A stretch of DNA of 64,000 nucleotides from Phycisphaera mikurensis NBRC 102666 (GTDB lineage Bacteria > Planctomycetota > Phycisphaerae > Phycisphaerales > Phycisphaeraceae): NCBI RefSeq assembly GCF_000284115.1, contig NC_017080.1, positions 3,401,534 to 3,465,533 of the forward strand, written 5' to 3'. The notes under the pieces are model-generated. The model was not told the DNA's origin. It searched no databases and saw nothing but the letters and a program-made list of their open reading frames with translations. Positions 1 to 64,000 of this stretch are shown here, piece after piece; position 1 is the first letter of the stretch, and each line of letters opens with the position of its first letter. The translations under genes were made by a program, and so were the position numbers.

Positions 1-6
1 ACGCCG

Positions 7-918
7 ATGCCGCCCACCCTCGCCGGGGCCTACAACGCGATCGCGGTGGGCGTCGACACCGGCGCGTCGTCGGGCGGGGGCACGGCGGTGGAGGTCGAGG
101 GCCGCGCCAAGCCGGATCTGGTCGCGCCCGGCGGCCTCACCTCCTGGGCGACGCCCGCGGTCGCCGGCGTCGCCGCGCTCGCCCGCGACTTCCTGCTCGC
201 GCGGGACGGCGCCGCCCCGCCGGCCGAGGTCGTGAAGGCGGCGCTGATGGCCGGCGCCGCGAAGCCGCCGGGCTGGAGCCACGACCCCGCCGCCGGCAAG
301 CCGCTCGACGATCACCTGGGCGCCGGCCGCGTGGACGCCGACGCGGCGCTCCGCGTGCTGCAGGGCGGGCCGCTGCCGCCCGGCGCGCCGATCCGCAGCG
401 TCGCGGGCTACGGCTTCGCCGAGCTCGGCGCGGCCGCGGGCGCCGAGCTGGCCTGGACGCTGGACCTGCCCGTCGACGCCGGCCCGCTGTCGGTGGTCGC
501 GGTGTGGCACCGGCGGATCGCCGCCCGCACGATCCGCGGCCGCGTCGGCGGCGGCGGGCCGGTCGTGGAGCGCTGGGCGACCGCCCCGCGGCTGGCCGAC
601 CTCGACCTCGTGCTCGAGCGGGAGGTCGGCGGCGGGGCCTCGGAGGTGCAAGCCAGCCGCAGCCGGGTCGACAACGTCGAGCACGTCCTGCTGCCGTCGA
701 CGCCCCGGGCGGCGTACCGGCTGCGGGTGACGCGGCGGGCGGCCGGCGAGCCGTGGGACGTCGCCGTGGCGTGGCGGCTGCGGCCCGCGGGCGACGCGGC
801 GGTGGAGCCGGAGCCGGAGCCCGAGGCCGAGCCCGAGCCGGAGCCCGGGGCCGCGTCCGAGTTCAAATCCGAGCCCGCGGCGGCGGCGGCGGGATCCGCT
901 TCTACCGTTCGTCCGTGA
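7..918 (+). CDS. Subtilisin-like serine peptidase (S8), C-terminal fragment; the 5' end lies outside the window
   Basis: The ORF is already open at the window edge. Motifs 'GRAKPDLVAPGG' and 'TSWATPAVAGVAALA' resemble the S8 catalytic Ser region. There is a C-terminal EPEPEAEPEPEP low-complexity tail. Confidence 0.45.
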   Translation: MPPTLAGAYNAIAVGVDTGASSGGGTAVEVEGRAKPDLVAPGGLTSWATPAVAGVAALARDFLLARDGAAPPAEVVKAALMAGAAKPPGWSHDPAAGKPLDDHLGAGRVDADAALRVLQGGPLPPGAPIRSVAGYGFAELGAAAGAELAWTLDLPVDAGPLSVVAVWHRRIAARTIRGRVGGGGPVVERWATAPRLADLDLVLEREVGGGASEVQASRSRVDNVEHVLLPSTPRAAYRLRVTRRAAGEPWDVAVAWRLRPAGDAAVEPEPEPEAEPEPEPGAASEFKSEPAAAAAGSASTVRP

Positions 919-1562
919 AGCTCCTCCGCCCGCTCGCCGCCGCCGCCGCCATCGCCCTGGTCCCGCTCGTCGCCGGCTCCGGCTGCACGACGCGGTACAG
1001 CACCCCGAGCCGTGCACTCGGGACGCCCGTCAGCGTGATCCCCGACTGGGACGCCGCCGACCGGGTGCTCGGTGCCCGCGTGAGCGCCGGCGGCTACGCG
1101 ATCCAGCGGGTCCGGCTGATCGACGCGGAGGGCCGCGCCCTCGCCCCCGACGCCGCGGTCCGCGAGGGGCCCGAGCTGGTGGGGGGCGTGCGGGTCGGCG
1201 GCGGCATCGGCTCGGGCCTGGGCAGCGGCTACGCCAGCGACGGCTTCGGCGTCCGCACCGGGGTGGGCGTGGGGCGCACCCTCGGCGGCCGCGTCGTGCC
1301 CGGCGACTTCGTCGCCCGCTTCCTCGACCCGCCGCTGGGCCGCCAGCCCTGGACCCTGCGGGTCACCACCGCCGGCGACCCCGCCGTCACCACCGACGTG
1401 CTGCTCGCGGAGCCGAAGAACCGCGACGCCGCGGGGGGCTCCGACCGCTCGGCGCCGTTGGAGCTGAAGCTCGTTACCGGAGAGACCCGCTTCTTCACCG
1501 CGAGAGCCGGCGCGGGCGGCGCGCGGACCTACGAACCCGCGCCGGAGCCCGCGGATCGCTGA
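915..1562 (+). CDS. Putative lipoprotein (signal peptide plus lipobox Cys), function unknown
   Basis: GTG at 915 is in frame with track ORF 504..1562. The N-terminus 'VKLLRPLAAAAAIALVPLVAGSGC' looks like a signal peptide with an AGSGC lipobox. The first 410 nt of the track ORF are Arg-rich and overlap the S8 gene, so I rejected them as artefact. Confidence 0.4.
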   Translation: MKLLRPLAAAAAIALVPLVAGSGCTTRYSTPSRALGTPVSVIPDWDAADRVLGARVSAGGYAIQRVRLIDAEGRALAPDAAVREGPELVGGVRVGGGIGSGLGSGYASDGFGVRTGVGVGRTLGGRVVPGDFVARFLDPPLGRQPWTLRVTTAGDPAVTTDVLLAEPKNRDAAGGSDRSAPLELKLVTGETRFFTARAGAGGARTYEPAPEPADR

Positions 1563-1620
1563 GGACGGCGACTCGAATCCGCCGCGGTCCGCGGGCTCGG
1601 CGCCCGGCCCGCACCGCCGG

Positions 1621-2412
1621 CTGCTCGCCGTCGACCTCGACGGCACGCTGCTGCAGCGGGACGGCCGCGTGCGGCCCGACGACCTCGCCGCGCTCCGCCG
1701 GGCCGCCGCGTCCGGCGTCGCGGTGGTCGTCGCGACCGCCCGGCCGCCGCGGGCCGTGCCGCCGGAGCTTCGCGTCTTCGGCCCGCCGGTGGTCCACTAC
1801 AACGGCGCGCTGATCCTCGGCCCCGGCGGCATGGCCCAGCCGCCGCTGCTGCACCGCCCGATCGGTGCCGGCACCGCCGCCGAGGTCGCCCGCCTCGCCC
1901 GCCGCCTCGCGCCGGGCTGCTCGCTCGATGCCGAGGTGCTCGACGCCTGGCACACCGACCGGGTGAACGCGGCGCTCACGACCGCGACCTCGGCGGTGAG
2001 CACCCCCGACCGGGTCGCCCCGCTCGCGGAGCTGTTCGACCGGCCGATCACCAAGCTCATGGTCCTCGACGAGCCCGCCTCGGTCGACCGGCTGATCGCC
2101 GCCCTCCGCGGCGCGGCCTCCCTCACCGGCCGCGCCCGCGTCGTCGTGAGCGACGCCCACCTCCTGCAGGTGGTGCACCCCCGGGTCGACAAGGCGGCCG
2201 CCGTCGCCTGGGTCGCCGGACGCCTCGGCCTGGGTCCCGCCGACATCGACGCCGTCGGCGACGCCCCCAACGACGCCGACATGCTCCGCGGGGCCGCCCG
2301 GTCGGTCTGCGTCGGCGACGGCTGGGAAGAGGCCCGAGCCGCCGCCGACGAGGTGGGCCCGCCCCTCGCAGAGGGCCCGGTGGGGTGGGCCGTCCGGCGC
2401 TGGTACGGGTGA
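1621..2412 (+). CDS. HAD-superfamily hydrolase, Cof-like (sugar phosphatase type)
   Basis: The track ORF starts at GTG 1669, but HAD catalytic motif I 'LLAVDLDGTLL' sits in the same frame at 1621-1653, so the real start must be upstream of 1624. I found no canonical start there. C-terminal motifs 'GDAPNDADML' fit HAD motif III. Confidence 0.6.
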   Translation: MLAVDLDGTLLQRDGRVRPDDLAALRRAAASGVAVVVATARPPRAVPPELRVFGPPVVHYNGALILGPGGMAQPPLLHRPIGAGTAAEVARLARRLAPGCSLDAEVLDAWHTDRVNAALTTATSAVSTPDRVAPLAELFDRPITKLMVLDEPASVDRLIAALRGAASLTGRARVVVSDAHLLQVVHPRVDKAAAVAWVAGRLGLGPADIDAVGDAPNDADMLRGAARSVCVGDGWEEARAAADEVGPPLAEGPVGWAVRRWYG

Positions 2413-2566
2413 GCGGGCCGCGTCCTCCTCCGTCGGCGCCCGCGAGATCCGCGGACCGCCGCCGCGAGACGCCCGCGGAGGCCACGGTCCGCGGCCCCAT
2501 CCAAATCTGCTCCCCCGCTCCCCCGCTCCCGCCACTCCCGCCGCCGTCATCCGGCACACTGCCGGG

Positions 2567-3634
2567 ATGGACACCCTCCGCTGCGCCATCGTCGGCCCCA
2601 CCGGCTTCACCGGGCTCCACGTCGCGCGGCTGATCGCCGGCCACCCGCGGGCCCGGCTGACCTACCTCGCCTCGCACCGCGACGACCTGCCCGACCTCAC
2701 CGAGGAGTTCCCGCGGCTCACCGGGCTCATCGATCCGGACGTGGCGCAGTGCCGCCCGGTCGACCCCGGCCGCATCGCCGATGCCGCCGACGTCGTCTTC
2801 CTGGGCCTGCCGCACAGAGCGGCGATGGCCTACGCGCCGGCCCTGCTCGATGCCGGCCTGCGCGTCGTCGACCTCTCCGCCGACTACCGGCTCGGCGACG
2901 CGGCGCTCTACGAGAAGACCTACGCGACCCCGCACACCGACCCCTTGAACCTCGGCCACGCGGTGTACGGCCTGCCCGAGCTGTTCCGCGGCGACCTGCC
3001 CGGGGCCCGCCTCGTGGCCACGCCCGGCTGCTACCCCACGGCCGCCACGCTCGCGCTGGCCCCGCTGCTCTCGCACGCGGTGATCCGCCCCGGCCGCGTC
3101 CTGCTCCACGGCGCCACCGGCGTCTCGGGCGCCGGCCGCAAGGCCAGCGACGCCACCGCCTTCACGCAGGTCGCCGGCGCCTACGGCCCCTACGGCGTGC
3201 CCGGCGGCCACCGCCACCAGCCCGAGATGGCGAGGGTGCTCTCCCGCGTGAGCGGCCGGCCGGCGTCGGAGGTGACGCCGCTGTTCGTCGCGAACCTGCT
3301 GCCCACCGCCGACGGCATCGGCATGACCGCCTTCGCCGATCCGGTGGACGACGAGGTGACGCAGGACGACCTCATCGACGTGCTCCGCGACGCGTACGAC
3401 GCCGAGCCCTTCGTGCGCGTGCGGGGGGCCGACGCGGCGATGCCCAACGTCCGCGAGGTGGTCGGCACCAACTTCGTCGACCTCACCGCCCGCCTCGTCC
3501 GCGCCGGCGACGACGGCCCGGCGGCGGTGTGGGTCTTCGCCGCCATCGACAACCTCGTCAAGGGGGCGAGCGGCCAAGCGGTCCAGAACATGAACGCCGT
3601 CTTCGGGATGGAGGAGACGCTTGGGCTGCTCTGA
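2567..3634 (+). CDS. argC: N-acetyl-gamma-glutamyl-phosphate reductase
   Basis: 355 aa. N-terminal Rossmann 'IVGPTGFTG', the catalytic 'PGCYPTA' Cys motif, 'HRHQPE' and 'DNLVKGASGQAVQNMN' are all classic ArgC signatures. Confidence 0.9.
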   Translation: MDTLRCAIVGPTGFTGLHVARLIAGHPRARLTYLASHRDDLPDLTEEFPRLTGLIDPDVAQCRPVDPGRIADAADVVFLGLPHRAAMAYAPALLDAGLRVVDLSADYRLGDAALYEKTYATPHTDPLNLGHAVYGLPELFRGDLPGARLVATPGCYPTAATLALAPLLSHAVIRPGRVLLHGATGVSGAGRKASDATAFTQVAGAYGPYGVPGGHRHQPEMARVLSRVSGRPASEVTPLFVANLLPTADGIGMTAFADPVDDEVTQDDLIDVLRDAYDAEPFVRVRGADAAMPNVREVVGTNFVDLTARLVRAGDDGPAAVWVFAAIDNLVKGASGQAVQNMNAVFGMEETLGLL

Positions 3635-3810
3635 CGCACCGTGGGTCCTTTGCTGACGGCTCCTGCGTGCGAATCGATCAGGAAAGGAGACGCGGCGCTT
3701 CCACGCTGGATCAAGCGGCGGTGCCCGGATTGCAGAAGCGCAGGAGGTGTCCGGTACCTTCAGCCCAGCGCCGAGGGAACCCGCCACCCCCGGCCGGATC
3801 GGGACCCGAC

Positions 3811-4788
3811 ATGGAAGACGAGCAGACGCCAGCCCCACCCGCCACGCCCCCCGCCGCTGCGCCGCCGATCCCCGCGCGGAGAGAGCCGGAGGCGCCCCGC
3901 GGCCCGCTGGGCGTGCTGTGGCACGAGTGGGTGAAGCCGCTGGGCACCGTGCTGCTCGTCGTGATGGCGGTGCGGTCGACGATCTTCGACTGGAACGACG
4001 TGCCCTCGGGTTCGATGCGGCCGACGATCCTCGAGGGCGACCGCATCGTGGTGAACAAGCTCGCGTACGGCCTGAACGCGCCCTTCAACGGCCCCAACCT
4101 CGACGTGCCCTTCATCGGCGTCAGCTTCGCCAACCCGCTGGACTTCCTGCCGGGCTGGAGCTGGGCCGCACCGAAGCGCGGCGACACCGTGACCTTCTGG
4201 AACCCGACCCCGCGGGAGCTCGGCCCGCGCGGCGGCCCGCTGCGACCCGGGGAGACGCCCGCGGAGAACCCCTCCTCGGGCATCCGCATGGTCAAGCGCA
4301 TCGTGGCGCTGCCCGGCGAGACGGTGGAGGTGATCGGCGGGCGGTTGAAGATCACCGCCGCCGACGGCACGCCGGTCCCGGTCGTCTACGCCCCCAACCC
4401 CGACCCCGACGTCCGCTTCGAGGACCGCGGCGGCGTGCCGGTGGAGGTGCAGCCCTTCCTGGAGAACCTCGACGGCCGGGTGCACGCGATCCACTTCCTT
4501 CCCGGCCGCGGCAACTACCGCGACAGCCCGCCCTACACGCTGGCCGACCGCGACGGCCTCGCCGACGACGAGTACTACATGGTCGGCGACAACCGCGACA
4601 ACAGCCGCGACGGCCGGTACTACCAGGAGGTGGGCCACCCCGTCCGCGGCCGCGACATCACCGGCAAGGCCCTCTTCGTCGCGGTCAGCTTCGACGGCTC
4701 CCTCGTGCGGCCGGTGTGGAGCCGGTTCCTCAAGGGCCTCGGCGGCGCCGAAGCCGAGCCGGGCGCGACGCCCACGGGGGATCCGTGA
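3811..4788 (+). CDS. lepB: Signal peptidase I (S26 family)
   Basis: ATG at 3811 is in frame with track ORF 2749..4788; the upstream 1 kb of that ORF is Arg-rich artefact overlapping argC. The N-terminal TM segment, 'SGSMRPT' (Ser box), 'VKRIVALPGE' and 'GDNRDNSRDGRYY' are S26 catalytic boxes. Confidence 0.85.
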   Translation: MEDEQTPAPPATPPAAAPPIPARREPEAPRGPLGVLWHEWVKPLGTVLLVVMAVRSTIFDWNDVPSGSMRPTILEGDRIVVNKLAYGLNAPFNGPNLDVPFIGVSFANPLDFLPGWSWAAPKRGDTVTFWNPTPRELGPRGGPLRPGETPAENPSSGIRMVKRIVALPGETVEVIGGRLKITAADGTPVPVVYAPNPDPDVRFEDRGGVPVEVQPFLENLDGRVHAIHFLPGRGNYRDSPPYTLADRDGLADDEYYMVGDNRDNSRDGRYYQEVGHPVRGRDITGKALFVAVSFDGSLVRPVWSRFLKGLGGAEAEPGATPTGDP

Positions 4789-5366
4789 GCGATGGCGCTG
4801 CGGTGGAGGTCGCGCTCAAGGAGTGGGCGATCGTCTGCGACCTGCTCGCCGCCGGGAGGATGAGCTTCCTCCTGCGCAAGGGCGGCGTGCACGAGGACCA
4901 CGGCCCCGGCCGCTTCCGGCTCGAAGAGGAGCGCTTCGCGCTCTTCCCCGCCTGGGAGCACGAGAAGCTCGCCTGGATCAAGCCGGATTGGCTCGGTGGG
5001 ATGCGGAGCGAGCCCGTCGAGGAGCAGCCCGAAACGCTGGCGATCCGGGCGGTCGCCGGGGTCGCCCGGGCCTGGGTGGTGCCGTCGCGCGAGGCCTTCG
5101 ACCGCCTCGAGGGCCTGCACCCCTGGGCGGAGCCGCAGGTCGACCTGCGCTTCGGCTACAAGCCCGAGCGGCCGCTCTACGCCGTCGCGCTGCGGGTGAC
5201 GCGCCTGGCCGAGCCCCGGGTGATCGCGAACCGGCCGGCGTACGCCGGCTGCCGCAGCTGGGTCCCGCTGGGGGGCGAGGCCGCGGTCGACCCGATCGGC
5301 GACCCGGCGGTGGAGCCGGCGGAGCTGGAACGCCGGCTGGCCGCGATCGACGCGGCGCTGGGCTGA
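4785..5366 (+). CDS. Hypothetical protein, possibly DUF1802-like
   Basis: GTG at 4785 overlaps the lepB stop (GTGA). The composition is protein-like ('KEWAIVCDLLAAGRMSFLLRKGGVHEDHG...FALFPAWEHEKLAWIKPDW'). The family assignment is from memory and weak. Confidence 0.45.
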   Translation: MSDGAAVEVALKEWAIVCDLLAAGRMSFLLRKGGVHEDHGPGRFRLEEERFALFPAWEHEKLAWIKPDWLGGMRSEPVEEQPETLAIRAVAGVARAWVVPSREAFDRLEGLHPWAEPQVDLRFGYKPERPLYAVALRVTRLAEPRVIANRPAYAGCRSWVPLGGEAAVDPIGDPAVEPAELERRLAAIDAALG

Positions 5367-5417
5367 TTCCTCGGCCGCGAGGCGACGCGCGGGTGCCGGA
5401 TCCCCCGGGGCGGCGCA

Positions 5418-5873
5418 TCAGGGAGCGACGCGGCCGATGGCTTCCGCCCCGATCACGTTCTCGGTCCGGCCGGCGGCCCGGTCCGCGAGCGCGTGCGCCG
5501 CGTGCGCGTGCAGGCACTTCACCGCGGTGTGGCAGGCCGCACCGCCCACGCCCCGGTCGCGCAAGGCCGCGGCGAACCCCAGCCGCTCGGCCTCGGCCCG
5601 CCCGCCCTCGCCCAGCAGCGACCACCGCTCCGCCGCGTAACGCGCGTGGTCGCCGCGGACGGCGTCCCGGAACGCTTGGTCGCTTTGGACCCTCGCCACC
5701 AGCTCCGCGATCGTCCCGCGGCGCTCCAGGTCCGACAGCGCGTGGATCAACGCCGGGTCCCGGAGCCAGTACAGCGTCGGGAACGGCCGCGGGCCGTGGG
5801 CCGTTTGCTTCAAGGGGCAAACCCGCTCGAAAGCGCCGCTCACGCTCGACCCCCGGGCGTGGCCCGCGGGCAT
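5418..5873 (-). CDS. DUF501-like conserved hypothetical protein
   Basis: ATG (cat on the plus strand at 5871-5873) inside track ORF 5418..6671; the upstream 266 codons are Arg/Gly-rich artefact. 'FPTLYWLRDP' and 'HTAVKCLHAHAAH' resemble DUF501. Confidence 0.45.
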   Translation of the reverse strand: MPAGHARGSSVSGAFERVCPLKQTAHGPRPFPTLYWLRDPALIHALSDLERRGTIAELVARVQSDQAFRDAVRGDHARYAAERWSLLGEGGRAEAERLGFAAALRDRGVGGAACHTAVKCLHAHAAHALADRAAGRTENVIGAEAIGRVAP

Positions 5874-5935
5874 CGCGGCCGCCGAGCGATCCCGATCCTC
5901 CCCCGCGGGGCCGACCGCTCGCCGGGCCGCACGTC

Positions 5936-6442
5936 TCACGGCTTCTCCCGCCGCTCGATGTAGAACATCGAGTCGGCCGCCCGCGGCCCGACCATGTGCC
6001 AGGACAGAGGAAACTCCGGCCGCATCTGCATGTACATCTCGAAGAGCAGCTCGCCGAGCTTGTACTGCCGGTCGATGTTCTTCTCGGTCTTGCGGGTGTC
6101 GGTCGGGGGGATGAGCTCCAGCTTGTGGTAGCTCCAGGACGGCTCCAGCCGCACCATCAGGTGCCCCTCGCTCCAGTCGATCGGGTAGCCCTGCACCGGG
6201 CCCTGCCCGCCGCCGGGCGTGTGGAACCAGTAGCACAGGAAGCGGTCCTTCTCGGCCGTGGAGCCGTGCTGGCTGCCGCCCTTGAGCAGACGGGCGTGGC
6301 TGATGGACGAGGCGGGGCTGCCCCAGCGATCGCGGGCGATGAACGGCTGCCGAGCCTCCACGTCGTACAGCCCCACGTGCGCGTAGCCGCACGTGAGCTT
6401 CGGCGTGCAGTGCGACTTGTTGATGCTTCGGCTGCTGTCCAA
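5936..6442 (-). CDS. Conserved-looking hypothetical protein (168 aa), family not recognised
   Basis: The composition is clearly protein-like (rich in W/Y/F/M/K/H; 'FLCYWFHTPGGGQGPVQGYPIDWSEGHLMVRLEPSWSYHKLEL') and unlike the Arg-rich artefact ORFs around it. Confidence 0.45.
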   Translation of the reverse strand: MDSSRSINKSHCTPKLTCGYAHVGLYDVEARQPFIARDRWGSPASSISHARLLKGGSQHGSTAEKDRFLCYWFHTPGGGQGPVQGYPIDWSEGHLMVRLEPSWSYHKLELIPPTDTRKTEKNIDRQYKLGELLFEMYMQMRPEFPLSWHMVGPRAADSMFYIERREKP

Positions 6443-6540
6443 GGCGATCCCGGGGGCGGTGCAGGCTCCTCATAGAGTAAACGCCCGCTCCCGGCCCCCC
6501 CGGTGCCTCGGCCCCACGGCCCCGCCCCGCACGCCCCGCC

Positions 6541-7011
6541 ATGCCCCAGTCCTCCGCCACCTCCGCCACCTCCGAGCCCTCGCCCGCCGACCCGCCCGCC
6601 GCGGCACCCGCCGGCCCGCTCCGCCTCCGCGAGGTCGGCGGCGGGATCGTCCGCTTCAGCGTCCCCGGCACCGACTACCGCCTCGAGGCCGCCGCCGGCG
6701 GGTCGCTGGGCCCTTCCGCGGCCGCCGGCCAGCGCCTCCGCGGAACGCTGCACGCCGTCGCCCGCAAGGTCTGGCCCGTCGCCGCCGGCGGCCGCTTCGT
6801 CGAGCCCGTTTTCGGACGCCCGCGACGCATTCAGGCCGCCGTGCTGGGAGCCGATGAGGCCTCCAACACGCTGCACCTCGACGCGGGTGGCGTGAAGTTC
6901 GCCGCGCGCCTCGGCCACGCCGGCCAGCGCGTCGCCGACTTCCCGCCGCAGACGCTGGTCACCCTCAGCGTCGACGACCACGTCGTCCTCGAAGCCGCAC
7001 CCGCCGACTGA
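6541..7011 (+). CDS. Hypothetical protein (156 aa)
   Basis: ATG start, moderately protein-like composition, immediately upstream of uxs with an 18-nt gap. No recognisable motif. Confidence 0.3.
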
Positions 7012-7028
7012 ACCCCCCGGACCCGCTC

Positions 7029-8096
7029 ATGCCCGAGACCGCCCCCTCCCCCGACGCGCCCGCCTCCACGCCCCACCAGCGCGTCCTGGTCACCGGCGGC
7101 GCCGGCTTCCTCGGCAGCCACCTGTGCGACCGGCTCGTGGCCCAGGGCCACGACGTCATCTGCCTCGACAACTTCTTCACCAGCCAGAAGACCAACGTGG
7201 CCCACCTCCTGGGCCAGCGCAACTTCGAGCTGATCCGCCACGACGTCACCGAGCCGATCACCCTCGAGGTCGACCGCATCTACAACATGGCCTGCCCGGC
7301 CAGCCCGGTGCACTACCAGTACAACCCGATCAAGACCATGAAGGTCTCGGTGATGGGCTCGATCAACCTGCTGGGCATGGCCAAGCGGACCGGCGCCCGG
7401 ATCCTGCAGGCCAGCACCAGCGAGGTCTACGGCGACCCCACGCCCGAGCACCACCCCCAGACCGAGAGCTACCGCGGCAACGTGAACCCCATCGGCGTGC
7501 GGGCCTGCTACGACGAGGGGAAGCGCGCGGCCGAGACGCTGTTCTTCGACTACTGGCGCAGCAACGGCGTGGACATCCGCGTGGTTCGGATCTTCAACAC
7601 CTACGGCCCGCGGATGCACCCCTTCGACGGGCGGGTCGTGACCAACTTCATCGTGCAGGCCCTCCGCGGCGAAGACATCACGCTCTACGGCGACGGCAGC
7701 CAGACGCGTAGCTTCTGCTACGTGGATGACCTCGTCGACGTGATCATGGCGATGATGGAGCACGGCGGGAACGCCGGGGGCGACCCCGAGACCTTCGTGG
7801 GTCCGGTGAACATCGGCAACCCCGGCGAGTTCACGATCCGCCAGCTCGCCGAGAAGGTGATCGAGCTGACCGGGTCGTCGTCGAAGCTGGTCGAGCTGCC
7901 CCTGCCCAAGGACGACCCGCTGCAGCGCAAGCCCGACATCTCGCTGGCCAAGGAGAAGCTCGGCTGGGAGCCCCGGGTCCCCCTGGCCGACGGCCTGCAG
8001 CGGACGATCGCGTACTTCAGGAGCGTGGACCTGGGCAGCTTCCGCAAGCCGACCGATCACACGGCCCACACCAGCAGCGACCGGTCCCGCATCTGA
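7029..8096 (+). CDS. uxs: UDP-glucuronate decarboxylase (UDP-xylose synthase), extended SDR family
   Basis: '[18 protein letters not shown]', the 'YDEGKR' catalytic YxxxK and '[10 protein letters not shown]' are highly characteristic of UXS/ArnA-decarboxylase-type enzymes. Confidence 0.9.
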
Positions 8097-8277
8097 GGCC
8101 AGCGGGAGGGGGCGGAGGGTCGGGGGGTGGCGGAGGCGGAGACGCGGGGACACGCTGCGCGGGCGGCGGCGGCGCGAGCGCCGGCGGCATCGGCGTGGGA
8201 ACCCGCTCGGCCTGCTTCTACCCTGCCGCCGGGGCGCCACGCCCCGCACCCCGCACCCCACCCGAAAGACCACCCCC

Positions 8278-9429
8278 ATGCGCCACGCCGTCATCATGGC
8301 CGGCGGCTCCGGCACCCGGCTCTGGCCGATGTCCGTCGCCGAGCAGCCCAAGCAGCTCATCCCCTTCATCGGCGCCGGCGTCGGGGAGACGGAGCCCGAC
8401 GGCTCGCCCGCCGGCCGCTCGCTGCTCGCGATCGCGATGGACCGCCTCGAAGGCCTCGTCGACGACGGGCACCAGTGGGTCTGCGCGGGCGAGGCGACGC
8501 GGGAGCCGATGCTGCGCGGCCTCCCGCGGCTCGACGCCTCGCGCTTCATCGGCGAGCCGATCGGCCGCGACACGCTCGCGGCGGTGGTGCTCGCGGCGGC
8601 GGTGCTCAAGAAGACCGACCCCGACGCGGTGATGGCGATCTTCACCGCGGACCACATCATCGAGCCGGTGGCGGACTTCCAGCGCATCGTCTCGGAAGGC
8701 TTCGCGCTTGCGGAGAGCGCCCCCAACACCCTGGTCACCTTCGGCATCACGCCCACGCAGGCGGCGACCGGCTACGGCTACCTGCAGCTCGGGGCGGCGA
8801 TCGACGCCACGCCCGGCTTCACCGTGTCCGCGTTCAAGGAGAAGCCCGACGCACAGACCGCGGCTTCCTACCTCGATGCCGGCAGCGAGAAGTACCTGTG
8901 GAACTCGGGCATGTTCGTCTGGTCGGCCGACGCCGTCCTCGCCGCCGCCGCCAAGTTCGCCCCGACGCAGACCGCGGCGATCCAGGAGGTCGTGCAGTCC
9001 TGGGGCACCGACGCGTACGGCCCGGCGATCGCCGAGGCCTACCCGGGTCTCGAGAAGATCAGCGTCGACTTCGCGATCATGGAGCCCGCCGCCGCGGACG
9101 ACGCGTTTCGCGTCGCGGCGGTGCCGATGCCGCTTTCGTGGCTGGACGTGGGCTCGTGGCCCAGCTTCGCGGAGACGCTGGATCCCGACGCCGACGGCAA
9201 CGCCGTCTCGGGCGCCGGCGAGGGGAACCGGGCCGCGGTGCTGATGGACGCGTCGGACAACCTCGTCGTCAGCGACGATCCCGATCACTGCGTCGCCCTG
9301 CTGGGTGTCAGCGACCTCCTCGTGGTTCGCACCGGGAAGTCGACGCTGGTCTGCCACCGGGACCACGCCGAGAAGATCAAGGCACTCCAGAAGGAAGTCG
9401 CCGACCGCATGGGCGACGCGCACGTCTGA
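8278..9429 (+). CDS. manC: Mannose-1-phosphate guanylyltransferase (nucleotidyltransferase domain only, no PMI domain)
   Basis: 'MRHAVIMAGGSGTRLWPMS' is a G-x-G-T-R nucleotide-binding loop, followed by 'GTDAYGP...' and a left-handed beta-helix tail. Length is 383 aa. Confidence 0.8.
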   Translation: MRHAVIMAGGSGTRLWPMSVAEQPKQLIPFIGAGVGETEPDGSPAGRSLLAIAMDRLEGLVDDGHQWVCAGEATREPMLRGLPRLDASRFIGEPIGRDTLAAVVLAAAVLKKTDPDAVMAIFTADHIIEPVADFQRIVSEGFALAESAPNTLVTFGITPTQAATGYGYLQLGAAIDATPGFTVSAFKEKPDAQTAASYLDAGSEKYLWNSGMFVWSADAVLAAAAKFAPTQTAAIQEVVQSWGTDAYGPAIAEAYPGLEKISVDFAIMEPAAADDAFRVAAVPMPLSWLDVGSWPSFAETLDPDADGNAVSGAGEGNRAAVLMDASDNLVVSDDPDHCVALLGVSDLLVVRTGKSTLVCHRDHAEKIKALQKEVADRMGDAHV

Positions 9430-9574
9430 GGAGGCTCCGCGGCACCGGGCTCGCCCCGCGTGCCTCGCGCCTTCCCGCACGCGTCCCGCTGCGCCGGGCT
9501 CTTGGGCCGAGGCCGGCACACCCGGTGCGGGCGCCCGCCGGAGCGGCCCGCGGCCCCGGTAGGCTCGCCCGGCG

Positions 9575-10696
9575 ATGCCGCCCGACTCCCCCCAAGCCAA
9601 AGACACGGCGTTGCAGCCGGCCGGCCGGCAGACCTTCGCCGCCTTCGAGCTGGCGTCGGTCCTCAGCCACTACGACCTAGGCGTCATCGAGGAGATCCAC
9701 GAGTTCCCCAAAGGCTCGCGGAAGGCGCCCAAGCTGATCCTCAAGACCGACGCCGGCGAGTACCTGCTCAAGCGGCGGGCGCCATCGGCTTTCGACCGCG
9801 AGAAAGCGGCCTTCACGCACGGGCTGCAGGTGCACCTGGCGAACAAGGGCTTCCCGCTCCCGCGGCTGATGGTCACGCGGAGCCAGGAGCGCACGATGCT
9901 CCGCCTCTCCGAGCAGACCTACGAGGTGTTCCAGTACATCCGGGGCGACGCGTACGACTTCTCCCTGGACGCCACCCGCGACTCCGGCCAGACCCTGGGC
10001 ATCTTCCACGGGCTGCTGCAGAAGTACGCGAGCAACTACACGCCGCCCCGCGGGAGCTACCACGCGAGCCGGTCGGTGATGACCGCCCTGGGGATGCTCG
10101 AGGAGACCCTGACGCGGCACGCCGCCCGGGCCGCGCCGCCCGAAGCCGAGACGCTGGAGCGGATGAGCCCGCTGGACCGCTCGCCCGCGGAGCTCACCGC
10201 GCACCTGCGCTCGTGCTACGTCGACGCCGTGCGCAAGTGCGAGTCGCTGGGCATCAAGCGGTGGCCCAGCCAGGTGATCCACGCCGACTGGCACGGCGGG
10301 AACATGCTCTTCCGAGCCCGCCGCGTCGTCGCGGTGATCGACTACGACACCTCCCGCTACGGCCCGCGCGTCATCGACACCGCCAACGGGGCGCTGCAGT
10401 TCTCGATGAGCAGCGGCGGAGCCGACCCCACCGCCTGGGGCGACGGCATCGAGGAGGACCGCTTCGCGGCTTTCCTCTCCGGCTACGACGACGCCGAGAA
10501 CGACGTGCTCGCCCAGGCCGAGCTCGCGGCGATCCCGCACCTGATGATCGAGGCCCTGCTCGCCGAGAGCGTGCTGCCCATCGCCCAGACCGGCTTCTTC
10601 GCCCGCATGGACGGCCAGCCCTTCCTCTCGATGATCCGCCGGAAGGTCGGCTGGATCCGGGACCACGCGGAGCGGCTGGTCTCGCTGGTGGAGTAG
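9575..10696 (+). CDS. Phosphotransferase-family kinase (APH / homoserine-kinase-II fold); candidate sugar-1-kinase
   Basis: The Brenner motif 'VIHADWHGGNMLF' and the 'VIDYD' metal-binding motif are present. It sits directly downstream of manC. Confidence 0.7.
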   Translation: MPPDSPQAKDTALQPAGRQTFAAFELASVLSHYDLGVIEEIHEFPKGSRKAPKLILKTDAGEYLLKRRAPSAFDREKAAFTHGLQVHLANKGFPLPRLMVTRSQERTMLRLSEQTYEVFQYIRGDAYDFSLDATRDSGQTLGIFHGLLQKYASNYTPPRGSYHASRSVMTALGMLEETLTRHAARAAPPEAETLERMSPLDRSPAELTAHLRSCYVDAVRKCESLGIKRWPSQVIHADWHGGNMLFRARRVVAVIDYDTSRYGPRVIDTANGALQFSMSSGGADPTAWGDGIEEDRFAAFLSGYDDAENDVLAQAELAAIPHLMIEALLAESVLPIAQTGFFARMDGQPFLSMIRRKVGWIRDHAERLVSLVE

Positions 10697-10718
10697 CGGG
10701 CCGTACCGTCGGACGACC

Positions 10719-11543
10719 ATGAGGCCGCTTTTCTTGGATGCTCACCGGCTCGCGCTCGCCCTCGCGGTGGGGGCCGCGCTCGCCGCATCGCCGGCGACGG
10801 CGGACCCGGTGGCGGCGGGCGTGGTGGAGCGGCTGGACGCGGCCTCCTTCACCGAGCGGGAGGCGGCGACCCAGACGCTGATGGCGGACGCGACGCAGAC
10901 GCCCGACACGCTCGCGGCGTGGCTGCCCCTCACGCGGGACCGGCCCGAGGCCCGGGCCCGGCTGCTCGCGGCGATGCACCACCAGCACCTGCGGGAGGCG
11001 CGGCTCGCGCTGGAGGGGCCCGACGCCGGCGGCGGGCTGCTCCAGCGCGCCGGCCGGGCGACCCTCCGCGGCCCCGGGCCCGGGTCGCTGGGCGTCTCCC
11101 ACCGGGCCTTCCCCGCGGGCGCGATGCCGGGCGTGGACGAGCCCTCGATCGCGGTGGTCCGCACGCTGCCGGGCTTCCCCGCGCACGCGAAGCTGCGGGT
11201 GGGCGACCTGATCGTCGGCCTCAACGGCCGGCCGGTGGCGTGGCCCGAGCCGGCGTTTCCCGACGCCGAAGACCGGGCGAGGCGGCGCATCGAGGACCGG
11301 CGTCAGCGGCTGCTGGCCGACGCCGCCCGCGCCGCCACGCTCTTCAGCGAGGCGGTGCAGACCGCCGGCGCCGGCACGTCGATCACGCTCCGCGTCCTCC
11401 GCGACGGCGAGCCGATCGAGGTCGCGTTGACGCTGGCCCGCTCCGCAGCATTGCGGAGCCTGTACCCCGGCGACGGCAGCCGCGACCCCGACCTCGGCTG
11501 GGCCGCCCGCCGCGACGCCCTGCTCGCCGCAGCGGGCGGCTGA
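10719..11543 (+). CDS. Secreted PDZ-domain protein
   Basis: N-terminal signal peptide 'LALALAVGAALAASPATA'. A PDZ-like segment follows: 'AKLRVGDLIVGLNGRPV...ITLRVLRDGEPIEVALTL'. Confidence 0.5.
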   Translation: MRPLFLDAHRLALALAVGAALAASPATADPVAAGVVERLDAASFTEREAATQTLMADATQTPDTLAAWLPLTRDRPEARARLLAAMHHQHLREARLALEGPDAGGGLLQRAGRATLRGPGPGSLGVSHRAFPAGAMPGVDEPSIAVVRTLPGFPAHAKLRVGDLIVGLNGRPVAWPEPAFPDAEDRARRRIEDRRQRLLADAARAATLFSEAVQTAGAGTSITLRVLRDGEPIEVALTLARSAALRSLYPGDGSRDPDLGWAARRDALLAAAGG

Positions 11544-11653
11544 GGCCCGCCCGCGTCGCCGGCGATCCGACCGAGGCGCGTCGCCGGGGCGGGCGTGCCG
11601 CCGCGGACGGGACGCGGGCTACACTCCGTGCGTTCCTTTCAGTCGAGACCGAA

Positions 11654-12229
11654 ATGACCGACGATCCTGCCATCCTTGATCCCGACGGCGCCGCAGACCC
11701 GGTGATCTCGCCGGTGCAGCAGAAGCTGATCCTGCACTTCGGCGAGATGGGCGCCCGCTGGGGCGTCAACCGCACGGTGGCTCAGGTCCACGCGCTGCTC
11801 TACCTCGTGGAGCGGCCGCTGCCCGCCGACGCGATCTCGCGCGTCCTGCAGGTCGCCCGGAGCAACGTCTCGACGTCGATCCGCGAGCTGCTCGCGTGGG
11901 GCATCGTCCACCAGGTCTCGATCCTGGGCGAGCGGCGCGACCACTTCACGACGACCGCGGACGTGTGGGAGATGTTCCAGACGATCGTCGACGAGCGCAA
12001 GAAGCGGGAGCTGGACCCGACCCTGGAGCTGCTCGGCGAGCTGGTGAAGGAGGCCGAGGCTTCGGACGTCGAGAACGCCCACACCCGCCGGCGGCTCCGC
12101 GAACTGCACCAGATGCTCGGCAGCCTCGCCCGCTGGTACACGCAGGTCCGCCACCTGCCGCAGGGGGCGATCATCCGCTTCGTGAAGATGGGCTCGAAGG
12201 TGTTCACGCGGCTGGGGATCGCCTCGTGA
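11654..12229 (+). CDS. GbsR/MarR-type winged-helix transcriptional regulator
   Basis: ATG at 11654 inside track ORF 10919..12229. 'QQKLILHFGEMGARWGVNRTVAQVHALLYLVERPLPADAISRVLQVARSNVSTSIRELLAWGIV' matches the GbsR-family HTH. Confidence 0.6.
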   Translation: MTDDPAILDPDGAADPVISPVQQKLILHFGEMGARWGVNRTVAQVHALLYLVERPLPADAISRVLQVARSNVSTSIRELLAWGIVHQVSILGERRDHFTTTADVWEMFQTIVDERKKRELDPTLELLGELVKEAEASDVENAHTRRRLRELHQMLGSLARWYTQVRHLPQGAIIRFVKMGSKVFTRLGIAS

Positions 12230-12909
12230 AGCCGGCCGCCCCCCGCTTCGGCATCGCCGCTGTGCACCACCGCCTCACGCGCGGCGTGCTCGACGCCGCG
12301 GACCGCCGCCTCCCGGCGGGCTTTGAGCCCGCGGTCCGCGGCGGCTTCCACCTCGTCGACACGCTGGAGCTGCGCCTGCTCGGGGCACCGGCCGGGGAGC
12401 CGCCGGTGCGGGTCCACCGCGTCCGCGTGAACGCGATGACCCACGCCGGCGACCTGCTCCGCGGCGGCTGGCCGCTGGCGATCACCGCCGGCCCGACGGG
12501 CCGGGACGTGCTCGCGCGGCTGCTCGGGCCGCTCGGCGAAGCCGGCGAGGGCCATCAAGAGCCGCCGCGGCTTCCTCGCGGGGATGCCGGCCCCTCGATC
12601 TACCCGCTGCTGGCCGACCGCGTGGCCGCCGCCGACCCGCTCGCGCCCTGGCTGCTCCCGCTGCGCGGCGGCCGCGTCCGGCGTCTTCGCTTCGCCGCCC
12701 CCGCGGGCGGCTTCGCCGTGGCGGAGGCACCCGGCACGGACCCGTTCTGGGCGGCGCTGCCCGCGGCCGCCGGCTTTGGCGAAGCCGCGGCCGAGTCGCG
12801 CGTCACCGCCGACGCCGTCCCGCTGCGCTGGAGCGTCGACCGGCCGCGCCCGCTGCTCGGCGTCGCCTTCCGCCCCGCCGCCCGCCGCCGCATCGCCGCC
12901 GTGGCGTAG
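12226..12909 (+). CDS. Hypothetical protein, translationally coupled to the upstream regulator
   Basis: GTG at 12226 overlaps the regulator stop (GTGA). Composition is only moderately protein-like and I recognise no motif. Confidence 0.3.
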   Translation: MKPAAPRFGIAAVHHRLTRGVLDAADRRLPAGFEPAVRGGFHLVDTLELRLLGAPAGEPPVRVHRVRVNAMTHAGDLLRGGWPLAITAGPTGRDVLARLLGPLGEAGEGHQEPPRLPRGDAGPSIYPLLADRVAAADPLAPWLLPLRGGRVRRLRFAAPAGGFAVAEAPGTDPFWAALPAAAGFGEAAAESRVTADAVPLRWSVDRPRPLLGVAFRPAARRRIAAVA

Positions 12910-12921
12910 AAGAAGAAGGCC

Positions 12922-13083
12922 ATGGAGCGGTACCTCTTCCTGATCGTCCTGACGCCCTGCCTCCTCCCGGTCCTGGGGTTGGTCCTGCTGGCATTGGCCG
13001 CTCTTTGGCGCACGCTGCAAGACGACCGCCGCCGCCGCAAGGCCCTCGATTCCGCGGATCGTGGCCCGCATGGCTCCGAATGA
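12922..13083 (+). CDS. Possible small membrane protein (53 aa)
   Basis: ATG 12922 to TGA 13081-13083. A single hydrophobic helix 'YLFLIVLTPCLLPVLGLVLLALAALW' is followed by an RRRRK stop-transfer. It is too short for the ORF track. Confidence 0.2.
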   Translation: MERYLFLIVLTPCLLPVLGLVLLALAALWRTLQDDRRRRKALDSADRGPHGSE

Positions 13084-13299
13084 GCGACGGTCCGCGGGAA
13101 CGTGGATCGAAACCGCGGAAGGAAGCGGCCGGCAGCAGGTTCGTCCCTGCGGGAGCACGGATTCTCGAGCGTGCTCTCTGGCCATCGCCCCCGCAGGGCG
13201 GGCTGTGCCCGCGGCAAGGGTGCTGGGTGCCGCGTCCACGCGGCTCCCGCCCTGCGCGAGGCCGGCACGGGGGAGCGTGCCGCGCATCGGCACCAACGT

Positions 13300-14376
13300 C
13301 TAGATCCACCTCTTCCAGCGGAACCAGCCGAGCAGCCCGAGCATCGAGCCGCCGCAGAGGAACACGAAGATCCAGAAGCCGTAGGGACTGTCGGACAGCG
13401 GGAGCTGCGCAAAGTTCATCCCGAAGACGCCGGCGAAGAAGCTCGCGGGGATGAACAGCGAGGCGATGACGGTGAGCACCTTCATCACCTCGTTCATGCG
13501 GGTGCTCATCGCGTTCATCCAGGTGTCGGCCAGCCCGCTGGCGGACTCGCGGTGGACCTCCAGCGCCTCCATCGCCTGGACCGCGTGGTCGTGGACGTCG
13601 CGCAGGAACAGCCGCGTCGTCTCGTCGATCAGCTCCGGGTCGATCTCGCCGAGGTTGCGCAGCATGTCGCGCATGGGCGCCAGCTCGCGGCGGGTGTGGA
13701 CCAGCTCGCGCTTGAGGTCGTGGACGACGCCGATCACGTGCTCGTCGGGGTCGGTGTAGATGCGGTCCTCGATCGCCTCGATCCGCTCGGCGTGGTGCTC
13801 GAGCACGGGGAAGACCGCGTCGGCGATCGCGTCGAGCAGGGCGTAGAGGAGGAAGGGGGCGCCGTTCTGCCGCAGCCGCGACTTCTTCCGAGAGATCCGC
13901 GTCCGCACCTGGTCCCAGACGTCGCCGGGCTCCTCCGTGAAGGTGATGAGCACCCGGGGCCCCAGGAAGAAGCTCACCTGCTCGGAGAGCACGGCGGCGT
14001 GCTCGGGCCCGTCGGGGGTGTGGGCCTCGCCGGCGGCCTCCCGCAGGCGGACCATGCGGGCGACCAGAAACAGCCGCAGGTTCTCGGGGTCGTCGCTGTC
14101 GAAGATCTCCGCCTTGCTCCGCTGGTTCGTGTGGACGACGTCCTCCATCGCCAGCGGATGCAGGCCGTAGCGCTTCGCGAGGCCGGCGAGGGCGGCGGGA
14201 TCGTCCACGCGGTCGACGTGGATCCAGCGGACGGTGACGCCCTCGGGCGGCGGGCGGTGCAGCTCCTCGGCGGCGGGCACGACGCGCACGTCGTGCAGGT
14301 CGGGGCCGTAGTCGGTGCGGGTGATGACCGCCGCGTGCGCGGCGGGCGTCATCTTCGCCAGCTGCTCGGGCGTCAT
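13300..14376 (-). CDS. corA: Magnesium/cobalt transporter CorA
   Basis: The GMN signature 'GVFGMNF' sits before the last two TM helices. The start 'MTPEQLAKMTP' (cat at 14374-14376) was chosen to avoid a 115-nt overlap with xylB; the track start at 14652 is probably an over-extension. Confidence 0.8.
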   Translation of the reverse strand: MTPEQLAKMTPAAHAAVITRTDYGPDLHDVRVVPAAEELHRPPPEGVTVRWIHVDRVDDPAALAGLAKRYGLHPLAMEDVVHTNQRSKAEIFDSDDPENLRLFLVARMVRLREAAGEAHTPDGPEHAAVLSEQVSFFLGPRVLITFTEEPGDVWDQVRTRISRKKSRLRQNGAPFLLYALLDAIADAVFPVLEHHAERIEAIEDRIYTDPDEHVIGVVHDLKRELVHTRRELAPMRDMLRNLGEIDPELIDETTRLFLRDVHDHAVQAMEALEVHRESASGLADTWMNAMSTRMNEVMKVLTVIASLFIPASFFAGVFGMNFAQLPLSDSPYGFWIFVFLCGGSMLGLLGWFRWKRWI

Positions 14377-14536
14377 GCCCGGGGTGGAGCCGGGCGTGGT
14401 GCGGTGGCGGGCGGCGGCGGGCGGGCGGCGTAGCGGCGCGGTGGCGACGGTGCGGATGCCACGGCCCGCCGCGTCGCCGAGGCGGTTGACGGCGCGGCGG
14501 GCCTCGCGGAAGGCCCGCAGGCCCGGAGCGTGTCGC

Positions 14537-16081
14537 TCAGGCCGCCGCATTCTCGCTCCTCGCAGCAAGCCGCGGGAACTCCGGCCGCAGCGCCGCGTAG
14601 AGACGGTCGTGCTGCGCCATCCGGCAGGCGTGCCGCTTCGTCGCGGCTTCATCGGGCTCCTGCCGCGTGCTCTCCTCGATGCCGGCGGTGGCCTCCTGGA
14701 CCGACGACCACACGCCGGCGCCCACGCCGGCGAGCAGCGCCACGCCGTAGGCCGGCGCGTCGGCCGCGGCGTTGGTGAGCACCGTGGGCGCGTCGGCCGC
14801 GTCGGCGAGGACCTGCCGCCACAACCCCGAGCGGCTCCCGCCGCCGGCCATCCGCAGCCGGTCCACCGGGAGCTTCAGCTGCTCGCGGAGCAGCTTCACC
14901 TGCACGGCCATGCCGTAGCCCACGCCCTCGAGCAGCGCCCGCGTCATCGCCCCGCGCCCGTGCGAGGGGTTCAGGCCCAGGAAGCAGCCGCGGGCGTCGG
15001 GATCGGGGTGGGGGCACCGCTCACCGGTCAGGTAGGGAAGGAAGTACAGCCCGTCGGTGGCCGAGGCGCCGGCTTTCTCGGCCTCCTTCACGAGATCCCC
15101 GACCTCCGTGCCCTCCGCGACCGCTTCGTTCCACCACGCGAGGCTCCCGGCGGCCGAGAGCATGCAGCCGAAGACGCACCAGGCCCCTTCCACCGCGTGG
15201 CACATCGTGTGCAGCCGGCCCCCGGGCTCGGCCTCGAAGCGGTCGGCGTGGGCGAAGACCACGCCGGAGGTGCCCAGCGTCGCCGACGCGAGGCCGGCCC
15301 TCACGATGCCCATGCCGATCGCGCCCGCGGCCTGGTCGCCCGCCCCGCCGACCACCGGCGTGCCGGAAGCGATGCCCAGCGAGCGGGCGGCGCCCGCGGT
15401 CAACCCGCCGGTGGGCGAGTGGGAGTCGTCCGCGCAGACGGGCAGCAGGTCGGGGTCCAGGCCGAGCTTCTGGATCAACTTCCGGTGCCAGCGCCGCTTC
15501 TTCACGTGGTACAGCCCCGTGCCCGAGGCGTCGCTGGGCTCGGCCGCCAGCTCGTGGGTGAGCCGGTAGCGGACGTAGTCCTTGGGGAGCAGCAGCTTCT
15601 TCGTAGCGCCCCACACATCGGGCTCGTGCTCCCGCACCCACAGCGCTTTGGGCGCCTGGAAGCCGGGCAGCGCCGGGCTGCCGGTCCGGGCGATCAGCTT
15701 CTTCCGCCCGCCGGCGGCGTCGACGACGTCGCCGCACTGCGGCACCGCCCGCTGGTCGTTCCAGAGGATCGCCGGCCGCAGCGGCACGAGGTCCGCGCCG
15801 CGGGCGCCCTTCTTCTTGTCGCCCAGAAACACGGCGCCGTGCATCTGCCCCGAGAGGCCGATCGCCTTCACGTCGTCCTTGCCCAGCTCCGCCTCGCTCA
15901 TCACCGCCCGGGTCGCTCTGCCCACGGCCGTCCACCACTTCGCCGCGTCCTGCTCGCTGTGCCCCGGCGCCGGCCGCTGCACCGTGTGCCGTGCCGTCGC
16001 GCCCGCGAGCACGCGGCCGTCCTCGTCGATGAGCAGGGCTTTGGTGCCGGAGGTTCCGATGTCGAGTCCGAGGAGAGGCAT
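14537..16081 (-). CDS. xylB: Xylulokinase (FGGY carbohydrate kinase family)
   Basis: 'LGLDIGTSGTKALLIDEDG', 'GTSGVVF' and 'MAGGGSRSGLWRQVLADA' are FGGY signatures. Length is 514 aa. Confidence 0.85.
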   Translation of the reverse strand: MPLLGLDIGTSGTKALLIDEDGRVLAGATARHTVQRPAPGHSEQDAAKWWTAVGRATRAVMSEAELGKDDVKAIGLSGQMHGAVFLGDKKKGARGADLVPLRPAILWNDQRAVPQCGDVVDAAGGRKKLIARTGSPALPGFQAPKALWVREHEPDVWGATKKLLLPKDYVRYRLTHELAAEPSDASGTGLYHVKKRRWHRKLIQKLGLDPDLLPVCADDSHSPTGGLTAGAARSLGIASGTPVVGGAGDQAAGAIGMGIVRAGLASATLGTSGVVFAHADRFEAEPGGRLHTMCHAVEGAWCVFGCMLSAAGSLAWWNEAVAEGTEVGDLVKEAEKAGASATDGLYFLPYLTGERCPHPDPDARGCFLGLNPSHGRGAMTRALLEGVGYGMAVQVKLLREQLKLPVDRLRMAGGGSRSGLWRQVLADAADAPTVLTNAAADAPAYGVALLAGVGAGVWSSVQEATAGIEESTRQEPDEAATKRHACRMAQHDRLYAALRPEFPRLAARSENAAA

Positions 16082-16094
16082 GGGGGGGAGACTA

Positions 16095-16340
16095 AAGGAG
16101 CGGCCTGCGGCCGCGGCTTTTTCTGGAAGAGACGAAGAGACGAAGAGACGCGGCGGGCGCGGATCGGGAACCCGAATCAGGTTGCCGCTCCTGGCAGATC
16201 CACGCGCGCGGAGCCGCCACGCGCAGAGACGAAGTCAGCAAGATCAAGAACGCCGCGCGGAGCAACGACGCGCGTTGCCTGTCTCCGTCTCTTCGTCTCT
16301 CCGTCTCTTCGTCTCTCCGCCCCCCTCCCGTCTAGCCTCC
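16095..16340. repeat. Inverted repeats of (AGAGACGA)n around a roughly 150-bp core in the xylB / M48-peptidase divergent intergenic region
   Basis: 'gagacgaagagacgaagagacgcggcggg' at about 16117-16150 and its reverse complement 'gtctccgtctcttcgtctctccgtctcttcgtctctccgcc' at about 16282-16322 can be read directly in the sequence. Confidence 0.5.
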
Positions 16341-16369
16341 CCCGCCCACGCCCAAAAGGACGATCCTTC

Positions 16370-17233
16370 ATGCGATTCCGAACCCACCGATCCCGTGGCC
16401 GCGGCGCCTCCTCCCTGCTCGGGGGGCGCGGCGGCTCGCTCAAGATGCGGCTGTTGATCGGCGGCGGGCTCGCGCTGGTGGCGCTGTTCAGCTACTGGAC
16501 CGCGTCGGACGTGAACCCGATCACCGGCGAGAGCCAGCGGATCTCGATGGAAGAGGTCGAGGAGGTGCGGCTGGGCCTCGCCAGCGCCCCGCAGATGGCG
16601 TCGGAGTTCGGTGGCGTCTCCAGCAACGCGCAGGGCCAGCGCCTGCTCGAAGAGATCGGCAGACGCCTCGTCGCGGCGATCCCGGAGGTGTACCCCCAGG
16701 CCGGCGAGATCCCCTGGGAGTTCAGCTTCACGCTGCTCGAGGACGACCAGACGGTGAACGCGTTTGCGCTGCCCGGCGGCCCGACCTTCATCACCGACGC
16801 GCTCTTCGACCGGCTCGAGACCGAGGACGAACTCGCCGGCGTCATGGGCCACGAGATCGTGCACGTGATCCAGCGGCACGGGGCTGAGCGGATGCACAAG
16901 CAGAACCTCCTGCAGGGGCTCGCCGGCGCCGCCGTCGCGGGCACGGGCGAGTACACGGCCGCCGAGGTCGTCAGCTTCGTCGGCAACTTCAAGATGATGA
17001 GCTACGGCCGCGACCAGGAGACGCAGTGCGACCTGGAGGGTCTCAAGCTGATGGCCGCCGCCGGCTACGACCCCTACGGCATGGTCCGCGTGATGGAGGT
17101 GCTGGCCGGCGCCAGCGGCGGGGCGAGCGGGCCGGAGTGGGCCAGCAGCCACCCGTCCCCGGAGGGTCGGATCGAGACGATCAAGCGGGAGATCCAGCGG
17201 CTCGGGCTGGGGGATCGAGCCGGGGTCCGGTAG
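16370..17233 (+). CDS. M48-family zinc metallopeptidase (HtpX/BepA-like) with an N-terminal TM anchor
   Basis: ATG at 16370 inside track ORF 14315..17233. TM 'LLIGGGLALVALFSYW', the zincin motif 'GHEIVHVIQRHGAE', and a downstream 'E' and 'SSHPSPEGRIE'. Confidence 0.8.
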   Translation: MRFRTHRSRGRGASSLLGGRGGSLKMRLLIGGGLALVALFSYWTASDVNPITGESQRISMEEVEEVRLGLASAPQMASEFGGVSSNAQGQRLLEEIGRRLVAAIPEVYPQAGEIPWEFSFTLLEDDQTVNAFALPGGPTFITDALFDRLETEDELAGVMGHEIVHVIQRHGAERMHKQNLLQGLAGAAVAGTGEYTAAEVVSFVGNFKMMSYGRDQETQCDLEGLKLMAAAGYDPYGMVRVMEVLAGASGGASGPEWASSHPSPEGRIETIKREIQRLGLGDRAGVR

Positions 17234-17386
17234 GGTGAGCGGATGGGCTCGTCCGCCTCGCTCCAGCAGCTCCAGGCCCGACCGGGATCCGGCGGACCGC
17301 CTGGGCTCGAGCACCTCCGCACCCCCTCCCGCGACCTCCGCCTCGGCTGAGCCGGCCGCCCGCGCCCCCGCCGCAGGCGGAACCGA

Positions 17387-18352
17387 ATGCCCGACCCCCT
17401 GGTCATCATCGGCGACGCCGCGTGCGACGCCCGCGACTCCGCGAAGCGGGCGGGTTTCGAGCCGGTGGAGCTGCTGGGCGAGGAAGCGCTGCGTCGGCTC
17501 CGCGAGACGCCCGCCGACGCGCCGGTGCTCTTCACCGGCGCGATGGAGAACCGGCCCGACGTCATGAAAGCGATCGCGGGCGAGCGTCGGCTGCTCGGCA
17601 GCCCGCCGGCCGCGGTGGCCGCCGTGCGGGACCCCGCGGCGCTCACCGACCTGCCGCCGTTCCCCGGGCTGCGCTTCCCGAAGACGAAGCCGCGGATCGG
17701 CGTTCTCGAGCGGGTCGTCCGCCGGATCGTCCCCGGCAAAATCGGCTCGCTCTACCTCGTCAAGCCGCTGGGTTCCTTCGGCGGGGAGGGCATCCGGCCG
17801 TGGAGCCGCAAGTCCCGCGTGCCGCCGGGCAGCTACCTCCAGCAGGCGGTCGAGGGCACGCCGATGTGCGCCGTGTACCAGAGCCGAGAGGGCTGGTCGG
17901 CCGTCCTCGCGGGCGTCACCGAGCAGCTCATCGGCGAGCCGAAGCTCGGTGCCGGTTGGTACGGGTGGTGCGGGAGCATCGGGCCGGTCGCGCTGTCGAC
18001 GCGCGAGCGCGACGCGCTCTCGCACCTGGGCGTCGTGCTCGCCCAGCGGCACGACCTCCGCGGCGTCTTCGGCGTCGACCTCATCCGCGACCGCGCCGGC
18101 GATTGGTGGCCGGTGGAGGTGAACCCTCGATACGTTCCCTCGGTCGACGTGCTCGAACGCGCGGCGTCGGGCCAGAGCCTGCTGGGGGGCCGCCCCGCCG
18201 TGCCCAACGGCGGCGTGCAGCACGGTCTCGCGGTCGAGCACGACGCGGATCACCCCGCCGGCCGCGGTGCACGCTTCGTCGCGAGCGGCGCCGACCGTGC
18301 CGCCTGCTTCGGTTCGCTGCTGGCCGCCGCTACACGCTCACGCGGGGCTTGA
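17387..18352 (+). CDS. ATP-grasp superfamily protein (COG2232-like predicted carboligase)
   Basis: 'GDWWPVEVNPRY' and the preceding 'GVFGVDLI' resemble the ATP-grasp C-terminal subdomain. The N-terminal pre-ATP-grasp region fits. Assignment is from motif memory only. Confidence 0.5.
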   Translation: MPDPLVIIGDAACDARDSAKRAGFEPVELLGEEALRRLRETPADAPVLFTGAMENRPDVMKAIAGERRLLGSPPAAVAAVRDPAALTDLPPFPGLRFPKTKPRIGVLERVVRRIVPGKIGSLYLVKPLGSFGGEGIRPWSRKSRVPPGSYLQQAVEGTPMCAVYQSREGWSAVLAGVTEQLIGEPKLGAGWYGWCGSIGPVALSTRERDALSHLGVVLAQRHDLRGVFGVDLIRDRAGDWWPVEVNPRYVPSVDVLERAASGQSLLGGRPAVPNGGVQHGLAVEHDADHPAGRGARFVASGADRAACFGSLLAAATRSRGA

Positions 18353-18971
18353 GCTTCTTGAACAGCGCCGGGCCGATGCCCGACACCTCTTGAAGCTCGT
18401 CCACGGAGGCGAACGGCCGCCGCGCCAGGATCGCCGTCGCCGTCGCCGGACCCAGGCCCGGCAGCGCCGCAAGCTCGCGCTCGTCCGCCTCGTTGAGGTC
18501 CACGCGTCCGGCGGCGCCTCCACCCGACGCGGCTGGGTCGGCGGCGGCCCGCGGGCCGGTGGACCGCTTCGCCGGCCGCTTCTTGGGCCGCCCCGCGGCC
18601 GCCGATTTCTTCCCCGCGGGACGCGGCGCGGCGGCCGGTTCGTCGTCCTCCTCGTCGTCGCCGAGCACCGCCACGACGGCCGCGGCGACGCCCGCCGCGA
18701 GCACGGCTCCAAGCGAAACCGCCGCCACCACCTGCAGCGTCGTCAACCCGCCGACCAGCCCGCTCTCAGAGTCGCCGGTGCCTGCGGCCGACCCGTGCCG
18801 GGGAGCGGCACCGGCGAGCGGCTCCCGCGGGAGCGGGCCGCGGGTGGAGGTGCTTTCGGCGGTGCGGCGTGGGGCCGCGCCCGCCCCAGCGCCGGCGTGG
18901 TGGTCGGTCTGCGGGATGGGCATGGCGGCCGGGTCCGCGTCGTCGTCTCGCTCGGGGAGGGGCTTGGGCAT
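18330..18971 (-). CDS. comEA: ComEA-like helix-hairpin-helix DNA-binding protein
   Basis: The C-terminus 'VDLNEADERELAALPGLGPATATAILARRPFASVDELQEVSGIGPALFKKL' is a tandem HhH ComEA motif. A TM helix sits upstream. Start taken at 'MPKPLPE' (cat 18969-18971). Confidence 0.65.
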   Translation of the reverse strand: MPKPLPERDDDADPAAMPIPQTDHHAGAGAGAAPRRTAESTSTRGPLPREPLAGAAPRHGSAAGTGDSESGLVGGLTTLQVVAAVSLGAVLAAGVAAAVVAVLGDDEEDDEPAAAPRPAGKKSAAAGRPKKRPAKRSTGPRAAADPAASGGGAAGRVDLNEADERELAALPGLGPATATAILARRPFASVDELQEVSGIGPALFKKLKPRVSV

Positions 18972-19147
18972 GCCGGACGCTACGCGCCGGAAGGATGCCA
19001 GGCGCGGCGGCCGCGGAGGCGACGCGAGCCCCGCCGCACCCCCTCCACCACGCGTGGCAGGCGGACGGCCCGGGATCGGCGCCCGGAGATCCACCCAATT
19101 CTGCGGCTTCGCTCACCCTTTGCTCACGCAACGCTCATACTCGATGG

Positions 19148-19909
19148 ATGGCTCCAGCTTCCTCCCCACCCGCGGCCGCCGCGACGGCCACCGATCCCGC
19201 GGCGGCGGCGAGCCGGCTGCGCACCGTGCTGCTGCGCGTCTGCTGGATCGCCATCCCCGTGCTCGCGCTGATGAACGTGCTCGACCGGGTGCTCGACGAC
19301 CGCCTGCCGATCGCCACGCTGAACATGGTGATGGGCAAGTTCCACATGGACTTCGACCTCTCGATCCCCGCGTGGTTCACGGTCCAGCTCATCTTCCTCT
19401 CCGCCGCGGTCACCGGCGGCCTGGCCTGGCGGGCGTGGCGGCGCGGCGGCCCCGACGCGTGGCGGTACACGCTCCTCGCGGGGGTGCTGTTGTTTCTCTC
19501 CGCGGACGAGTCCGCGGGGCTGCACGAGCTGCTCGGAACCGCCATGCGGGAGCGGCTGAATCTCTCGGGGCTGCTCTTCTTCGGGTGGATGATCCCGGTG
19601 GGGCTTGCCGCCGCGGGCGTGGGCGTCTGCATGATCCCGCTGCTCAAGCGGCTGCCGGCGGCCACCCGCAACACGATGATCCTCGGCGGCGGCGTCTACA
19701 TCCTGGGAGCCGCCGGCCTGGAGATGCTCGCCGGCCCCTTCGCCGAGGCCGGCAACGGCCAGGGCATCGAGTTCTTCACGCTGATGACCGTCGAGGAGTG
19801 CCTCGAGATGGCGGGCATGCTCATCTACCTGCAGGCCGCCAGCGCCTTCCTGCTCGGGCAGGTGGAGGTGCCGCTGCGCGAGCCCGACGCCGCGGTCGCG
19901 ATCGCCTGA
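19148..19909 (+). CDS. Integral membrane protein (at least 6 predicted TM helices), function unknown
   Basis: ATG at 19148 inside track ORF 18869..19909. There are repeated hydrophobic segments; no motif recognised. Confidence 0.4.
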   Translation: MAPASSPPAAAATATDPAAAASRLRTVLLRVCWIAIPVLALMNVLDRVLDDRLPIATLNMVMGKFHMDFDLSIPAWFTVQLIFLSAAVTGGLAWRAWRRGGPDAWRYTLLAGVLLFLSADESAGLHELLGTAMRERLNLSGLLFFGWMIPVGLAAAGVGVCMIPLLKRLPAATRNTMILGGGVYILGAAGLEMLAGPFAEAGNGQGIEFFTLMTVEECLEMAGMLIYLQAASAFLLGQVEVPLREPDAAVAIA

Positions 19910-20001
19910 TCCCAAGCCCGCGGCCGGGGGCACCGCAGCCGCCGCCCCCGCGGATCGCCGCCCCGGCCGGGCTGGAAGGCACGCGGTCCGCGGCGCGTCG
20001 C

Positions 20002-20805
20002 TCAAACGATCGAGTCGATGATCCCGCCCTCGCAGCGGAGCGTCGCGCCGGTGGTGGCCGAAGCGAGCGGCGACACGGCGAAGGCGACCAGGTCCGCGAC
20101 CTCCTCCGGTGTCGCGAAGCGGGCGATCAGCGAGCCCGGCCGCTGCTCCTCGAAGAACCGCGTCTTCATCTCGTCCACGCTCAAGCCCTTCTCCGCCGCG
20201 ACCTGCTCCACGAAGGCCGCGACGCCCTCGGTCCAGGTCGGCCCCGGCAGCACGCTGTTCACCGTGATCCCGCTGCCCCCAAGCTCCTTCGCGAGCCCGC
20301 GTGACAGCGCCAGCTGGGCGCTCTTGGTCACCCCGTAGTGGATCATCTCCTCGGGCGTGCACACGCCCGACTCGCTGGAGATGAAGACCACGCGGCCCCA
20401 GCCGGCGTGCTTCATCCGCGGCAGCAGCGCCCGCGTCATCCGAACCCCCGACATCACGTTCAGATCGAAGATCCCCGCCCAATCTTCGTCCGTGATCTTC
20501 TCGAACGACTTCGGCGCGTACGCGCCCGCGTTGTTCACCAGCACGTCCACCATCGCGACGTGCTCGGCCGCCGCCGCGAGGTCCAGCGCCCCGCGCTCCG
20601 CCGAGAGGTCGGCCGCGACGCCGTGCACGTCGGCGCCGGCGACCTCCCCGCGCAGCTTCTCGACCGCCTCCGCAACCGAGCCCTCGCTCCGCCCGTTGAC
20701 CGTGACGGTCGCGCCTTCCCTCAGCAGCCGCTCCGCGATCGCGAAGCCGATGCCCTTGGTCGATCCGGTCACCAGCGCGTGCTTGCCGTTGAGTTTCAGG
20801 TCCAT
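20002..20805 (-). CDS. SDR-family oxidoreductase
   Basis: 'ALVTGSTKGIGFAIA' (TGxxxGIG), 'NNAG' and the 'YGVTK' catalytic YxxxK. Start at 'MDLKLNGKH' (cat 20803-20805) inside track ORF 20002..22011. Confidence 0.85.
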   Translation of the reverse strand: MDLKLNGKHALVTGSTKGIGFAIAERLLREGATVTVNGRSEGSVAEAVEKLRGEVAGADVHGVAADLSAERGALDLAAAAEHVAMVDVLVNNAGAYAPKSFEKITDEDWAGIFDLNVMSGVRMTRALLPRMKHAGWGRVVFISSESGVCTPEEMIHYGVTKSAQLALSRGLAKELGGSGITVNSVLPGPTWTEGVAAFVEQVAAEKGLSVDEMKTRFFEEQRPGSLIARFATPEEVADLVAFAVSPLASATTGATLRCEGGIIDSIV

Positions 20806-20837
20806 GGCCGACGGTAGCGCCGGCCCGGCCCCGCCGA

Positions 20838-21854
20838 TCACCTCACCCGGATCACGACCTTGCCCACGTGCTTCTGCTGCTGGAAGTAGCTGTAGGCCTC
20901 GACCGCCTCCTCGAAGGCGAACGTCCGGTCGATCTTCGGCTTGATCCGATTCGCCTCCACCGCCTGTGCCAGCCCCTCGAACTGCGCCACCGAGCCGACG
21001 TAGATGCCGCGGATCGTCTGCGCATTCAGCAGCGCCGGCAGCACCGAGGGCTGCTCGTCGGGATTCGTGAGCAGCCCGATCAGAGAGATCGTCCCGCCCA
21101 CGCGCACGCTCTTCAGCGACCGCTCCAGCGTGCCCGCTCCGCCCACCTCCAGCACGTTGTCGACGCCGCGGCCGCCGGTGATCCGCAGCACCTCCTCGTG
21201 CCAGTCCGGCGTATTGCCGTAGTTGATGACGTGGTCCGCCCCGAGCCCGCGGGCCAGGCCCAGCTTCTCGTCGCTGGAGCTGGTGACGATCGTCGTCGCC
21301 CCCGCGGCGTGCGCGAGCTGCAGCCCGAACACGCTCACCCCGCCCGTCCCCAGCAGCAGCACCGTGTCGCCGGGCTTCAGCCCCGCCGAGGTGAGCGCGT
21401 TCCACGCCGTCACCCCCGCGCACGGCAGCGTCGCAGCCTGCTCGTGGCTGAGGTGCGCCGGCACCCGCACCAGCGCCTCCTCGCTCGCCACGATTCGCTC
21501 CGCCAGCACCCCCTCCAGCCCGCCCCCCAGCGACGACCGCGCCCCCGCCTCGGTCAGCCCGCCCGCGGGATGCTTCGCCAGGAAGTTGGGCATGACGCGG
21601 TCCCCCTCGCTCCACCTCCGGACGGCGGAGCCCACCTCGACGACCTCCCCCGAGGCGTCCGACAGCGGCACCACCGGCGAGGTGTCGTTCCGCGGGTACC
21701 CGCCCCGCGTCACGATCAGGTCCCGGAAGTTCAGTGAGCAAGCGTGTACCTCCACCCGCACCTCGTGCGGCAGCAGCTCCCCCGGCTCCTCCACGTCCAC
21801 CCGGGAGATGGCCTCGGGAACGCCGGCGTCTGACACAATGCGGTAAGCCTTCAT
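20838..21854 (-). CDS. Zinc-independent MDR-family NAD(P)H quinone oxidoreductase / alcohol dehydrogenase
   Basis: 'MKAYRIVS...' start (cat 21852-21854). 'LLLGTGGVSVFGLQLA' is a GxGxxG cofactor motif. The MDR fold is recognisable throughout. Confidence 0.8.
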   Translation of the reverse strand: MKAYRIVSDAGVPEAISRVDVEEPGELLPHEVRVEVHACSLNFRDLIVTRGGYPRNDTSPVVPLSDASGEVVEVGSAVRRWSEGDRVMPNFLAKHPAGGLTEAGARSSLGGGLEGVLAERIVASEEALVRVPAHLSHEQAATLPCAGVTAWNALTSAGLKPGDTVLLLGTGGVSVFGLQLAHAAGATTIVTSSSDEKLGLARGLGADHVINYGNTPDWHEEVLRITGGRGVDNVLEVGGAGTLERSLKSVRVGGTISLIGLLTNPDEQPSVLPALLNAQTIRGIYVGSVAQFEGLAQAVEANRIKPKIDRTFAFEEAVEAYSYFQQQKHVGKVVIRVR

Positions 21855-21922
21855 GATCTTTTCCTTCGGGAGCGAGAGAAAGTGAGATAGTTCGATTCCG
21901 ATCGAACAGTACCGAGCCACGC

Positions 21923-22228
21923 ATGCCGCCGCAACCGTCCGAGCCCGACGCCGCCGACCTCGACCTGCCCCGGGTCCTCCGCGCGCTCGCCGATCCGGTC
22001 CGACTCGACATCGTCCGCTACGCGCACGCCCACCCCGGCGCGCCCTGCTCCACCATCCTCGCCGACGTTCCCAAGAGCACCGCCAGCCACCACTGGAGGG
22101 TCCTCCGCGAGGCCGGCCTGCTCCACCAGGAACCCGCCGGCCGCCAGAAGCTCAACCACCTGCGGAAGGCCGAAGTCGATACCGCGTACCCCGGCCTCCT
22201 CGACGCCGTGCTCGCCGGGCGTGAGTAG
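21923..22228 (+). CDS. ArsR/SmtB-family HTH transcriptional regulator, divergent from the MDR oxidoreductase
   Basis: 'LRALADPVRLDIVRYAH...STASHHWRVLREAGLL' is a canonical ArsR HTH. Length is 101 aa. Confidence 0.75.
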   Translation: MPPQPSEPDAADLDLPRVLRALADPVRLDIVRYAHAHPGAPCSTILADVPKSTASHHWRVLREAGLLHQEPAGRQKLNHLRKAEVDTAYPGLLDAVLAGRE

Positions 22229-22254
22229 CGGGCTTGTTGGCGTTCCTCTCGCTG

Positions 22255-22645
22255 GCCTCGGGCCGGTTGCTGACGCGGCCCCAGCGGGAGTCGCGTTCTT
22301 CCGGCGTGCTGCCGGGGCCGAGGGATTGGCCGTCCCGGCGGGCGTTGGCATTGGCGAAGGTCCCGATCCAGCTCTGCGTGGTCCCGAACTGCTCCTTCAT
22401 CACGCAGAGGAAGGGGTCGGGGATCTTGTCGACGACGCGGATCTCCTGCGGGAGCGAAGCGCCGGGCGCTTCGCCGCCCGGGGCTCGCCCCCCCCGGGAG
22501 CGTTGGCTCCCGTCCAGCCTCGCAGCCGCCGCCTCCAACGCCGCCACGGTCCCGGCGACATCGACCTCCAGGTTCACCGGTGCCGGTGGCAAGCGGCGGA
22601 TGCGCCCGAGCCTGCCGGAGTGGATCCACCTCGCGAGGTCCACGG
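22255..22645 (-). pseudogene. Decayed paralogous copy of the 3' end (C-terminal domain) of the giant ATPase gene
   Basis: DNA at 22262-22635 aligns with 25045-25400 at roughly 75-80% identity (for example 'gatccagctctgc..tgctccttcatcacg.agaggaagg.gtcggggatcttgt.gacgacgcggatctcctgcggg'). The encoded 'RLPPAPVNLEVDVAG.VAALEAAAA.LDGSQRSRG...PQEIRVV.KIPD.FL.VMKEQF...QSWI...NAR.DGQ' matches the giant protein's C-terminus. The corresponding stop is lost and the ORF reads into the 3' end of arsR. Confidence 0.45.
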
Positions 22646-22647
22646 TT

Positions 22648-23637
22648 CTAACGCCGCGTCGCCCGCAGGATCCACCAGCCGCGGCGGTGGTCGGCGCCGG
22701 TGTAGAAGAGCACGCCCGCACCGCCTTCGCCCGTGGCGAAGCTGATCGAGGGGGCGATGATCTCGGAACGTTCCAGCGGGCCGTGCTGGACGAGCAGGGG
22801 TGCGGGGTCGGGCGTCCAGGGGCCGAAGGGGTGGTCGGCGGTCGCGCGGAAGATGGCCTCGCGGTCGCCGTGGGCGTCCGTGCGCACGGCGACGAAGCCG
22901 CCGCCGGGCCGCGGGGTGACCTGGCCCTCCATCCCGATCGGGCAGTCGACCTCGGCGGGCTCGCTCCAGGTGGTGCCGCCGTCGGCGGAGGTCGCGCCGA
23001 GGACGCGGACGCGCGTCACGCGATCGGGCGGGGCGTCCCAGGCGAGGAAGACCAGGTGCAGCGTTCCCTCGTGCTCCACGACGCTCGGGGAGGTCACGCA
23101 GTGGACGAACGCGCCGGCGAGGTGCCCGCGCTCCACGACCGGGCCGGGTCGCTCGCGGTACGGGCCCTCCGCGGAGGCGGCCTCGGCGACGTGCAGCTGC
23201 GCCTCGTAGCTCGCTTCGTCCGCGTAGGCGATGTACCACAGCCGGTGACGGCCCCCGGCGGTGGCGCGGTGGAAGCCGGTCTCGCGGCTGATCGCCGGGG
23301 CTCCGGCGGGCCGGAGGATCTCGATCGTCCGGCCCGGCGCCCATCCGCCGGCCGCCCCGCGGGTGGCGAGCTTGAGCGCAGGCCGGTCGTCGTGGTCACC
23401 GGTGTAGAGCATGCGAACGACGCCGCGACCGTCCGCGAACACGTGCGGATCGCTCGCCACCTCGTACCCGCCGCCGGGCAGCGGGTCGCGCAGGATCGCA
23501 CCGGCGGGATCGCGGTGCCAAGCCCCGACCGCCGCCGCGGGGGCCGCCTCGCCGCAGCCGGGCATGCAGAGGCAGGCGGCGGCGGCGACGGCCACCCAGA
23601 GCCTCGCCGGCGATCGCTTCGGGATGCTGCGGATCAT
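22648..23637 (-). CDS. Secreted or lipoprotein glycoside-hydrolase-like five-bladed beta-propeller protein (GH43/GH32-like)
   Basis: Signal peptide with 'CMPGC'. Repeated Asp/Glu-containing blades ('VASDPHVF', 'WYIAYADE', 'HLVFLAWD', 'GGTTWSEP'). The family call is tentative. Confidence 0.45.
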   Translation of the reverse strand: MIRSIPKRSPARLWVAVAAAACLCMPGCGEAAPAAAVGAWHRDPAGAILRDPLPGGGYEVASDPHVFADGRGVVRMLYTGDHDDRPALKLATRGAAGGWAPGRTIEILRPAGAPAISRETGFHRATAGGRHRLWYIAYADEASYEAQLHVAEAASAEGPYRERPGPVVERGHLAGAFVHCVTSPSVVEHEGTLHLVFLAWDAPPDRVTRVRVLGATSADGGTTWSEPAEVDCPIGMEGQVTPRPGGGFVAVRTDAHGDREAIFRATADHPFGPWTPDPAPLLVQHGPLERSEIIAPSISFATGEGGAGVLFYTGADHRRGWWILRATRR

Positions 23638-23754
23638 CGCGTGCTCCTCGCAAAAGGCTGAGGATCCCGATCGCGTGGTCCGTTCTCGGGCGACACGCCG
23701 CTTCGCGCCGGCTGCCGGCGGTGCGCCCCGGGGTCCGCCGGACCCGTCCGGGCT

Positions 23755-24225
23755 TCAGATCGGATCGGCCGAGGCATAGAGCACCGCGCTCACCCGTCGC
23801 ACCCGATCCAGCTGAGCCGGCGGCAGCGTGATCATCAGGCTGGCGAGCTGGGTCTGCTCGCCCGCGGGGATGCCGTCGTCCCCGAAGCTCGACTGGCTCG
23901 ACGCGCCGATGAGTTCGCCCGCCGCGTCGAAGACCGCGACGTGCATGCTCACGTGGCGGGCTCCGTCGGCCTCGTTGAACAGCTGCGCCGACACCATCAG
24001 CTTCTCGCGGCCGAAGAATTCGCCGCGGTAGAAGGACGTCTCGAGGCGGACCGACGCCGCTTCGAGCTGGAACGCCGGCGCCCCTTCCGGCGGCCCGAAC
24101 TCGCTCGCGGGCAGCGCCTCGAAGCCGACCGAGGCGGCCTCGGAAGCCGGTCCCGCGAACGCGGTCGCCGAGGCCAGCCACACCGCCGCGAACGCGGCCA
24201 CGATCCGGCAGGGAAGGGATCTCAT
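23755..24225 (-). CDS. Secreted hypothetical protein
   Basis: Clear signal peptide 'IVAAFAAVWLASATAFAGPAS'. Composition is protein-like. Confidence 0.4.
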   Translation of the reverse strand: MRSLPCRIVAAFAAVWLASATAFAGPASEAASVGFEALPASEFGPPEGAPAFQLEAASVRLETSFYRGEFFGREKLMVSAQLFNEADGARHVSMHVAVFDAAGELIGASSQSSFGDDGIPAGEQTQLASLMITLPPAQLDRVRRVSAVLYASADPI

Positions 24226-24452
24226 CCCCCGAAGCTACCGCAACACGGCCGCCGGGGCCCCGCCCCAAGATCTCGGGCCTTCCCCAGGATCCTCCGCCCT
24301 TGCACCGGAGCCCGCCTTGGCGTCGCGGCCGGGCCGTGGAGGAGCTCCGGCCCCTTCCCGCGAGACGAGGCCGCGGCTGGGGTCTAGTGTCGACGGGACG
24401 TCGCCGGAGGAGGCGGCGTCATCCTCGGGTCGAGAAACGAAGGAGTGGTGAA

Positions 24453-24995
24453 ATGCGGATCCCAACGATGGGAGCGCTTGTGATTGGTGCCGCGGGCGCA
24501 AGCGGCGTCGCGGCTGCGCAGAGCGTGGAGGGGTCGATCGTGAGCGGCGGAACCACCGTCACCTCGGGCACGGCAACGCCGGGGCCGGGGGTGGAGTTCC
24601 GCGGCGAGGTCTTCCGCAACGAGATCTTCGGTGTCAACAGCGCCGACGCCTTCATCGACGTGGACGACGACGGGCTGGGCGCGAGCTTCGGGATCGAGCG
24701 GACGGCCGGCTCCGCCGGGGTGTCGTCCGAAACGCCGGTGACGTTCACGCTCTCTGGCGCCGCGGTCGCGGGCATCGCCTCGGTGGACCTGCTCGACGAG
24801 AGCTTCGGCCAGGACCGGCCCGTCGAGAGCAGCTTCCGCGGCGGCACGCTGACGGTGACGCTGACCAACGGCTTCTTCGTGGGCTCCTCCGACCCCAGCC
24901 GCGCGGCGGACTTCGGCTTCACGCCGATCCCCGAGCCCGCCGCGGCGGGGGTTCTCGCCCTCGGCAGCGCGGCTCTGCTCCGCCGGCGAGGCTGA
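24453..24995 (+). CDS. PEP-CTERM sorting-domain protein (exosortase substrate)
   Basis: ATG at 24453 is preceded by an AAGGAG Shine-Dalgarno at 24441-24446. There is a signal peptide, and the C-terminus 'TPIPEPAAAGVLALGSAALLRRRG' is a textbook PEP motif plus TM plus basic tail. Confidence 0.7.
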   Translation: MRIPTMGALVIGAAGASGVAAAQSVEGSIVSGGTTVTSGTATPGPGVEFRGEVFRNEIFGVNSADAFIDVDDDGLGASFGIERTAGSAGVSSETPVTFTLSGAAVAGIASVDLLDESFGQDRPVESSFRGGTLTVTLTNGFFVGSSDPSRAADFGFTPIPEPAAAGVLALGSAALLRRRG

Positions 24996-25013
24996 AACGC
25001 CTGTCACCAGGCC

Positions 25014-28000
25014 TCAGCTCCGGTCGCTGTTCTCGAGCTTGTCGATGACGCGGCCCCAGCGGTGGGTGAGCTTGTCGAGGGTCTGCTGCAGCTCGGTGAG
25101 CTGGCCGTCCTGGCGGGCGTTGACCTGGGCGAAGGGCTCGATCCAGCTCTGCATGATCTCGAATTGCTCCTTCATCACGTAGAGGAAGGTGTCGGGGATC
25201 TTGTTGACGACGCGGATCTCCTGCGGGTGCGTATCGCCGGTGGCTCGCTCCCCCCGGGAGCGTTGACTCCCGTCCAGCTTCGCAGCCGCCGCCTCCAACG
25301 CCGCCACGATCCCGGCGACGTCGACCTCCAGGTTCACCGGCGCCGGTGGCAAGCGGCCGTCGCGGACGGCCGAGGCGATCCCGCCGATCGCGGCGTTCAC
25401 CTTCGAAAGCTCGGCGATGGCCGCGGCGGTCGCGTCGCCGGACGAAACGGCGGCGGCGACGGAGGCCGCGGAGCCACTGATCTTGCTCAGCTCGGCGATG
25501 GCGGCGGCGGTCGCGTCGCCGGACGAAACGGCGGCGGCGACGGAGGCCGCGGAGCCACTGATCTTGCTCAGCTCGGCGATGGCGGCGGCGGTCGCGTCGC
25601 CGCCGAGTGCTCTGACGCTGTTGTTCCGCACGAAGGCGGACTTGATCTCCACCCACCGCTCTTCCTGCTCGGGTGTGAGCCCGAAGACCAGCTCGCGGAA
25701 CTTGAGCAGGTTGGCCTCGGCGCCGGTGGTGAGCGTCTGCGCATCCTGCTCGTAGGCGGAGACGATCAGCTCCCGCAGCTCCGCGTCGTTCATGACGGCG
25801 GAGACCTTCTCGGCGATGCGGTTCATGTTCCGGTAGCTGCCTTGCAGCAGGAACGGCGGCTCGGTGCGGTAGTCGTCGTCCTGACCGGCGGAGGCGATGT
25901 ACGCGAGGTTGACCTTCAGGATCACATCGCGGACGCGGGCCAGCTTCCGCACGACCTCGACCATCTCCGCCAGCTCGTCGGGCGGGAAGCTCCCGTCGAA
26001 CTCGACTCCGTCGGGCGAGGCGCCGCCGGCGAGGCGGATGACGCGGTGAACGTCGTCGCGGGTTGCCGTGGCCAGCGGGTTCAGCGCCGGGTTGCTGGTG
26101 AGCGCGTTCTCGAGGTAGCTCATCTCGAAGGCGTCGCCGTGCGCCCCGATGATGTCGCCGAGGTTGTACGTGTCGGCCCGGTTGCTGAGCATGTCCGGGA
26201 TGCGGAAGGCCTCGCCCGACTCCGTGTACGGGTTGCCGGCCATGACCACGGCGACCCGCCGGCCGCGGAAGTCGTAGGCCTTGGGCTTGCCGTGGCGGAC
26301 GCCCTCGATCCGGCGCTGGGCGTCGCAGAGGCTGATGAACTTCTGCAGGAACGCGGGGTTCGTGTGCTGGATGTCGTCGACGTAGACCATCACGTTGTCG
26401 CCCATCTCAAAGCCGAGGTTCAGCTTCTGCAGCTCCTCCTTCGCCGCGGCGTTGGTGGCCTCGGCGGGGTCCAGCGAAGTGACGCCGTGCCCGAGCGCCG
26501 GGCCGTTGATCTTGAGGAACACCATGCCCAGCCGGGCGCACACGTATTCCATCAGCGTCGTCTTGCCGTAGCCGGGCGGCGAGATGAGCAGCAGCAGGCC
26601 CATGCGGTCGGTCCGGGTGTCGGCGCCGGCGGTGCCGATCTGCTTGGCGAGGTTGTCGCCGATCAGCGGCAGGAAGACCTCGTCGAGCAGCCGATTCCGG
26701 ACGAAGCTGGTGAGCACCTTCGGCTTGAAGGTGTCGAGCCGCATCTGGTCGCGGGCTTCTTTAAGCACCTCGTGCTTGGTGTCGCTGAACGCCTCGAACG
26801 CGGCGACGCCGGCGGTGGCGAAGCGCCGCATGCGCGGGACCCAGACCGGGTAATCGATCGTCAGCTCGCCGCCGCGGATGCGGGGGTGGTCGCCGACGAG
26901 GTTCTCCACGCTGCGCGTTGGCGAGGCGTCGAGGACGCGGAGGTTGTTCTCACCTCCGGCGAGGCGCAGCGCAACTTCCGGGTCACGATCCCAGGTGCGG
27001 GCGAGGCGGAAGCGCTCCACGGCATCCGGAGCCGCTTCGAGCGCGGCGGCGAGCGGCTCGCCCGCCGTCTCGCGCAGCGAGGCGGCGGACGCAACCGCCC
27101 CGCCGCTCGCCGCGAAGCGGACCTCGCCGCCGATCCCCGCGAGGCCGACCTCGGCGGCGAGCACGGCAACGGCCTCGTCGGCTTGCTCGGCCGTGAACCC
27201 CCCGACCTCCTCCGCGAATCCGCGGACCGTGGCCTCCAGCGCCGGGAAACCTCCACGGTCCGCGGCATCCGCCTCTGCCTCTGTGCCTCCTCTGTGCCTC
27301 TGTGCCTCCGTGTCCTCTGCGTTCCGCGAAGCGGGTCCCGGAGACGCGGCCGCGGCGGCGTTGGCGAGGCGGAGGTGCCACAGCTTCCGCTCATCGTCGG
27401 TGGCGCCGGCCTCCCACCAAAGCTGCGCCAGCACCCGAGCGGGGGCGGAGAAGCGGAGCGTGCCCAGCGTGTCCCGCAGCTCGACCAGGGCCGACAGGAT
27501 CTTCGCCGCGTCGGCGTCGTGGACGCCCTTCACGTAGCCCTCGGCGTAGCGCGGCGCCATGTACGCCTGCACCGCCTCGACGGAGGTGCCCGCGCCCGCT
27601 TCGAGCATGAGGTACGCGAGGTACTCCGCCCGGTACACGCTCGCGGACTCGCTGACCAGCGCCTGGTCCCACCGCGCAGACGCTCCACGCAGGCGGGGAT
27701 CCGCAACCTCCTCGAAGAACTGCGTGCCGGTGACGTGCAGCACCGGCGTGTCGTCGCGGTGCACGAGCGTCAGGTCGATCGGCTGCGTGCTGATCGCGAA
27801 GGTGTGCCGGCCGAAGCGGATCGTGTCGCGGCCGCCGCCCTGCAGGTCGAGCCGATCCTTGAGCCGCCGGACGGCGTCCTCCTTCGCGGCCTTCAGCCCC
27901 GCGCGCAGGTCACCCTCGCGTACCCGGTCGTCCATCCCGCCCAGCTCGTCCGCGAGGTCGCGGAGCTTCTCGACCATCAGGTCGCCGGCGAAGTAGGCGT

Positions 28001-30416
28001 TGATCTCCTCGACCGCGTCCATCGACTCGACCCGCGAACGGACCGTCCCGAGGATCCGTTCCGCCGCCCGGGCGAGCGTGTCGGCCCGCTGGTTCTTCTG
28101 CTCGACGAGCGCGAGCCTTCGCTGCTCGAAGGCCGCGAGCACCTCCTCGCGCTTCTCGATGAGCACCCCGACGAAGTCGTCGAAGCCGCCGAAGCTCGCT
28201 TCGAGTTCCTCGACCTGGACCATCAGCTTCGCGAGCGAGGCGTCGGCCTTCTCGGGCGTGTCGGCCAGCTCCAGCGCGTTGGTGATGCTCTGCTCCAGCA
28301 GCTTCAGCCGGGAGGCGAACTCGGCGGCGCCTTCCTGTTGGCCCAGCTCCTGCCGCCGGGCCCGCAGCCGGGAGCGGGTGGCGTTCAACCGGGAGAAGAC
28401 CTCGGAGATCGCCTCGACCACCGCGGTCCGCTGCGTCGCGTCGTCGATGTCGAGGTTGTTGACGACGTCGATCAGCAGCTCCAGCTCGCCGGCTGCCTCG
28501 GCGACTTCGTCGCCGAGGGCTTCGGCCTCGGCCGCGGTGGCGAGGGCACCGACGGCTTCGTCCTGCGCCCGGACCCGATCGCGGTACGGGTCCAGCGCGT
28601 CGTCGCGGAGCAGGAACGAGAGCGTCTTCTGCGAGACGGCCTCGGTCTGATCGACGACCTCGGCCTCCATCGCCTCGACCTCGCCCGGGTCGACATGCCG
28701 CAGCTCGCGGAGGCCGATGACCTCGCCGCGGACCGCCCGCAGCGCCGCGAGCGTCTCGACGTACCCGCCGACCTCGTCGGGGTTCGCCACGCGGGCCGAG
28801 GCGATCGCGGCGTCGACCTCCGACCGCACCTCCGCGACGGCCCGGGCCGTCTCGCGTCGCTGCCGGGTCAGCTTCTCGTACTCCCCCACCGCCGCGGCCG
28901 CCGCGTCGCGGATGCCCGCCAGCGGCTCGGCCACCCGCGCGGCGGCATCTTCTCCTAGCCAGAAGTAGGTGTCCAGCAGGTCACCGGCCTGCTTGACGAG
29001 GTCGGCGTACAGCGATTGGTAGAGGTCCTCCCGCGTCGCGAGCCCGAGCACCTGCCGGGCCTCGGCCATGGCCCGGACCACGTCGCGGTTGCCGATCCGC
29101 TTGAGCGGGTTGTCGTCCCCCCCGCCGGCCACCGCGGGCGCGACGTGGTCGGGCCCCACGAACGGAGTCGTCCAGTTCTGCACCGCGTGGTGCTTCTGCG
29201 GCTCGGCGCCCTCCGGAGACTTGAACAGCAGCAGCCGCCCGTCGTCGCGGAAGGCGTAGCCGTTGCACACGATCGGCGCGGCGACTTGGCGGGCGATCAG
29301 GTTGTACGCGAACAGCACGTAGACGCCCCGCTCCCGCTGGTAGAAGACGTAGAGGAAGTCCTCTCCATTCGGAGACACGACCCTGCGGTCGAAGGTGAGC
29401 CCGCCCGGGGCCGCCACCAGGTCCGCCACCGCCGCGAACACCTGCTTCTCGCCGGTGGCGAGGTACACGCCGTCGGCGGTCATCACGCCCTGGTCCTCGG
29501 GCAGCAGCACCGCGGCAGTGCCCAGGCCGTCGGCCCGGACCGCGGTGCCGAGCTTCGTGTTGAAGACGAAGTGCCGCCACGCCTTCTCGCGGTACGGGCG
29601 GATGCGCAGCAGGACCAGCGGGCCCTCGACCACGTACAGCACGTCGGCGTCGTCGAGGCCCTGGTCCGGCTCGTCCACCGGCTCGGCCAGGATGCCCTCG
29701 CCCGTCTCGGTGTTGTTCTCGACCTTGATGGTCAGGTCGCCCCCGGTGGTCTCGACGAAGACCAGGTCCTCGATCGAGTAGTGCGGGAACCGCCCGCCGG
29801 TCTGCATGTCGCGGGTCACGCGTTTCCACGCGAAGTCGTGCTGGGGCGGGTAGGTGACCTCGTGGTCGGATCGATTGCCGAGGTAGGCCAGACCTTCTCC
29901 TTCTTGTCCTGACTCGCCGGGGGCGAATGCCCACTTGAACGCCTTGAAGTCGTCGACGGTCCGGCCGGTCCGGAACTTCATGTAGACGTGGGGCCCGCGG
30001 CGGAAGAACTTGGTGAAGCGTGCGTCCTTGTAGAAGCGCATCAGGTCGGTGAAGTCCTTCCTGAAGCTCTCGTTCTCCAGCAGCCCGAGGCCGTCGTCGT
30101 GGAAGACCGCTTCGTCGTCCTGCCGGTAGCAGGCGAAGACGTCGCCGAGGTCGACGGTGCTCTTGAGGCCGAAGTGCACGTTGAAGCCCATCAGCACGCG
30201 GTCGCCGACGGCCACGATGTCCCGCGGCACGCAGGCGTGCGCCGTGGTCACCCGCGAGGTGCCGGCCAGCGCGAGCTCGACGCTGCCGAACGCCTCCTTC
30301 CGCTTCGCGTTGAGCGCCTCGAGCCGCTCCCGCAGCTCTCTCGCCTGCGCATCGAGCCGCCCGCGGAGCACGTCGTAGGAAGACCGGTCGAGCTGTTCGG
30401 GTGGGGCGTCAGGCAT
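25014..30416 (-). CDS. Giant (1800 aa) AAA+ ATPase with a coiled-coil region, C-terminal tandem repeats and a conserved C-terminal domain; family unknown
   Basis: Protein-like composition across the whole ORF. Walker A 'LLLISPPGYGKTTL', Walker B 'VMVYVDDIQ' and the 'VAVVMAGNPYTESGEAFRIPDMLSNRADTYNLG' sensor region sit at about residues 1215-1400 (AAA_5/MoxR-like). A long E/A/R-rich helical middle fits a coiled coil. Three 26-aa repeats '..AAIAELSKISGSAASVAAAVSSGDAT' lie at residues about 1585-1660. The gene is immediately downstream of the flotillin and NfeD genes, in the same orientation. Confidence 0.75.
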   Translation of the reverse strand: MPDAPPEQLDRSSYDVLRGRLDAQARELRERLEALNAKRKEAFGSVELALAGTSRVTTAHACVPRDIVAVGDRVLMGFNVHFGLKSTVDLGDVFACYRQDDEAVFHDDGLGLLENESFRKDFTDLMRFYKDARFTKFFRRGPHVYMKFRTGRTVDDFKAFKWAFAPGESGQEGEGLAYLGNRSDHEVTYPPQHDFAWKRVTRDMQTGGRFPHYSIEDLVFVETTGGDLTIKVENNTETGEGILAEPVDEPDQGLDDADVLYVVEGPLVLLRIRPYREKAWRHFVFNTKLGTAVRADGLGTAAVLLPEDQGVMTADGVYLATGEKQVFAAVADLVAAPGGLTFDRRVVSPNGEDFLYVFYQRERGVYVLFAYNLIARQVAAPIVCNGYAFRDDGRLLLFKSPEGAEPQKHHAVQNWTTPFVGPDHVAPAVAGGGDDNPLKRIGNRDVVRAMAEARQVLGLATREDLYQSLYADLVKQAGDLLDTYFWLGEDAAARVAEPLAGIRDAAAAAVGEYEKLTRQRRETARAVAEVRSEVDAAIASARVANPDEVGGYVETLAALRAVRGEVIGLRELRHVDPGEVEAMEAEVVDQTEAVSQKTLSFLLRDDALDPYRDRVRAQDEAVGALATAAEAEALGDEVAEAAGELELLIDVVNNLDIDDATQRTAVVEAISEVFSRLNATRSRLRARRQELGQQEGAAEFASRLKLLEQSITNALELADTPEKADASLAKLMVQVEELEASFGGFDDFVGVLIEKREEVLAAFEQRRLALVEQKNQRADTLARAAERILGTVRSRVESMDAVEEINAYFAGDLMVEKLRDLADELGGMDDRVREGDLRAGLKAAKEDAVRRLKDRLDLQGGGRDTIRFGRHTFAISTQPIDLTLVHRDDTPVLHVTGTQFFEEVADPRLRGASARWDQALVSESASVYRAEYLAYLMLEAGAGTSVEAVQAYMAPRYAEGYVKGVHDADAAKILSALVELRDTLGTLRFSAPARVLAQLWWEAGATDDERKLWHLRLANAAAAASPGPASRNAEDTEAQRHRGGTEAEADAADRGGFPALEATVRGFAEEVGGFTAEQADEAVAVLAAEVGLAGIGGEVRFAASGGAVASAASLRETAGEPLAAALEAAPDAVERFRLARTWDRDPEVALRLAGGENNLRVLDASPTRSVENLVGDHPRIRGGELTIDYPVWVPRMRRFATAGVAAFEAFSDTKHEVLKEARDQMRLDTFKPKVLTSFVRNRLLDEVFLPLIGDNLAKQIGTAGADTRTDRMGLLLLISPPGYGKTTLMEYVCARLGMVFLKINGPALGHGVTSLDPAEATNAAAKEELQKLNLGFEMGDNVMVYVDDIQHTNPAFLQKFISLCDAQRRIEGVRHGKPKAYDFRGRRVAVVMAGNPYTESGEAFRIPDMLSNRADTYNLGDIIGAHGDAFEMSYLENALTSNPALNPLATATRDDVHRVIRLAGGASPDGVEFDGSFPPDELAEMVEVVRKLARVRDVILKVNLAYIASAGQDDDYRTEPPFLLQGSYRNMNRIAEKVSAVMNDAELRELIVSAYEQDAQTLTTGAEANLLKFRELVFGLTPEQEERWVEIKSAFVRNNSVRALGGDATAAAIAELSKISGSAASVAAAVSSGDATAAAIAELSKISGSAASVAAAVSSGDATAAAIAELSKVNAAIGGIASAVRDGRLPPAPVNLEVDVAGIVAALEAAAAKLDGSQRSRGERATGDTHPQEIRVVNKIPDTFLYVMKEQFEIMQSWIEPFAQVNARQDGQLTELQQTLDKLTHRWGRVIDKLENSDRS
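25400..25640. repeat. Roughly 78-bp direct tandem repeats (about 3 copies) inside the giant ATPase gene; they encode 26-aa protein repeats
   Basis: 'gctcggcgatggc.gcggcggtcgcgtcgccggacgaaacggcggcggcgacggaggccgcggagccactgatcttgctca' recurs at about 25411, 25491 and 25572. Confidence 0.7.
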
Positions 30417-30457
30417 CAGCGGTGTCGCTCGTGGTTCGGATGCTGCGGGGCGGGAGG

Positions 30458-30988
30458 TGTACGAGCGGCGCTTCGCTTGATCACAGAGAGCACAGAGGCA
30501 CAGAGGCCACAGAGAGGCACAGAGGTTGGGGCTCAGGCTTGGTCGGCGATCACGCGGCGGCTGTGGTCTCGGATGTTGTCGCCGTGGAAATTGATCAGGA
30601 GGCCCAGTGGCAACTGCATTGCGCGGAGATAAGTGATGACCTGGTCGCGATGAGCATCGTGGAGTCGCTCTACAGCCTTCAACTCGATCACGAGCTCGCC
30701 CTCGACAAGGAGATCCACCTTTCCTTCGCCAACCACCACGTCCTTGTAAACCAGCCGGACCGAAACCTGCCGCTCGAAGGAGATGCCACGCGAACCCAAC
30801 TCGACAGCCAGCGCATTCTCGTAGGTCTGCTCCCTGAATCCCGCACCCAGTGCCGAATGCACCTCCATGGCGGCACCCAACACCCGCCCGGTCAGTTCGC
30901 TGTCGCTCATCTTCTTCCTCCGTGCCTCTCTCTGTGGCCTCTGTGCCTCTGTGCTCTCCGTGTTCAAGCGAAGCGCTGCCCGCACGCA
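30458..30988. mobile_element. MITE-like cassette: GxxExxY gene bracketed by roughly 58-bp imperfect inverted repeats built from CACAGAGG-type units
   Basis: Left arm 30458-30520 is 'gcgcttcgcttgatcacagagagcacagaggcacagaggccacagagaggcacagagg'. Right arm 30911-30988 is 'cctccgtgcctctctctgtggcctctgtgcctctgtgctctccgtgttcaagcgaagcgc'. The right arm is the reverse complement of the left with a few mismatches and one 2-bp indel. Confidence 0.55.
30533..30910 (-). CDS. GxxExxY protein (PD-(D/E)XK nuclease-fold family)
   Basis: 125 aa from 'MSDSELTGRVLGAAMEVHSALGAGFREQTYENALAVEL' (GxxExxY motif). 'DLLVEGELVIELKAVERL' fits D..E.K PD-(D/E)XK geometry. Start at cat 30908-30910; the track ORF extends 25 codons upstream into the repeat arm. 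Confidence 0.8.
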   Translation of the reverse strand: MSDSELTGRVLGAAMEVHSALGAGFREQTYENALAVELGSRGISFERQVSVRLVYKDVVVGEGKVDLLVEGELVIELKAVERLHDAHRDQVITYLRAMQLPLGLLINFHGDNIRDHSRRVIADQA

Positions 30989-31001
30989 GCTGACTCCCGA
31001 A

Positions 31002-32999
31002 TCACCCCCCGATCTCGCTGAGGCGTTTGTCGCTCGCGCCCGTGGCTTTGGCGAGGCCGAGCAGGCCTTTCAGCTCGCCGAGCAGGCCCTCGTCGTCGGA
31101 AGAGGCCATGGCTTTGCCGAGCAGCGCGGCGATGGTGAGGTTCTTCACGTCCTCCGAGGACACGCCGGTCTGCTGGACGAGCTCCTTGAGCCGGCCGCCG
31201 AACTCGCCGTTGGACAAAGCTCCCCCCGGGCCGTCGCCGGAGAGCTGAGACGCGATGCGCTCGACGTGCTTGGAGTTGTCGACGAAGCGGTCGACCTGCT
31301 TGCCGCGGGTGATCGCGTTGATGAGGTTGTCGAAGAAGACGCCGTCGCCGCCGACGATGTCGATGTTCGCGGACTTGAGCGCCTCGGCCAGCACCCTCGC
31401 CTGCTCGGCGGCGATGTCCTTCTGGATGCCAATCTCGGCGAGCTCGACCTGGAGCCTCCGCTCCAGCTCCAGCTTGAACTCCTCGTGCTCCTTGCCCACG
31501 CCGTCGAGCTTCCGCATCGCCTCGGCCTTGGCCGCGACGGCCTCGGCCTCGGCGTTGCCCTTGGCCCGCATCACCTGCGCCTCGGCGGCGCCGTACTTGT
31601 CGAGCGCCCCGGCCTGGGCGTCCATCACCTCGGCTTCGGCCAGGCCCGCGGCGGCCTTCTCGGCCTGCAGCGCCTCGGCCATCTTCATCTTGCCCAGCGC
31701 CTCCTGCTCGGCCGCCTCGCGGTGGGCGCCCGCCTCGATGAGGATTTCCTCGGCCTGGAACTTCGCGGCCAGCTGCCCGGCCTCGGCCTTCTGCACTTCC
31801 TGCACCTTGGCCTCCTCCGCCTTGGCCTGGGCCGCGGTGACGCTGACGGTCTTCGCCCGCTCGGCGGCGGCGACCTCTTCGGTGTCCTTGATCTTCTCCT
31901 GCTCCTCGACGACCGCCCGCTCGACGACGACCCGCTCGCGGATGACGTCCTGGATCTGGCGGCGCTGCTCCTCGAGCGCCTTCTCCTTCTCGATCTCCGC
32001 CAGCTCCACCACGCGCTCGCGCTCGGTCGCTTCGAGCCCCTTCTCCCGCAGCACGCGCTCGCTCTCGACGGCGTCGGTCTTCTCCTTGGCCTTGGCCGCG
32101 ACCAGGATCTGGCGGAGCTTGTTCTGCTCGGCGATGCCCAGCTCCTCCTCGGTGCTGATGCGGGCCCGCTCGCTCTTGAAGCGTTCCTCCTCCTCGACCT
32201 TCTGGGCCTCGGCCTGCTCACGGGCCTTGACGCTGGCGATCTCGCGGGCCTGGCGGTCTTCCGCCTCCTCCTGCTGACGCTCGAGCTCGAGGATCGCCTC
32301 GCGGGCCTCGACGTCCTGCTTCTTGATCGTCTTCTCCTTCTCGCGGGCGATGCTGTTGGACAGCACCGCCTCTCTCGCGGTCAGGTCGGTGATCTTCTTG
32401 ATCCCCTCGGCGTCGAGGATGTTGCTGGGATCGAGCTGCTTGAGGTCGGTCTGCTCGAGGTAGTCGATCGCCGCGTCGTCGAGCACGTAGCCGTTCAGGT
32501 CCGTGCCGATGTGGGCGAGGATCTCGTTCTTGAACTTCTCCCGCTCGGTGTAGAGCTCGGTGAAGTCGAAGCTCTTGCCGACGGTCTTGAGCGCCTCGGA
32601 GAACTTGGCGTCGAAGAGGTCCACCAGCGCCTGGATGTCGCTGGCCCGGCGGCAGCCGATGCTCTGGGCGACCTGCAGCACGTCGGCGCTGGCGTTGTTC
32701 ACGCGGACGAAGAAGGCGACCTTGATGTCGGCCCGGACGTTGTCCTTGCAGTTGAGCCCCTCGGAGCCGTGGCGGTAGATCTCGATCCGCTTCACCGAGA
32801 TGTCCATGAACTCGGCGCGGTGCATGATCGGGATCACCGGGATCCCCGAGAAGGTGACCTTCGTGGGACCCACGCCGGTCCGCACCAGCGCGGTGCCCTG
32901 CTCGACCTTCACGAAGAACTTCGCGAGCATCGTGAGGAAGCCCACGGCGATGACCAGGAGCCCGACGACGACGACGGCGATGACGATGGCGGTTTGCAT
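31002..32999 (-). CDS. Flotillin-family SPFH-domain protein (YqiK/FloT-like), 665 aa
   Basis: N-terminal TM 'IVIAVVVVGLLVIAVGFL', then an SPFH domain, a very long E/A/K/R-rich coiled coil, and a C-terminal flotillin-like tail. Confidence 0.85.
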   Translation of the reverse strand: MQTAIVIAVVVVGLLVIAVGFLTMLAKFFVKVEQGTALVRTGVGPTKVTFSGIPVIPIMHRAEFMDISVKRIEIYRHGSEGLNCKDNVRADIKVAFFVRVNNASADVLQVAQSIGCRRASDIQALVDLFDAKFSEALKTVGKSFDFTELYTEREKFKNEILAHIGTDLNGYVLDDAAIDYLEQTDLKQLDPSNILDAEGIKKITDLTAREAVLSNSIAREKEKTIKKQDVEAREAILELERQQEEAEDRQAREIASVKAREQAEAQKVEEEERFKSERARISTEEELGIAEQNKLRQILVAAKAKEKTDAVESERVLREKGLEATERERVVELAEIEKEKALEEQRRQIQDVIRERVVVERAVVEEQEKIKDTEEVAAAERAKTVSVTAAQAKAEEAKVQEVQKAEAGQLAAKFQAEEILIEAGAHREAAEQEALGKMKMAEALQAEKAAAGLAEAEVMDAQAGALDKYGAAEAQVMRAKGNAEAEAVAAKAEAMRKLDGVGKEHEEFKLELERRLQVELAEIGIQKDIAAEQARVLAEALKSANIDIVGGDGVFFDNLINAITRGKQVDRFVDNSKHVERIASQLSGDGPGGALSNGEFGGRLKELVQQTGVSSEDVKNLTIAALLGKAMASSDDEGLLGELKGLLGLAKATGASDKRLSEIGG

Positions 33000-33039
33000 G
33001 GGGTTTCTCGGCCTTGGGTGGTCAGGGGGTCAGGAAGCA

Positions 33040-33185
33040 GGGAGCAGAGCCGCAGAGGACGCAGATGGCCGCAGAGGGAAGAGGGGAAGGATCGAGTTGG
33101 ACTGGAGCAGCAGCTGAAGGGACGGAGCTGGGGGTTGTGCGGGAGCCTGGTCTCGGCTTTGCGTTCCTCTGCGTCCTCTGCGGGT
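33040..33185. repeat. Inverted repeat 'cgcagaggacgcagagg' / 'cctctgcgtcctctgcg' in the NfeD-flotillin intergenic spacer, related to the CAGAGG repeat family
   Basis: 'gccgcagaggacgcagatggccgcagaggg' at about 33046-33075 and 'gttcctctgcgtcctctgcgggttg' at about 33162-33186 are reverse complements. They are separated by about 90 bp. Confidence 0.5.
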
Positions 33186-33210
33186 TGACTCGGATCGACT
33201 CACCACGACC

Positions 33211-33930
33211 TCAGAACGCGGCGACGTAGTAGACGCGGGACTCGTCGTCCTCCGCGACCAGGACGGCTTCGTCGCCCTTGTTCAGGACGACGCTCTCGTC
33301 GCGGGTGCGGGCGTGGAGCTTGAGGGGGGCGCCGGCGGTGGCGACCTCGACCTGGCCGCCGCGGGTGTCGACGGTCAGCGAGGAGACGGTGCAGCGGCGG
33401 CCGAGCAGCTTCAGGTTGCTTTCGGCCTCGCTGTCGGCCTCCATCGTCTTGACCATTCTTGCGATCGGCATCGTCACGAGCTTCATGACGATCAGCGAGA
33501 CGAGCAGCACGGGGACGAAGAAGAGCAGCTGGAAGAGCAGGCCCCAGCCGCCGAAGACCGGGTACGCGAGCACGCCGATGGCCCAGAGCGACAGCAGCAG
33601 CACCGACCACAGGACCAGGATCGGCACGCGGCCGACGTTGAGGAACTCCAGCGTGTCGCCGACGAAGCCGTGGGCGCCGACGTCGCCGTCCACGTCGGCG
33701 TCGCCGGCGTCGAAGTCCAGGTCCAGCGAGTCGATGCCGACGGCACCGAGGATCACCACGAGCCAGTAGAGGCCCGTGACGCACAGCAGCACGCTCAGCA
33801 CCAGGTTGACCGGGCTCGCGACGCAGGCGTTGAAGAAGTCGATCACCAAGTCCGCCCTTCGCCACGCGGTCGCTCCCGGGTTGCGGCCGCGTGGGGAGGC
33901 TCGGAAACTCCCCCGGGGGGAGACTCGCAT
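33211..33930 (-). CDS. YqiJ/NfeD-like membrane protein with a C-terminal OB-fold domain
   Basis: Hydrophobic N-terminal half ('VNLVLSVLLCVTGLYWLVVILGAV', 'ILVLWSVLLLSLWAIGVLAY', 'FFVPVLLVSLIVMKL') and a C-terminal beta-rich 'GRRCTVSSLTVDTRGGQVEVATAGAPLKLHARTRDESVVLNKGDEAVLVAEDDESRVYYV' typical of the NfeD OB domain. Placement immediately upstream of flotillin is canonical. Start is uncertain (ATG 33930 or an internal GTG). Confidence 0.6.
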   Translation of the reverse strand: MRVSPRGSFRASPRGRNPGATAWRRADLVIDFFNACVASPVNLVLSVLLCVTGLYWLVVILGAVGIDSLDLDFDAGDADVDGDVGAHGFVGDTLEFLNVGRVPILVLWSVLLLSLWAIGVLAYPVFGGWGLLFQLLFFVPVLLVSLIVMKLVTMPIARMVKTMEADSEAESNLKLLGRRCTVSSLTVDTRGGQVEVATAGAPLKLHARTRDESVVLNKGDEAVLVAEDDESRVYYVAAF

Positions 33931-33995
33931 TCTAAAGGTTTCCGCGGACCGTGGAGGTTCCCGCCGCCTGTGCGTCGCGGTCCGCGGGTGCGGCG

Positions 33996-36122
33996 TCAGC
34001 GGGTCCAGGCGCGGCCCGCCAGCGCTTCGAGCACGAGCAGAGCGAGCACGACCCAGAGCAGACCGGCGGCGAGGGAGGCCCGCGCCGGGTCGCCGGCGAA
34101 GGCGGCGGCGGGGTCGTCGGCGGGGAGGAACGCGACGGGCCCGAGGCCGGCGTACGCGGCGGCGACGCGGGAGGCCGCCTGGCCGGTGGTGTCGGCCGGG
34201 GCGGGCGAGACCACGGTTCCGCCGGAGAGGCCGGCACGGCCGCCCGTCGCGTCGCCCGCGGCGGCGACGGCCGGCTCCGCCTCGGCGCGGGCGGCGACGG
34301 CGGCGAGCAGGCCGTCGCGCAGCAGCGCGGGGAAGAGCGGCTTGGCCGGCAGGTTCGTCCAGGCGGGATCGAGGGCGGTGGCGAGGTAGACGACGCGGCC
34401 GGCGGCCTCGGCGGAGCGGGCGGAGGCGGTGAGCGGCACGCCCGCGGCGGAGCGGATCCAGACGTCGGCCGGATCGACGCCGGCCGGCGCCGCGAGCCGA
34501 TCGATGCGGAGCGGGCGGAGAAGCGCCTCCCACTGGCCGGCGAGCAGCGCGAGCGTCGCGGGAGCGGGCCGGGAGGCGTCGGCGCGGATGGGCCCCTCGG
34601 CGCCCTCCGCCGCGGGGGACGGCCGCCACGGGAGGCCCAGCGCCTCGAACAGCGCGCCCAGGCCGGCTCCGGGCTCGTCTTCGGGTGCCGCGGCGGAGGG
34701 CGTGACCCAGGCGGCACCGCCGGCGGCGACGAACGCGGCGACGGACGCGCGGCCCGCCGGGCCCAGCGCGGCGGGGTCGAGCGTGACGACGGCGTCGAGC
34801 GTGTCGTCGCCGCCTCCGGGCGGGACCAGCGCCACCGGCGAGCCGAGCGGGCGGACCGCAAAGCCGGTGCCCTCCCCCAGCGCCGCGGCGGCGAAGTCGG
34901 AGGGCGCGAGGCCGCCGTCGGCCGATTCCCCGCCGAGCAAGCCCACGCGCACGGCCTCCACCAGCTCCACGCGGGCGAGGCCGGCGTCGTCGGCGGCGAC
35001 GGCGTCGCCGGCGGGCGGATCCAGCGTGGCGAGCAGCAAACGGCGGCCGGGCGCGAGCGGCTCGGGCGCCTCCAGCGGGACGCGCACGACCGCCTCGGCG
35101 ACGCCGGCGTCGAGGGTGACCTCGCGGCGGCCGGTTGCGAGCGCCGGCCGCTCCGCGAGCGCCGCGAGCGGGGTGAAGCCGGCGGCGGCCGCGGGTTCGA
35201 CCAGCTTGACGACGACGGAGGCGTCGGCCGCCGCGCCGGCGGCGCCCGCGGCTTCGCCCGCCCGGCGGACCCGCACGAGGGCCTCGAGCCGGCCCGCCGA
35301 GCGGGACGCGGCGGCGTCACCCGCCGCGACCACCGCCCGCGTCGGGCGGACGCCGCCGAGGGCGAGGTTCGGCACGCCGGCCGCCGGCCGCGACAGCCAG
35401 ACCCGCGGACCCACGCCGTTTCCGCCCTCCGGGGCCCACGGTCCGCGGCCGGCCACGCCCTCCTCGGGGAAGTGGGGGGAGAGCACGACCACCGCGGCCT
35501 CGCGGCCGGCGGCGGCGTCGGCACGGGCCGCCTCGGCGACGCGCGGGAGCACAGCCTCCCGGGCTGGCGCGGCGTCGGTCACGCCAAGGCCGGCGACCCG
35601 CTGGCGGGCGGCCGCGGGGGCAAGCGACGGCGGATCGCCGGCGTCCCCGCCGCCGGCGAGCGGCCAGATCCGCACGCGGTCCGCGGGGTCGAGCGAAGCG
35701 AGCACGGCGTCGGCTTCACGCAGGGAGCGGGCGAGGAAGGCGTCTTCCTCGCCCGGCAGCCGTGCACCCGACGCGATCCCGTTGTCGATCACGAGGTCCA
35801 CCGACCGCCCCGCGGCCCCGGCGACCCCCAGCGCCGAGGCGAGCCGCCCGCTCACCAGCGGCCCCGCCAGCGCGAGCCCGAGCAGCACGAGCAGCAGGCA
35901 GCGGCAGCCCAGCAGCAGCCACCGCTCGAAGCGGAGCCGGCGACGCTGCTTCTGGATGGCCTCCCGCAGGAAGCGCATCGCCGCCCACGGGCGCTGCTTG
36001 CGGCGTCGCCGCGAGAGCAGGTGCAGCGTGACCGGCACCGCCACCGCCGCGACGCCCGCCACCGCGAGCGCCGGCGCGACCAGCGAGGCGGCGGCCTGGG
36101 CGAGAACGAACGGAGCCTGCAT
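33996..36122 (-). CDS. BatA-like / N-terminal double-transmembrane-domain protein (aerotolerance-regulator N-terminal type), 708 aa
   Basis: The N-terminus 'FVLAQAAASLVAPALAVAGVAAVAVPVTLHLLSRRRRK...WLLLGCRCLLLVLLGLALAG' is the characteristic two-TM BatA N-terminal domain. There is a C-terminal TM helix. It sits directly downstream of DUF58 in the same operon, which is the typical arrangement. Confidence 0.55.
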   Translation of the reverse strand: MQAPFVLAQAAASLVAPALAVAGVAAVAVPVTLHLLSRRRRKQRPWAAMRFLREAIQKQRRRLRFERWLLLGCRCLLLVLLGLALAGPLVSGRLASALGVAGAAGRSVDLVIDNGIASGARLPGEEDAFLARSLREADAVLASLDPADRVRIWPLAGGGDAGDPPSLAPAAARQRVAGLGVTDAAPAREAVLPRVAEAARADAAAGREAAVVVLSPHFPEEGVAGRGPWAPEGGNGVGPRVWLSRPAAGVPNLALGGVRPTRAVVAAGDAAASRSAGRLEALVRVRRAGEAAGAAGAAADASVVVKLVEPAAAAGFTPLAALAERPALATGRREVTLDAGVAEAVVRVPLEAPEPLAPGRRLLLATLDPPAGDAVAADDAGLARVELVEAVRVGLLGGESADGGLAPSDFAAAALGEGTGFAVRPLGSPVALVPPGGGDDTLDAVVTLDPAALGPAGRASVAAFVAAGGAAWVTPSAAAPEDEPGAGLGALFEALGLPWRPSPAAEGAEGPIRADASRPAPATLALLAGQWEALLRPLRIDRLAAPAGVDPADVWIRSAAGVPLTASARSAEAAGRVVYLATALDPAWTNLPAKPLFPALLRDGLLAAVAARAEAEPAVAAAGDATGGRAGLSGGTVVSPAPADTTGQAASRVAAAYAGLGPVAFLPADDPAAAFAGDPARASLAAGLLWVVLALLVLEALAGRAWTR

Positions 36123-36158
36123 CGGCGGACGCTACGGGAGCGGACGGACGCCCGCGGG

Positions 36159-37172
36159 TCAGGCCCGCATCGCGGAGGAGCGCTGGGCGAGGGCGGCGGC
36201 GAGCTGCGCGCCCGGCGGCTCGTCGGTGCGCATCAGGCGGTGGTCGTAGCCGAAGCGGGTGCAGGCGGCGCCGACGGCGGCGAGGTGCTCCCCAACGGCG
36301 GCGCGGTAGGCCTTCCGCAGCGACCTGGGGTCGGCACCGACGCGGCCGCCGCCCTCGAGGCCGACGAACTCGGCTGGCTCGTCGCCGCCGGGCCCGCTGC
36401 CCAGGTCCAGCTCCACCGGATCGAGCACCTGCAGCACGAGCGTGTCGTGGTTCGCTCCGCCGTGCCGCAGCCGGCCCAACGCCGACTCCAGCGCCGCGAC
36501 CGGGTCGAGGAGGTCGGCGAGGATCACGACGAGCCCGCGCCGGCCGCCGCCGCCGCCCAAGCCGCCGGCGATGCGGCCGGCGGCGGCGAGGAGGCCCGCG
36601 CCCCGGTCGTCTTCCTCGGCGGCCTCCCCGCCGGACGCCTCGGCCTCGGCCACGCCCGCCGCGTCGAGCGCGGCGGTGACTTCCTCGGCGTGGCCCGACG
36701 CGTTGCTCGGCGGCAGGCCGCCGCTCACGCCCGCGTCGAACAGCACGAGCCCGACGCGGTCGCGCTGGCGGGTGCCCAGGTGCGCGAGCGTGCCGGCGAG
36801 CACGGCGGCGTGGTCGAACTTGCTCCAGGCGTCCGGCCGCGTCCGGCCGCCGGGCCGGACCGCACCGCCGGCGCCACCCGCGAAGCGCATCGACGCGGAC
36901 CGGTCGACGGCGAGGGTCAGCTCCAGCTGGCTCTCCCGCTCGAACTGCCGCAGGTGGGCCTTGTCGGTGCGGGCGAGCACCTTCCAATCGAGGTGCCGCA
37001 GGTCGTCGCCGGCGACATAGGGCCGGTGCTGCGCGAACTCGGTGGAGACGCCGGAGAGCGGCGTGCGGTGCCCGCCGGAGAGCAAGCCCTCAACGACGAG
37101 GCGGCTGCGTAGCTCGACCCCCTCGACGGCGCGGAGCGTCTCGGGATCGGGATGGAGGCTTCTCTCCGGCAC
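36159..37172 (-). CDS. DUF58 protein (MoxR-associated, vWA-like)
   Basis: 'EFAQHRPYVAGDDLRHLDWKVLARTDKAHLRQFERESQLELTLAVDRSASM' is the DUF58 signature. Confidence 0.8.
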   Translation of the reverse strand: MPERSLHPDPETLRAVEGVELRSRLVVEGLLSGGHRTPLSGVSTEFAQHRPYVAGDDLRHLDWKVLARTDKAHLRQFERESQLELTLAVDRSASMRFAGGAGGAVRPGGRTRPDAWSKFDHAAVLAGTLAHLGTRQRDRVGLVLFDAGVSGGLPPSNASGHAEEVTAALDAAGVAEAEASGGEAAEEDDRGAGLLAAAGRIAGGLGGGGGRRGLVVILADLLDPVAALESALGRLRHGGANHDTLVLQVLDPVELDLGSGPGGDEPAEFVGLEGGGRVGADPRSLRKAYRAAVGEHLAAVGAACTRFGYDHRLMRTDEPPGAQLAAALAQRSSAMRA

Positions 37173-37192
37173 GCGCGGAGGCTAGTGCCGCG

Positions 37193-37906
37193 TCACGCCG
37201 CGATCCGCGGGTAGAGGCTCAGCAGCTTGATCCGGGCGTCATCGGCGGTGAACTGCCAGTGCACGCCTCGCTGGCTCTGGTTGCGAGCGGCCGCCCAGGC
37301 TCGGGCCTCGCGATCGATCTCCTGGATGGTGTCGATCCGTCGGCCGAGGCATTGCCTTGAGAGCACACTCAGTTCGCACTCGGCGATGTTCAGCCACGAA
37401 CCGTGGGCCGGCGTGTGCACCAGCTCGATCCGCTCAGCGATCCGCCGCGCCTCTGCTGCCTCGAATGCTTCGTACAACGACGCGATCCTGTGGGTGTTCA
37501 GGTTGTCGCACACCAGGCGGATCCGCGTCGCTGACTCGTAACGCGGGGCGTCCACCAACGCCTGGATCTGGTGGGCCCAGTCCGCCGCGGTGCGTCGCCG
37601 ACTGGTCCGAACGTCCCGCCACCCAGCCAACGGCTCGGTGAACATCCACAGGTTGCAGGTGCCGTGCCGCACGTACTCGTGGTCCTCGATCCGACGGCCG
37701 GTGGAGTCGGTGAAGCGGCGGCGGGTCTCGCCGATGAGCTGCTTGGGCTGCTCGTCCATGCACACCACCGGCAACGCCGGGTCGTAGGCGAGCGCGTACA
37801 GGCACAGCACCGCCTCCATGGCCGCGACGAAGGCCGCGGACTGCTCCGGCGGGATGCACCACATCTTCTTCCTCCACGGCTTCAGGCCGTTTTTTGAAGA
37901 GCGCAC
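37193..37906 (-). CDS. IS630 transposase OrfB (DDE catalytic domain), probably expressed as an OrfAB fusion by -1 frameshifting
   Basis: DDE motifs 'VVCMDEQPKQL', 'LVCDNLNTH' and 'HTPAHGSWLNIAE'. The overlap with OrfA covers the plus-strand 'cgttttttgaag' at 37893-37904, which is 'CTTCAAAAAACG' on the coding strand. Confidence 0.8.
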   Translation of the reverse strand: MRSSKNGLKPWRKKMWCIPPEQSAAFVAAMEAVLCLYALAYDPALPVVCMDEQPKQLIGETRRRFTDSTGRRIEDHEYVRHGTCNLWMFTEPLAGWRDVRTSRRRTAADWAHQIQALVDAPRYESATRIRLVCDNLNTHRIASLYEAFEAAEARRIAERIELVHTPAHGSWLNIAECELSVLSRQCLGRRIDTIQEIDREARAWAAARNQSQRGVHWQFTADDARIKLLSLYPRIAA

Positions 37907-38364
37907 CGCACCGCTTCGCGGCTGATCGAGTCCACCACCTTCAGCTCCACCAGCCGGCCGGCCAGGAGGCGGAGGCTCCAGCGATCATGGCCCTCGGGCG
38001 GGTCCGAGCAGGCGATCGTCACCAGCTGAGCTTCGCCTACGCCGTCGAGCTTGCGTTGCATCGCGCGGTCTTGAGGCTTGCGTTCGAGCAACGAGAGCGG
38101 ACCGTCCTCGACAGCCTTCTTCCGCCAGCCCTCCACAGTGCGGACACCCGCGTCGAAAGCCTCGGCAATCTGCTCGTCGGTCCAGGCCGGGGCGCCGGGC
38201 GATTCGTCGCACTTGAGCAGGGCTTGCGCCCGCTGGATCTTCCAGCCGGCGACGCGGCCGCTGCGGACCAGCGTGGTCAGCTGCTCCCGCTCGTCGTCGG
38301 TGAGGTGGACGTGGTAGAGCTTTCGATTCTTGAGCTTCGTGGCCATCCTTGGCCTCCTTTGCAT
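37882..38364 (-). CDS. IS630 transposase OrfA (HTH DNA-binding part)
   Basis: 'LTDDEREQLTTLVRSGRVAGWKIQRAQALL...DEQIAEAFDAGVRTVEGWRKK' is a paired HTH typical of Tc1/IS630. It ends at an A6 slippery site. Confidence 0.8.
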   Translation of the reverse strand: MQRRPRMATKLKNRKLYHVHLTDDEREQLTTLVRSGRVAGWKIQRAQALLKCDESPGAPAWTDEQIAEAFDAGVRTVEGWRKKAVEDGPLSLLERKPQDRAMQRKLDGVGEAQLVTIACSDPPEGHDRWSLRLLAGRLVELKVVDSISREAVRCALQKTA

Positions 38365-38613
38365 TCGGTGGTGAACCCGTGCACGGTGACGCTACACGCC
38401 TCACCCGCAGATCGGCGGCAGCCGCGGCACTAGAGCATCCAAGCGGCGTCAAGCTGCCGCTCGGCTGGGAGCAGACCCCGCCGCCCGCGGCCCGCGAGCC
38501 GGGCGATCGTGCGGCGACGCGGCCGCGGGCCGCGGGCTGCGGGCCGCCACCGTGCGGAATCCAGGCGGGCGTAACGCCATGAACCGATGCGACGCTCGAT
38601 CCCTCCGCCTGGA

Positions 38614-39621
38614 TCAGGCCGCGAGGCGGTGATCGGAGAGGTCGGCGTCGGCTCCGCTTCCCAGCGGCCCGAGGTCGGCGGCGGGGGCGCCGCGGAAGCG
38701 GAGGTCGGGGGCGTCGGAAGCGGCCGGGGCCTGCCCGCCGCGGCGGCGCTCGCGGTCGGCCTCCCACGCCTTCACGAGCGACTCGGTGCTGCGCTGCAGG
38801 CGCAGCACGCTCTGCCACTCGGTGTCGAGGTCCTCCTGCGTCTTGGCGGCTTCGGCCTTCGCCTCGTCGAGCCGCTGCCGCTCGCGGGCGAGGTTCGCAC
38901 GCTCGGTCTCGAGCGCCTCCCGCTCGCGCTGAAGGTCCGCCTCGACGTCCTGGCGATGGGCGTCGGCGTCAGCCAACGCCGCGGCGCGCTGCTCCGCGAT
39001 CCGTTCGGTGGCGGCGGTTTCGCGTTCCTTGGCCTGCTCGGCGGCCTGCGCGTCGGCGGATTCGATCAGGATCCGCGCGTCACGCTCCGCCTCGGCGACC
39101 GTCTCGGCGGCCTGCCGCTCGGCCTCGGCGGCCGCGGCGACGAGCTTCTCGGTCTCGGCCGACCGGTAGCGGGCGAAGCGCTCCCGGTCGTGCGCGGTCT
39201 TCTGCTCCTCGGCCACGAGCGCGTCGCGGCGGGCGGCGAGATCGGCCTCGGCGACCGCGATCCGCTCACGCCGCGCGACGAGATCGCTCGTGCTGGCGTC
39301 GGCCCACTTCTGCAGCTCCTCGAAGCGGCCCTGCATCTCCGCGAGCAGGCCGCCGGCGAGGTCGGGGACCTCGGGCAGCGGGGTCGCCGGCGCGACGGTC
39401 GGCTCGGCCGCGGCTTCCGGCTCCGCCTCGCCGCCGGCCTCCGGCGCCGCCACCGCGAGCGGGCCGAAGACCGCGTCGGGATCCAGGTCCGACGCGTCTC
39501 CGAGCCCGTCCGTGAGCCCCAACGCGAGCTCCATGAGCCCCGAGCCGCCGGTGGAGGCGCGCGGGCCGGCTTGGGCGGCGGCGTGGGAAGGATCGGAACG
39601 CTTGGATCGAGAGCGGGGCAT
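38614..39621 (-). CDS. Coiled-coil protein (E/A/R-rich), function unknown
   Basis: This is the C-terminal 335 codons of track ORF 38614..43203. Composition becomes protein-like from 'MPRSRSKRSD' (cat 39619-39621) onward, with a long heptad-like E/A/R/Q region. The upstream 1190 codons are Arg-rich and overlap the GH94-like gene in another frame, so I treat them as artefact. Confidence 0.4.
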   Translation of the reverse strand: MPRSRSKRSDPSHAAAQAGPRASTGGSGLMELALGLTDGLGDASDLDPDAVFGPLAVAAPEAGGEAEPEAAAEPTVAPATPLPEVPDLAGGLLAEMQGRFEELQKWADASTSDLVARRERIAVAEADLAARRDALVAEEQKTAHDRERFARYRSAETEKLVAAAAEAERQAAETVAEAERDARILIESADAQAAEQAKERETAATERIAEQRAAALADADAHRQDVEADLQREREALETERANLARERQRLDEAKAEAAKTQEDLDTEWQSVLRLQRSTESLVKAWEADRERRRGGQAPAASDAPDLRFRGAPAADLGPLGSGADADLSDHRLAA

Positions 39622-39704
39622 CGGCGGGGCTCGGGGGTGGGTTCGGGCCGTCGCGTCGCTGCGACCGGCTCCGCCGACTCCATCGGCACCCCCCGCCCGC
39701 CGCT

Positions 39705-42700
39705 TCAGCCCGGAGAACCGGAACCTCCGGCCACGCCACAGCCGACGACCACCTCGGTCGCACCGCCGAGCGCCGCGACCGGCAACGCCCAGCCGGCGCC
39801 GGCCCGCTGGGCCCCCGCGAGCGGCTCGCCGCCGGCGGTCGGCGGGGTCCCGGCCGGCACCGCCGGATCGACCACGACCCGGACCGGGAGGCCACGCGCC
39901 GCGAGGTCCAGCTCCACCGGCCCGGCGAGGTCGGCGGGCAGCCGGGGGTCCAGCCCGAGCACCGCCGCTTCGCCGGAGCCCGCCACCGCCACGCCCACCA
40001 GCTCCTGCACGATCAGGCGGACGAAGATGCCCGGCCCGCTGGAGTAGACCCGCCAGCCGCCCTCCACCGGCACCTCGCCGGCCATCACCTTCGCGTAGTG
40101 CTCGTCCGCCTCCTCGCGGTGGGCGAAGGCCGCGTCGGAGCTGCTGAAGTAGGCGTTGGCCTGCCGCGGGAGCGCATGGCTCACCGAGTCCGCGATGCCC
40201 ACGGGGTTGACCTTCAGCAGCTCGGCGAGGACGCCTCCGGCTCCGGCTTCGGCGCCGGCCGCGTCGCGGCCGACGTTCGCCAGCACCTCGGCGTAGCGGA
40301 GGTGGCTGTGCGTGTACATCAGCCCGACCTCGCGGCCGAAGAACGCGGCCGACTCCGCCCGCTGGAAGGTCTCGCTCACACCGCCGCGGTACGCCGGCGG
40401 CCGGTCCATCAGGCGGGCGCCGTCGGGGGCGAGCAGGTGCTCGCGGAGGAGGGCGAGGTGGCGGGCGGCCGCGTCGCCGGCGAGGAGGCCCGAGAGGATC
40501 CCCCGGTTGATCGCGATGAGCCCGTGCCGCACGACGCTGCGGACGGCAGCGGGGTGCAGCAGCGGCTCCACGCTCTCGCCCGCCTCGTCGAAGATCCCGA
40601 CCCCCATGACCTCGGCCTCGCCGTCGGGGCCCGGCGGCGTGAGCAGGCGGTGGAAGTCGGCGGCGAGCGCGTCGGCCCGGGCCTCCAGCCGGCCCTTCCA
40701 CGCCGGGTCCCCGCAGCCCACCGCGAGCCCCAGCAGCGTTTCGAAGAGCAGCGCGTTCGTCCACGCGCTCACCATCCGCTCCGCCATCCACGGCTCCGCC
40801 GGCTGCAGCGCGTCGTTCCAGTCGCCGTGGCCGTAGGCCATGAGCGCGGTGCCGGGGATCCGGTGCGCGTCGATGTTGCCGACGGCGGCTTCGGCGTGCT
40901 CGCGCAGCGTCGAGGCCGCGTCGTCGTCGACCCAGGCGACCTTCTCCTCCAGCAGGGCCGCGTGGCCGGCGGCGCGGAGGTGGTCCGCCAGCGCCTTGAG
41001 CGGCCAGACGACCACGTCGCCGTGCGCGTCGCCGGCGCGGGTGTCCTGGTAAGGGGGAAGCATGAACCACTGCGGCCAGCCGCCGGCGGCGACGCCGCCG
41101 CCGCCGGCCCGGCGCTGGTTCGCGAAGACGATCTTCAGGATCTCCGCCACCACGTCGTGCCGGCCCAGCCCCGCGAGCAGCTCCACCGGGCCCTGGCACA
41201 CGTCGCGCGTGCCCCAGGCGCCGCCGGTGAACTGCTCGAGGCCCACCGGCGTGGAGAGGTGGATCACCGCGTTGTGCACCAGCCACGGCAGCGCTTCGGA
41301 CAGCCGCCGCGTCCGCGGGTCGGGCCCGGCGTCGAAGCCGGCGCGGGCGGCAAGGCCAAGCCAGAAGGCGTCGGGGTCGGCCGGCTCGTCGGAAACGTCC
41401 ACCGTCTCCGCGAGGTTGTTGCACAGCTCGATCGTCCACGCCGTCGCCGCCTCCGCCGCCAGCACGGCGACCAGCCACGGGTGGCCGACCCGCTCCTCGC
41501 CGGTCAGCAGCTCGTCCCCGCCGAGCGTCTGCGCCGAGCCCTCGGCGAAGCGGAGCAGCAGGCCCGGCGCCGGGCCCTGCGCGTCCAGCGGCGAACCGCC
41601 CGCGGGCCGCGCCGCGAAGCCGTCGTCGAGCACGCCGACCTCCACCGCCGCCGCGTTCTCCGCAGGCCCCGGGCTCACCTGCAGCGACACCCGGAGCCGC
41701 CGCGGCTCGCCGGCGAGCCACTCCGCCGCGTACGCCAGCAGCGGGCCCTCGGCCGCGGCCGCCACCCACACCCGCAGCACGTCGGGCCCGAAGCGGTACC
41801 ACCAGCTCGCCGTGCCCGGGGTGGTGGCGAACGCGGTGGCGACGCCGAGGACGCGCCAGCCGCCGGGGGCTCCCTCGTCCTCGACGGCGATCCGCAGGCC
41901 GGTCGAGGGGTCGAGGTTCAGCTCGTCGCGGACGACGCCGCTCCAGCGGCCGAAGACGGTGTTGCCCAGCGTGAGGTGCGAGCCGAAGGCGCCGCGCTGG
42001 AACACGGTCGCCGTCGCGAGCTCCGCACCGGGCATCAGCCCCTCGCCGGTGCGCAGCAGGTGGCCGTGGCCGCGGCGTAGCCGGGCCTCCTTGCCGCGGG
42101 TGGCGACGTGCGTGGCCTCGCCGCAGAAGAAGGAGGCCAGCTCGCCGTGCAGCTCCTCGATCTCGCGCCAGTCGTCGCGCGGGCCGAACCAGGCCGCGAG
42201 GTCTTCGCCCGAAGCCGGATCGCCGGCGAGCGGCGCGGCGGCGAAGCCGCGGACCGCGGCCAGAACCGGCGTCCCGGACCGGCGGTCCGCGGATTTCTGC
42301 CGCGACTTCTGCCGCGCGCCCGCCGCGGCCCGCTCGATGGCGTCGACCCGCGACAGATCCTCGCCCGACGAAGCCTGGGGGTGGTCCGGGCAGAGCTCGA
42401 AGAAGAAGGTCGCCTCGCCGGGCCGCCCCGGGGCGACCCGCAGCGGGCAGCTCCGCAGCACGGCCGCCGCCGCCTCGTGCTGGCAGACGTTGGCGCCCTC
42501 GGGCCACTGCCGCACCCCGGCGTCGGGCGTCGCCACCTTCGCCCGCGTGCCCATCGCCGCCACGGCGTCGGTCGCGACGCCGACGCAGGACGGCACGCAG
42601 CCGGCCAGCACCTGGGGGAAGCCGGTCGACTGCTTCAGCGCCTGACGGCACAGCTGCACGAGCCCCACCCGGCCGTGCTCGAGGACGGCGTGATCGACGT

Positions 42701-43160
42701 AGTGCGAGACGTACTTCTCGTTGTTCCGCAGCGTCCCCTCGTCGGCGAGCCCGATCCCGGCGAGCAGCAGCAGCTCGACCTCGGCCTCGTCCTGCGGCGT
42801 GTCGGCCTCCACGCGGACGAGCCAGAACCAGCGGGCGGCGTCGGCGTCGAGCCGCAGCTCGACCGCGTAGCCGAAGCCGCCCGCGTCGCCGGACCAGCGG
42901 ATCGCCTCGTCGCTCGCGGCCAGCGTCGGCTCCGCCCCCGGCCCGAGCAGCGGCACCGCCGCCTCCTCCCCGGTCTTCCGCAGCCACAGCCGCGGCCCGC
43001 CGGCCGCGAGCGGCGAGGCCACCTCCGACGACAGCGCCAGCGACCCCGCGTTGAGCCGGGCGAGCCCGCCGGTGGCCCGCACCTCGGCGACGAGCCCCCC
43101 GCCCCCGCGGAGGCGGTGAACCGGCCAGTCGGAAGAGGCGAGCGTGCGGAAGTCCTGCAT
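39705..43160 (-). CDS. Large glycoside hydrolase / glycan phosphorylase-like protein (six-hairpin glycosidase fold, GH94/GH65-like), 1151 aa
   Basis: Protein-like composition across the full length. 'MAYGHGDWNDALQP' and 'RLMDRPPAYRGG...MYTHSHLRYAEVLANVG' resemble the (alpha/alpha)6 catalytic domain of cellobiose/chitobiose-phosphorylase-type enzymes. Family call is from memory. Confidence 0.5.
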   Translation of the reverse strand: MQDFRTLASSDWPVHRLRGGGGLVAEVRATGGLARLNAGSLALSSEVASPLAAGGPRLWLRKTGEEAAVPLLGPGAEPTLAASDEAIRWSGDAGGFGYAVELRLDADAARWFWLVRVEADTPQDEAEVELLLLAGIGLADEGTLRNNEKYVSHYVDHAVLEHGRVGLVQLCRQALKQSTGFPQVLAGCVPSCVGVATDAVAAMGTRAKVATPDAGVRQWPEGANVCQHEAAAAVLRSCPLRVAPGRPGEATFFFELCPDHPQASSGEDLSRVDAIERAAAGARQKSRQKSADRRSGTPVLAAVRGFAAAPLAGDPASGEDLAAWFGPRDDWREIEELHGELASFFCGEATHVATRGKEARLRRGHGHLLRTGEGLMPGAELATATVFQRGAFGSHLTLGNTVFGRWSGVVRDELNLDPSTGLRIAVEDEGAPGGWRVLGVATAFATTPGTASWWYRFGPDVLRVWVAAAAEGPLLAYAAEWLAGEPRRLRVSLQVSPGPAENAAAVEVGVLDDGFAARPAGGSPLDAQGPAPGLLLRFAEGSAQTLGGDELLTGEERVGHPWLVAVLAAEAATAWTIELCNNLAETVDVSDEPADPDAFWLGLAARAGFDAGPDPRTRRLSEALPWLVHNAVIHLSTPVGLEQFTGGAWGTRDVCQGPVELLAGLGRHDVVAEILKIVFANQRRAGGGGVAAGGWPQWFMLPPYQDTRAGDAHGDVVVWPLKALADHLRAAGHAALLEEKVAWVDDDAASTLREHAEAAVGNIDAHRIPGTALMAYGHGDWNDALQPAEPWMAERMVSAWTNALLFETLLGLAVGCGDPAWKGRLEARADALAADFHRLLTPPGPDGEAEVMGVGIFDEAGESVEPLLHPAAVRSVVRHGLIAINRGILSGLLAGDAAARHLALLREHLLAPDGARLMDRPPAYRGGVSETFQRAESAAFFGREVGLMYTHSHLRYAEVLANVGRDAAGAEAGAGGVLAELLKVNPVGIADSVSHALPRQANAYFSSSDAAFAHREEADEHYAKVMAGEVPVEGGWRVYSSGPGIFVRLIVQELVGVAVAGSGEAAVLGLDPRLPADLAGPVELDLAARGLPVRVVVDPAVPAGTPPTAGGEPLAGAQRAGAGWALPVAALGGATEVVVGCGVAGGSGSPG

Positions 43161-43389
43161 GGGCGGAGGCTACGGAGCGACCCGGGCGACGCACCGCGGG
43201 CACGCCGTGCGGGCCTGCTCCCCGCGGCAGAAGGCGGACAGAACCCGTCGGGCCGACGCGGCGCGTCGGTCGCGGAGGGCGCGGCGAGCGCCGCTCCTCG
43301 CTGCGTGGGCCAGCCGCTTCCTTCGCGTCCCCCGCGTCCTCCCTCCCTTCGCGACGGAGCGGAGCGACCCGGCCCGCAACGACAGGGCG

Positions 43390-44484
43390 TCACACCCGTC
43401 GCCGCAGCTCCGCCTCGATGAAGCCCTGGAGGTCGCCGTCCATCACCGCCTGCGGGTTGCCCTTCTCGAAACCGGTGCGGTGGTCCTTCACGCGGTTGTC
43501 GTAGAAGACGTAGCTGCGGATCTGCGTGCCCCAGCCCCGGTCGACCTTGCCGCCGGTCGCGTCGTCCATCTCGGCCTGCCGCTTCTCCTCCTCGATCAGC
43601 TCCAGCTTCGCCCGCAAGATCCCCAGCGCCTGCTTGCGGTTCTGCTCCTGCTTGCGGTGCACCGAGCACACCACCATGATCTGCGTCGGCTTGTGAACGA
43701 TGCGCACGGCCGAGGCGACCTTGTTCACGTTCTGCCCGCCGGGGCCGGACGAGCGGGCGAAGGCGGTGACTTCCAGCTCGTTCTCGTCGATCTCCAGCTT
43801 GCCGTCGTCCTCGAACTCGGGCACCACGTCCACCGTGGCGAAGCTCGTCTGCCGCTTGCCCTCGGCGTTGTACGGGCTCACCCGCGCCAGCCGGTGCGTG
43901 CCGCGTTCGGCGGAGAGGTAGCCGTAGGCGAAGGGCCCGGTGACGTGCAGCGTCACCTCCTTCACGCCCGCCTCGGTGCCGTGGGTGAGGCTGACCTCCG
44001 AGGCATCGAAGCCCTGCTTCTCGAAGTAGTACATGTACATCCGCATCAGCATCTCGGCCCAGTCGTCGGCCTCGGTGCCGCCGGCTCCGCTCTGGATGGT
44101 CAGGTACGCCGCCTTGGCGTCGTGCTTGCCGGACAGCAGCGAGGTGATCTCCAGCTTGTCCAGGTCGGCCTCGATGGCGTCGAGCTGCTGATCGACCTCC
44201 TCCTTGCTCTCCTGATCGCCGGCCTCTCCGGCCATCTCCCAGAGCAGCACCGCGTCCTCGACCTTCGCCGCCGCCGCCTTCCAGGGCTCCAGCACCACCT
44301 TCACCGCCTTCATCTCGGCCAGCATCCGATTCGCCTGGTCCGGGTCGTCCCAAAACGTCGGCGCGTTCATCCGCTCGGTGAAGGCGGCCAGCTCCGCCTC
44401 CCGCTCCTCCACGTGCAGGGCTCTGCCCATGTCGGCGACGCGGGTCTGGTACTCGTCAAGAACGGCGGGGATGTTGTCGCGCAT
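43390..44484 (-). CDS. prfB: Peptide chain release factor 2
   Basis: The 'GGQ' motif ('SSGPGGQNVNKV') and an SPF-type tripeptide context ('RVSPYNAEGKRQTSFATV') are present. The ORF is one contiguous 364-aa frame from its ATG, so there is no +1 frameshift site. Confidence 0.85.
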   Translation of the reverse strand: MRDNIPAVLDEYQTRVADMGRALHVEEREAELAAFTERMNAPTFWDDPDQANRMLAEMKAVKVVLEPWKAAAAKVEDAVLLWEMAGEAGDQESKEEVDQQLDAIEADLDKLEITSLLSGKHDAKAAYLTIQSGAGGTEADDWAEMLMRMYMYYFEKQGFDASEVSLTHGTEAGVKEVTLHVTGPFAYGYLSAERGTHRLARVSPYNAEGKRQTSFATVDVVPEFEDDGKLEIDENELEVTAFARSSGPGGQNVNKVASAVRIVHKPTQIMVVCSVHRKQEQNRKQALGILRAKLELIEEEKRQAEMDDATGGKVDRGWGTQIRSYVFYDNRVKDHRTGFEKGNPQAVMDGDLQGFIEAELRRRV

Positions 44485-44583
44485 GGGAAGCCGCGGGGCG
44501 GGGGCGTGAGCGTACGGGGCCGGGGCCGGCCGGCACGGCGGTCGGCCCCGGCCCGCGGCCGCGGGTTGCCACGCCGGCGGCCT

Positions 44584-45261
44584 TTAGAGGAAGGGGTTGC
44601 CGGCCCGCTCCCGCCCCACCGTCGTCTCGGGGCCGTGCCCGGGGAGCACGCGGGTGTCCTCCGGCAGCGTCATCAGCTGGCGGAGCGACGCCTGCAGCGC
44701 GGCGGGGTCGGAGTGGGGGAAGTCGGTCCGGCCGACGCCGCCGGCGAAGAGCGTGTCGCCGACGATGGCGAGGCCCAGCTCCTGCTGGTGGAAGGTGAGC
44801 CCGCCGGGGCTGTGGCCGGGGGTCGCGAGGATCGCCCAGTCGAGGCCGGCGGCCCGGGTTGTGGTGCCGCCGGCGAGGGTGCCGGTCGCGGCGGGCGCCA
44901 CCAGCGGCTGGCCGATCCAGGCGGAAAGGTTGTTCTCGGGGTCCTGCAGGTAGGCGGTCTCGGCGGCGTGGATCTCGATGGCGCAGCCGGGGTGGAGGTC
45001 ACGCAGCTCGGCGAGGCCGGCGATGTGGTCGGCGTGGGCGTGGGTCAGCACGACCCGCTCGACGGCGAGCCCGAGCCCGCGGATCCGCGCGAGCAGCGGG
45101 CCGGGCCGCTGACCGGGGTCGAAGACGGTCGCGGCCGCGTCGGGCTCCCCGGTCCGGTACGCGAGGTACGCGTTCGTGCCGAGGTCGCCGAGCTCGAAGG
45201 CCTCCACGCGGACGCCGGAGGAGGAGGAGGGTGAGGCATCGGTCGTCCGCGGGGTTTCCAT
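44584..45261 (-). CDS. MBL-fold metallo-hydrolase (glyoxalase-II-like)
   Basis: 'LTHAHADHIAG' is the HxHxDH zinc motif, with later 'TPGHSPGG' and 'GDTLFAGGVGRTDFP'. Confidence 0.8.
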   Translation of the reverse strand: METPRTTDASPSSSSGVRVEAFELGDLGTNAYLAYRTGEPDAAATVFDPGQRPGPLLARIRGLGLAVERVVLTHAHADHIAGLAELRDLHPGCAIEIHAAETAYLQDPENNLSAWIGQPLVAPAATGTLAGGTTTRAAGLDWAILATPGHSPGGLTFHQQELGLAIVGDTLFAGGVGRTDFPHSDPAALQASLRQLMTLPEDTRVLPGHGPETTVGRERAGNPFL

Positions 45262-45438
45262 CGGCGGACGCTACGGCGCGCCGGCACCGGCCGCCGGTGG
45301 GGCCAGCCTCCGTGAACGATGTTCGACTCCGAGCCCCTCCAAGCGTCAGGACCGTTAGAGTCCCCGCCCGGCGGTCGATGGGTCCGGCTTCCGCGGCGCA
45401 GCGGGCCACCCGAACCGCAACCCGAGAGAGAACCCCGC

Positions 45439-47679
45439 ATGAGCCATCTGCCGCCCGCCGACTCCCCCGCGCCGGCCCCGCGTGACGCACCCGCCCGCGA
45501 CGCCGGGCCCGGTCCTGCGCCGCTGGAGCCGCTCGAGAAGCGGGAGCTGCTGTCCGGCGGGCCGCAGATCCTCACGATCGGCGACTCGATCACCTGGGGC
45601 TCGCCCGACCCGAGCCAGAGCTACCGCCGCGAGCTGGACCGCGGCCTGGAGCGGCGGGGCGTCGATGCCGAGTTCGTGGGCAGCCGCTCCGACGGCCGCG
45701 GCTTCGACAGCGACCACTACAGCCAGCCGGGGATCACCGCCGCAACCAGCTACCGCGGCAGCGGCGGCGAGTGGCGCGGTTCGCTGAACGACGGCTTCCG
45801 CAGCGGGCAGGTGCTCAAGCGCGGCGAGAAGCCCGACCTGGTCCTGCTGCACATCGGGACCAACTCGGTCAAGACCGGCTCCCGCGACGCGGACAACGCC
45901 GCGAACGAGCTGCGGACCCTGCTCAACACGATGGCCGACCGCTGGCGGCGCGGCGAGCTCGCCCCCGACGTCAAGGTGCTCGTCGCCGACATCATCCCCG
46001 GGGGCCGCGGCAGCGGCGGCGGCGGCGGCCATCACCCGCTGGACACCCGCCGCCTCGAGAACATCCGGGCGTACAACGGCAAGATCGGGCAGGTGATCGG
46101 CCGCCTCTCCGACCGCGGCTTCGCCAGCCGGATCCAGCGGGTGGACATGAGCCGGATCGACGCCTCGAGGCTCGATCGCTCCGCGTTCTCCTCCTCGGAG
46201 CTGCGCTCGATCGACAACGACGGCGACCGCTGGGTCGACTGGTTCAACGGCGTGGACGAGGGCGGTTCGCAGCGGGGTGCCCGCGGCCACAACCCCGCGG
46301 TGATGAGCCGCGACCTGCTCCACCCGACCTCGCTGGGCTACCGGGTCCTGGGCCAGGCGTGGCTGGGTGCGGTGGTCTCCAGCGGGAAGCTCGGCAACGC
46401 CGGCGCGTCGCGACCCCTCACGCCGACGGCCCCTGCGCCGCGTCCTTCCGCTCCGAAGCCCGCGGCCCCCCGGCCCGTCGCGCCGACGCCCAAGCCGGTG
46501 GCGGGCAAGCCGAGCCTCTCGGGGGCGGGCACCGCCACCGCGGGTTCGACGTACCGGCTCGCGCTCGACGACGGCGGGCTGAACGTCCGCAAGTGGTACG
46601 TCGACTTCGGCGACGGCTCCGGCGGCCGCTGGCTGGGACCGACCGACAGCGTCAGCCACACCTACCAGCGGGCCGGGAGCAACCCAACGATCCGGGCCTT
46701 CGCGGAGGTCAACGGCAAGCGGATCGGGGCGAGCGGCCTGCGCGTCGGCGTCGTCGGCGGGGGGAGCCACGCCGCGCCGAAGCCCGCGCCGAAGCCGGGG
46801 GCGCCCGCGTCGCCGCGCCCGGCCCCCGCGCCCTCGGGCGGCGTGGCGATCGCCGCCGCTTCCTCGGCGACGGTGGGCCGGTCGTTCGAGGTCGTCTTCT
46901 CGACCAATGGCGTGCGGGCGGACAGCTGGTACATCAGCTGGGGAGACGGCAGCAAGGGCCGGTGGATCAAGGGCGCCGACCGCGTCAGCCACACCTTCAC
47001 GTCCACCTCCGGGAACCGCACGATCCGCGCCTTCGCCCAAGTCGGCTCGAAACGGATCGGGGCGAGCCCGCTGCGGGTCCCCGTCCGCGCGGCGGGCCAG
47101 GGCGCCGCCCCCACGCCCTCGAAGCCGTCGACGCCCCCGATCCGTTCCACGGGCGACGGCCGCATCGACCGCGCCTACTGGACCGGCATCGGTGGCACCC
47201 GCGTCTCGGACCTCACCCGGTCCTCCAAGTTCTCCGGCCGCCCCACCGGCACCGACACGCTGACCAGCCTCCGGGCCGGCAACTGGAACAACCCCCGCGA
47301 CACCCAGAACTTCGGGAGCCACTACGGCCAGAAGCTTTCGGGCTTCATCGTCGCCCCCCGCAGCGGCCAGTACAGCTTCTGGATCAGCGGCGACGACAAC
47401 GCCTCCTTCCGCCTGAGCACCGACGCCAGCACCTCCCGCCTGCGGGAGGTCGCCCGGGTCGACGGCTGGACACGCGAGCTGCAGTGGGACAAGTACCGGG
47501 GCCAGAGGTCCGCCTCCATCTGGCTCTCCGCCGGCAGCAGCTACGCCTTCGAGGTGCTGCACAAGGAGGGCTCCGGCGGGGACCACGTCGCCGTGGGCTG
47601 GCGGACCCCCGACCACGGGGGCGGGCGGAGCCCGGCGGAGGTGATCGGCTCGGACCACCTGTCGCGCTACGCGGTCTGA
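45439..47679 (+). CDS. Multidomain SGNH/GDSL hydrolase with two PKD-like domains and a C-terminal PA14 domain
   Basis: ATG at 45439 inside track ORF 45319..47679. 'ILTIGDSITWGS' (GDS block I) and 'DLLHPTSLGY' (block V, DxxH). Two repeats of about 90 aa follow ('...FGDGSGGRWLGPTDSVSHTYQRAGSNPTIRAFAEVNGKRIGAS' and 'WGDGSKGRWIKGADRVSHTFTSTSGNRTIRAFAQVGSKRIGAS'). The C-terminus 'GFIVAPRSGQYSFWISGDDNASFRLS...GGDHVAVGWRTPD' is PA14-like. Confidence 0.7.
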   Translation: MSHLPPADSPAPAPRDAPARDAGPGPAPLEPLEKRELLSGGPQILTIGDSITWGSPDPSQSYRRELDRGLERRGVDAEFVGSRSDGRGFDSDHYSQPGITAATSYRGSGGEWRGSLNDGFRSGQVLKRGEKPDLVLLHIGTNSVKTGSRDADNAANELRTLLNTMADRWRRGELAPDVKVLVADIIPGGRGSGGGGGHHPLDTRRLENIRAYNGKIGQVIGRLSDRGFASRIQRVDMSRIDASRLDRSAFSSSELRSIDNDGDRWVDWFNGVDEGGSQRGARGHNPAVMSRDLLHPTSLGYRVLGQAWLGAVVSSGKLGNAGASRPLTPTAPAPRPSAPKPAAPRPVAPTPKPVAGKPSLSGAGTATAGSTYRLALDDGGLNVRKWYVDFGDGSGGRWLGPTDSVSHTYQRAGSNPTIRAFAEVNGKRIGASGLRVGVVGGGSHAAPKPAPKPGAPASPRPAPAPSGGVAIAAASSATVGRSFEVVFSTNGVRADSWYISWGDGSKGRWIKGADRVSHTFTSTSGNRTIRAFAQVGSKRIGASPLRVPVRAAGQGAAPTPSKPSTPPIRSTGDGRIDRAYWTGIGGTRVSDLTRSSKFSGRPTGTDTLTSLRAGNWNNPRDTQNFGSHYGQKLSGFIVAPRSGQYSFWISGDDNASFRLSTDASTSRLREVARVDGWTRELQWDKYRGQRSASIWLSAGSSYAFEVLHKEGSGGDHVAVGWRTPDHGGGRSPAEVIGSDHLSRYAV

Positions 47680-47896
47680 AGCATCGACGCGGCCCCGCGG
47701 CCGCTGCGGTCCCGGTCGATTTCCCGGCGGCACGGACCCGGCGTCGGGCGTCGGGCGTCGGGCGTCGCGATCCTGACGGGTTCCACCGGCCGCGCCCGCG
47801 TCGGAGGGGAGCTGGCTCGGCAAGCCGGCGTCTCCACCGGATCCAGGCCCGGATCGCACGCGACAGGCGCGGGCGAGCGGCCGCAGACGAGCAACC

Positions 47897-49348
47897 TCAC
47901 CTGCCCGGTGGCTCCGCAGCTCCGCGGAGAAGCGGGGCGATCACCCGCTCCAGCACCGCCTCCGAAGCCTCGTCGAGCACGTACTCGGCACGCTCCGCGT
48001 CGTCGGGCACCCGGATCACCCAGTTGCCCCAGCGGCGGACCAGCAGCGTCGCGGACCGCCCGCTCACGCCGTGCGCGAGCGTGACCGCACCGGCGTAGCC
48101 ACGCGGGAGGTCGTCGGCGTCCCCCGGCGACGCGATGGCGGCTTCGGAGGTGCCGTCGTGGTACAGCCGCTCGGGCGGCCGCAGGCGGCGTTCGCCGCGC
48201 AGCGAGAGCAGGGCCTCGAGCACGGCGGTGGGTTGGGTGTCGGCGGCGGCACCGCCCACCGCCACGAAGCGGCCCTCCGCGTCCCGCTCGAAGAGCACCG
48301 GGGACGGCCCGCCCGCCGGGGGCTCCAGCCGCAGCGAGGTCACCTCGGCCGCTTCCGCGGTGAACACGCGGTCGTCGGCGATGGTCGCCCGCCCGCCCGC
48401 GAGGGCGGAGACCGTCGGCGGCAGCCGGAGGATCGGCGACCGAAGCGTGGCGCTCCCCTCCCGCCGCTCCAGCCGCGCGAACACGCTGTCGTCGCCCACG
48501 CCCGCGGTGCGGCCCAGCAGCAGCGTGGTCCGCCGCCCCCCCTCCTCGATGAGGTCCCACGCCGCCGCGGGCTGGCTGAGCCCGAAGACCGCCGGCCGGG
48601 CCGTGGCCGCGCCGCCTTCGAGCAGCTCGCGGGCGTAGAGCCCGTCGGTGAGCTCGCGCATGGTCTCGATCACGCCCGGCCGCACGGGCGCTCCGTCGTC
48701 CGCCAGCCGCCACCGGTCCCGGTCTCGCAGCAGCGTCACGGAGGCCCGCTCCCCCTCGCCGCGGAGGGCCATCTCCACGACGGCCCCCAGCGGCGGCAGC
48801 GGCACGCGGGGGTCGAACCAGCCCGCGTCGCGGCGGGCGTAGACGAAGGTGTGGAGCCCGTCCGGCAGCGTGATCAGGCGGCCCCGGAGCCGCGCGTCCT
48901 CCGACTCTTCGACCTGCGCGAAGCTCCGCCCGCCCGGCATGCTCTCGCCGAGGGCGACGCGGGTGACGCCGGAGTCGTCCACCACCTCCACCACCGCGCG
49001 GGGGGGGTCCAGCGAGGCCTCCCGCGGCGTTGGCCCCTCACCCGGTGCATAGATCTGCTGCGTCACTGCGCCGGCCAGCGTTCGCGTGATCTCCCGCCCG
49101 GCGGCCTCGGACAGCGGGAACCACACCGGGCTGACCTGGCTCCAGTAGCCGCCTTCGCGTCGGAAGACCGTCGCTTCGGCCCCCCGCTCGACGCGGACCG
49201 CCAGCGGCGAGGAGCCAAAGAGGGGCTGCCCGGCCGGCGCTCCCGCCCCGGGCACGCTCCCGCCCCCGCGGCTGGCGAGCCAGAGCACGCCGAACGTGGC
49301 GAGGGTGACGAGCAGCAGCGCAGGGGTTCGCAGGTTCATGGCGGCCAC
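47897..49348 (-). CDS. Membrane-anchored hypothetical protein (DUF4340-like)
   Basis: N-terminal TM 'LLLVTLATFGVLWLA'. The remainder is protein-like with no catalytic motif. The DUF assignment is from memory. Confidence 0.4.
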   Translation of the reverse strand: MAAMNLRTPALLLVTLATFGVLWLASRGGGSVPGAGAPAGQPLFGSSPLAVRVERGAEATVFRREGGYWSQVSPVWFPLSEAAGREITRTLAGAVTQQIYAPGEGPTPREASLDPPRAVVEVVDDSGVTRVALGESMPGGRSFAQVEESEDARLRGRLITLPDGLHTFVYARRDAGWFDPRVPLPPLGAVVEMALRGEGERASVTLLRDRDRWRLADDGAPVRPGVIETMRELTDGLYARELLEGGAATARPAVFGLSQPAAAWDLIEEGGRRTTLLLGRTAGVGDDSVFARLERREGSATLRSPILRLPPTVSALAGGRATIADDRVFTAEAAEVTSLRLEPPAGGPSPVLFERDAEGRFVAVGGAAADTQPTAVLEALLSLRGERRLRPPERLYHDGTSEAAIASPGDADDLPRGYAGAVTLAHGVSGRSATLLVRRWGNWVIRVPDDAERAEYVLDEASEAVLERVIAPLLRGAAEPPGR

Positions 49349-49433
49349 GCAGACCCCGGAGGGGATCCACCCGGGTGCTATCGGTCCGATCCGCCCGCGG
49401 CCTGCCGCCGCGGCGGGAGAGGCGCGGCGCGGA

Positions 49434-50303
49434 TCACCGGCCGTCGGTCAGCACGTCGCAGCCGGTCTCGGTGACCGCGATCGTGTGTTCGTAGTGCGCC
49501 GCCGGGAGCCCGTCTGCGGTCACGACGGTCCAGCCGTCCGCCAGGGTCTGCACGTCGGCCGTTCCCTGGTTGCACATCGGCTCCACCGCCAGCACCATGC
49601 CCGGACGCAGGTCGATGTCGTGGCGGAGCAGGTCGCGGTTCACGAAGTTGGGCACCTTGGGTTCCTGGTGCATCGTGTCGCCGATCCCGTGACCCACGAA
49701 GTCGCGGACGACGCCGTAGCCGCGGGCCTCCGCGTAGCCCTGCATCAACCGGGCGACCTGGCTCCACCGGCGGCCGGGCTTGATGTTCTCCACGGCGATG
49801 CGCAGCACGTGCTCGGTCTCCTCGCAGAGCCGCCTCGTCGCCGGCGCAACGTCGCCGACGAGGATCGTTGTCGCCGCGTCACCGCACCACCCGTCGAGGC
49901 GGACGCCGCAGTCCACCCCCACGATGTCGCCGTCGCGGATCGGCTCGTCGTTCGCGATCCCGTGCACCACCACCTCGTTCACCGAGATGCACAGGTTCGA
50001 AGGGAAGCCCTCCCCGGGCACGTAGGTCGGGTAGTGCTTGAAGAGGCCCTCTGCGCCCCGCTCCGCGATGAGAGCGCCCGCCGCCTCATCGATCATGCGG
50101 GTGGTGTTTCCGGGCTTGGCCATCTCCCGGCACAGGTCGTGGACCTCCACCACCAGCCGCCCCGCCACCCGCATCTTCTCGATCTGCTCTCGCGTCTTCA
50201 GCTGGATCCCCGCGTTCCCCCCGCGCGTGGACCCGCTGGCCTTGGGCTTCTTCGCCTTCGGCCGCTTCGCCAGCAACCCTCGTCGCCCACGCTTAGCGGC
50301 CAC
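49434..50303 (-). CDS. map: Methionine aminopeptidase type I, with a basic N-terminal extension
   Basis: 'VVHGI', 'GDIVGVDCGV' and 'HYEHTIAVTETG' metal-ligand motifs. A K/R-rich N-terminal tail is present. Confidence 0.9.
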   Translation of the reverse strand: MAAKRGRRGLLAKRPKAKKPKASGSTRGGNAGIQLKTREQIEKMRVAGRLVVEVHDLCREMAKPGNTTRMIDEAAGALIAERGAEGLFKHYPTYVPGEGFPSNLCISVNEVVVHGIANDEPIRDGDIVGVDCGVRLDGWCGDAATTILVGDVAPATRRLCEETEHVLRIAVENIKPGRRWSQVARLMQGYAEARGYGVVRDFVGHGIGDTMHQEPKVPNFVNRDLLRHDIDLRPGMVLAVEPMCNQGTADVQTLADGWTVVTADGLPAAHYEHTIAVTETGCDVLTDGR

Positions 50304-50587
50304 GGGAACCTCCGGAGCTCAGCGGGATGGGGAGCCGCGAACAAGCCGTGGATGCACGCGGATGAAGAGGGACACGAAACCCGTGGCGATGCCACAAGGC
50401 GTACGCGGGCGCAGCGGCAGCGGGCCTGGAAGAACCAGCACGTCGCAGAAGCAAAGCGGAAGCCACCATGGCAGAGCAAGTCGAAGAGCCGGATCGTCGA
50501 GAAAGCACCTGGATCCGCACGCTCATCGGGGTCCATCCGCGTTCATCTGCGGCTCGGCCGCATGCTCCCCGGGCATGCACCGCCGCC

Positions 50588-52054
<1,467 letters not shown>

Positions 52055-52219
52055 GCCGCCGCGGAATGAGAGGGATGCCCGGACACCGGTCCGGGCGGGC
52101 GGGCGGATCCTAGGGAACCGCCGGGGCCACCGTTCGGGTTCGGGACCACGGGGCGCGGGTCGCGGCCGTGCGGCGAGAGGGAGAAGCCTGGCTCGCCCCC
52201 CGACCGCGGCCCGAGGGCA

Positions 52220-52732
52220 TCAGCCCGCGGCGGGGTCTGCGGGCTGGTCCTTCGCGGCCTTCTTGACGCCCTTGGGCCGGCGGGCACCGACTTCCGCGGC
52301 CTCGGTGACCGAGCCGCCGGCCGCGGTGATCTTCTCCCGGGCGCTGGCGCTGACCGCGGCGACGGCGAGCGTGAGCGGCTTGGTGACGTCACCGAAGCCG
52401 AGCACCTTGACGTCGCTCTTCACCGAGCGGACCAGGCCCTTGGCGGCGAGCAGCTCCGGCGTCACCGTCGTGCCCGCATCGAAAGCCTCCAGCGACTTGA
52501 GGTTCACCACCTCGAAATCGCGCCGGAAGTTGGCGTTGGAGAACCCCCGCTTCGGGAAGCGTCGGTAGAAGGGGATGCCGCCGCCCTCGTGGTGGCCGCT
52601 GCTGCCCGAGCGGCTGCTCATGCCCTTGTGGCCGCGGCCGGAGGTCTTGCCGTGCCCGGATCCGGGGCCGCGGCCGATGCGCTTGCGGCGCTTGTGGGCG
52701 CCCGCGTGGGGCGTGATCTCGTGAATCATCAT
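52220..52732 (-). CDS. rplO: 50S ribosomal protein L15
   Basis: 'RRKRIGRGPGSGHGKTSGRGHKG' is a glycine-rich L15 motif. Start at 'MMIHEI' (cat 52730-52732) inside track ORF 52220..52951. Confidence 0.85.
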   Translation of the reverse strand: MMIHEITPHAGAHKRRKRIGRGPGSGHGKTSGRGHKGMSSRSGSSGHHEGGGIPFYRRFPKRGFSNANFRRDFEVVNLKSLEAFDAGTTVTPELLAAKGLVRSVKSDVKVLGFGDVTKPLTLAVAAVSASAREKITAAGGSVTEAAEVGARRPKGVKKAAKDQPADPAAG

Positions 52733-52874
52733 GGCGGGTCTCGCTCTTCGGGGGGCGGCGTAGCCGCCGGGTGTTCTGGGGGAGAGGGCCGCCCGACCCG
52801 ATCGAACGGGCTCGGCGGCGGATTCGGAGGATAACCGGTGCGACGACCGGAGCGGACGCCCGGGCCGCTCCCGG

Positions 52875-53825
52875 TCAGGCCTTGCCTTCTTCGGTCTCGG
52901 CGTCCCGGGGCACGTCCGCGGCGTCGGGCGTCGCGGGGGCGGCGGCCGCACCGACGTCGTCGCCGTCGGTGGTCTCGGGCTTGTCGCCCGCGGTGTCGGA
53001 GCCGCCGGTCACCGCGCCAAGCACCGCGCCGACCGCCCCGCCGGCGACGCTCGCGACCGCGCCCGCGGCACCGGCGACCGATCCGGCGATGCCGGTGGCC
53101 ACGTTGCCCTCGCCGTCGGCGGTCTGGGCGTCCTTGTCCGCGTCGGGCTTCGGAGCCGCGGGTCCGCCGGCGTTGCCGCCACGCCCGCCGCCGGGGCCGC
53201 CGCGGCCGCCGCGGCCGCGGGTCTTCTTCGCGTCCTCGTCCTTCTGGTTCGTCGGGCCCTTGGCTTTCTTCTTGGGGCCGGCGTCGCCCTCCTCGGTCAT
53301 GTACCGCTTGTTGGCCTCCAGAGCCTCGTCCACGGTCGACTTCTCGATCTCGACGCCGCGGAGCTTCGCGATCTCCTCGCGGGTGCGCAGCTGGTCGAGC
53401 GCGTCCATCACGGCGCGGCACAGGTTGATCTTGTTGGTCGAGCCGTACGCCTTGGTGAGGCAGTCACGCACGCCCGCCATCTCCAGGACGGCGCGGACCG
53501 TGCCGCCGGCGATGACGCCGGTGCCGGGCGCCGCGGGGATCAGCTTCACCGTGGAGGCGCAGCTGCGGCCGATGACCTCGTGCGGCACCGTCGCCCCGAG
53601 CCGCTTGATGGCGACCATCTCCTTGCGTGCGACCTTCTGCGCCTTCTCGATGCCCACCGGCACGCCGCGGCCCTTGCCGTAGCCGATGCCGACCTTGCCG
53701 TCGCGGTTGCCCACGACGACGAGCGCGGAGAACGACAGCCGGCGGCCGCCTTTGACCGTGGTCGATGTGCGGTTGATCGCGACCGTGGTGGATTCGAGCT
53801 GGTTTCCGTCGAGGGTTTCGGCCAT
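52875..53825 (-). CDS. rpsE: 30S ribosomal protein S5 with a roughly 150-aa low-complexity C-terminal extension
   Basis: The N-terminal 165 aa 'VKGGRRLSFSALVVVGNRDGKVGIGYGKGRGVPVGIEKA...' is canonical S5. It is followed by a K/G/A/D-rich tail ('GPKKKAKGPTNQKDEDAKKTRGRGGRGGPGGGRGGNAGG...'). Confidence 0.85.
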   Translation of the reverse strand: MAETLDGNQLESTTVAINRTSTTVKGGRRLSFSALVVVGNRDGKVGIGYGKGRGVPVGIEKAQKVARKEMVAIKRLGATVPHEVIGRSCASTVKLIPAAPGTGVIAGGTVRAVLEMAGVRDCLTKAYGSTNKINLCRAVMDALDQLRTREEIAKLRGVEIEKSTVDEALEANKRYMTEEGDAGPKKKAKGPTNQKDEDAKKTRGRGGRGGPGGGRGGNAGGPAAPKPDADKDAQTADGEGNVATGIAGSVAGAAGAVASVAGGAVGAVLGAVTGGSDTAGDKPETTDGDDVGAAAAPATPDAADVPRDAETEEGKA

Positions 53826-54003
53826 GGTGTGGGCTCAGCGTGGGGGAACAGGGGGCTCGCGGGAGCGAGACGGTCGCGGGGAGCGACATCAGCGGCCCGT
53901 GGGCCGGACGAACGCCGCCGCGGCCCATTGCGACCGCGGCGGTAGGGGAAGTTCGGGGAAGAGGGGAAGGAACGCGGCTCTTTTTTCGACCCGCCTCCGG
54001 CGG

Positions 54004-54360
54004 TCAGAAAGAAAGCCCGCCCTCGCGGGCGGCGTCGGCGAGGGCCTTGACGCGGCCGTGGAAGCGGAAGCCGTTGCGGTCGAAGGCCACGGCTTCGATG
54101 CCGGCCTCCTTCGCGGCCGCCGCGACCTTGTTCCCGATCTGCTTGGCCGCCTCGACGGTCGCGCCGTTGTCCAGCTTCGCGGCCACGCTGCTGGCCGAGG
54201 CCAGCGTCTTGCCGGTGCTGTCGTCGATGACCTGGGCGTACACGTGCTTGCTGGAGCGGAACACGGTGAGCCGGGGCTGGTCCGCGGTGCCGTAGAGGCG
54301 CTTGCGGATGCCGGCCTTGCGGCGGGTTCGGCGGGTGTTCTTGAGTCGGGAGGCCTGCAT
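54004..54360 (-). CDS. rplR: 50S ribosomal protein L18
   Basis: '[17 protein letters not shown]...' is canonical L18. Gene order fits. Confidence 0.9.
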
Positions 54361-54462
54361 GGCGATCGTCGGTTTCTTGGGTCGCGGCCGGAACGACGGC
54401 GTGTTCCGGTCGGGGTGGAGGTTCTGCGGGGGCGGCGGAGCGGCGGGGCCGGCCGAAGGTGC

Positions 54463-55002
54463 TTACTTCGCGAAAGCCTTGCCCTGCTTCCGCAGGATGA
54501 CCTCGTCGATGTAGCGGATGCCCTTGCCGTTGTAGGGCTCGGGCTTGCGCTCGGCACGGATGGCCGCGGCGGTCTGGCCGACCAGCTGCTTGTCGGAGCC
54601 GGAGACCCGGATCCGCACGCCGTTGACCTCGCAGGTCACGCCGTCGGGGATCTTCACCGAGCGGGTGTCGGCGAAGCCGACCTTGAGGTCGATCTGCTTC
54701 GGCCCCTTCATGGCGGCGACGTAGCCAACGCCGGAGACCTCCAGCTCCTTGACGAAGCCCTTGGTCACGCCCTCGATCATGTTCTGGATCAGGGAGCGGG
54801 TGAGGCCGTGGAACGCCCGGGCGGCCTTGTTGTCGCCGTGGCGGGTCACCACGACGTTGTCGTCCTCGAGCTTCACCTCCACCTCGGGACGGTGAGAGAA
54901 CGCGAGCGAGCCGAGCTTGCCGGAGACGGAGATCTTGCGGCCCTGGATGTCGACCTTGGCGCCGTCGGTGACGGGCACGGGGGTTTTTCCGATACGCGAC
55001 AT
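54463..55002 (-). CDS. rplF: 50S ribosomal protein L6
   Basis: 'MSRIGKTPVPV...GVTCEV' is the L6 tandem-domain pattern. Confidence 0.9.
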   Translation of the reverse strand: MSRIGKTPVPVTDGAKVDIQGRKISVSGKLGSLAFSHRPEVEVKLEDDNVVVTRHGDNKAARAFHGLTRSLIQNMIEGVTKGFVKELEVSGVGYVAAMKGPKQIDLKVGFADTRSVKIPDGVTCEVNGVRIRVSGSDKQLVGQTAAAIRAERKPEPYNGKGIRYIDEVILRKQGKAFAK

Positions 55003-55099
55003 GGCGGTTCTTTCGGTTTCCCGCTTCGCGGGGAGGAGGCCGCGGACGGCCGGGGTTTTGGGGAAAAAACGCCCGCGGTCCGCGGGCGGAGGGCCAGGC

Positions 55100-55507
55100 T
55101 CACTCGACCGTGCAGATCAGCTCGCCGCCGACGTTCTTCTCGCGGCACTGCCGGTCGGACAGCACGCCGACGGGGGTCGTCAGGATGGCGACACCGAGGC
55201 CGGCCAGCGGCCGGGGGAGGTCCTTCACCTTCGTGTACACGCGGCAGCCCGGCTTGCTCGCGCGCTTCAGCTTGTGGAACAGCTTCTCGCCGAAGGGGCC
55301 GTACTTGAGCGTCACGCGGAGCACGCCCAGGCCACCGAACTGCTCGCCGGCCAGCACCTCCGAGGAAGTGATGTAGCCCTCGTGCTCGAGCGCGGCGGCG
55401 ATGCCGCGGCAGACGCGGGAGTTGCGGCAGTCGACACGCTCGGCACCGTTGGCCGAGGCGTTGCGGATCCGCGTGAGCATGTCGGCGATGGGGTCGCTGA
55501 GGGCCAT
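55100..55507 (-). CDS. rpsH: 30S ribosomal protein S8
   Basis: 'MALSDPIADMLTRIRNA' is the canonical S8 N-terminus. Confidence 0.9.
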   Translation of the reverse strand: MALSDPIADMLTRIRNASANGAERVDCRNSRVCRGIAAALEHEGYITSSEVLAGEQFGGLGVLRVTLKYGPFGEKLFHKLKRASKPGCRVYTKVKDLPRPLAGLGVAILTTPVGVLSDRQCREKNVGGELICTVE

Positions 55508-55641
55508 GGGGGTGTTTCCGGGCCCCGCTTCGCGGGGCGGTTCCGGCGGCGTGCCGGAGGGTCAATCAAGAGGAAGCGAGCGATGGGTCGCTCGGTTGTG
55601 CGCGGGGCACGGCGTCGGGGCGGGCGCCTGCCGCGGGAGGA

Positions 55642-55908
55642 TCACCAGGAAGCCTTCTTCATCCCGGGGATCTTGCCCTGGAGGGCGAGCTCGCGGAGAA
55701 CGATGCGGCTGACGTTGAACTTGCGGTAGACGGCGCGGGTCCGGCCGGTGATGGCGCACTGCGTGACCAGCCGTGTCGGGCTCGCGTCCCGCGGGAGCTG
55801 CGAGAGCGCGGCGTAGTCGCCGGCCTTCTTCAGCTCGCGGCGCTTCTCCGCGTACTTGTCGACGGTCTTCTGGATCCGGTCCATCCGGGTCTTGGTGGAT
55901 TTGGGCAT
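55642..55908 (-). CDS. rpsN: 30S ribosomal protein S14 (non-zinc type, 88 aa)
   Basis: '...[38 protein letters not shown]' is the S14 C-terminus. There is no CxxC pair. Confidence 0.85.
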
Positions 55909-56017
55909 GGTGGGGTCTCCGGCTGCGCCGGCGATGGGGTTTCCGGCTTCGCCAGAGGGTGGGGGGATCCCGCGGCGCGGGGAGAGAGGTTACCGGATCC
56001 ACCGGCAACCGTCAGGG

Positions 56018-56641
56018 TCAGGCGGCGCTCCGCTTCTCGTCCTTCTTGACGAAGGGGAAGCCGAGGCCGGTCATGGCCGACCGGCTCAGCTCGTCGGTGG
56101 AGTTGCTCCAAACGAGCGTGACGTTCATGCCGAAGGTGTGCTGGGCGGAGGTCATGTCGACCTCGGGGAAGATGCCCTGCTCCTGGAGGCCGAAGCTGAA
56201 GTTGCCCCGGCCGTCGAAGCTCTTGTCCTTGATGCCGCGGAAGTCCTTGATCCGCGGGATGGCCAGGCTCACGAGGCGGTCGTAGAACTCCCACATGCGG
56301 TCCCCGCGGAGCGTGACGCGAGCGTGCGTCTCGTAGCCCTCGCGGACCTTGAAGTTGGCCACGCTCTTCTTCGCGGCGACGGCGACGGCCTTCTGACCGG
56401 CGATCTTCGCGAGGTCGCTGAGGACCTGCTCCTTGACGGCCGCCTTCACCTTCGTGCCGTCGAGGTGCTTGCCCATGCCGGAGGTCAGCACGATCTTCTG
56501 CAGGCGCGGGAGCGCCTGGCGGTTCCGGGTGCCCGCGGCTTCGGAGAGGCGCGGGAGCACCTCCTCCTCGAATCGCTGCTTCATCCGCGGGGTCGCGGCG
56601 GGGGCCTGGTTGTCGGTGGCGTCGGCCATGGTGGGTTGCAC
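56018..56641 (-). CDS. rplE: 50S ribosomal protein L5
   Basis: 'RLKQRFEEEVLPRL...NFSFGLQEQGIFPE' is the L5 pattern. Confidence 0.9.
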   Translation of the reverse strand: MQPTMADATDNQAPAATPRMKQRFEEEVLPRLSEAAGTRNRQALPRLQKIVLTSGMGKHLDGTKVKAAVKEQVLSDLAKIAGQKAVAVAAKKSVANFKVREGYETHARVTLRGDRMWEFYDRLVSLAIPRIKDFRGIKDKSFDGRGNFSFGLQEQGIFPEVDMTSAQHTFGMNVTLVWSNSTDELSRSAMTGLGFPFVKKDEKRSAA

Positions 56642-56726
56642 TTGGGGCGGGGGATCGGGGGGTGGGGGCGGGTCGACCGCCGGAGCTTGGAGCGGCGCCG
56701 CGGCGGTGCTGCTCCGGGCTGCGGTC

Positions 56727-57077
56727 TCAGTCGCGGCTCTTCTTGAGTTCCGGGCCCAGCACGTCGCCGGTGGTCGCCGCGACGCGGACCTTCGAGCCGT
56801 CGTCGCGGGTCTGGTAGCGGACGCGGGTGGGCTTGCCGTTGGCGTCGACCGGGCTCACGTTGGAGATGTGGATGGACACCTCGGTGTTGATCGTGCCGCC
56901 CTGCGGGTTGCTCTGCGTGGCGCGGACCCGCTTGGTCCGCAGGTTGACGCCCTCGACCAGCACCCGCTCGTCGTTGGGGCGGTCGCTCGTGAGGACCTTC
57001 AGAACGGTGCCGGTCTGGCCCTTGGAGGAGCCGGAGAGGACCTTGACGGTGTCACCTTTGCGGACGTGGCGCTTCAT
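56727..57077 (-). CDS. rplX: 50S ribosomal protein L24
   Basis: 'KRHVRKGDTVKVLSGSSKGQTGTVLKV' is the KOW motif. Confidence 0.9.
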   Translation of the reverse strand: MKRHVRKGDTVKVLSGSSKGQTGTVLKVLTSDRPNDERVLVEGVNLRTKRVRATQSNPQGGTINTEVSIHISNVSPVDANGKPTRVRYQTRDDGSKVRVAATTGDVLGPELKKSRD

Positions 57078-57161
57078 GGGGATTCCGCTTCGCGGGTGGT
57101 GGATCAGGAGGGGTTGGGGGGAAGAGCCGCTCGGAGCGGCGGTGTCGCGGGCGGCGAGGAT

Positions 57162-57548
57162 TCAGACGACCTCGGAGGCGAGGCTGACGATCTTCATGAA
57201 CCGCTTCTCCCGGAGTTCGCGGGCCACGGCCCCGAAGATCCGGGTGCCGCGGGGGTTGCCCTCGTCGGTGATGAGGACGATCGCATTGGAGTCGAACTTC
57301 ACCAGCGAGCCGTCGTTGCGGCGCACCGGGTAGCGGGTCCGCACCACGACGCCCTTGACGATCGTGCCCGTCTTCAGGTCGCTGCCCGGCAGCGACTTCT
57401 TCACGGAGCAGACGACGGTGTCGCCGACCGTGGCCGTCGGGCGGCTGAACTTGCCGCGTGCCGTGGAGGCACCGAGCACCCGGATCACGTACGCGATCTT
57501 GGCGCCGCTGTTGTCGGCAACATCAACTCGGGATTCCTGCTGGATCAT
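57162..57548 (-). CDS. rplN: 50S ribosomal protein L14
   Basis: '[26 protein letters not shown]' is the canonical L14 start. Confidence 0.9.
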
Positions 57549-57653
57549 CTCGGTTGGCTCCCGGTGGAGAGCCCTTTCATTCGGGGTGGGTGCGGCCGGA
57601 ACCGCGGGAAGGCGAGGCGCGAGCGTTGGCCCGCGGGACGCCGGATCGGCGGC

Positions 57654-58001
57654 TCAGCCGCCGCTGGTCTCGTCGGCCGGGGCCGTGCCCGCCGCGACGT
57701 CGTCGGAGACGAAGGCGTCGACGGCCATCGGGGCGGCCTCGACCACGCGGACCAGGCGGTGGCTCTTGGTCTTGGACAGCGGGCGGCAGGAGCCGATCTC
57801 CACGCGGTCGCCCTCCTTCAGCTCGTTCTTGCCGTCGTGGACCTGGAACTTCTGCGCCTTCTTGATGTACTTGCCGTACTTGGGGTGCTGCACCTTGAAC
57901 TCGACGACCACCGTGGCGGTCTTGTCGCGCTTCACCGAGGTGACGACACCGACGCGGGTGCCCAGGAGCGGGCGGGTGCTGGTGGGGGTGGACTGGCTCA
58001 T
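57654..58001 (-). CDS. rpsQ: 30S ribosomal protein S17, with a short acidic C-terminal tail
   Basis: 'GVVTSVKRDKTATVVVEFKVQHPKYGKYIKKAQKFQVHD' is the S17 OB fold. Confidence 0.9.
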   Translation of the reverse strand: MSQSTPTSTRPLLGTRVGVVTSVKRDKTATVVVEFKVQHPKYGKYIKKAQKFQVHDGKNELKEGDRVEIGSCRPLSKTKSHRLVRVVEAAPMAVDAFVSDDVAAGTAPADETSGG

Positions 58002-58041
58002 GATGGCAGCGCCGAAGGTGGCGATCGGGAGGTTCTGGGGA

Positions 58042-58251
58042 TCAGGCGGAGGCGGGGGCGTTCCCGAGGACGCGGCGGCGCTGCTCGGTGAGCACGCGGG
58101 CGACGTCGCGGCGGAGCCGGCCGAAGGTGCGGTTGTTCTCGACCTTCTCGGTGACGGCTTTGCTCCGCAGGTCGAAGAGCTCCCGGCGGACCTGACCGAG
58201 CGTCTCGGCGAGCTGCTCGTCGGTCATCTTGGTGACTTCGTCGTTCTTCAC
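58042..58251 (-). CDS. rpmC: 50S ribosomal protein L29
   Basis: GTG start (cac 58249-58251) gives 'MKNDEVTKMTDEQLAETLGQVRRELFDLRSKAVTEKVENNRTFGRLRRDVARVLTEQ'. The track ORF 58042..58806 over-extends upstream through rplP in another frame. Confidence 0.8.
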   Translation of the reverse strand: MKNDEVTKMTDEQLAETLGQVRRELFDLRSKAVTEKVENNRTFGRLRRDVARVLTEQRRRVLGNAPASA

Positions 58252-58313
58252 GTGGGTCTTTCGGGCTCCGGCCGTGGCCGGGGAGGGGTTGGGGAGGTCG
58301 GGGGCGCGTGCGC

Positions 58314-58730
58314 TCAGGCGGAGCGACGGACGACGAAGCGGCAGCGGAAAGGCATCTTGTGGGCGACGCGGGCGAAGGCGGCCTTGGCCATCGACTCCGG
58401 GACACCGGCCATCTCGTAGACGATCGTCCCGGGCTTCACGACCGCGGCCCAGTACTCCGGCTCCGCCTTGCCCTTGCCCATCCGCGTCTCCAGCGGCTTC
58501 TTGGAGATCGGCTTGTCCGGGAAGACCCGGACGAACAGCTTCCCCTCGCGGGAGACGTACTGCCGGGCGGCGATGCGGCCGGCCTCGATCTGCCGGGCCG
58601 TCAACCAGCCGCCCTCGAGCAGCTGCAGCGCGTAGTCGCCGAAGGAGACCTTGTTCCCGCGGCAAGCCACGGTCTTGTTGGAGCCGCGCTGCTGCTTGCG
58701 GAACTTGACTCGTTTGGGGAGGAGTGGCAT
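58314..58730 (-). CDS. rplP: 50S ribosomal protein L16
   Basis: '[16 protein letters not shown]...' is the canonical L16 start. Confidence 0.9.
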
Positions 58731-58842
58731 GGCTGTGGCTCGCGGCGTCGCCGCGTGGGGTGGTTCGGGGAGGCGGGCCGCGGACCGCGGCCGGTTTGAG
58801 GCTCAAAGAGCCACGGTCCGCGGAAGGATCCGCGGGTTCGGA

Positions 58843-59550
58843 TCAGCGGCGTCCGCGGGCCCGCGCGGTCGCGCCGGCGGCGGAGGACTCGTACTCCTGC
58901 TCGCTGTCCTGCGTGTACAGACCCTTGTAGATCCAGACCTTCACGCCGATGGTGCCGTAGGTGGTCTTGGAGATGGCGAAGCCGTAGTCGACGTTCGCCT
59001 GGAGGGTCGCCAGCGGGATGCTGCCGAGCGAGACCACCTCCGAGCGGCTCATCTCGTGGCCGCCGAGGCGGCCGGAGAGCATGATCTTGACGCCCTTGCA
59101 GACGCCGCAGTTCATCGCGGCTTCGGCCTTCATCTTCATGACGCGGCGGAAGCTGGCCCGCTTGGCGAGCTGCTCGGCGATGGACTCGCCGATGAGCTGG
59201 GCGTCGGCGTCGGGCGTGGGAACCTCGACGCAGTTCATCGAGACGTTCCGCCCGGTGAGGTGCTGCAGCTCGTTGGTCAGCCGGTCGATCTCCGCGCCCT
59301 TGGGCCCGATGACCAGCCCCGGACGCGCGGTCCGGATGATGATCTTGAGCTCTTCACGCGTCCGCTCGATGTGGATGTCGGCGACGGCCGCGTACGGGGG
59401 CTTGCGGTTGAGCTCGTGGTCGAGGTACCGCCGGATGCGGAAGTCCTCGACGAGAAGCTCGCCGTAGAGCGCCTTGGGGGCGTACCAGCGGCTGCGGTGT
59501 GCCTGCGTGATCCCGACGCGGAATCCAAAGGGGTGGACTTTCTGACCCAT
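58843..59550 (-). CDS. rpsC: 30S ribosomal protein S3
   Basis: Start at 'MGQKVHPFGFRVGI' (cat 59548-59550) inside track ORF 58843..59682. A KH domain is followed by the S3 C-terminal domain. Confidence 0.9.
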   Translation of the reverse strand: MGQKVHPFGFRVGITQAHRSRWYAPKALYGELLVEDFRIRRYLDHELNRKPPYAAVADIHIERTREELKIIIRTARPGLVIGPKGAEIDRLTNELQHLTGRNVSMNCVEVPTPDADAQLIGESIAEQLAKRASFRRVMKMKAEAAMNCGVCKGVKIMLSGRLGGHEMSRSEVVSLGSIPLATLQANVDYGFAISKTTYGTIGVKVWIYKGLYTQDSEQEYESSAAGATARARGRR

Positions 59551-59623
59551 AACGGTTCGAGGGGTTGCGGCGTCGCTTCGGGACGCGGGGAATGATCGGA
59601 TCGGGCGCGTTTCCGCGGGAGCT

Positions 59624-59953
59624 TCAGGCTTCGGAGACGCCGACGGTGATGTGGCTGGTCCGCTTCTTGATCGCGTGGGCACGCCCGCGATCCTTCGGCT
59701 GGAAACGCTTGATCGTGGGGCCGCTGTCGACGCGGGCGTCGCTGACCTTCAACCGGCGGACGTTCGCTTCGCCCTGGTCTGCGTTGGCGATCGCGGCGAG
59801 GAGCGTGGTCTTCACGAAGAGCGCGGCGCGGAGCTTCGAGAGCTCCAGGGTCGTCACGGCCTCGGCCGCGGGCTTGTTGCGGATGAGGTTCACGACCTGG
59901 CGGACCTTGAGCGGGCTGATCCGGGCGTTGCGGTGGGTGCTGGTGAAGGCCAT
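59624..59953 (-). CDS. rplV: 50S ribosomal protein L22
   Basis: Start at 'MAFTSTHRNARISPLKVRQVVNLIR' (cat 59951-59953). The upstream 30 codons of the track ORF overlap rpsS. Confidence 0.9.
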   Translation of the reverse strand: MAFTSTHRNARISPLKVRQVVNLIRNKPAAEAVTTLELSKLRAALFVKTTLLAAIANADQGEANVRRLKVSDARVDSGPTIKRFQPKDRGRAHAIKKRTSHITVGVSEA

Positions 59954-60023
59954 CGGGGGCGTCCGTCGGGAAAAGGGGGAGGGCTCGCCTCGCGGCGAGA
60001 TCGGGCGTCGATCGGGGCGTCGC

Positions 60024-60314
60024 CTAGGTGCGGCCCTGGGCACGCTGAGCCTTGGTGCCGGTGGTGTGGCTCCGGAAGTTGCGGGTGAGCGAGAACTCGC
60101 CGAGCTTGTGCCCGACCATGTCCTCGGTCACGAACACGCTGGGGAAGGCCTTGCCGTTGTGCACGAGGAAGGTGTGGCCGACGAACTCGGGCACGATGGT
60201 GCAGGCGCGGGCCCAGGTCTTGATGGGCTGGCGGCGGTCCATCTGCGTCAGCTGCTCCACCTTGCGGTACAGCTTCAGGTCGACGTAGGGGCCTTTTTTC
60301 AGCGAGCGGGACAT
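60024..60314 (-). CDS. rpsS: 30S ribosomal protein S19
   Basis: '[19 protein letters not shown]...[12 protein letters not shown]' is canonical S19. Confidence 0.9.
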
Positions 60315-60389
60315 CGTGTCTTCTCAGGAGTGGGGTCCCCTCGGGGACCGGAACAGGCTTGGGGATCGGTGGCGGTCGCCACCGCTTCA

Positions 60390-61247
60390 TCAGCGGAGCT
60401 TCAGCTGGCCGAAGCGCTTCGAGACGCGGCGGCGGATGATCCGCTTGTTCGAGGCCTTGCCCGGCTTGCGGGTGCGGCCGCCCTTGGCGAGCGTGCCCGA
60501 CCGCTGGGCCGGGGGGCGGTTGCCCGACGACTTGTTGTCGCCGCCGCCCATCGGGTGCTCGTGGTGGTTCTTCGCCATGCCGCGGTTGTTGGGCCGGCGG
60601 CCGAGGTGGCGGCTCTTGCCGGCCTTGCCCAGCACCGTCTTGTTGTGGTCGGTGTTGCCGACCTGACCGACGGTGGCCCGGCACATGACGCTCACCTGGC
60701 GGGTCTCGCCCGAGGGGAAGGTCAGCGTCGCCCACTTGCCCTCGCGGTTGGTCAGACGGGCGTAGGTGCCGGCCGCCCGGCACATCTGGCCGCCGCCGCC
60801 GGGCTGGAGCTCGATGTTGTGGACGTTCAGGCCGGTGGGGATGTCGCGGAGCAGCAGGCAGTTGCCCGGCTTGGGCTCGATTCGCTCGGCGGACGACAGG
60901 ATCACTTCGCCGTCGGTCAGGCCGATCGGGGCGAGGATGTACCGCTTCTCGCCGTCCTCGTACCGGATCAAGGCGATGTTGGCGGAGCGGTTGGGGTCGT
61001 ACTCGATGCCGACGACCGTGCCGGGCACGTCCAGCTTCTTGCGGCTGAAGTCCATGCGGCGGTACCGCTGCTTGTTGCCGCCGCCGCGGTTCTGGACCGT
61101 GATCCGGCCCTGGCAGTTGCGGCCACCGTGCTTCTTCTGAGCCTCGAGCAGCGTCTTCTCGGGCTTGGTCTTGGTGACCTCGCTGTAGAGGTTGACGCTG
61201 GCGTTGCGACGCCCGGGGCTGGTTCTCTTGTAGATCCGAATGGCCAT
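60390..61247 (-). CDS. rplB: 50S ribosomal protein L2
   Basis: 'MAIRIYKRTSPGRR...GGGQMCRAAGTYARL...HHEHPMGGG' carries the L2 signatures. Confidence 0.9.
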   Translation of the reverse strand: MAIRIYKRTSPGRRNASVNLYSEVTKTKPEKTLLEAQKKHGGRNCQGRITVQNRGGGNKQRYRRMDFSRKKLDVPGTVVGIEYDPNRSANIALIRYEDGEKRYILAPIGLTDGEVILSSAERIEPKPGNCLLLRDIPTGLNVHNIELQPGGGGQMCRAAGTYARLTNREGKWATLTFPSGETRQVSVMCRATVGQVGNTDHNKTVLGKAGKSRHLGRRPNNRGMAKNHHEHPMGGGDNKSSGNRPPAQRSGTLAKGGRTRKPGKASNKRIIRRRVSKRFGQLKLR

Positions 61248-61337
61248 GGTGGTTCCGGGCGACGCCCGTCCTGGGGTGCTGGGTGGCGGGGGGACCCTGA
61301 GGTCCGAGAGCGAGCCGCCGGGGCGGCCCGTGGAAGA

Positions 61338-61619
61338 TCAGTACAGGTCGATCGAGTCTTCCGCGTGGAGCTGCACGATCGCCCGCTTGACCGTCGGCGT
61401 CGTCGTGGTGCCGTAGCGGTTCCTCTTCGCCTCGCCCTTGCGGTTCATCGTGGCGACGGACTCGACGCGGACGCCGTAGAGCTTCGCGATGGACGCGGCC
61501 ACCTGGGGCTTGGTTGCGTCTTTGTGGATCTCGAAGGCGTAACGGTTGCGGCTGCCCGCTTCCCACGTCGTCTTCTCGGTGATGATCGGGCGCTTGATGA
61601 TCTGAGTGGCGTCGAGCAT
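61338..61619 (-). CDS. rplW: 50S ribosomal protein L23
   Basis: 'IIKRPIITEKTTW...AFEIHKDATKPQV' is canonical L23. Confidence 0.9.
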   Translation of the reverse strand: MLDATQIIKRPIITEKTTWEAGSRNRYAFEIHKDATKPQVAASIAKLYGVRVESVATMNRKGEAKRNRYGTTTTPTVKRAIVQLHAEDSIDLY

Positions 61620-62338
61620 TACGCGGCCTCCGTCGTCTGGCTGCTAAAGGAGTGGGTCCGAGCGTCGAGGCCTTCGACCAGCTTGTCGGTCTTGCTCGTG
61701 GCGGGCTTCTCGTCGTTCACGAACTTCGCGAGGTAGGCCTCGAAGGCGTCCTTGTGCATCACCAGGTAGCGGTGGTTCAGGAGCTCGAAGACGTCGAGCT
61801 GCTCGCTCTGGGTGACCGTGACGCCGGGGATGTTCCGGGCGGACTTCGCCTCGACCGTGCGGGTGTCGGCGAGGGCGACGAGGCAGGTGCGGTCGACCCC
61901 GAGCGCCTCCATGAGGGCGATGAAGGATTTGGTGCTGGGGGCACCGGAGGCGGGCACGTCGACCAGCTTGATCTCGCCGTCGACGGCCTTGGCCAGGAGG
62001 GCGTTGCGGTTGGCGAGGCGGCGCATCTTGCGGGGCATCTCCTGCCGCCAGTCGTGCTTGATCTTGGCCTTCGCCGAGCCGCCGCCGCGGAGCAGGTTGG
62101 CCTTCTTGTCGCCGCGACGCGCGTTGCCGGTGCCCTTCTGCTTGTAGAGCTTCCGGGTGGAGCCTTGCACGTCGGCCCGCGACTTCGTGGGCGAGTTGAT
62201 CGAGCGGCGGTTGGCATGACCGCGGACGAAGGCCTGCTTGAGCAGGGCCGGGCGGACCTCGCCGCCGAGCTTGGCCTCGTCCAGCTGGACGGAGCCGAGC
62301 CGCTCGCCGGTCTCGTTGTAGTAGGGGACTTCAATCAT
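61619..62338 (-). CDS. rplD: 50S ribosomal protein L4
   Basis: 'MIEVPYYNETGERLGSVQLDEA' and gene order identify L4. The stop overlaps the rplW start. Confidence 0.9.
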   Translation of the reverse strand: MIEVPYYNETGERLGSVQLDEAKLGGEVRPALLKQAFVRGHANRRSINSPTKSRADVQGSTRKLYKQKGTGNARRGDKKANLLRGGGSAKAKIKHDWRQEMPRKMRRLANRNALLAKAVDGEIKLVDVPASGAPSTKSFIALMEALGVDRTCLVALADTRTVEAKSARNIPGVTVTQSEQLDVFELLNHRYLVMHKDAFEAYLAKFVNDEKPATSKTDKLVEGLDARTHSFSSQTTEAA

Positions 62339-62428
62339 CGGGGTGCTGTTCCTGGGCCGGCGGGGGCGCCTTCTGCGGGCGGGTTGCGCGAACCGCTTCA
62401 GGGCCCGCGGGTCGGAGCGACGCGGGCT

Positions 62429-63127
62429 TTATCCGGCGGCCTCGAGGGCGTGGATCTTCCGCTTCCACAGGCGGCGGGCGGTGCGGACCTCCACCAGGCC
62501 GCCCTTGGGGCCGGGGATCGGCCCCTTCACGAGCAGGAGGTCGTTCTCCGCATCCACCGAAACCACCGGCAGGTTGCGGACGCTGACCCGCTCGTCGCCC
62601 ATGTGGCCGCTCATGCGGATGCCTTTCTTGGGCTTGCCCGTGCCGAGGTTCGAGCTCCGCCCGCCGATGGAACCCGGGGACCGGTGCTTCCGCTCGACGC
62701 CGTGACTGGCCTCCTGGCCGCCGAAGCCGTGCCGCTTCATCGCTCCCTGGAAGCCCTTGCCCTTGGAGGTGCCGACGACGTCGACGTAGGTGACGTCCTC
62801 GAAGTCGGCGGCGGTGACACGCTGCCCCAGCTCAAAGGCCACGCCGTGGTTGGATTCTCCATCACCCGCCGCGGGCCCTTGCAGCCGGAGCTCGCGGTGG
62901 AACCGCTGGGGGGCCGCGCCGGCCTTGGCGTCGTGGCCGATGAGCGGCATCGTCGACGAGCGACCCTTGATCTCGGCGAAGCCGAGCTGCACGCCGTGGT
63001 AGCCGTCGAGCTCCAGGGTGCGGACCTGCGTCACCACGCAGGGCCCGACCTGGATGACGGTCACGGGCTGGTCGATGCCGTTCTCCCCGAAGAGGCGCGT
63101 CATCCCGACTTTGCGGCCGAGGATCAT
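62429..63127 (-). CDS. rplC: 50S ribosomal protein L3
   Basis: 'MILGRKVGMTRLFGENG' is the canonical L3 start, 11 codons inside the track ORF. The track and my hand count disagree by 1 nt in this line, so the start coordinate is accurate to about 1 nt. Confidence 0.85.
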   Translation of the reverse strand: MILGRKVGMTRLFGENGIDQPVTVIQVGPCVVTQVRTLELDGYHGVQLGFAEIKGRSSTMPLIGHDAKAGAAPQRFHRELRLQGPAAGDGESNHGVAFELGQRVTAADFEDVTYVDVVGTSKGKGFQGAMKRHGFGGQEASHGVERKHRSPGSIGGRSSNLGTGKPKKGIRMSGHMGDERVSVRNLPVVSVDAENDLLLVKGPIPGPKGGLVEVRTARRLWKRKIHALEAAG

Positions 63128-63493
63128 CCGGTTGGGCTGGGGGTTCTCTGGAGCGGACATCGGGTGGCTTTCAGGTTGCGGTTGCGGGTTTCGCTGGCGC
63201 CCCCGGTTTGGTCCGGGGCAGACAGCCGCGGCCCGGTCTTGACGGACTCTCCCAACTCGCGGCGGGCCGCGGCGTGGAGGTCTCCGTCAGAGGAACGGGC
63301 CTTGCCGGGAGCCGACACCTCGAGGCGGAGGGTCGGGGATCCCGGCTCCGGCATCGCGTCTTCGCCGGAGCGGAAACGGGCCGAGCGTGGGAGCGGGCAG
63401 CGGATCGAGCCGTCGAGGCCCGGCACGCTGCGGCGGGCGGGGAGGATAGCGGTGCGTCACACGCATCGCAAATCCCCCCCCCGGCGGACGGGC

Positions 63494-63802
<309 letters not shown>

Positions 63803-64000
63803 CGGTACTTCTTGCGGTTCGGGGGTGCGGGGTGGGGATCCATCCACCGCCCAGCCGGCGGCGTCTGCGTCGATCGGCGACCACAGGAGCGAGACCCGGA
63901 AGCCGGTCCCGTCGCTGCGCCGCGTCGGGCAGCGTAATCAGGCGTCGCGGGCTGTCAACCGGGCCCGCGGCGCCGGCCCGGGCCGCGGAGGGACGCGTCG

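Follow-up and report, generated by a model that had tools for sequence, protein, structure and literature searches.

The DNA at 22242..22597 (minus strand) of the window, by which we mean the whole 64,000-nt stretch of the Phycisphaera mikurensis genome analysed here, is a non-functional, decaying pseudogene fragment of the 3′ end of a giant ATPase gene. This conclusion is based on its dN/dS of 1.1, the excess of changes on the orphan side, the loss of the family profile in the last helix, and the lack of any gene call. The orphan copy consists of parts of different ages, and its layout recurs in two other lineages, where mobile-type genes lie between the copies. The most credible history is probably that the giant gene received a DNA insertion at its 3′ end, that the copy stranded beyond the insert drifted, and that gene conversion between the two copies came later.

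The giant ATPase gene and its orphan copy

The giant gene (25014..30416, minus strand) encodes a protein of 1800 aa, in which Pfam recognises DUF3686 at residues 27-485 (E 7e-179), DUF7902 at residues 606-690, and an AAA/AAA_5 P-loop region at residues 1275-1398. The closest relative found is an ENA metagenome contig (L091, ena:ERZ25039505:contig_14989) that shares 84.6% nucleotide identity over 7.5 kb, and in which the giant gene (4974-10162) is broken by frameshifts typical of long-read assemblies. Compared with L091 over residues 50-1014, the P. mikurensis gene shows dS 0.48, dN 0.058, and dN/dS 0.12, and it is clearly functional and under purifying selection. PADLOC and NCBIfam returned nothing useful for this gene, including no toxin matches, and none of the papers in the literature library searched mentions DUF3686.

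The orphan lies 2.4 kb downstream of the giant gene in the same orientation and corresponds to its last 113 codons, covering the last 341 coding bases, as delimited by blastn, BLASTP, and a three-way alignment with L091. It contains a linker, the conserved C-terminal domain of ~70 aa, and a tail, and has neither a start nor a stop at the equivalent place. The parent segment, identified by blastn and BLASTP, is the intact 3′ coding end of the giant gene (25017..25357, minus strand). Within the window, blastn aligned 22249-22597 with 25024-25357 at 81% identity (350 columns, E 1e-93), and BLASTP gave 64% peptide identity over 118 aa (E 7e-44). The diverged downstream copy in the same orientation, as described in the original prediction, therefore exists far beyond chance. 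A blastn search against the whole window found no third copy across the 64 kb, and the orphan and its parent form the sole dispersed repeat of the region.

The three-way alignment, guided by L091, places the 3′ limit of the orphan at the last sense codon (22242/25017), and the homology ends on the 5′ side at 22597/25357. The limits first proposed (22262-22635 and 25045-25400) were slightly off, with a 5′ edge ~40 nt too generous and a 3′ edge slightly short. Aligned codon for codon, the tail ends in ...EASERN in the orphan, in ...EASEKN and a stop in L091, and in ...ENSDRS and a stop in the giant gene; the L091 tail (..RWGRVIERLEASEKN) is the intact form of the orphan tail. An 8-nt deletion in the orphan, suggested by the pairwise alignment, disappeared once L091 was added, and we regard it as an alignment artefact because the orphan (...EASERN, followed directly by A) matches L091 codon for codon.

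As the orphan has no stop at the equivalent place, the open frame that carries it (22152..22721, minus strand) continues to 22152, which is 77 nt within a convergent arsR gene, in agreement with the original prediction; at its other side, the frame overlaps the end of the upstream gene. The arsR gene (21923..22228, plus strand) encodes an ArsR-family regulator (Pfam HTH_20, E 3.8e-13), and 14 nt separate its stop from the last homologous codon of the orphan.

A near-perfect tandem repeat of 81 nt (27 aa) in 2.5 copies was detected by TRF at 25397..25602 (minus strand), inside the giant gene and just 5′ of the duplicated segment. The array is outside the copy, and its absence from the orphan had been noticed correctly from the sequence alone. 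One P. mikurensis strain is sequenced, and its three assemblies are identical at the locus; JACHEL010000009.1 (GCA_014207395.1) shows zero mismatches to 16648-25601 of the window. This draft has a 96-N scaffold gap exactly at the tandem repeat (L083:3942-4037), and a Logan contig breaks inside the repeat, which explains the 195-aa P. mikurensis protein listed as “partial” by NCBI (P0001), 100% identical to the end of the giant gene. A differing repeat number in the draft assembly was considered and rejected, as the extra 96 nt of L083 are the Ns of the scaffold gap.

Other observations concern the surroundings of the giant gene. At 24990-25020, where the giant gene has its stop codon, lies a stem-loop (GCUGAGGCCUGG UGAC AGGCGUUUCAGC) that overlaps this codon and has no counterpart in the orphan. 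It is a candidate terminator; its wider region folds no better than shuffled sequences. On the other side, two genes in the same orientation as the giant gene (31002-32999 and 33200-33865, minus strand) lie upstream of it, and the pair recurs at L090:607-3313 and L091:1400-4255, with sizes of ~665-670 aa and 211-221 aa. No Pfam family was matched by the pair at E<=0.01, and the smaller gene carries a faint YqiJ_N mark in L091. The pair may be operon partners of the giant ATPase.

Neutral decay and mosaic ages of the orphan

Relative to the giant-gene copy, the orphan shows a dN/dS of ~1.1 (dS 0.19, dN 0.21; Nei-Gojobori), and codon position 2 carries more of the differences (27/61) than either of the other positions. 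The GC content of second codon positions has changed from 0.40 to 0.58 in the orphan, as drift predicts in a genome of 73% GC. A relative-rate count at positions with an outgroup consensus assigned 13 changes to the orphan lineage vs. 2 to the giant-gene copy (p=0.007), with full ranges of 13-17 and 2-5 amino-acid changes, respectively. Using a profile of 57 orthologous C-termini from which P. mikurensis was left out, the giant-gene copy scored 85 bits over positions 3-72, whereas the match of the orphan (31 bits) is confined to positions 3-46 and no longer includes its last helix. Residues invariant in ~60 orthologues are gone from the orphan (EP to GT, Y to C, and IM to TT), among them the E-P, the tyrosine in FLYVMKEQF, and the I/L-M pair. 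A structure model of the C-terminal segment predicted three helices with low confidence (pLDDT 60), and Gly/Pro substitutions of the orphan would be located throughout the last of these predicted helices.

No gene is called at the orphan in the NCBI or Logan annotations, and eight start variants of its frame had no match among 15 billion proteins. Purifying selection and gene annotation, by which a functional small ORF is recognised, are both lacking in the orphan. An orphan-specific insertion of 15 nt creates a perfect 10+10 palindrome at 22454-22474 (GCGAAGCGCC g GGCGCTTCGC), which looks like an inverted-duplication or template-switch lesion. A terminator or structured-RNA role of this palindrome or of the diverged 3′ patch was considered and rejected, as neither contains a terminator-like site or an Rfam match and the fold z-scores range from -0.3 to -2.3. 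In its neutral substitutions, stop loss, palindromic insertion, and patchwork of young and old parts, the orphan is like ordinary gene-fragment pseudogenes with ectopic gene conversion. Once its origin is set aside, an ordinary converted gene-fragment pseudogene is what it is, with no essential difference.

The divergence between the copies is uneven and heavier at the 3′ end, as originally predicted: the first (upstream) 256 aligned nt differ by 9.0%, as opposed to 42% for the final 78 nt, and maximal chi-square places the break at 22326 (a statistic reached by 0/5000 permutations, p<0.0002). The old tail of the orphan (22242..22326, minus strand) has ancestral states common to L091, e.g., EASE.N, and the young linker and core (22327..22597, minus strand) constitute a putative gene-conversion tract. 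Changes were polarised with L091 as the outgroup (84.6% nucleotide identity, dS 0.48). The linker has 3 orphan-specific changes, 4 gene-specific changes, and 35 on the outgroup or stem; the corresponding numbers are 11, 2, and 11 for the conserved core, and 20, 10, and 4 for the tail. Giant-specific changes thus stand to outgroup or stem changes as 6:46 in the linker and core and as 10:4 in the tail (Fisher p=2.5e-5). Of the sites in the tail, 20/79 carry orphan-specific changes, a proportion close to the per-lineage neutral divergence since the L091 split (~0.24). Judging from this divergence, the two copies of the tail would have separated at about the time when P. mikurensis and L091 did, and those of the upstream 256 nt at roughly a fifth to a third of the tail's age.

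Selection on the orphan peptide cannot explain this mosaic of ages, because the upstream part has a dN/dS of 0.8 and has likewise lost invariant residues. The simplest account would be that the two copies underwent gene conversion in the past. According to the original prediction, the idea of a silent cassette would be refuted if the end of the giant gene showed no exchange with downstream copies; the mosaic divergence, best explained by gene conversion, points to exchange instead. Exchange between the orphan and the giant gene has probably happened, with nothing suggesting a switch role.

It is worth adding that a 42-nt patch of the orphan (22286-22327) is near random relative to the gene copy, and that 22304-22321 is an exact 18-nt match to the complement of 20238-20255, in the coding strand of a short-chain dehydrogenase gene 2 kb from the orphan. 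This inverted match could have come from templated repair, or could be fortuitous between GC-rich codons. The templated origin was not retained, as the match has no extension on either side and is possibly due to chance.

Bracketed DNA and recurrence of the layout

The direct repeats (25017-25357 and 22242-22597, in the same orientation) bracket 2.4 kb of DNA (22598..25013) with three genes, according to the ORFs and the gene calls in GCA_014207395.1. The gene next to the orphan (22648-23637, minus strand, 329 aa) is weakly GH43-like and a lipoprotein candidate, followed by a gene for a secreted-looking protein (23755-24225, minus strand, 156 aa) and by a gene with a PEP-CTERM-like tail (24540-24995, plus strand) that is convergent to the giant gene. 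Searches of this 2.4 kb with Pfam, NCBIfam, and PHROGs found no integrase, excisionase, transposase, nuclease, or phage gene, and its composition is not foreign.

Among the relatives, the C-terminal domain forms one conserved family in all of the 70-odd that have it. It is single-copy per locus across 68 genome loci and 5 metagenome loci, with two independent exceptions, L041 and L085. A first metagenome scan with a single-protein query had given no match, and synteny of the downstream genes was found in none of 80 genome loci, because these relatives are too distant. Between P. mikurensis and L091, synteny stops exactly at the giant-gene stop; L091 has one copy and a different downstream gene, and its contig ends 1.7 kb after the stop.

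In one exception, a Pirellulaceae MAG (CAZXYZ010000119.1, L041:11266-12473), a second copy of the final 138 nt of the gene lies 1.07 kb downstream (88% identity). The DNA between the copies contains an HNH endonuclease ORF (11441-12154, minus strand; Pfam E 2e-10, many PHROG HNH families) and also an 82-aa ORF. The other exception is represented by Phycisphaera-like metagenome contigs from two samples (L085:10007-11563 and L090:8636-10198), in which the last 207 nt are repeated with 85.6% identity. In L085, the 1.1 kb between the copies carries a gene homologous to phrog_2620 “excisionase and transcriptional regulator” (E 6e-30) and contains a phage-family small ORF. No integrase was found between the copies in P. 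mikurensis, L085, or L041. The homology of the repeats stops with the last sense codon in P. mikurensis, with the stop codon itself in L085, and two bases past it (stop+2) in L041, so that it ends within 0-2 nt of the stop codon in all of them.

Several sources call the L085 orphan as a gene; it is intact, with an ATG, and its dN/dS vs. its parent is 0.27, with mostly synonymous differences. The gene-attached copy of L085 is the more derived one, with 11-13 changes vs. 4-8 in the orphan when three outgroups are used (counts not individually significant). This polarity is the opposite of in-place decay, and would be expected if the attached end had come with the insert. An apparent closer relationship of the L085 orphan to L004 than to its own gene turned out to reflect alignments of unequal length; when the same 52 residues are compared, its own gene is closest. 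In L086, a sister of L085 (97.6% identical), the insert genes are shared, the sequences diverge 33 nt before the orphan, and no orphan is present in the available 2.4 kb. Beyond that point, L086 carries Mrr and HsdR genes in place of the HsdM of L085; therefore, a strain-variable defence region begins right after the giant gene.

Origin of the orphan, alternative readings, and significance

We consider the following history, taken as a whole, reasonably likely. DNA that now amounts to 2.4 kb with three genes would have been inserted at the 3′ end of the giant gene, which would have kept or received a complete coding end, while a second end, extending to the last codon, would have been left beyond the insert. 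The stranded copy would have drifted without selection, and gene conversion with the live gene would later have re-homogenised the upstream 256 nt of the orphan and not its last ~80 nt. For P. mikurensis itself, we infer the insertion mechanism from the layout. An insertion-associated origin is preferred over plain duplication because two independent lineages share the layout around mobile-type genes and because the homology ends at the stop. There are also findings that speak against this history: the orphan lacks the native stop codon expected of a simply displaced end, the P. mikurensis insert has no mobile genes by Pfam, NCBIfam, or PHROGs and no foreign composition, and L086 has no orphan in its available 2.4 kb. 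Neither an empty site nor excision was observed, in a comparison that covered one P. mikurensis strain and the 1.7 kb of L091 beyond the gene.

Integrative elements duplicate the 3′ end of their target gene as attL/attR, as at tRNA genes. At the P. mikurensis locus, direct repeats of a 3′ end likewise bracket DNA, and their homology reaches no further than the end of the target gene. The arrangement is thus similar to icd/icdC around prophage e14 in E. coli K-12, in which a partial 3′-end copy lies in the same orientation beyond inserted DNA, the homology stops at the coding end, the gene is intact, and the stranded copy is a pseudogene. The similarity extends to the ability of the copies to recombine, which at icd/icdC yields a chimeric but functional icd (PMC13626634). 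Unlike at e14, however, the P. mikurensis 2.4 kb is devoid of integrase, excisionase, and phage genes, and its copies are only 81% identical, with mosaic ages; e14-type features in the bracketed DNA, namely the excisionase-like gene of L085 and the HNH nuclease gene of L041, are present in the relatives only.

A plain in-situ duplication of the 3′ end, dispersed or segmental, without mobile DNA and followed by neutral decay, appears unlikely to us, although the overall dS of 0.19 is close to the dN of 0.21, as would follow from copies that started out identical, and the insert shows neither a mobile hallmark nor an odd composition. Such a duplication would leave unexplained why the copy ends at the last codon and why the layout recurred twice around HNH and excisionase-like genes, and a second event would still be needed for the mosaic ages. 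Of the original suggestion of a segmental-duplication remnant or pseudogene, the pseudogene holds, in view of the dN/dS of 1.1, the profile loss, and the lack of a gene call, but plain duplication is less likely, as the origin looks insertion-associated. The least credible reading is the other one raised at the outset, in which the orphan is kept as a silent cassette, a spare C-terminus that can replace the end of the expressed gene by recombination, in the manner of Rhs/CdiA loci. Orphans of rhs-CT/cdiA-CT are displaced fragments without translation start signals that are able to recombine with the main gene (PMC3967940), and the P. mikurensis orphan resembles them as a downstream fragment in the same orientation that has no start signals and looks like a displaced piece of the full-length gene. 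In addition, the upstream 256 nt at 91% identity would be usable for recombination, a signature of past exchange is present, and the full-length gene of the sister lineage L091 ends in the orphan-type tail (..EASE.N). This tail resemblance, however, is retained ancestry, and the features that define such cassettes fail. The giant protein contains only DUF3686, DUF7902, and AAA in Pfam, with no secretion domain and no toxin match in PADLOC or NCBIfam, so it is not a toxin with a variable C-terminal domain. The C-terminal domain is a single conserved family without diversity of sequence types, and the orphan belongs to that same family (31 vs. 85 bits) instead of being an intact, different type. 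Neither copy is followed by an immunity-like gene; the convergent PEP-CTERM-like gene follows the gene copy and the convergent arsR follows the orphan. The orphan itself is degenerate, with family-invariant residues lost, the last helix broken, and a dN/dS of ~1. Its origin may nevertheless resemble that of Rhs/CdiA orphans, given that those are displaced fragments without start signals and able to recombine. Left behind, as we suppose, by the insertion of foreign DNA at the end of the gene, the orphan is most likely an ordinary genomic scar rather than a switchable cassette.

It is also highly improbable that the orphan is expressed as a small stand-alone protein, starting from the GTG at 22643 five bases past the stop of the upstream gene, that modulates the giant ATPase. 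An open frame of 163-189 codons is present, and the intact L085 orphan, with its ATG, its dN/dS of 0.27, and its gene calls, would be in line with such a protein; long open frames, however, occur on every strand in DNA of 73% GC, and the P. mikurensis orphan is without purifying selection, has lost invariant residues, and is called by no annotation. Moreover, the stand-alone homologues that were looked up in context (P0002, P0003, P0008-P0010, P0012, and P0014; P0004-P0007 and P0013, with contigs of ~1 kb or without a contig on record, were left out) are all explained otherwise. P0002 (124 aa) comes from a chimeric contig, L081, with a GC jump from 0.32 to 0.65 just upstream. Frameshifts in long-read contigs account for P0003, P0009, and P0014, each a piece of a split giant gene; P0010 and P0012 are fragments at contig ends, and the remaining case is the L085 orphan again and provides no new independent orphan. 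At the chimeric junction (L081:5000-5400, ena:ERZ6863655:c_000002969484), a Bacteroidota-like half is fused to the 3′ end of a Planctomycetota giant gene.

The orphan alone matters little, being a pseudogene fragment that annotators rightly skip. It is of modest use as an example, with an estimate of age, of how a live gene and its dead fragment undergo partial gene conversion in a genome of 73% GC, and the locus carries a warning about short “stand-alone” homologues in public collections, which, where looked up, are a chimera, contig-end fragments, frameshift pieces, or the L085 orphan. One could speculate that the stranded 3′ ends in the three Planctomycetota lineages act as conversion donors that reshuffle the last ~40 residues of the giant ATPase, or as free C-terminal peptides that interfere with it; we give this idea very little credence, but if true, the end of the gene would be a maintained site of variation and not a passive scar. 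By analogy, the best reading of the orphan layout would be a fresh example of the known geometry of insertion at a 3′ end, e.g., icd/icdC. Its other modest use is that it marks the end of a giant AAA+ gene (DUF3686/DUF7902), widespread and uncharacterised, as a recurrent insertion point and synteny break in Planctomycetota, which aids in delimiting islands and in interpreting MAGs.

Follow-up and report, generated by a model that had tools for sequence, protein, structure and literature searches.

A conserved YqiJ–flotillin–AAA+ ATPase gene module in Phycisphaera mikurensis and a candidate remodelling motor for flotillin assemblies

The function of flotillins is still debated in bacteria as well as in eukaryotes, and no enzyme for the assembly or dismantling of flotillin structures has, as far as we know, been described. 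HflK/C–FtsH, prohibitin–m-AAA protease and Vps4–ESCRT-III each couple an oligomeric coat or cage at the membrane to a ring ATPase, which acts on it or inside it. Two-gene flotillin loci are represented by the SPFH2–NfeD2 operons yqiJ–yqiK of Escherichia coli and yuaF–floT of Bacillus subtilis (Hinderhofer et al. 2009, PMC2636767), which have the same core as the locus analysed here; in E. coli, no ATPase gene follows yqiK, and sibD/ibsD are found there instead. Ravi et al. 2024 (mSystems 9:e00847-23, PMC11237479) described, by sequence analysis, an operon of the order CesT/Tir–PspA–YqiJ/YuaF–Band-7/flotillin–ATPase, the latter combining a beta-propeller, a coiled coil and an AAA+ domain, with Dokdonia donghaensis as the prototype. 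They also named “abbreviated operons” made up of flotillin and YqiJ alone or with the ATPase added, and reported that YqiJ–flotillin pairs lacking the ATPase are the more widespread form. Flotillin as such can therefore do without the motor.

The window, a stretch of 64,000 nucleotides from P. mikurensis NBRC 102666, carries on its minus strand the P. mikurensis copy of a widespread, fixed-order three-gene module, which encodes a YqiJ/NfeD2-type protein with three transmembrane (TM) segments, a TM-anchored YqiK-like flotillin and a soluble ATPase of 1,600–1,900 residues. The three core genes, their order and the architecture of the ATPase are those of the operon of Ravi et al., and the layout fits a row of their Table S3. 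No homologue of PspA or CesT/Tir was found within the 64-kb window, which therefore holds an abbreviated version. Compared with the published operon, the window adds a GxxExxY cassette at the flotillin–ATPase junction and a C-terminal extension of about 170 residues with a 27-residue tandem repeat on the ATPase. A preliminary description of this locus had held that no version of the NfeD–flotillin pair followed by a giant ATPase had been described, which is wrong, the linkage having been published in 2024. For the ATPase, Ravi et al. gave neither quantification nor a structure model nor an experiment; new here are the confirmation, the numbers, the fold assignment and the biology of the junction. 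The four open reading frames listed in the preliminary description are all present with the coordinates and strand assigned to them, and its claim that no genes lie between them on the opposite strand agrees with codon-position GC, which reveals no real ones.

The first gene of the module (33211–33930, minus strand) encodes a YqiJ/YuaF-type (NfeD2, DUF1449) membrane protein with about three TM segments and a soluble C-terminal tail, as judged from hydropathy. In BLASTP it aligns nearly end to end with E. coli YqiJ (23% identity over 198 aa, E 4e-7); the Pfam YqiJ_N model scores 21.7 bits (E 2.5e-4), narrowly under its cutoff of 23, and a PDB sequence search gave no match. The start codon of this gene is uncertain. 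It lies directly upstream of the flotillin gene, with a gap of 211 bp in the window and a median gap of 42 bp elsewhere.

The flotillin-type SPFH scaffold gene (31002–32999, minus strand) encodes a protein with a single, N-terminal TM segment (aa 1–33, hydropathy), an SPFH domain, a long E/A-rich coiled coil and a C-terminal tail. The full-length protein has no match in Pfam, probably because the composition-bias filter of HMMER rejects the coiled coil; residues 1–223 alone match Band_7/SPFH (PF01145) with 43.1 bits against a cutoff of 23.6 (E 6e-11). Its BLASTP alignment with E. coli YqiK spans 516 aa at 29% identity (E 1e-37). YqiK has 553 residues, whereas the window flotillin has 665, with a longer tail and extra conserved segments at about aa 465–560. 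The region comprising aa 441–665 is conserved among ATPase-linked flotillins and matches no Pfam model even at E 10, the flotillin C-terminal model included.

The ATPase gene (25014–30416, minus strand) encodes a protein of 1,800 residues for which hydropathy predicts no TM segments. Its architecture had been called unfamiliar, but it is catalogued and fixed, consisting of Pfam DUF3686, DUF7902 and AAA, and RefSeq calls proteins of this kind “DNA repair ATPase”. Its homologues number more than 2,156, one of them a 100% identical P. mikurensis entry, and the domains and the length of 1.6–1.9 kaa are common to all 120 homologues listed. Among 1.84 billion representatives, the 697 clusters that contain the N-terminal domain likewise show one fixed architecture, with full-length members of 1.6–1.9 kaa. 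The N-terminal 430 or so residues, previously regarded as unrecognised, correspond to DUF3686 (PF12458), which matches aa 27–485 over its full profile (1–448) with 595.5 bits against a cutoff of 25 (E 7e-179). In the AF2 model (overall mean pLDDT 84), an N-terminal helix (aa 11–43) precedes a beta-propeller of about seven blades (aa 46–420; 29157–30281, minus strand), which forms the core of DUF3686 and is built from some 28 strands grouped in fours. All Foldseek matches of this region are beta-propellers, with E values from 1e-5 to 1e-3; among them are the WD40 domain of DCAF1, tricorn and the propeller of prolyl oligopeptidase. There follow about 420 residues of long helices and helical bundles in the AF2 secondary structure (aa 437–858; 27843–29108, minus strand), within which lies DUF7902 (PF25472; aa 606–690; 28347–28601, minus strand), matched with 93.9 bits against a cutoff of 26 (E 7e-27).

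A single MoxR-like AAA+ module occupies aa ~1229–1600 (25617–26732, minus strand). The Pfam matches to AAA_5 and AAA are both weak (AAA_5, 25.4 bits against a cutoff of 22); together with an alpha/beta fold that is closest to MoxR structures, the AAA_5 match bears out the earlier assignment of the core as MoxR/AAA_5-like. The module displays Walker A (SPPGYGKTT, 26556–26582), Walker B (VMVYVDDIQH, 26364–26393), a pre-sensor-1 hairpin (26265–26315), all on the minus strand, sensor-1 residue N1395 and conserved arginine R1413; both Walker motifs, sensor 1 and the arginine are invariant. Walker B contains DD rather than DE, which makes ATP hydrolysis an assumption. All 1,800 codons of the open reading frame are intact; codon bias is strong (GC3 0.89), and every catalytic motif is preserved. 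Classical MoxR ATPases act with a VWA-domain partner. Compared with MoxR-family proteins such as CbbQ, NorQ and RavA, which comprise about 250–500 residues, the window ATPase is far longer, possesses a propeller and a long helical arm, and shares only about 13–15% sequence identity; no conserved VWA gene was found near the ATPase gene in 80 loci, and the DUF58/BatA genes that the window carries upstream are not among the conserved neighbours of the module.

The lineage-specific C-terminal extension contains 2.5 copies of an 81-bp, A/S-rich tandem repeat (25397–25602, minus strand; TRF and translation), the period of which is 27 residues, not 26 as first given. A draft-assembly copy of the ATPase (P0001) terminates exactly at this repeat. 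Alignment also reveals a C-terminal helical segment (aa 1733–1800; 25017–25220, minus strand) with invariant residues N1738, P1741, Q1751, F1752, M1755, W1758 and P1761, over which the confidence of the structure model is low. That the protein ends in a conserved domain is correct for homologues of about 1,800 residues, mostly from Planctomycetota and Desulfobacterota, but only for those; in most other lineages the homologue alignment ends at about residues 1600–1720, usually near 1600–1650.

Eighty loci of the closest homologues were fetched from other genomes, and 74 of them, representing seven phyla (Planctomycetota, Verrucomicrobiota, Kiritimatiellota, Omnitrophota, Bacteroidota, Desulfobacterota and Bacillota), were informative. 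In 67 of these 74 loci, the gene directly upstream of the ATPase gene, in the same orientation, encodes a flotillin homologue (36–57% identity), a recurrence of order and strand far beyond chance. The flotillin gene is in turn usually preceded by a YqiJ-like gene (49 to at least 54 loci); at seven informative loci, no flotillin gene was found in the available upstream sequence (1.5–10 kb). The triad is also annotated in records from Streptomyces, Deinococcus, Pseudomonas (pQBR103) and Hymenobacter, the first three of which add three further phyla and bring the total to at least ten. Where the ATPases of two loci are more alike, their flotillins tend to be so too (Spearman 0.55 for pairwise identities, 53 loci), and the mean identities of the module proteins across phyla are 48% and 53%. 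None of the other genes in the window is a conserved neighbour of the ATPase gene in the fetched loci. These data bear out the proposal of the preliminary description that the pair and the giant ATPase form one uncharacterised membrane-associated unit: across phyla, the ATPase gene adjoins a flotillin gene as a rule. In 16–18 Bacteroidota loci, genes for CesT_Tir_1 and PspA/IM30 are added upstream, which reproduces the full operon of Ravi et al., and a LexA-family or XRE regulator is transcribed divergently from the Bacteroidota operon; pQBR103 adds PspA and polyamine genes to the triad. With these exceptions, the genes that flank the module change from one genome to the next and have the look of ordinary chromosomal ones.

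The family of the ATPase is known, but our search of the literature for a described or tested role of DUF3686/DUF7902 ATPases found none. We propose, with a probability of roughly 55%, that the ATPase uses ATP to remodel flotillin assemblies, and PspA assemblies where present, at the membrane, and that its function is not DNA repair. It would be a cytoplasmic, probably ring-forming motor whose propeller and long helical arm attach it to the flotillin coat on the membrane's inner face; ATP would then drive the assembly, disassembly or reshaping of flotillin oligomers and, where these are encoded, of PspA oligomers, in membrane maintenance or envelope stress. Speaking for this are the linkage across phyla, the architecture of the ATPase and the membrane-stress setting that the PspA and CesT/Tir genes provide; counting against it are the seven loci without a flotillin gene, the dispensability of the motor for flotillin, the missing VWA partner and the DD of Walker B. 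Physical contact between ATPase and flotillin is something we infer only from the linkage of their genes. The parallel would be Vps4 acting on ESCRT-III, or the MoxR ATPases CbbQ, NorQ and RavA, which remodel their target complexes. The likeness to Vps4–ESCRT-III and to the SPFH cage–AAA+ pairs HflK/C–FtsH and prohibitin–m-AAA protease is one of logic; PspA, which joins the module in Bacteroidota and in pQBR103, is a bacterial relative of ESCRT-III. That the DUF3686 ATPase is moreover a machine dedicated to assembling or disassembling flotillin coats and co-encoded PspA/ESCRT-III-like polymers is a more tentative idea, which we hold to be possible without favouring it.

The same gene linkage would be equally expected if the ATPase acted on clients rather than on the scaffold, with flotillin and YqiJ corralling membrane proteins or damaged patches from which the ATPase extracts, unfolds or matures its substrates; the models for such an arrangement are FtsH inside HflK/C cages and metalloenzyme maturation by MoxR proteins. 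The MoxR-like fold is in keeping with this, known members of that family maturing or activating other enzymes, and beta-propellers are typically platforms for substrate recognition. However, no conserved gene for a client, a VWA adaptor or a protease accompanies the module in the fetched loci, and the only recurrent additions, PspA and CesT/Tir, are membrane-coat and chaperone proteins. We regard action on clients as rather unlikely.

In the window, the spacer between the flotillin and ATPase genes measures 585 bp and holds a 378-bp cassette gene (30533–30910, minus strand) for a protein of 125 residues with a PDDEXK_3 nuclease fold (PF13366, E 5e-39) and the GxxExxY motif in the form GFREQTY; PADLOC detects a weak resemblance to Cas4. 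A repeat search and RNA folding place the gene between two inverted-repeat arms of 58 nt each (91% complementary), a sequence that occurs just twice in the window. The arm on the flotillin side (30928–30985) displays CACAGAGG-like motifs and starts 16 bp past the flotillin stop codon, and that on the ATPase side (30459–30516) lies 42 bp upstream of the start of the ATPase gene, as had been noted; the gap of 91 bp once assigned to flotillin and the right arm is the distance from flotillin to the ATG of the cassette. Together, the arms form a closing stem of about 70 bp (RNA fold dG -301 kcal/mol, z -8.65). The cassette is a lineage-specific insertion, present at the identical site in a 78%-identical relative (L081/L082) and absent from a 59% relative (L083).

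Elsewhere, too, the flotillin–ATPase junction is prone to folding and a hotspot for small mobile genes. Spacers fold with a median z of -2.4 (z < -3 in 14 of 33), a terminator-like hairpin just past the flotillin stop codon is found at 24 of 59 junctions compared with 27 of 294 intragenic controls (p 2e-8), and unrelated small genes, among them PDDEXK_3, IS200-like Y1 transposases, DUF559 and AbiEii, are inserted at 23 of 67 junctions. The cassette would be a selfish element that landed in a hairpin-prone spacer of the Phycisphaera lineage and left the module unbroken. In light of these hairpins and insertions, the wording of the preliminary description, that the operon runs straight into the ATPase gene, was too strong; the two genes may not be co-transcribed, and their co-transcription is uncertain. 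As a hairpin, often a terminator-like one, is normal at the junction, the cell probably makes less of the ATPase than of the scaffold, and the ATPase might be expressed by read-through or from a promoter of its own.

The genes drawn to the junction might also suggest a conflict or anti-phage system, in which the propeller–AAA+ protein senses infection and flotillin and YqiJ are effectors or organisers of an abortive response. Several are of a mobile or defence type, L083 has Mrr- and HsdR-like genes some 2 kb further downstream, and some megaplasmids carry the module. Yet none of the three core proteins has a PADLOC match, no copy was found in 50,697 phage records, and among 72,556 plasmid records only 13 gave a match, most of these being chromids. 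The high conservation across phyla and the one fixed architecture are unlike fast-diversifying defence genes, and the flanking genes, apart from the additions named above, differ by genome and seem to be of the ordinary chromosomal kind. A role in defence appears improbable.

It is quite improbable, too, that the genes are adjacent but functionally uncoupled in P. mikurensis, with cassette and stem splitting the transcription units and the ATPase possibly silent. The long spacer with its mobile cassette and very stable stem, and the frequency of terminator-like hairpins at the junction in other genomes, are what such a state would look like. A strong separating terminator or promoter was not found in the window. 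The intact ATPase gene, its codon bias and its preserved catalytic motifs speak against this reading, as does the 78%-identical relative, in which cassette and intact ATPase gene coexist, so that both have been kept since the lineages split; moreover, a functional link would survive separate transcription. We consider it highly improbable that the RefSeq name is correct and the protein a RuvB-like DNA repair or processing motor, adjacent to flotillin by coincidence or for membrane-tethered DNA transactions, since the similarity around the P-loop is weak (Pfam RuvB_N, E 1e-3, 19 bits against a cutoff of 27; NCBIfam RuvB, E 4e-4, the models scoring 19.5 and 16.9 bits against cutoffs of 282 and 299), Pfam finds no DNA-binding domain in the ATPase, its conserved partners in at least ten phyla are membrane proteins and the literature lends the name no support, even though RuvB is among the Foldseek matches and the divergent regulator in Bacteroidota can be of the LexA family. 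The likeness to RuvB is local, at the P-loop and Walker B (DDIQH in the ATPase, DEIHR in RuvB), and is likely the source of the “DNA repair ATPase” label.

This label, in RefSeq and Pfam, is unsupported and probably misleading; if the ATPase is indeed a machine dedicated to flotillin coats, the name would be a database error that has spread to thousands of genomes. Because its gene adjoins a flotillin gene in about 90% of ATPase-bearing genomes, in at least ten phyla, the ATPase is the most obvious candidate for the partner of these flotillins. If dedicated to their coats, it would be without a known precedent as a motor specific to flotillin and would match Vps4 in function among bacteria, with a MoxR-like engine and with the propeller and long helical arm as its coat-binding device. 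Work on this ATPase would open a concrete way into the dynamics of flotillins and into membrane repair in bacteria.

The module consists of three genes on the minus strand, which encode a YqiJ/NfeD-like small membrane protein (33211-33930), a flotillin (31002-32999), and a giant ATPase with an ORF of 1800 aa (25014-30416). Between the latter two lies a 378-bp PDDEXK_3/GxxExxY ORF (30533-30910, minus strand), a cassette enclosed by inverted-repeat arms of 58 nt each (30928-30985 and 30459-30516). Codon-position GC in this window, which has a GC content of ~72%, indicates that the interval contains no real genes other than these four ORFs; with small corrections, the arrangement in the preliminary description was confirmed. 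Further upstream and on the same strand are BatA, DUF58, and DDE_3 transposase genes (33996-37906), the BatA-family gene encoding 708 aa at ~81% GC with a strong AT skew. BatA and DUF58 usually accompany a small MoxR ATPase; no gene for such an ATPase was located, and the transposase may have disrupted a MoxR-type operon here. We considered both as members of the module and rejected them, since they are neighbours in no other locus. On the opposite side, 19 bp separate the ATPase stop from the end of a convergent plus-strand ORF (24300-24995). Pfam gave no match for this ORF, whose product carries a hydrophobic C-terminal stretch followed by an RRRG tail, resembling a PEP-CTERM sorting signal. 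None of the flanking window genes outside the triad recurs as a conserved neighbour in other loci, and no PspA, CesT, or XRE homologues were found within the 64-kb window.

The flotillin has a single N-terminal transmembrane segment and aligns with Escherichia coli YqiK at 29% identity across 516 aa (E 1e-37). Residues 1-223 alone match the SPFH/Band_7 model of Pfam (E 6e-11); the full-length protein yielded no Pfam match, probably due to the composition-bias filter of HMMER, triggered by the E/A-rich coiled coil. The YqiJ-like protein has about three transmembrane segments and can be aligned with E. coli YqiJ (E 4e-7). PDB sequence searches with the three core proteins returned no solved relative.

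When one genome per species was scanned, at least 568 loci were found to encode a relative of the ATPase, and the best 80 of them were analysed with 10-kb flanks. These were found in Bacteroidota (33), Planctomycetota (17), Verrucomicrobiota (17), Desulfobacterota (5), Bacillota (5), Kiritimatiellota (1), and Omnitrophota (1), with one unclassified. In 67 loci, a flotillin homologue (36-57% identical to that of the window) lies directly upstream of, and co-directional with, the ATPase gene. Upstream sequence is shorter than 700 nt in 6 of the remaining 13, so that the share among informative loci is 67 of 74 (91%); the seven without an adjoining flotillin gene are L020, L025, L026, L034, L037, L054, and L062. 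In at least 54 loci, the flotillin gene is itself preceded by one of YqiJ type, and all-against-all clustering of ORFs identified the YqiJ, flotillin, and ATPase families as the only general neighbours. Annotated records place the triad also in Actinomycetota (Streptomyces), Deinococcota, and Gammaproteobacteria (plasmid pQBR103). ATPase homologues thus repeatedly adjoin flotillin and YqiJ genes in several phyla, bearing out the proposal of a conserved membrane-associated system. Pairwise identities of ATPase and flotillin correlate across 53 loci (Spearman 0.55), which is weak support because shared phylogeny alone yields such a correlation.

Both proteins are unusually conserved, with mean cross-phylum identities of 48% for the ATPase and 53% for the flotillin. 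Such high conservation of the module proteins speaks against a defence system, a reading that finds little support: neither PADLOC nor a phage collection gave a match (in PADLOC, for the core proteins), and the flanking genes are mostly ordinary-looking chromosomal genes. In its favour, L083, the locus of a 59%-identical relative, carries restriction-type genes (Mrr_cat and HSDR_N, L083 15212-16771) ~2 kb beyond the end of its ATPase gene, a proximity that is probably coincidental.

The ATPase, which had been thought to be of unfamiliar architecture, belongs to a sizeable family. Pfam assigns DUF3686 to residues 27-485 (E 7e-179) and DUF7902 to residues 606-690 (E 7e-27), along with weak AAA_5 and AAA matches at residues 1275-1398; no transmembrane segment was predicted in the protein, and more than 2,156 homologues have the same domain set. 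The ORF is 100% identical to a P. mikurensis database protein named "DNA repair ATPase, partial", which covers residues 1-1606 and ends exactly where an 81-bp tandem repeat inside the gene begins (2.5 copies, 25397-25602), so that the draft contig or assembly probably broke at the repeat. The "DNA repair" name has its probable origin in a RuvB-like stretch around the P-loop, but this stretch scores far under the RuvB model cutoffs, leaving a role as a DNA-repair protein with little support.

Two AlphaFold2 models, each built on an alignment of 42 sequences, cover residues 1-900 (mean pLDDT 84) and 851-1800 (mean pLDDT 76). In the first, a helix (residues 11-43) is followed by about 28 beta-strands arranged in fours, amounting to roughly seven blades (residues 49-416), and then by long helices and helical bundles (residues 437-858). 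Every Foldseek match to this model was a beta-propeller; the N-terminal region, earlier taken as unrecognised, is DUF3686 by Pfam and a predicted propeller by structure comparison. The second model displays a small beta-domain, a helical domain, and one AAA+ module with a beta-hairpin ahead of sensor 1, as well as a helical C-terminal tail of low confidence. Invariant among homologues are Walker A (SPPGYGKTT), Walker B (VYVDDIQH), sensor 1 (N1395), and a conserved arginine (R1413). The last ~170 residues, comprising an A/S-rich region, which contains a 27-aa repeat, and two conserved helices at the terminus, are confined to long homologues, mostly from Planctomycetota and Desulfobacterota. A search with residues 1-500 against 1.84 billion cluster representatives retrieved only 697 clusters; their full-length members are always 1.6-1.9 kaa long with the DUF3686-type domain at the N-terminus, and the family therefore has a single fixed architecture.

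Extended versions of the operon exist. In 16-18 Bacteroidota loci it opens with CesT_Tir_1 and PspA/IM30 genes, and the resulting CesT-PspA-YqiJ-flotillin-ATPase operon is adjoined by a divergent HTH regulator (4326-5108 in the Bacteroidota locus L011; 2580-3365 in L090, a Hymenobacter plasmid). This regulator is of the LexA-family/XRE type, the Hymenobacter protein being named LexA-family in RefSeq, which suggests control by a self-cleaving, stress-released repressor. On plasmid pQBR103 of Pseudomonas fluorescens SBW25 (L086, 1-12217), the triad is preceded by a PspA-led run of genes for PspA, rhomboid, DUF2491, DUF350, DUF1190, and glutathionylspermidine synthase. The CesT/Tir-PspA versions match the operon reported by Ravi et al. 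2024 (PMC11237479), who also found abbreviated operons lacking the PspA dyad to be more widely distributed and whose Table S3 has a row for the same gene string in Dokdonia donghaensis. The preliminary description, which knew of no described version, was wrong on this point: the locus belongs to a kind already described from sequence analysis. Compared with that operon, the window holds the abbreviated form plus a lineage-specific cassette insertion. The ATPase is known in Ravi et al. from sequence analysis, without experiment or structure, and goes unmentioned in Hinderhofer et al. 2009 (PMC2636767); literature searches on the DUF3686/DUF7902 "DNA repair ATPase" family yielded no paper beyond Ravi et al.

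The flotillin-ATPase junction has features of its own. The 585-nt spacer of the window (30417-31001) folds so that a ~70-bp stem encloses the entire cassette (dG -301 kcal/mol, z -8.65). Scans of the junction found no hairpin-plus-U-run terminator on the operon strand and no sigma-70 promoter; neither scan is informative at the 72% GC of this planctomycete. The closest relative (78% identity, L081/L082) carries an orthologous cassette at the identical site, and the arms (30459-30516 and 30928-30985; 3099-3179 and 3578-3658 in L081) are better conserved than the cassette ORF, a hint that copies of the cassette undergo gene conversion or that selection acts on the stem, as RNA or as DNA. L083 has no cassette; its 138-bp spacer contains a hairpin with 45-nt arms (7871-7992), made of short G/A-rich tandem motifs, which may be an empty site or the remnant of a similar element.

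Spacer length in the 67 linked loci has a median of 165 bp; it is below 50 bp in 10 of them, and one gene pair overlaps. Spacers exceed 400 bp in 23 and hold unrelated small genes, including another PDDEXK_3, IS200-like Y1 transposases, DUF559, SHOCT, AbiEii, and others; PDDEXK_3/GxxExxY genes occur in spacers of Phycisphaera and Akkermansiaceae. Small mobile or selfish genes of unrelated kinds have thus landed repeatedly in this spacer across different phyla (in the window at 30417-31001 and, in other genomes, at L016 9481-10001, L018 6671-7414, L022 9355-9980, L033 5455-6365, and L040 7955-9458). Spacers of 50-350 bp are strongly structured (median z -2.4; 14 of 33 below -3). In 24 of 59 junctions (L006 9873-10000, L071 9885-9994, L047 7529-7618, L055 9894-9976, and 20 other loci), a hairpin with a trailing U-rich run lies no more than 200 nt beyond the flotillin stop; the same signal is present in 27 of 294 control windows taken from within flotillin genes (9%; Fisher p 2e-8) and in 21 of 75 regions that follow the ATPase gene. 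These hairpins suggest attenuated or separate expression of the ATPase. On this reading, the ancestral YqiJ-flotillin pair would still carry a hairpin acting as a stabiliser or partial terminator; read-through or a separate promoter would then provide lower-level expression of the ATPase gene, and hairpin-seeking selfish elements would land repeatedly in the spacer.

Two of the three module proteins are located in the membrane, the ATPase is soluble with a propeller, a helical arm, and a MoxR-like engine, and association with PspA is recurrent. We infer that, at the inner membrane face, the ATPase would remodel either flotillin (and PspA) assemblies or the clients they hold; it would dock through its propeller and arm and exert force with its AAA+ ring. 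Known analogies are Vps4, which acts on ESCRT-III, FtsH, which works within HflK/C cages, and MoxR ATPases, which remodel Rubisco or NorB. This remodelling proposal is weakened by the missing VWA partner, the DD in Walker B, and the seven loci without an adjoining flotillin gene; the wider distribution of flotillin pairs that lack the ATPase (Ravi et al. 2024, PMC11237479) also counts against it. The function of the module is worth testing, and pQBR103, as a well-studied megaplasmid, offers a genetically tractable site for doing so.

Follow-up and report, generated by a model that had tools for sequence, protein, structure and literature searches.

Within a 64,000-nucleotide stretch of the Phycisphaera mikurensis genome, referred to here as the window and containing no Rfam family, lies a gene for a giant ATPase (UniProt I0IIF5), and the question that it raises is what this protein does. 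RefSeq names it 'DNA repair ATPase', and 'ATPase involved in DNA repair' is also used. The gene is genuine, and the product of its open reading frame is identical in sequence to a deposited protein (Table 1), while exact-sequence look-ups for further assemblies carrying it gave no matches. A database search recovered 2156 homologues, the best 120 of which show 45–78% identity over about 100% coverage, and full-length representatives of the family range from 1600 to 2036 residues. This family is widespread, with roughly 600 carrier species, yet unstudied, as no literature on the DUF3686/PF12458 giant ATPases was found, including no paper naming the family, and the label 'DNA repair ATPase' has spread to at least 2156 homologues without evidence.

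Table 1. Features at the giant ATPase locus of P. mikurensis, with positions counted from the first nucleotide of the window.
Feature	Position	Strand	Extent in protein	Basis or remark
Decayed duplicate of the 3' end (pseudogene relic)	22249..22597	(-)	last ~115 codons	tblastn, DNA identity
Giant ATPase gene	25014..30416	(-)	1800 aa	= BAM05043.1/WP_014438253.1, UniProt I0IIF5
C-terminal helical hairpin	25017..25202	(-)	1739-1800	NKIP..QF..M..W..P plus terminal helix; alignment, AlphaFold
Low-complexity variable linker	25203..25355	(-)	1688-1738	low pLDDT
Tandem array, three 81-nt/27-aa units	25356..25598	(-)	1607-1687	units 1 and 2 identical, unit 3 diverged
Single AAA+ module	25617..26609	(-)	~1270-1600	Pfam, AlphaFold
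Middle region (small beta domain, helical domain, pre-AAA segment)	26637..27824	(-)	865-1260	AlphaFold
Disordered lineage-specific insertion, partly CACAGAGG repeats	27249..27305	(-)	1038-1056	pLDDT <50
All-helical rod with long helices, includes DUF7902	27843..29108	(-)	437-858	AlphaFold, structure search
DUF7902	28347-28601	(-)	606-690	Pfam
DUF3686 region	28962..30338	(-)	27-485	Pfam, E 7e-179
Inserted cassette in the flotillin-ATPase spacer	30459..30985	(-)		GxxExxY gene between 58-nt inverted repeats
GxxExxY gene	30533-30910	(-)		TIGR04256, E 1.2e-39
YqiK-type flotillin gene, directly upstream of the ATPase	31002..32999	(-)	665 aa	YqiK homology
YqiJ/NfeD-like membrane protein gene	33211..33930	(-)	239 aa	YqiJ homology; ATG at 33930, start uncertain

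The protein carries one AAA+ core, as an earlier note on this DNA had proposed, since Pfam detects a single P-loop module and AlphaFold models one alpha/beta ATPase fold. Formal HMM alignment also bears out the ATPase motifs, with both AAA_5 (25.4 bits, cut-off 22) and AAA (25.1 bits, cut-off 21.2) above their cut-offs, but the module had been placed at residues ~1215–1400, and its limits are really ~1270–1600. Walker A (ISPPGYGKTTL) spans residues 1278–1288, Walker B (VMVYVDDIQ) residues 1342–1350, and the sensor stretch residues 1388–1420; the motif residues are K1285, D1347–D1348, N1395 (sensor 1), and R1529 (sensor 2), with R1413 as the arginine finger candidate. Walker A, Walker B, sensor 1, R1413, and the GSYR sensor-2 motif show no variation among 88 homologues, and this motif set, together with an alpha/beta core plus lid in the AlphaFold model, provides the hallmarks of the AAA+ superfamily. 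The predicted fold is nearest to structures of the MoxR class (CbbQ/NorQ/GvpN group), an assignment that depends on predicted structure because a profile search against the PDB aligned solved AAA+ proteins to no more than about 37 residues surrounding the P-loop. The AAA_5 alignment covers profile positions 2–125 of 139, but with only 25.4 bits. Moreover, Walker B reads DD and not the usual DE, which suggests that hydrolysis may be slow or regulatory.

These features bear on the database names, which would have the protein act on DNA like SMC/Rad50- or RuvB-type ATPases. Weak RuvB matches at the P-loop and long, superficially SMC-like helical regions could be cited alongside the names themselves; however, the RuvB matches extend over just ~50 residues with 19.5 bits against a cut-off of 282, the predicted fold is that of a MoxR-class AAA+ protein and not of an ABC/SMC ATPase, and profile searches of the giant protein detected no DNA-binding, nuclease, or helicase family. 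In addition, the name has no backing in the literature found, and the conserved neighbours of the gene are two membrane proteins and no repair genes, so that a role in DNA repair is extremely improbable.

The Pfam domains of the giant ATPase are DUF3686, DUF7902, AAA_5, and AAA, and the protein is colinear with its family, in which DUF7902 is followed by one AAA module in a chain of ~1600–2000 residues. PF12458 (DUF3686) matches over its entire profile (positions 1–448 of 448, 595 bits), and the region is modelled by AlphaFold as an N-terminal helix (residues 11–43) and a beta-rich, propeller-like domain (residues 49–416, pLDDT ~90). Foldseek matched this domain to beta-propellers, namely CyRPA, prolyl oligopeptidase, and WD40 proteins (E 1e-5 to 1e-3), but with TM-scores of at most 0.35, so that a propeller fold is a weak assignment for the head. 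The rod of ~420 residues consists, in the AlphaFold monomer model, of helices of 20–58 residues with loops between them, and the structures that it resembles most are three-helix bundles and spectrin repeats. The ~600 residues of heptad-like sequence described upstream of the core correspond to the ~420 helical residues of the rod, which are probably arranged in bundles and not in a plain coiled coil, and to call the core flanked by coiled coil was imprecise, as the ~450-residue, beta-rich DUF3686 domain at the N-terminus had been overlooked. The insertion in the middle region is missing in 85 of 87 homologues, and the CACAGAGG motif is over-represented within the window. Mean pLDDT values of the AlphaFold models of the protein are 85.6 and 80.8.

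The flotillin/NfeD neighbourhood, which had escaped the first reading of the sequence, is the most informative feature of the locus. The flotillin shares 29% identity with Escherichia coli YqiK over 516 residues (E 1e-37); its conserved C-terminal ~165 residues do not align to YqiK, no Pfam or NCBIfam flotillin model reaches threshold, and a sequence search of solved structures gave no useful match. The NfeD-like protein matches E. coli YqiJ by BLASTP (E 3e-7, 198 residues), and Pfam YqiJ_N scores 21.5 bits on it, slightly below the cut-off of 23. Among the 62 related loci in which the upstream DNA extends far enough, 61 have a flotillin gene as the immediate upstream neighbour of the ATPase gene in the same orientation, with a median of 122 nt between the two, L040 being the locus that lacks it, and an NfeD-like gene is present in 56 of 60, usually in the order NfeD-like, flotillin, ATPase. 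These loci span at least seven phyla (Planctomycetota, Verrucomicrobiota, Kiritimatiellota, Bacteroidota, Desulfobacterota, Omnitrophota, and Hydrogenedentota), and clustering of the open reading frames of 82 loci returned the ATPase, the flotillin, and the NfeD-like protein as the only conserved families. Identity across phyla amounts to 44–64% for the DUF3686 head, 61–81% for the AAA+ module, and 52–89% for the flotillin SPFH domain. Since the gene almost always follows those of a flotillin and its membrane partner, a membrane-scaffold machine is likelier than DNA repair, and, among the products of the conserved cassette of three genes (YqiJ/NfeD-like protein, YqiK-type flotillin, and ATPase), the giant protein is probably the large ATPase subunit in the cytoplasm.

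Domain anatomy, motif conservation, and gene linkage are established directly, and gene order suggests that the giant protein may be the ATP-driven partner of the flotillin scaffold. The three products may constitute a flotillin/NfeD/ATPase membrane machine, with the giant protein dedicated to it, that builds up, takes apart, or unloads flotillin scaffolds, in which case the 'DNA repair' name would be wrong. Along the giant protein, the propeller-like DUF3686 head is followed by the three-helix-bundle rod, the helical middle domain, and the MoxR-class AAA+ module, and then by a flexible linker, to which some phyla add a small tail in the form of a helical hairpin. In the proposed mechanism, the AAA+ modules would form a ring, which could be anchored to the flotillin scaffold at the inner membrane face through a putative contact with flotillin, and ATP would be spent remodelling the flotillin/NfeD assembly or client proteins held there. 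An energy-driven step would thereby be added to a scaffold that is otherwise ATP-free.

The spacer between the flotillin and ATPase genes measures 585 nt in P. mikurensis versus a median of 122 nt elsewhere, and contains a GxxExxY gene between inverted repeats at 30459–30516 and 30928–30985 that are 91% complementary. A DDE transposase is also present in the local neighbourhood. As unrelated genes are inserted in this spacer in several lineages, and such insertions are therefore tolerated, strict co-transcription of flotillin and ATPase is not assured. This tolerance would suit an ATPase that is co-expressed with the flotillin and acts on another target, either as a MoxR-type maturation factor of an unlinked complex or as a spectrin-like structural element beneath the membrane, with the flotillin serving as an anchor at most. 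The MoxR-class proteins CbbQ and NorQ do mature unrelated enzyme complexes, and the three-helix-bundle rod resembles cytoskeletal linkers; however, if the two had no function in common, it would be difficult to account for their linkage in 61 of 62 loci from at least seven phyla, and no gene for a third-party client recurs in the neighbourhood, which leaves another target a credible but rather unlikely reading. It is considerably less likely that the cassette serves in anti-phage defence or in conflict of another kind, where the giant ATPase would be the sensor or the effector. Conflict systems frequently include giant ATPases whose sensor domains are repeats or propellers, the GxxExxY cassette and the transposase represent mobile DNA nearby, and the 3' end of the gene has been rearranged recurrently, but PADLOC models returned only noise against the three proteins, the proteins are strongly conserved between phyla, and the composition of the cassette is fixed, with no nuclease or toxin effector.

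MoxR-class ATPases usually act together with a VWA-domain partner. CbbQ/NorQ-type proteins (AAA_5) work with such a partner and have ~260–300 residues, whereas the giant ATPase has 1800, ~1270 of them extra at the N-terminus, resembles them in sequence only at the P-loop, and differs in its DD Walker B. No VWA/MIDAS partner gene was found in the cassette, the conserved neighbours being just the flotillin and NfeD-like genes, which is a point against the proposed reading; DUF58/BatA genes located 3 kb upstream in the window are unlinked in other loci, and among the loci searched a DUF58 match occurred only in L021, where it lies downstream of the ATPase gene at a distance of 5 kb. Midasin and dynein, giant proteins of AAA_5 type, concatenate six AAA+ modules per chain, whereas the giant ATPase has one. 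A membrane scaffold of the SPFH family combined with an AAA+ ATPase recalls HflK/HflC–FtsH, since PMC13220708 describes an SPFH complex of HflK/C with the AAA+ protease FtsH, although the pairing in P. mikurensis is proposed from gene order. Moreover, FtsH, an AAA protease of the classic clade, is anchored in the membrane and has HflK/C as its partner, while neither a membrane segment nor a protease domain is predicted in the giant ATPase, which would be paired with a scaffold of the flotillin (SPFH2) type. The two upstream genes are homologous to E. coli yqiJ–yqiK and in the same order; however, E. coli has no ATPase gene after yqiK, and the P. mikurensis flotillin is longer than YqiK. The SPFH2 flotillin/NfeD2 operon type (YqiJ–YqiK, YuaF–FloT) was described in the 2009 SPFH survey PMC2636767, in which the word 'ATPase' is absent and no ATPase neighbour is mentioned, and according to PMC11222466 FloA–NfeD stabilises unfolded proteins independently of ATP. 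No literature was found that pairs flotillin, YqiK, or SPFH/NfeD with the giant ATPase family.

Downstream of the AAA+ module, the gene contains the tandem repeat that the earlier note had reported as three near-identical copies of 78 bp or 26 residues. A repeat exists and is in frame, with 81 nt corresponding to 27 codons, but only two copies are perfect: unit 1 (25518–25598) and unit 2 (25437–25517) agree at 81/81 nt, whereas unit 3 (25356–25436) differs at 28 of 81 positions and has in common only the first ~36 nt, which code for DATAAAIAELSK. Recent expansion is borne out by the identity of the two units and by the nearest relatives, P0002 (78% identity) and L004, which have a single copy. 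Counted between the AAA+ module and the tail, and so with the array, the linker measures 82–200 residues among 57 homologues and 137 in P. mikurensis, which makes the suggested length-variable linker plausible in evolutionary terms only, and among these homologues an exact repeat occurs in the P. mikurensis protein alone. In a second P. mikurensis assembly the gene is broken exactly at the array and has the same units past the break where readable; because that assembly splits the gene there, copy number is not comparable between the two.

The array could also be imagined as a contingency locus, in which frequent changes in copy number tune the reach of the C-terminal tail, since two units are identical at 81/81 nt, every change stays in frame, a linker of 82–200 residues is tolerated across homologues, and the second assembly breaks at the array. 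Classical contingency repeats have short units, and compared with these an 81-bp unit that is present two or three times is a poor substrate for slippage. The exact repeat in just one of 57 homologues and the same units in both assemblies wherever the sequence is readable also speak against this idea, which is highly unlikely.

The earlier proposal of a separate C-terminal unit of ~140 residues is upheld by phyletic spread as regards a separable module but not as regards its size, as the module is a ~60-residue hairpin behind the variable linker. This hairpin is a clade-restricted accessory tail, found in Planctomycetota, Omnitrophota, and Desulfococcaceae and not in the shorter Bacteroidota forms, and it matched no Pfam family. 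P0273, a candidate free-standing tail gene, was rejected as a frameshift artefact in a fragmented long-read contig. A tail split off into an extra gene of the flotillin–ATPase spacer in Bacteroidota was likewise discarded, because the spacer open reading frames are unrelated to each other; two of them look by eye like IS200-type transposases and others like lipoproteins.

The decayed copy of the 3' end is indeed present, 2.4 kb downstream of the giant gene (tblastn E 7e-41; DNA identity 81% over 350 nt), and starts at the codon matching R1688, right after the tandem array, with 106 of its first 112 nt matching the giant gene. With a pN of 0.148 against a pS of 0.150, it evolves neutrally; radical changes affect conserved positions of the copy, which lies in the spacer separating two convergent genes. 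Thus, contrary to the notion of a reused C-terminal domain, the copy is a neutrally decaying duplicate at the DNA level and a pseudogene relic. No other internal duplication was found within 22000–25400, and synteny with the closest genome was dismissed as an explanation of the 2.4-kb segment preceding the relic, since the two genomes have no gene downstream of the giant gene in common. The 81-bp duplication, the 20-residue insertion derived from CACAGAGG, the GxxExxY cassette, and the relic are recent local rearrangements and not functional innovations. The repeat and the stray copy are of lesser weight; they mark the 3' end of this gene in Phycisphaerae as readily rearranged, and draft assemblies break at the array.

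The role, assembly, and disassembly of bacterial flotillins are still debated, and a large AAA+ protein encoded after the flotillin gene in nearly every carrier genome provides a testable hypothesis of energy-driven remodelling, for which the motif analysis supplies K1285, D1347/D1348, and R1413 as targets for mutants. If true, a flotillin system would for the first time have an energy-consuming component assigned to it.

The giant ATPase gene is already annotated and belongs to an uncharacterised family. Its product is identical to Phycisphaera mikurensis BAM05043.1/WP_014438253.1 (UniProt I0IIF5), encoded on a 3.8-Mb chromosome, which is named 'DNA repair ATPase' in RefSeq and uncharacterised in UniProt. 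The window has a G+C content of ~72%, and the third-codon-position G+C of the ORF (0.93) matches the expectation for a real gene of this genome. Among 1.84 billion representative proteins, those with the DUF3686 domain fall into 692 clusters at 50% identity. A role in DNA repair, as the RefSeq name implies, found no support in the domain searches or in the literature searched.

Features of the giant ATPase gene, its product and its surroundings
Feature	Position	Strand	Remarks
Giant ATPase ORF	25014-30416	minus	1800 residues encoded
Helix	residues 11-43		structure model
Beta-rich domain	residues 49-416		structure model
Helices, each of 20-58 residues	through residues 437-858		structure model
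Small beta domain	residues 865-903		structure model
Helical domain	residues 929-1154		structure model
Disordered stretch inside helical domain	residues 1026-1052		structure model
Repeat unit 1	25518-25598	minus	residues 1607-1633
Repeat unit 2	25437-25517	minus	residues 1634-1660
Repeat unit 3	25356-25436	minus	residues 1661-1687
Second copy of C-terminal part (putative relic)	22249-22597	minus	81% DNA identity over 350 nt
GxxExxY-family gene	30533-30910	minus	TIGR04256, E 1.2e-39; inside the 30459-30985 insert
Flotillin gene	31002-32999	minus	directly upstream; E. coli YqiK, 29% identity over 516 residues, E 1e-37

The Pfam search of the giant ATPase returned four families, namely DUF3686 (residues 27-485, E 7e-179), DUF7902 (residues 606-690), AAA_5 (residues 1275-1398, 25.4 bits; cut-off 22) and AAA (25.1 bits; cut-off 21.2). 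Residues 1-1180 were modelled with a mean pLDDT of 85.6. The motifs quoted in the earlier note are located at residues 1278-1288, 1342-1350 and 1388-1420, and neither Pfam nor the structure models revealed a second P-loop module, in agreement with the single AAA+ core proposed there. Walker A, the DDIQH Walker B, the AGNPYT sensor 1, R1413 and the QGSYR motif (residues 1525-1529) are invariant in an alignment of 88 homologues. Sequence searches matched solved proteins at the P-loop region only and, thus, assignment to the MoxR class of AAA+ proteins is what the structure model suggests. In contrast to typical MoxR systems, the giant ATPase has no VWA partner and its Walker B is DD.

The remaining observations of the earlier note were partly confirmed, with corrected numbers, and its interpretation was partly supported. 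The three near-identical 78-bp repeats do form a tandem array, but with a period of 81 (Tandem Repeats Finder); read in register, units 1 and 2 are identical (81/81 nt), whereas unit 3 shares their first 12 codons and diverges thereafter (28 mismatches in total). The segment, single-copy in the closest relatives, corresponds to a helix kept throughout the family (consensus QVIAQL..F.DGL..I). Among 57 homologues, 82-200 residues link the ATPase module to the tail, and only the P. mikurensis protein carries an exact repeat in this linker. The array disturbs assembly, since a second P. mikurensis assembly splits the gene at its start: two partial proteins, WP_041379433.1 (1606 aa) and WP_221434138.1 (195 aa), lie on one 191,721-bp contig, the break falls at G1606, one residue ahead of unit 1 (window 25598, G1606/D1607), and WP_221434138.1 carries the same repeat units.

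The separate C-terminal unit is also real, but as a predicted helical hairpin of the last ~60 residues rather than ~140, with P1741, Q1751, F1752, W1758 and P1761 invariant among homologues; a Pfam search with it, as the earlier note advised, matched no family. This tail occurs in Planctomycetota, Omnitrophota and Desulfococcaceae but not in the Bacteroidota forms (1615-1660 residues), thus being a separable accessory. Its downstream copy exists and, judged from its sequence, is a decaying relic rather than a reused domain, as non-synonymous (0.148) and synonymous (0.150) divergence are equal over 92 codons. It begins with the counterpart of the R1688 codon, exactly at the array end, and matches the gene at 106 of its first 112 nt. 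Besides an insertion of 15 nt, it shows radical substitutions at conserved positions, and it fills the spacer between two genes that converge on it with their 3' ends. From the ATPase stop codon to the next convincing gene (23755-24225), ~790 bp (24226-25013) show no family match and lack any ORF whose codon bias resembles that of coding sequence, and may be further decayed sequence of the segment separating gene and relic.

Another Phycisphaerae contig (L084) carries a frameshifted, orphan 3' giant-ATPase fragment (5241-5715) with no ATPase gene upstream, which starts at AAAIAQL codons, the start point of the P. mikurensis repeat unit. These two independent cases suggest that this short stretch tends to break and rejoin. 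On L084, a Cas9-Cas1-Cas2 locus is found 2.4 kb downstream of the fragment. Local rearrangement of an ordinary kind accounts for both the species-specific repeat and the relic.

The flotillin-ATPase spacer (585 nt in P. mikurensis) seems to tolerate insertions repeatedly. Here, 58-nt inverted repeats built of CACAGAGG units flank the GxxExxY gene (30459-30985), and this insert looks like a small mobile cassette. The 8-mer CACAGAGG also occurs inside the ATPase gene (27249-27312), encoding part of a ~20-residue disordered insertion missing from 85 of 87 homologues; the exact 16-mer of this repeat, with at most 2 mismatches allowed, occurs 5 times in the window versus 0.03 expected. Several Bacteroidota and one Verrucomicrobiota loci (L035, L038, L061, L064, L065, L067, L071, L072, L081) have spacers of 630-1470 nt with unrelated inserted ORFs, two of which resemble IS200-type transposases by eye.

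Flotillin and NfeD-like families are the only ones conserved around the ATPase in 82 related loci spanning at least seven phyla. In 61 of the 62 loci with enough DNA, the gene immediately upstream, on the same strand, encodes the flotillin (median gap, 122 nt), and the NfeD-like gene is found in 56 of 60. The P. mikurensis flotillin is missed by the flotillin/Band 7 models of Pfam and NCBIfam, with no Pfam match even at E 10, and its last ~165 residues, 36-62% identical across phyla, do not align to YqiK. The gene upstream of it aligns to YqiJ (E 3e-7), just short of the Pfam YqiJ_N cut-off. PADLOC gives no support to a defence role for the cassette, and conservation across phyla is a poor fit to such a role. 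Just upstream of the cassette, a BatA-N-domain gene (33996-36122) is located in DNA of 81% G+C and is accompanied by a DUF58 gene (36159-37172) and by a DDE transposase gene (37193-37906), the latter in the usual place of a MoxR gene in BatA/DUF58-type operons; in other genomes, no such arrangement is linked to the cassette.

Gene linkage points to a function shared by flotillin and the giant ATPase, and MoxR-class ATPases are ring-forming remodellers. Moreover, HflK/C-FtsH is presented in PMC13220708 as an SPFH scaffold partnered with an AAA+ machine, and in PMC11222466 the flotillin-NfeD pair is described as stabilising unfolded proteins independently of ATP. What deserves follow-up is the conserved flotillin-NfeD-ATPase cassette. 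We therefore propose ATP-driven remodelling at the flotillin scaffold: the giant ATPase would be tethered there and would act, at the expense of ATP, on the scaffold itself or on its clients.

Follow-up and report, generated by a model that had tools for sequence, protein, structure and literature searches.

The window, a 64-kb stretch of the Phycisphaera mikurensis genome, contains an operon in which a small gene for a GxxExxY protein lies between a flotillin/YqiK-like gene and the gene of a giant ATPase, all on the minus strand, as an earlier note on this DNA had described them (Table 1). Read in the sense direction, the flotillin stop codon (31002) is followed by 16 nt and the 5' arm of a long inverted repeat, then by 6 nt and the ATG (30910) of the GxxExxY ORF; beyond the GxxExxY stop codon (30533 to 30535), 7 nt lead to the 3' arm, and the ATG of the DUF3686 protein (30416) lies 42 nt past that arm. 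The mechanical ORF call (30533 to 30985, 150 aa, GTG start) enters the 5' arm and places "NTESTEAQRPQREARRKK" ahead of the real ATG, an over-extension that the earlier note had also recognized.

Table 1. Positions of the cassette, its operon neighbors and the related repeats in the window
Feature	Position	Strand	Description
Downstream operon gene	25014..30416	-	1800-aa DUF3686 + DUF7902 + AAA_5 ATPase
Solo 5'-arm-type copy	27270..27340	-	GCTTCGCGGAAC plus CGCAGAGG/CACGGAGG/CACAGAGG units
3' arm (sense strand)	30459..30525	-	CCTCTGTG units, then outer motif GATCAAGCGAAGCGC
GxxExxY gene	30533..30910	-	125 aa, minimal PD-(D/E)XK nuclease, RecB/Cas4-type motifs, no cysteines
5' arm (sense strand)	30917..30985	-	Outer motif GCGCTTCGCTTGAAC, then tandem CACGGAG/CACAGAGG units
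Upstream operon gene	31002..32999	-	Flotillin/YqiK-like, 665 aa; homologues named "flotillin family protein" or YqiK
Cargo-less hairpin	33050..33183	-	yqiJ (NfeD-like)-flotillin spacer; arms 33050-33076 and 33157-33183, 80-nt loop

The product of the small gene is 100% identical to the NCBI entry "GxxExxY protein [Phycisphaera mikurensis]", and the family identity proposed from the sequence alone is confirmed by full-length matches to PF13366 (PDDEXK_3; E = 2.7e-39, 134.6 bits against a cut-off of 22) and TIGR04256 (GxxExxY; E = 1.2e-39, 135.3 bits against a cut-off of 35). Eight residues, G24, E27, Y30, D66, E76, K78, Q90, and Y94, are invariant in 26 aligned sequences including the window protein, and the alignment matches E27, D66, E76-x-K78, and Q90-xxx-Y94 to the motifs of the RecB family. 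The AlphaFold model of the protein is confident (pLDDT 94), and a PDB sequence search gave no match at E <= 1. Cas4 HMMs match the protein weakly (E = 1e-4), and a Cas4 identity was considered and rejected, because the protein has no cysteine and therefore no Fe-S module, and because its neighbors are yqiK and the DUF3686 gene, with no CRISPR/cas context; it has 125 aa against about 200 aa in Cas4, and the core fold alone is common to both. The PF13366/GxxExxY family is very large (>4,000 clusters matched) and rare on plasmids (8 records), and a plasmid search with the cassette DNA gave no match. A 2012 survey of PD-(D/E)XK proteins lists the function of GxxExxY (PF13366) as "Unknown," and the consulted papers that name GxxExxY gave no account of the family's function or genomic packaging.

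The earlier note had described arms that are reverse complements with a few mismatches and a 2-bp indel, which the alignment bears out. Apart from the 2-nt indel, the 3' arm is the reverse complement of the 5' arm; the arms measure 67 and 69 nt, are about 91% complementary, and align with 61 Watson-Crick pairs, 4 G:U pairs, 1 A:C pair, 1 other pair, and 2 gap positions. The ungapped arm pair (30459 to 30516 with 30928 to 30985) comprises 58 nt at 91% complementarity, with 411 nt between. The arms are likewise built of short units, as the note had it: the building blocks are CACAGAGG/CCTCTGTG octamers, and TRF reports a period of 8 at 30482 to 30525 and at 30930 to 30954. Exact octamers occur eight times in the window against 1.75 expected, a count reached in none of 100 shuffles. 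The outer arm motif can be written in pattern form as GCGCTTCGCTYRWWCAC. Within the 64 kb the cassette arms are the strongest inverted repeat, the runner-up being 41 nt at 73%, and in a local alignment of the same geometry they score 95, while no score at 409 displaced window positions exceeds 36.

Folding of the sense RNA gave -295.7 kcal/mol versus -233.2 +/- 7.7 kcal/mol for shuffles (z = -8.2), and in the predicted fold both arms pair into a single long outer stem, in line with the stem-loop of about 530 nt that had been suggested. The inner end of the 5' arm is a Shine-Dalgarno-like GGAGG (30917 to 30921), 6 nt ahead of the GxxExxY ATG; this last unit of the arm is the sole good Shine-Dalgarno sequence for the gene and lies within the predicted stem. 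No sigma-70-like promoter or terminator was found within the cassette by a scan that is of limited value in a planctomycete, and Rfam over 30300 to 31100 (E <= 10) returned only chance snoRNA and lncRNA matches. We also considered CsrA-type GGA motifs and the likeness of GGTTCAA to a tRNA T-loop, and dropped both readings because they are inconsistent between arm classes.

Besides the cassette, the window holds one solo arm of the cassette type and two hairpins built of different units. The solo arm, an instance of the arm type without GxxExxY, sits within the part of the giant ATPase gene that codes for a hypervariable linker, where it is read in frame and encodes ...NAEDTEAQRHRGGTEAEADA..., and orthologues of the ATPase carry other palindromic inserts at the same linker spot. 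Rickettsia palindromic elements (RPE) insert in frame into genes, and the solo arm resembles them in being translated in frame within a variable linker whose orthologues have other palindromic inserts; it differs from them in sequence family and host, and in P. mikurensis it is only a half-element. The cargo-less hairpin in the yqiJ-flotillin spacer has arms of CGCAGAGG-type units and is kept in orthologous loci, where the unit is altered on both arms (GCAGAGG versus GCAGATG).

By comparing related genomes, we found the cassette at the same yqiJ-yqiK(flotillin)-DUF3686 site in four metagenome or MAG genomes. The two closest homologues of the protein (68 to 71% identical) are encoded on metagenome contigs with the gene order NfeD/YqiJ-like, flotillin, GxxExxY, DUF3686, and their arms are of the same type (70 to 82 nt, 82 to 91% complementary); across the syntenic cassettes (L001, L002/L003, and L090/L091) the arms measure 60 to 82 nt. 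In the Phycisphaera sp. MAG GCA_023300125.1 (L090/L091), the GxxExxY protein at this site is 57% identical, and although the GC content of that genome is much lower, its arms have the same sequence as those of P. mikurensis. Between related genomes the cargo at this site has diverged to 52 to 80% amino acid identity. At the nucleotide level, the arms of orthologous cassettes are 73 to 92% identical and the cargo 59 to 72%. Over four orthologous cassettes, 93.3% of the 60-bp outer stem is paired, with 14 compensatory pairs in which both sides have changed, a number reached in none of 500 shuffles, and slid registers of the stem pair in just 32 to 57%. Since four independent assemblies keep the structure, chance or an assembly artefact was ruled out as its source.

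Other relatives have the operon in a different state. In two complete genomes (L088 and L089) whose flotillin is 72% identical, the flotillin gene is directly followed by the DUF3686 gene across a plain spacer of about 105 nt with no octamer hairpin, the arrangement that the earlier note had suggested looking for in relatives. Plain spacers in these outgroups and a cassette in the P. mikurensis clade mean that the cassette is an insertion relative to the outgroups. In L087, whose flotillin is 89% identical to that of L090 (86% at the nucleotide level), the same site has only a cargo-less hairpin of CGCAAAG/CGCGAAG units. Thus, of the mobile cassette that had been proposed, a discrete ORF with arms added to an operon spacer is borne out, but a recent or strain-specific insertion is not, because four relatives keep the cassette at this site. 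Judged from these comparisons, the insertion is old, with differences in presence and arm class among fairly close genomes.

The cassette has remained at its site through a dS of about 0.4 to 0.9 in the neighboring genes, and dN/dS between orthologous GxxExxY genes is 0.11 to 0.23, so the protein is maintained. Such stability would also fit a domesticated function, in which the hairpins, comparable to REP-type or intercistronic stem-loops, would be host signals for RNA processing or stability and would fix how strongly yqiJ, yqiK, and the DUF3686 ATPase gene are expressed relative to one another, and in which GxxExxY would be a host gene at the service of this operon and no selfish cargo. Conserved octamer hairpins in both operon spacers of the P. 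mikurensis clade, the long-divergence synteny of the cassette combined with purifying selection on its protein, and the compensatory changes in the stem speak for a domesticated element. However, relatives have the same operon without the cassette, and its base composition is strongly atypical of the host: the cassette is the lowest-GC 378-nt stretch in the window (0.606 versus 0.726 +/- 0.045), with a GC3 of 0.75 against 0.94 to 0.97 in the neighbors. Also, for the same genome pairs, dS is 1.1 to 2.4 for GxxExxY and 0.37 to 0.87 for the flotillin and giant genes, an excess of 2 to 5 times, part of which may come from the near-saturated GC3 of the neighbors, and the cargo tree ((L001,L002),P.mik) is discordant with that of the flanking genes, ((P.mik,L001),L002). 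The dS excess, the tree discordance, and the arm class of L087 leave room for cassette replacement, though they do not prove it.

What weighs further against a host gene is how the GxxExxY family is packaged elsewhere. We surveyed 80 metagenome loci with relatives 43 to 59% identical, 78 of them with sufficient flank, and used shuffled flanks and displaced windows of the same loci as controls for the inverted-repeat statistic. A bracketing inverted repeat above the 99th percentile of shuffled flanks was found at 69 of the 78 GxxExxY loci, versus 4 of 146 displaced controls. Across loci the arms follow one plan, (T)(T)GAACC and then two to four tandem 8- to 9-nt units, which fall into a few classes: GCCAAGRN (28 loci), ACAGAGRN (9, including P. 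mikurensis), GCAGAGRN (7), GGATT (4), and others. The proteins of the GCCAAG-class loci are just 53 to 77% identical, yet their arms are nearly the same, and therefore the arms are constrained in sequence beyond mere complementarity. Distant phage homologues (30 to 38% identical) have no such repeat (scores 14 to 20). According to rough ORF calls, 30 of 39 loci have both neighbors in the orientation of the cassette, and the GC content of the gene is below that of its flanks in 45 of 48 metagenome loci.

The same packaging thus recurs in unrelated contexts with diverse neighbors. In one locus (L128), two cassettes occupy two spacers of a single hydF-hydG-hydE operon, with arms of 20 nt, one of which overlaps the upstream stop codon. 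Arm mismatches on the sense strand are G:U in 44 cases and A:C in 56; there is no excess of G:U, and so the selection for pairing cannot be assigned to the sense RNA, which also speaks against a role at the level of RNA alone. Both the unrelated contexts and the missing G:U bias argue against a domesticated operon element, which we regard as unlikely, though it keeps a real share of the probability. A scan with the outer-arm pattern, in a set with one genome per species from which the source P. mikurensis was absent or masked, gave three loci, all in other organisms. In a Planctomycetota MAG, one arm stands alone in a spacer of 55 nt (L004); a Lentisphaeria contig has an arm at its end (L005); and the MAG that holds L090 has, on another contig, a nested hairpin that repeats the outer motif, lacks GxxExxY, and has tandem duplications of its right half (L006).

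The earlier note had also suggested a small non-autonomous element, and end to end the cassette is 527 nt including its 67- to 69-nt arms, the small size and terminal inverted repeats of a MITE. If the arms were TIRs mobilized in trans by a transposase encoded elsewhere, with GxxExxY as a passenger, one could account for the cargo-less copies of the same outer motif in the related MAG (L006), for the solo arm in the window, and for the cargo-less hairpins of the same arm type that adjoin cassettes in L012, L029, L033, L035, and L057. A MITE has no coding capacity, whereas here an intact 125-aa ORF is under purifying selection, and because this conserved ORF is carried the cassette is not a non-autonomous MITE. 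By eye, and from occupied sites, no target-site duplication was found at 57 aligned element ends including those of the P. mikurensis cassette, and no transposase lies close to any cassette examined. Being made of short units in tandem, the arms do not look like typical TIRs, their inner end is placed as the Shine-Dalgarno sequence of the gene, and arm classes differ by cargo family even on a common contig (L067, see below), which would be unexpected for a passenger. Transposon ends are therefore a very improbable origin of the arms. In the absence of target-site duplications and of an identical multi-copy set, current mobility is unproven.

Neisseria Correia elements are bacterial MITEs that are co-transcribed with their neighbors. 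The P. mikurensis cassette resembles bacterial MITEs as an intergenic inverted-repeat element that folds in operon transcripts and has cargo-less hairpins of the same kind (in the yqiJ-flotillin spacer and in L087), but it differs in its conserved ORF, in its tandem-repeat arms, and in showing no target-site duplication. To our knowledge, this cassette type has no cognate transposase. REPtrons offer another comparison: in them a RAYT gene is flanked by REP sequences, and many further REPs carry no gene. The repeat of the cassette likewise brackets one small gene in inverted orientation and is also met without it (in L006, L057, and the solo arm), and here too the arm type seems to be tied to the gene family. 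Unlike REPtrons, the cassette encodes a RecB/Cas4-like PD-(D/E)XK nuclease rather than a RAYT (HUH/Y1, IS200/IS605-like) transposase, and its arms are tandem octamers rather than single GTAG-headed REP hairpins. In an integron-like cassette, a site-specific recombinase would move a promoter-less ORF together with an imperfect palindrome of the attC type. The P. mikurensis cassette has in common with this the promoter-less, co-oriented ORF and the foldable imperfect inverted repeat, but its repeat lies on both sides of the ORF instead of only 3' to it, the cassettes occur singly inside ordinary operons with no integrase and no cassette array, and by reading of the sequences the arms do not have the attC core-site layout. 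We give this last alternative almost no credence.

A second small-protein family proved to be packaged in the same way. Curated family notes presumably link the GxxExxY and four-helix-bundle families, which we take as a lead only. Of the non-rRNA PF05635 genes that we examined, 22 lie on IMG/VR contigs and one adjoins a GxxExxY cassette on L067, and tandem-octamer inverted repeats bracket all 23 of these four-helix-bundle genes. Their arm types are GGCTGTAG, GACTGTTG, AGTCTGGAG, and GGCTTCAG, and the inner end of the arm lies 5 to 15 nt from the ATG in most loci. The arm classes of PF05635 and GxxExxY genes did not overlap in the samples, even on the common contig L067; the PF05635 sample is a narrow subfamily from viral-contig bins, and therefore the arm-class specificity is provisional. 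The four-helix-bundle cargo also matches the Avd protein of diversity-generating retroelements.

Four-helix-bundle proteins are known as the products of intervening sequences (IVSs) in 23S rRNA, as in Coxiella burnetii and Leptospira. The IVS of Coxiella burnetii is 428 to 444 nt long and lies in helix 45 of the 23S rRNA; its inverted repeats form a 28-bp terminal stem that is cut by RNase III, an AG-rich Shine-Dalgarno sequence and three tandem GACAGAT repeats lie directly upstream of its ORF, and the ORF encodes an S23p four-helix-bundle protein of about 120 aa (PMC4990558). Its GC content is below that of the genome, and it was acquired once and inherited vertically thereafter (PMC4990558). 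Outside rRNA, an earlier study reported 23S_rRNA_IVP genes that interrupt cas operons, such as between cmr3 and cmr2, and left them unexplained (PMC3936711).

The P. mikurensis cassette follows this plan. Both elements are about 430 to 530 nt long, with a terminal inverted-repeat stem and one ORF of about 120 aa that fills the loop; both have tandem 7- to 8-nt purine-rich repeats with an ACAG core in the 5' arm near the ATG (GACAGAT three times in Coxiella, CACAGAGG here), and an AG-rich Shine-Dalgarno sequence within or close to the stem. A GC content below that of the host and a single acquisition followed by vertical inheritance are further common features, and the non-rRNA four-helix-bundle genes supply the link of having the same tandem-octamer arms. 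The differences concern location and cargo: the cassette lies in an mRNA operon spacer and not in a 23S helix (9, 25, 45), and its cargo is a PD-(D/E)XK protein (PF13366) and not an S23p/four-helix bundle (PF05635). The stem is about 60 bp versus 28 bp in Coxiella, and purifying selection acts on the ORF, while that of Coxiella is reported to be decaying. No 23S rRNA was seen at the fetched cassette loci with an approximate E. coli 23S fragment as query, which is a weak negative. The closer analogue of the cassette is thus an ORF-bearing 23S rRNA IVS and not a MITE. The sequences show a hairpin-plus-ORF unit, conserved and added to operon spacers, that is common to two unrelated small-protein families and to the rRNA IVSs.

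According to the above comparisons, the locus is probably an IVS-type hairpin cassette with a nuclease cargo, lodged in an mRNA operon spacer and long kept there. Hairpin packaging is usual for the GxxExxY family and matches that of the ORF-bearing IVSs, and therefore we see in it a selfish-looking cassette and no one-off oddity. In the mechanism that we propose, a small promoter-less gene in the loop of a long hairpin, with arms of tandem 8-nt units, would have entered the yqiK/flotillin-DUF3686 spacer before the P. mikurensis clade diversified and then been retained. It would be transcribed by read-through of the operon. RNase III excision is demonstrated for rRNA IVSs, and by analogy the enzyme would cut the RNA stem of about 60 bp, thereby parting the flotillin and ATPase messages and releasing the GxxExxY transcript. 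The stem would sequester the Shine-Dalgarno-like purine units with which the 5' arm ends on its inner side, and the state of the hairpin would therefore govern translation of the nuclease. For its part, the nuclease may act on single-stranded or cruciform DNA of its own arms and in this way spread, replace, or maintain the cassette.

A broader and more doubtful reading, which we offer tentatively, would place GxxExxY cassettes, four-helix-bundle cassettes, and ORF-bearing rRNA IVSs in one autonomous class of hairpin-borne selfish elements. Such elements would live in spacers that are transcribed, in operons as in rRNA, each cargo protein would recognize the tandem-octamer arms that flank it, and the Cas4-like GxxExxY nuclease would drive hairpin-directed insertion or replacement via single-stranded or cruciform DNA. 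If so, mobility without a transposase or integrase would follow, and the origin of rRNA IVSs would be explained.

The GxxExxY family and the IVSs are already known; literature searches by arm sequence and family name found no prior description of the tandem-octamer packaging of GxxExxY genes, of its use by four-helix-bundle genes as well, or of cassettes of this kind in mRNA operons. The tandem-octamer hairpin that most sampled members of both orphan families have joins them in one element type and, for the origin and mobility of rRNA IVSs, gives a concrete nuclease-plus-hairpin model to test. There are also consequences for annotation. A 60-bp intercistronic stem could alter the expression of annotated operons, and the arms are routinely translated, which produces spurious N- or C-terminal extensions such as TEAQRHRG, RQDAK, and LGVLAV.

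Within the giant gene, which encodes a DUF3686/DUF7902/AAA protein, a solo copy of the 5' arm of the GxxExxY cassette is translated in frame as NAEDTEAQRHRGGTEAEADA and falls within a hypervariable linker of the protein. Because two related metagenome loci that carry the cassette at the same operon site (L001 and L002) have different palindromic inserts in this very linker, the linker appears to be a hotspot where palindromes insert in frame. The same gene also contains an 81-nt tandem repeat, which codes for a recurring 27-aa segment, GDATAAAIAELSKISGSAASVAAAVSS.

Repeat features of the window outside the cassette
Feature	Position	Strand	Location	Detail
Tandem-octamer inverted repeat, GAAGAGAC / GTCTCTTC	16126-16150 / 16282-16319		intergenic	loop ~130 nt
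81-nt tandem repeat	25397-25602		near giant gene 3' end	2.5 copies, 94% matches
Solo 5'-arm copy	27270-27340	-	inside giant gene	
Cargo-less hairpin, CGCAGAGG-type units	33050-33076 / 33157-33183		NfeD/YqiJ-like to flotillin spacer	

The cargo-less hairpin upstream of the flotillin gene is kept in the related cassette-bearing loci L001-L003, where the unit is altered on both arms (GCAGATG), and the corresponding spacer is only 14 to 46 nt long in the outgroups L087-L089. The flotillin/YqiK-like protein itself (31002-32999) had no match in Pfam or NCBIfam at E <= 1e-3, although the source records of its homologues give the names flotillin or YqiK and PF01145 is present in one of these proteins. 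The intergenic inverted repeat at 16 kb is likewise without ORF cargo; beside it, at 16100-16125, a GC hairpin leads into a T run. The outer-arm pattern matched twice in the window; when genome contigs were scanned with it, P. mikurensis was missing from the returned loci, the source genome being absent from the collection or masked in it.

Several arrangements were also seen in metagenome loci. L002 contains inverted arms of 63 nt each (70-132 / 569-631), built of the 9-nt unit TCCGGGGCT and lying 436 nt apart within an apparent single coding ORF, in which one arm gives a run of GAS... tripeptides and the other a run of ...TPR. In L128, two GxxExxY cassettes (10001-10396 and 13070-13465) occupy two spacers of one hydF-hydG-hydE operon, with short arms GACCGCAAAGACGCAAAGAA touching or overlapping the adjacent stop and start codons, and the differences between the two copies are mostly synonymous. 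Immediately 3' of the GxxExxY cassette in L057 (~740-1340), about four cargo-less modules of ~130 nt each with AACCGCCAAGAC arms stand in tandem, an array reminiscent of REP/BIME clusters. Finally, L076 has an empty hairpin (3003-3066) with arms AACCACAGATGAACACAGAT, the unit of which is nearly identical to the GACAGAT repeat reported for the Coxiella 23S rRNA intervening sequence.
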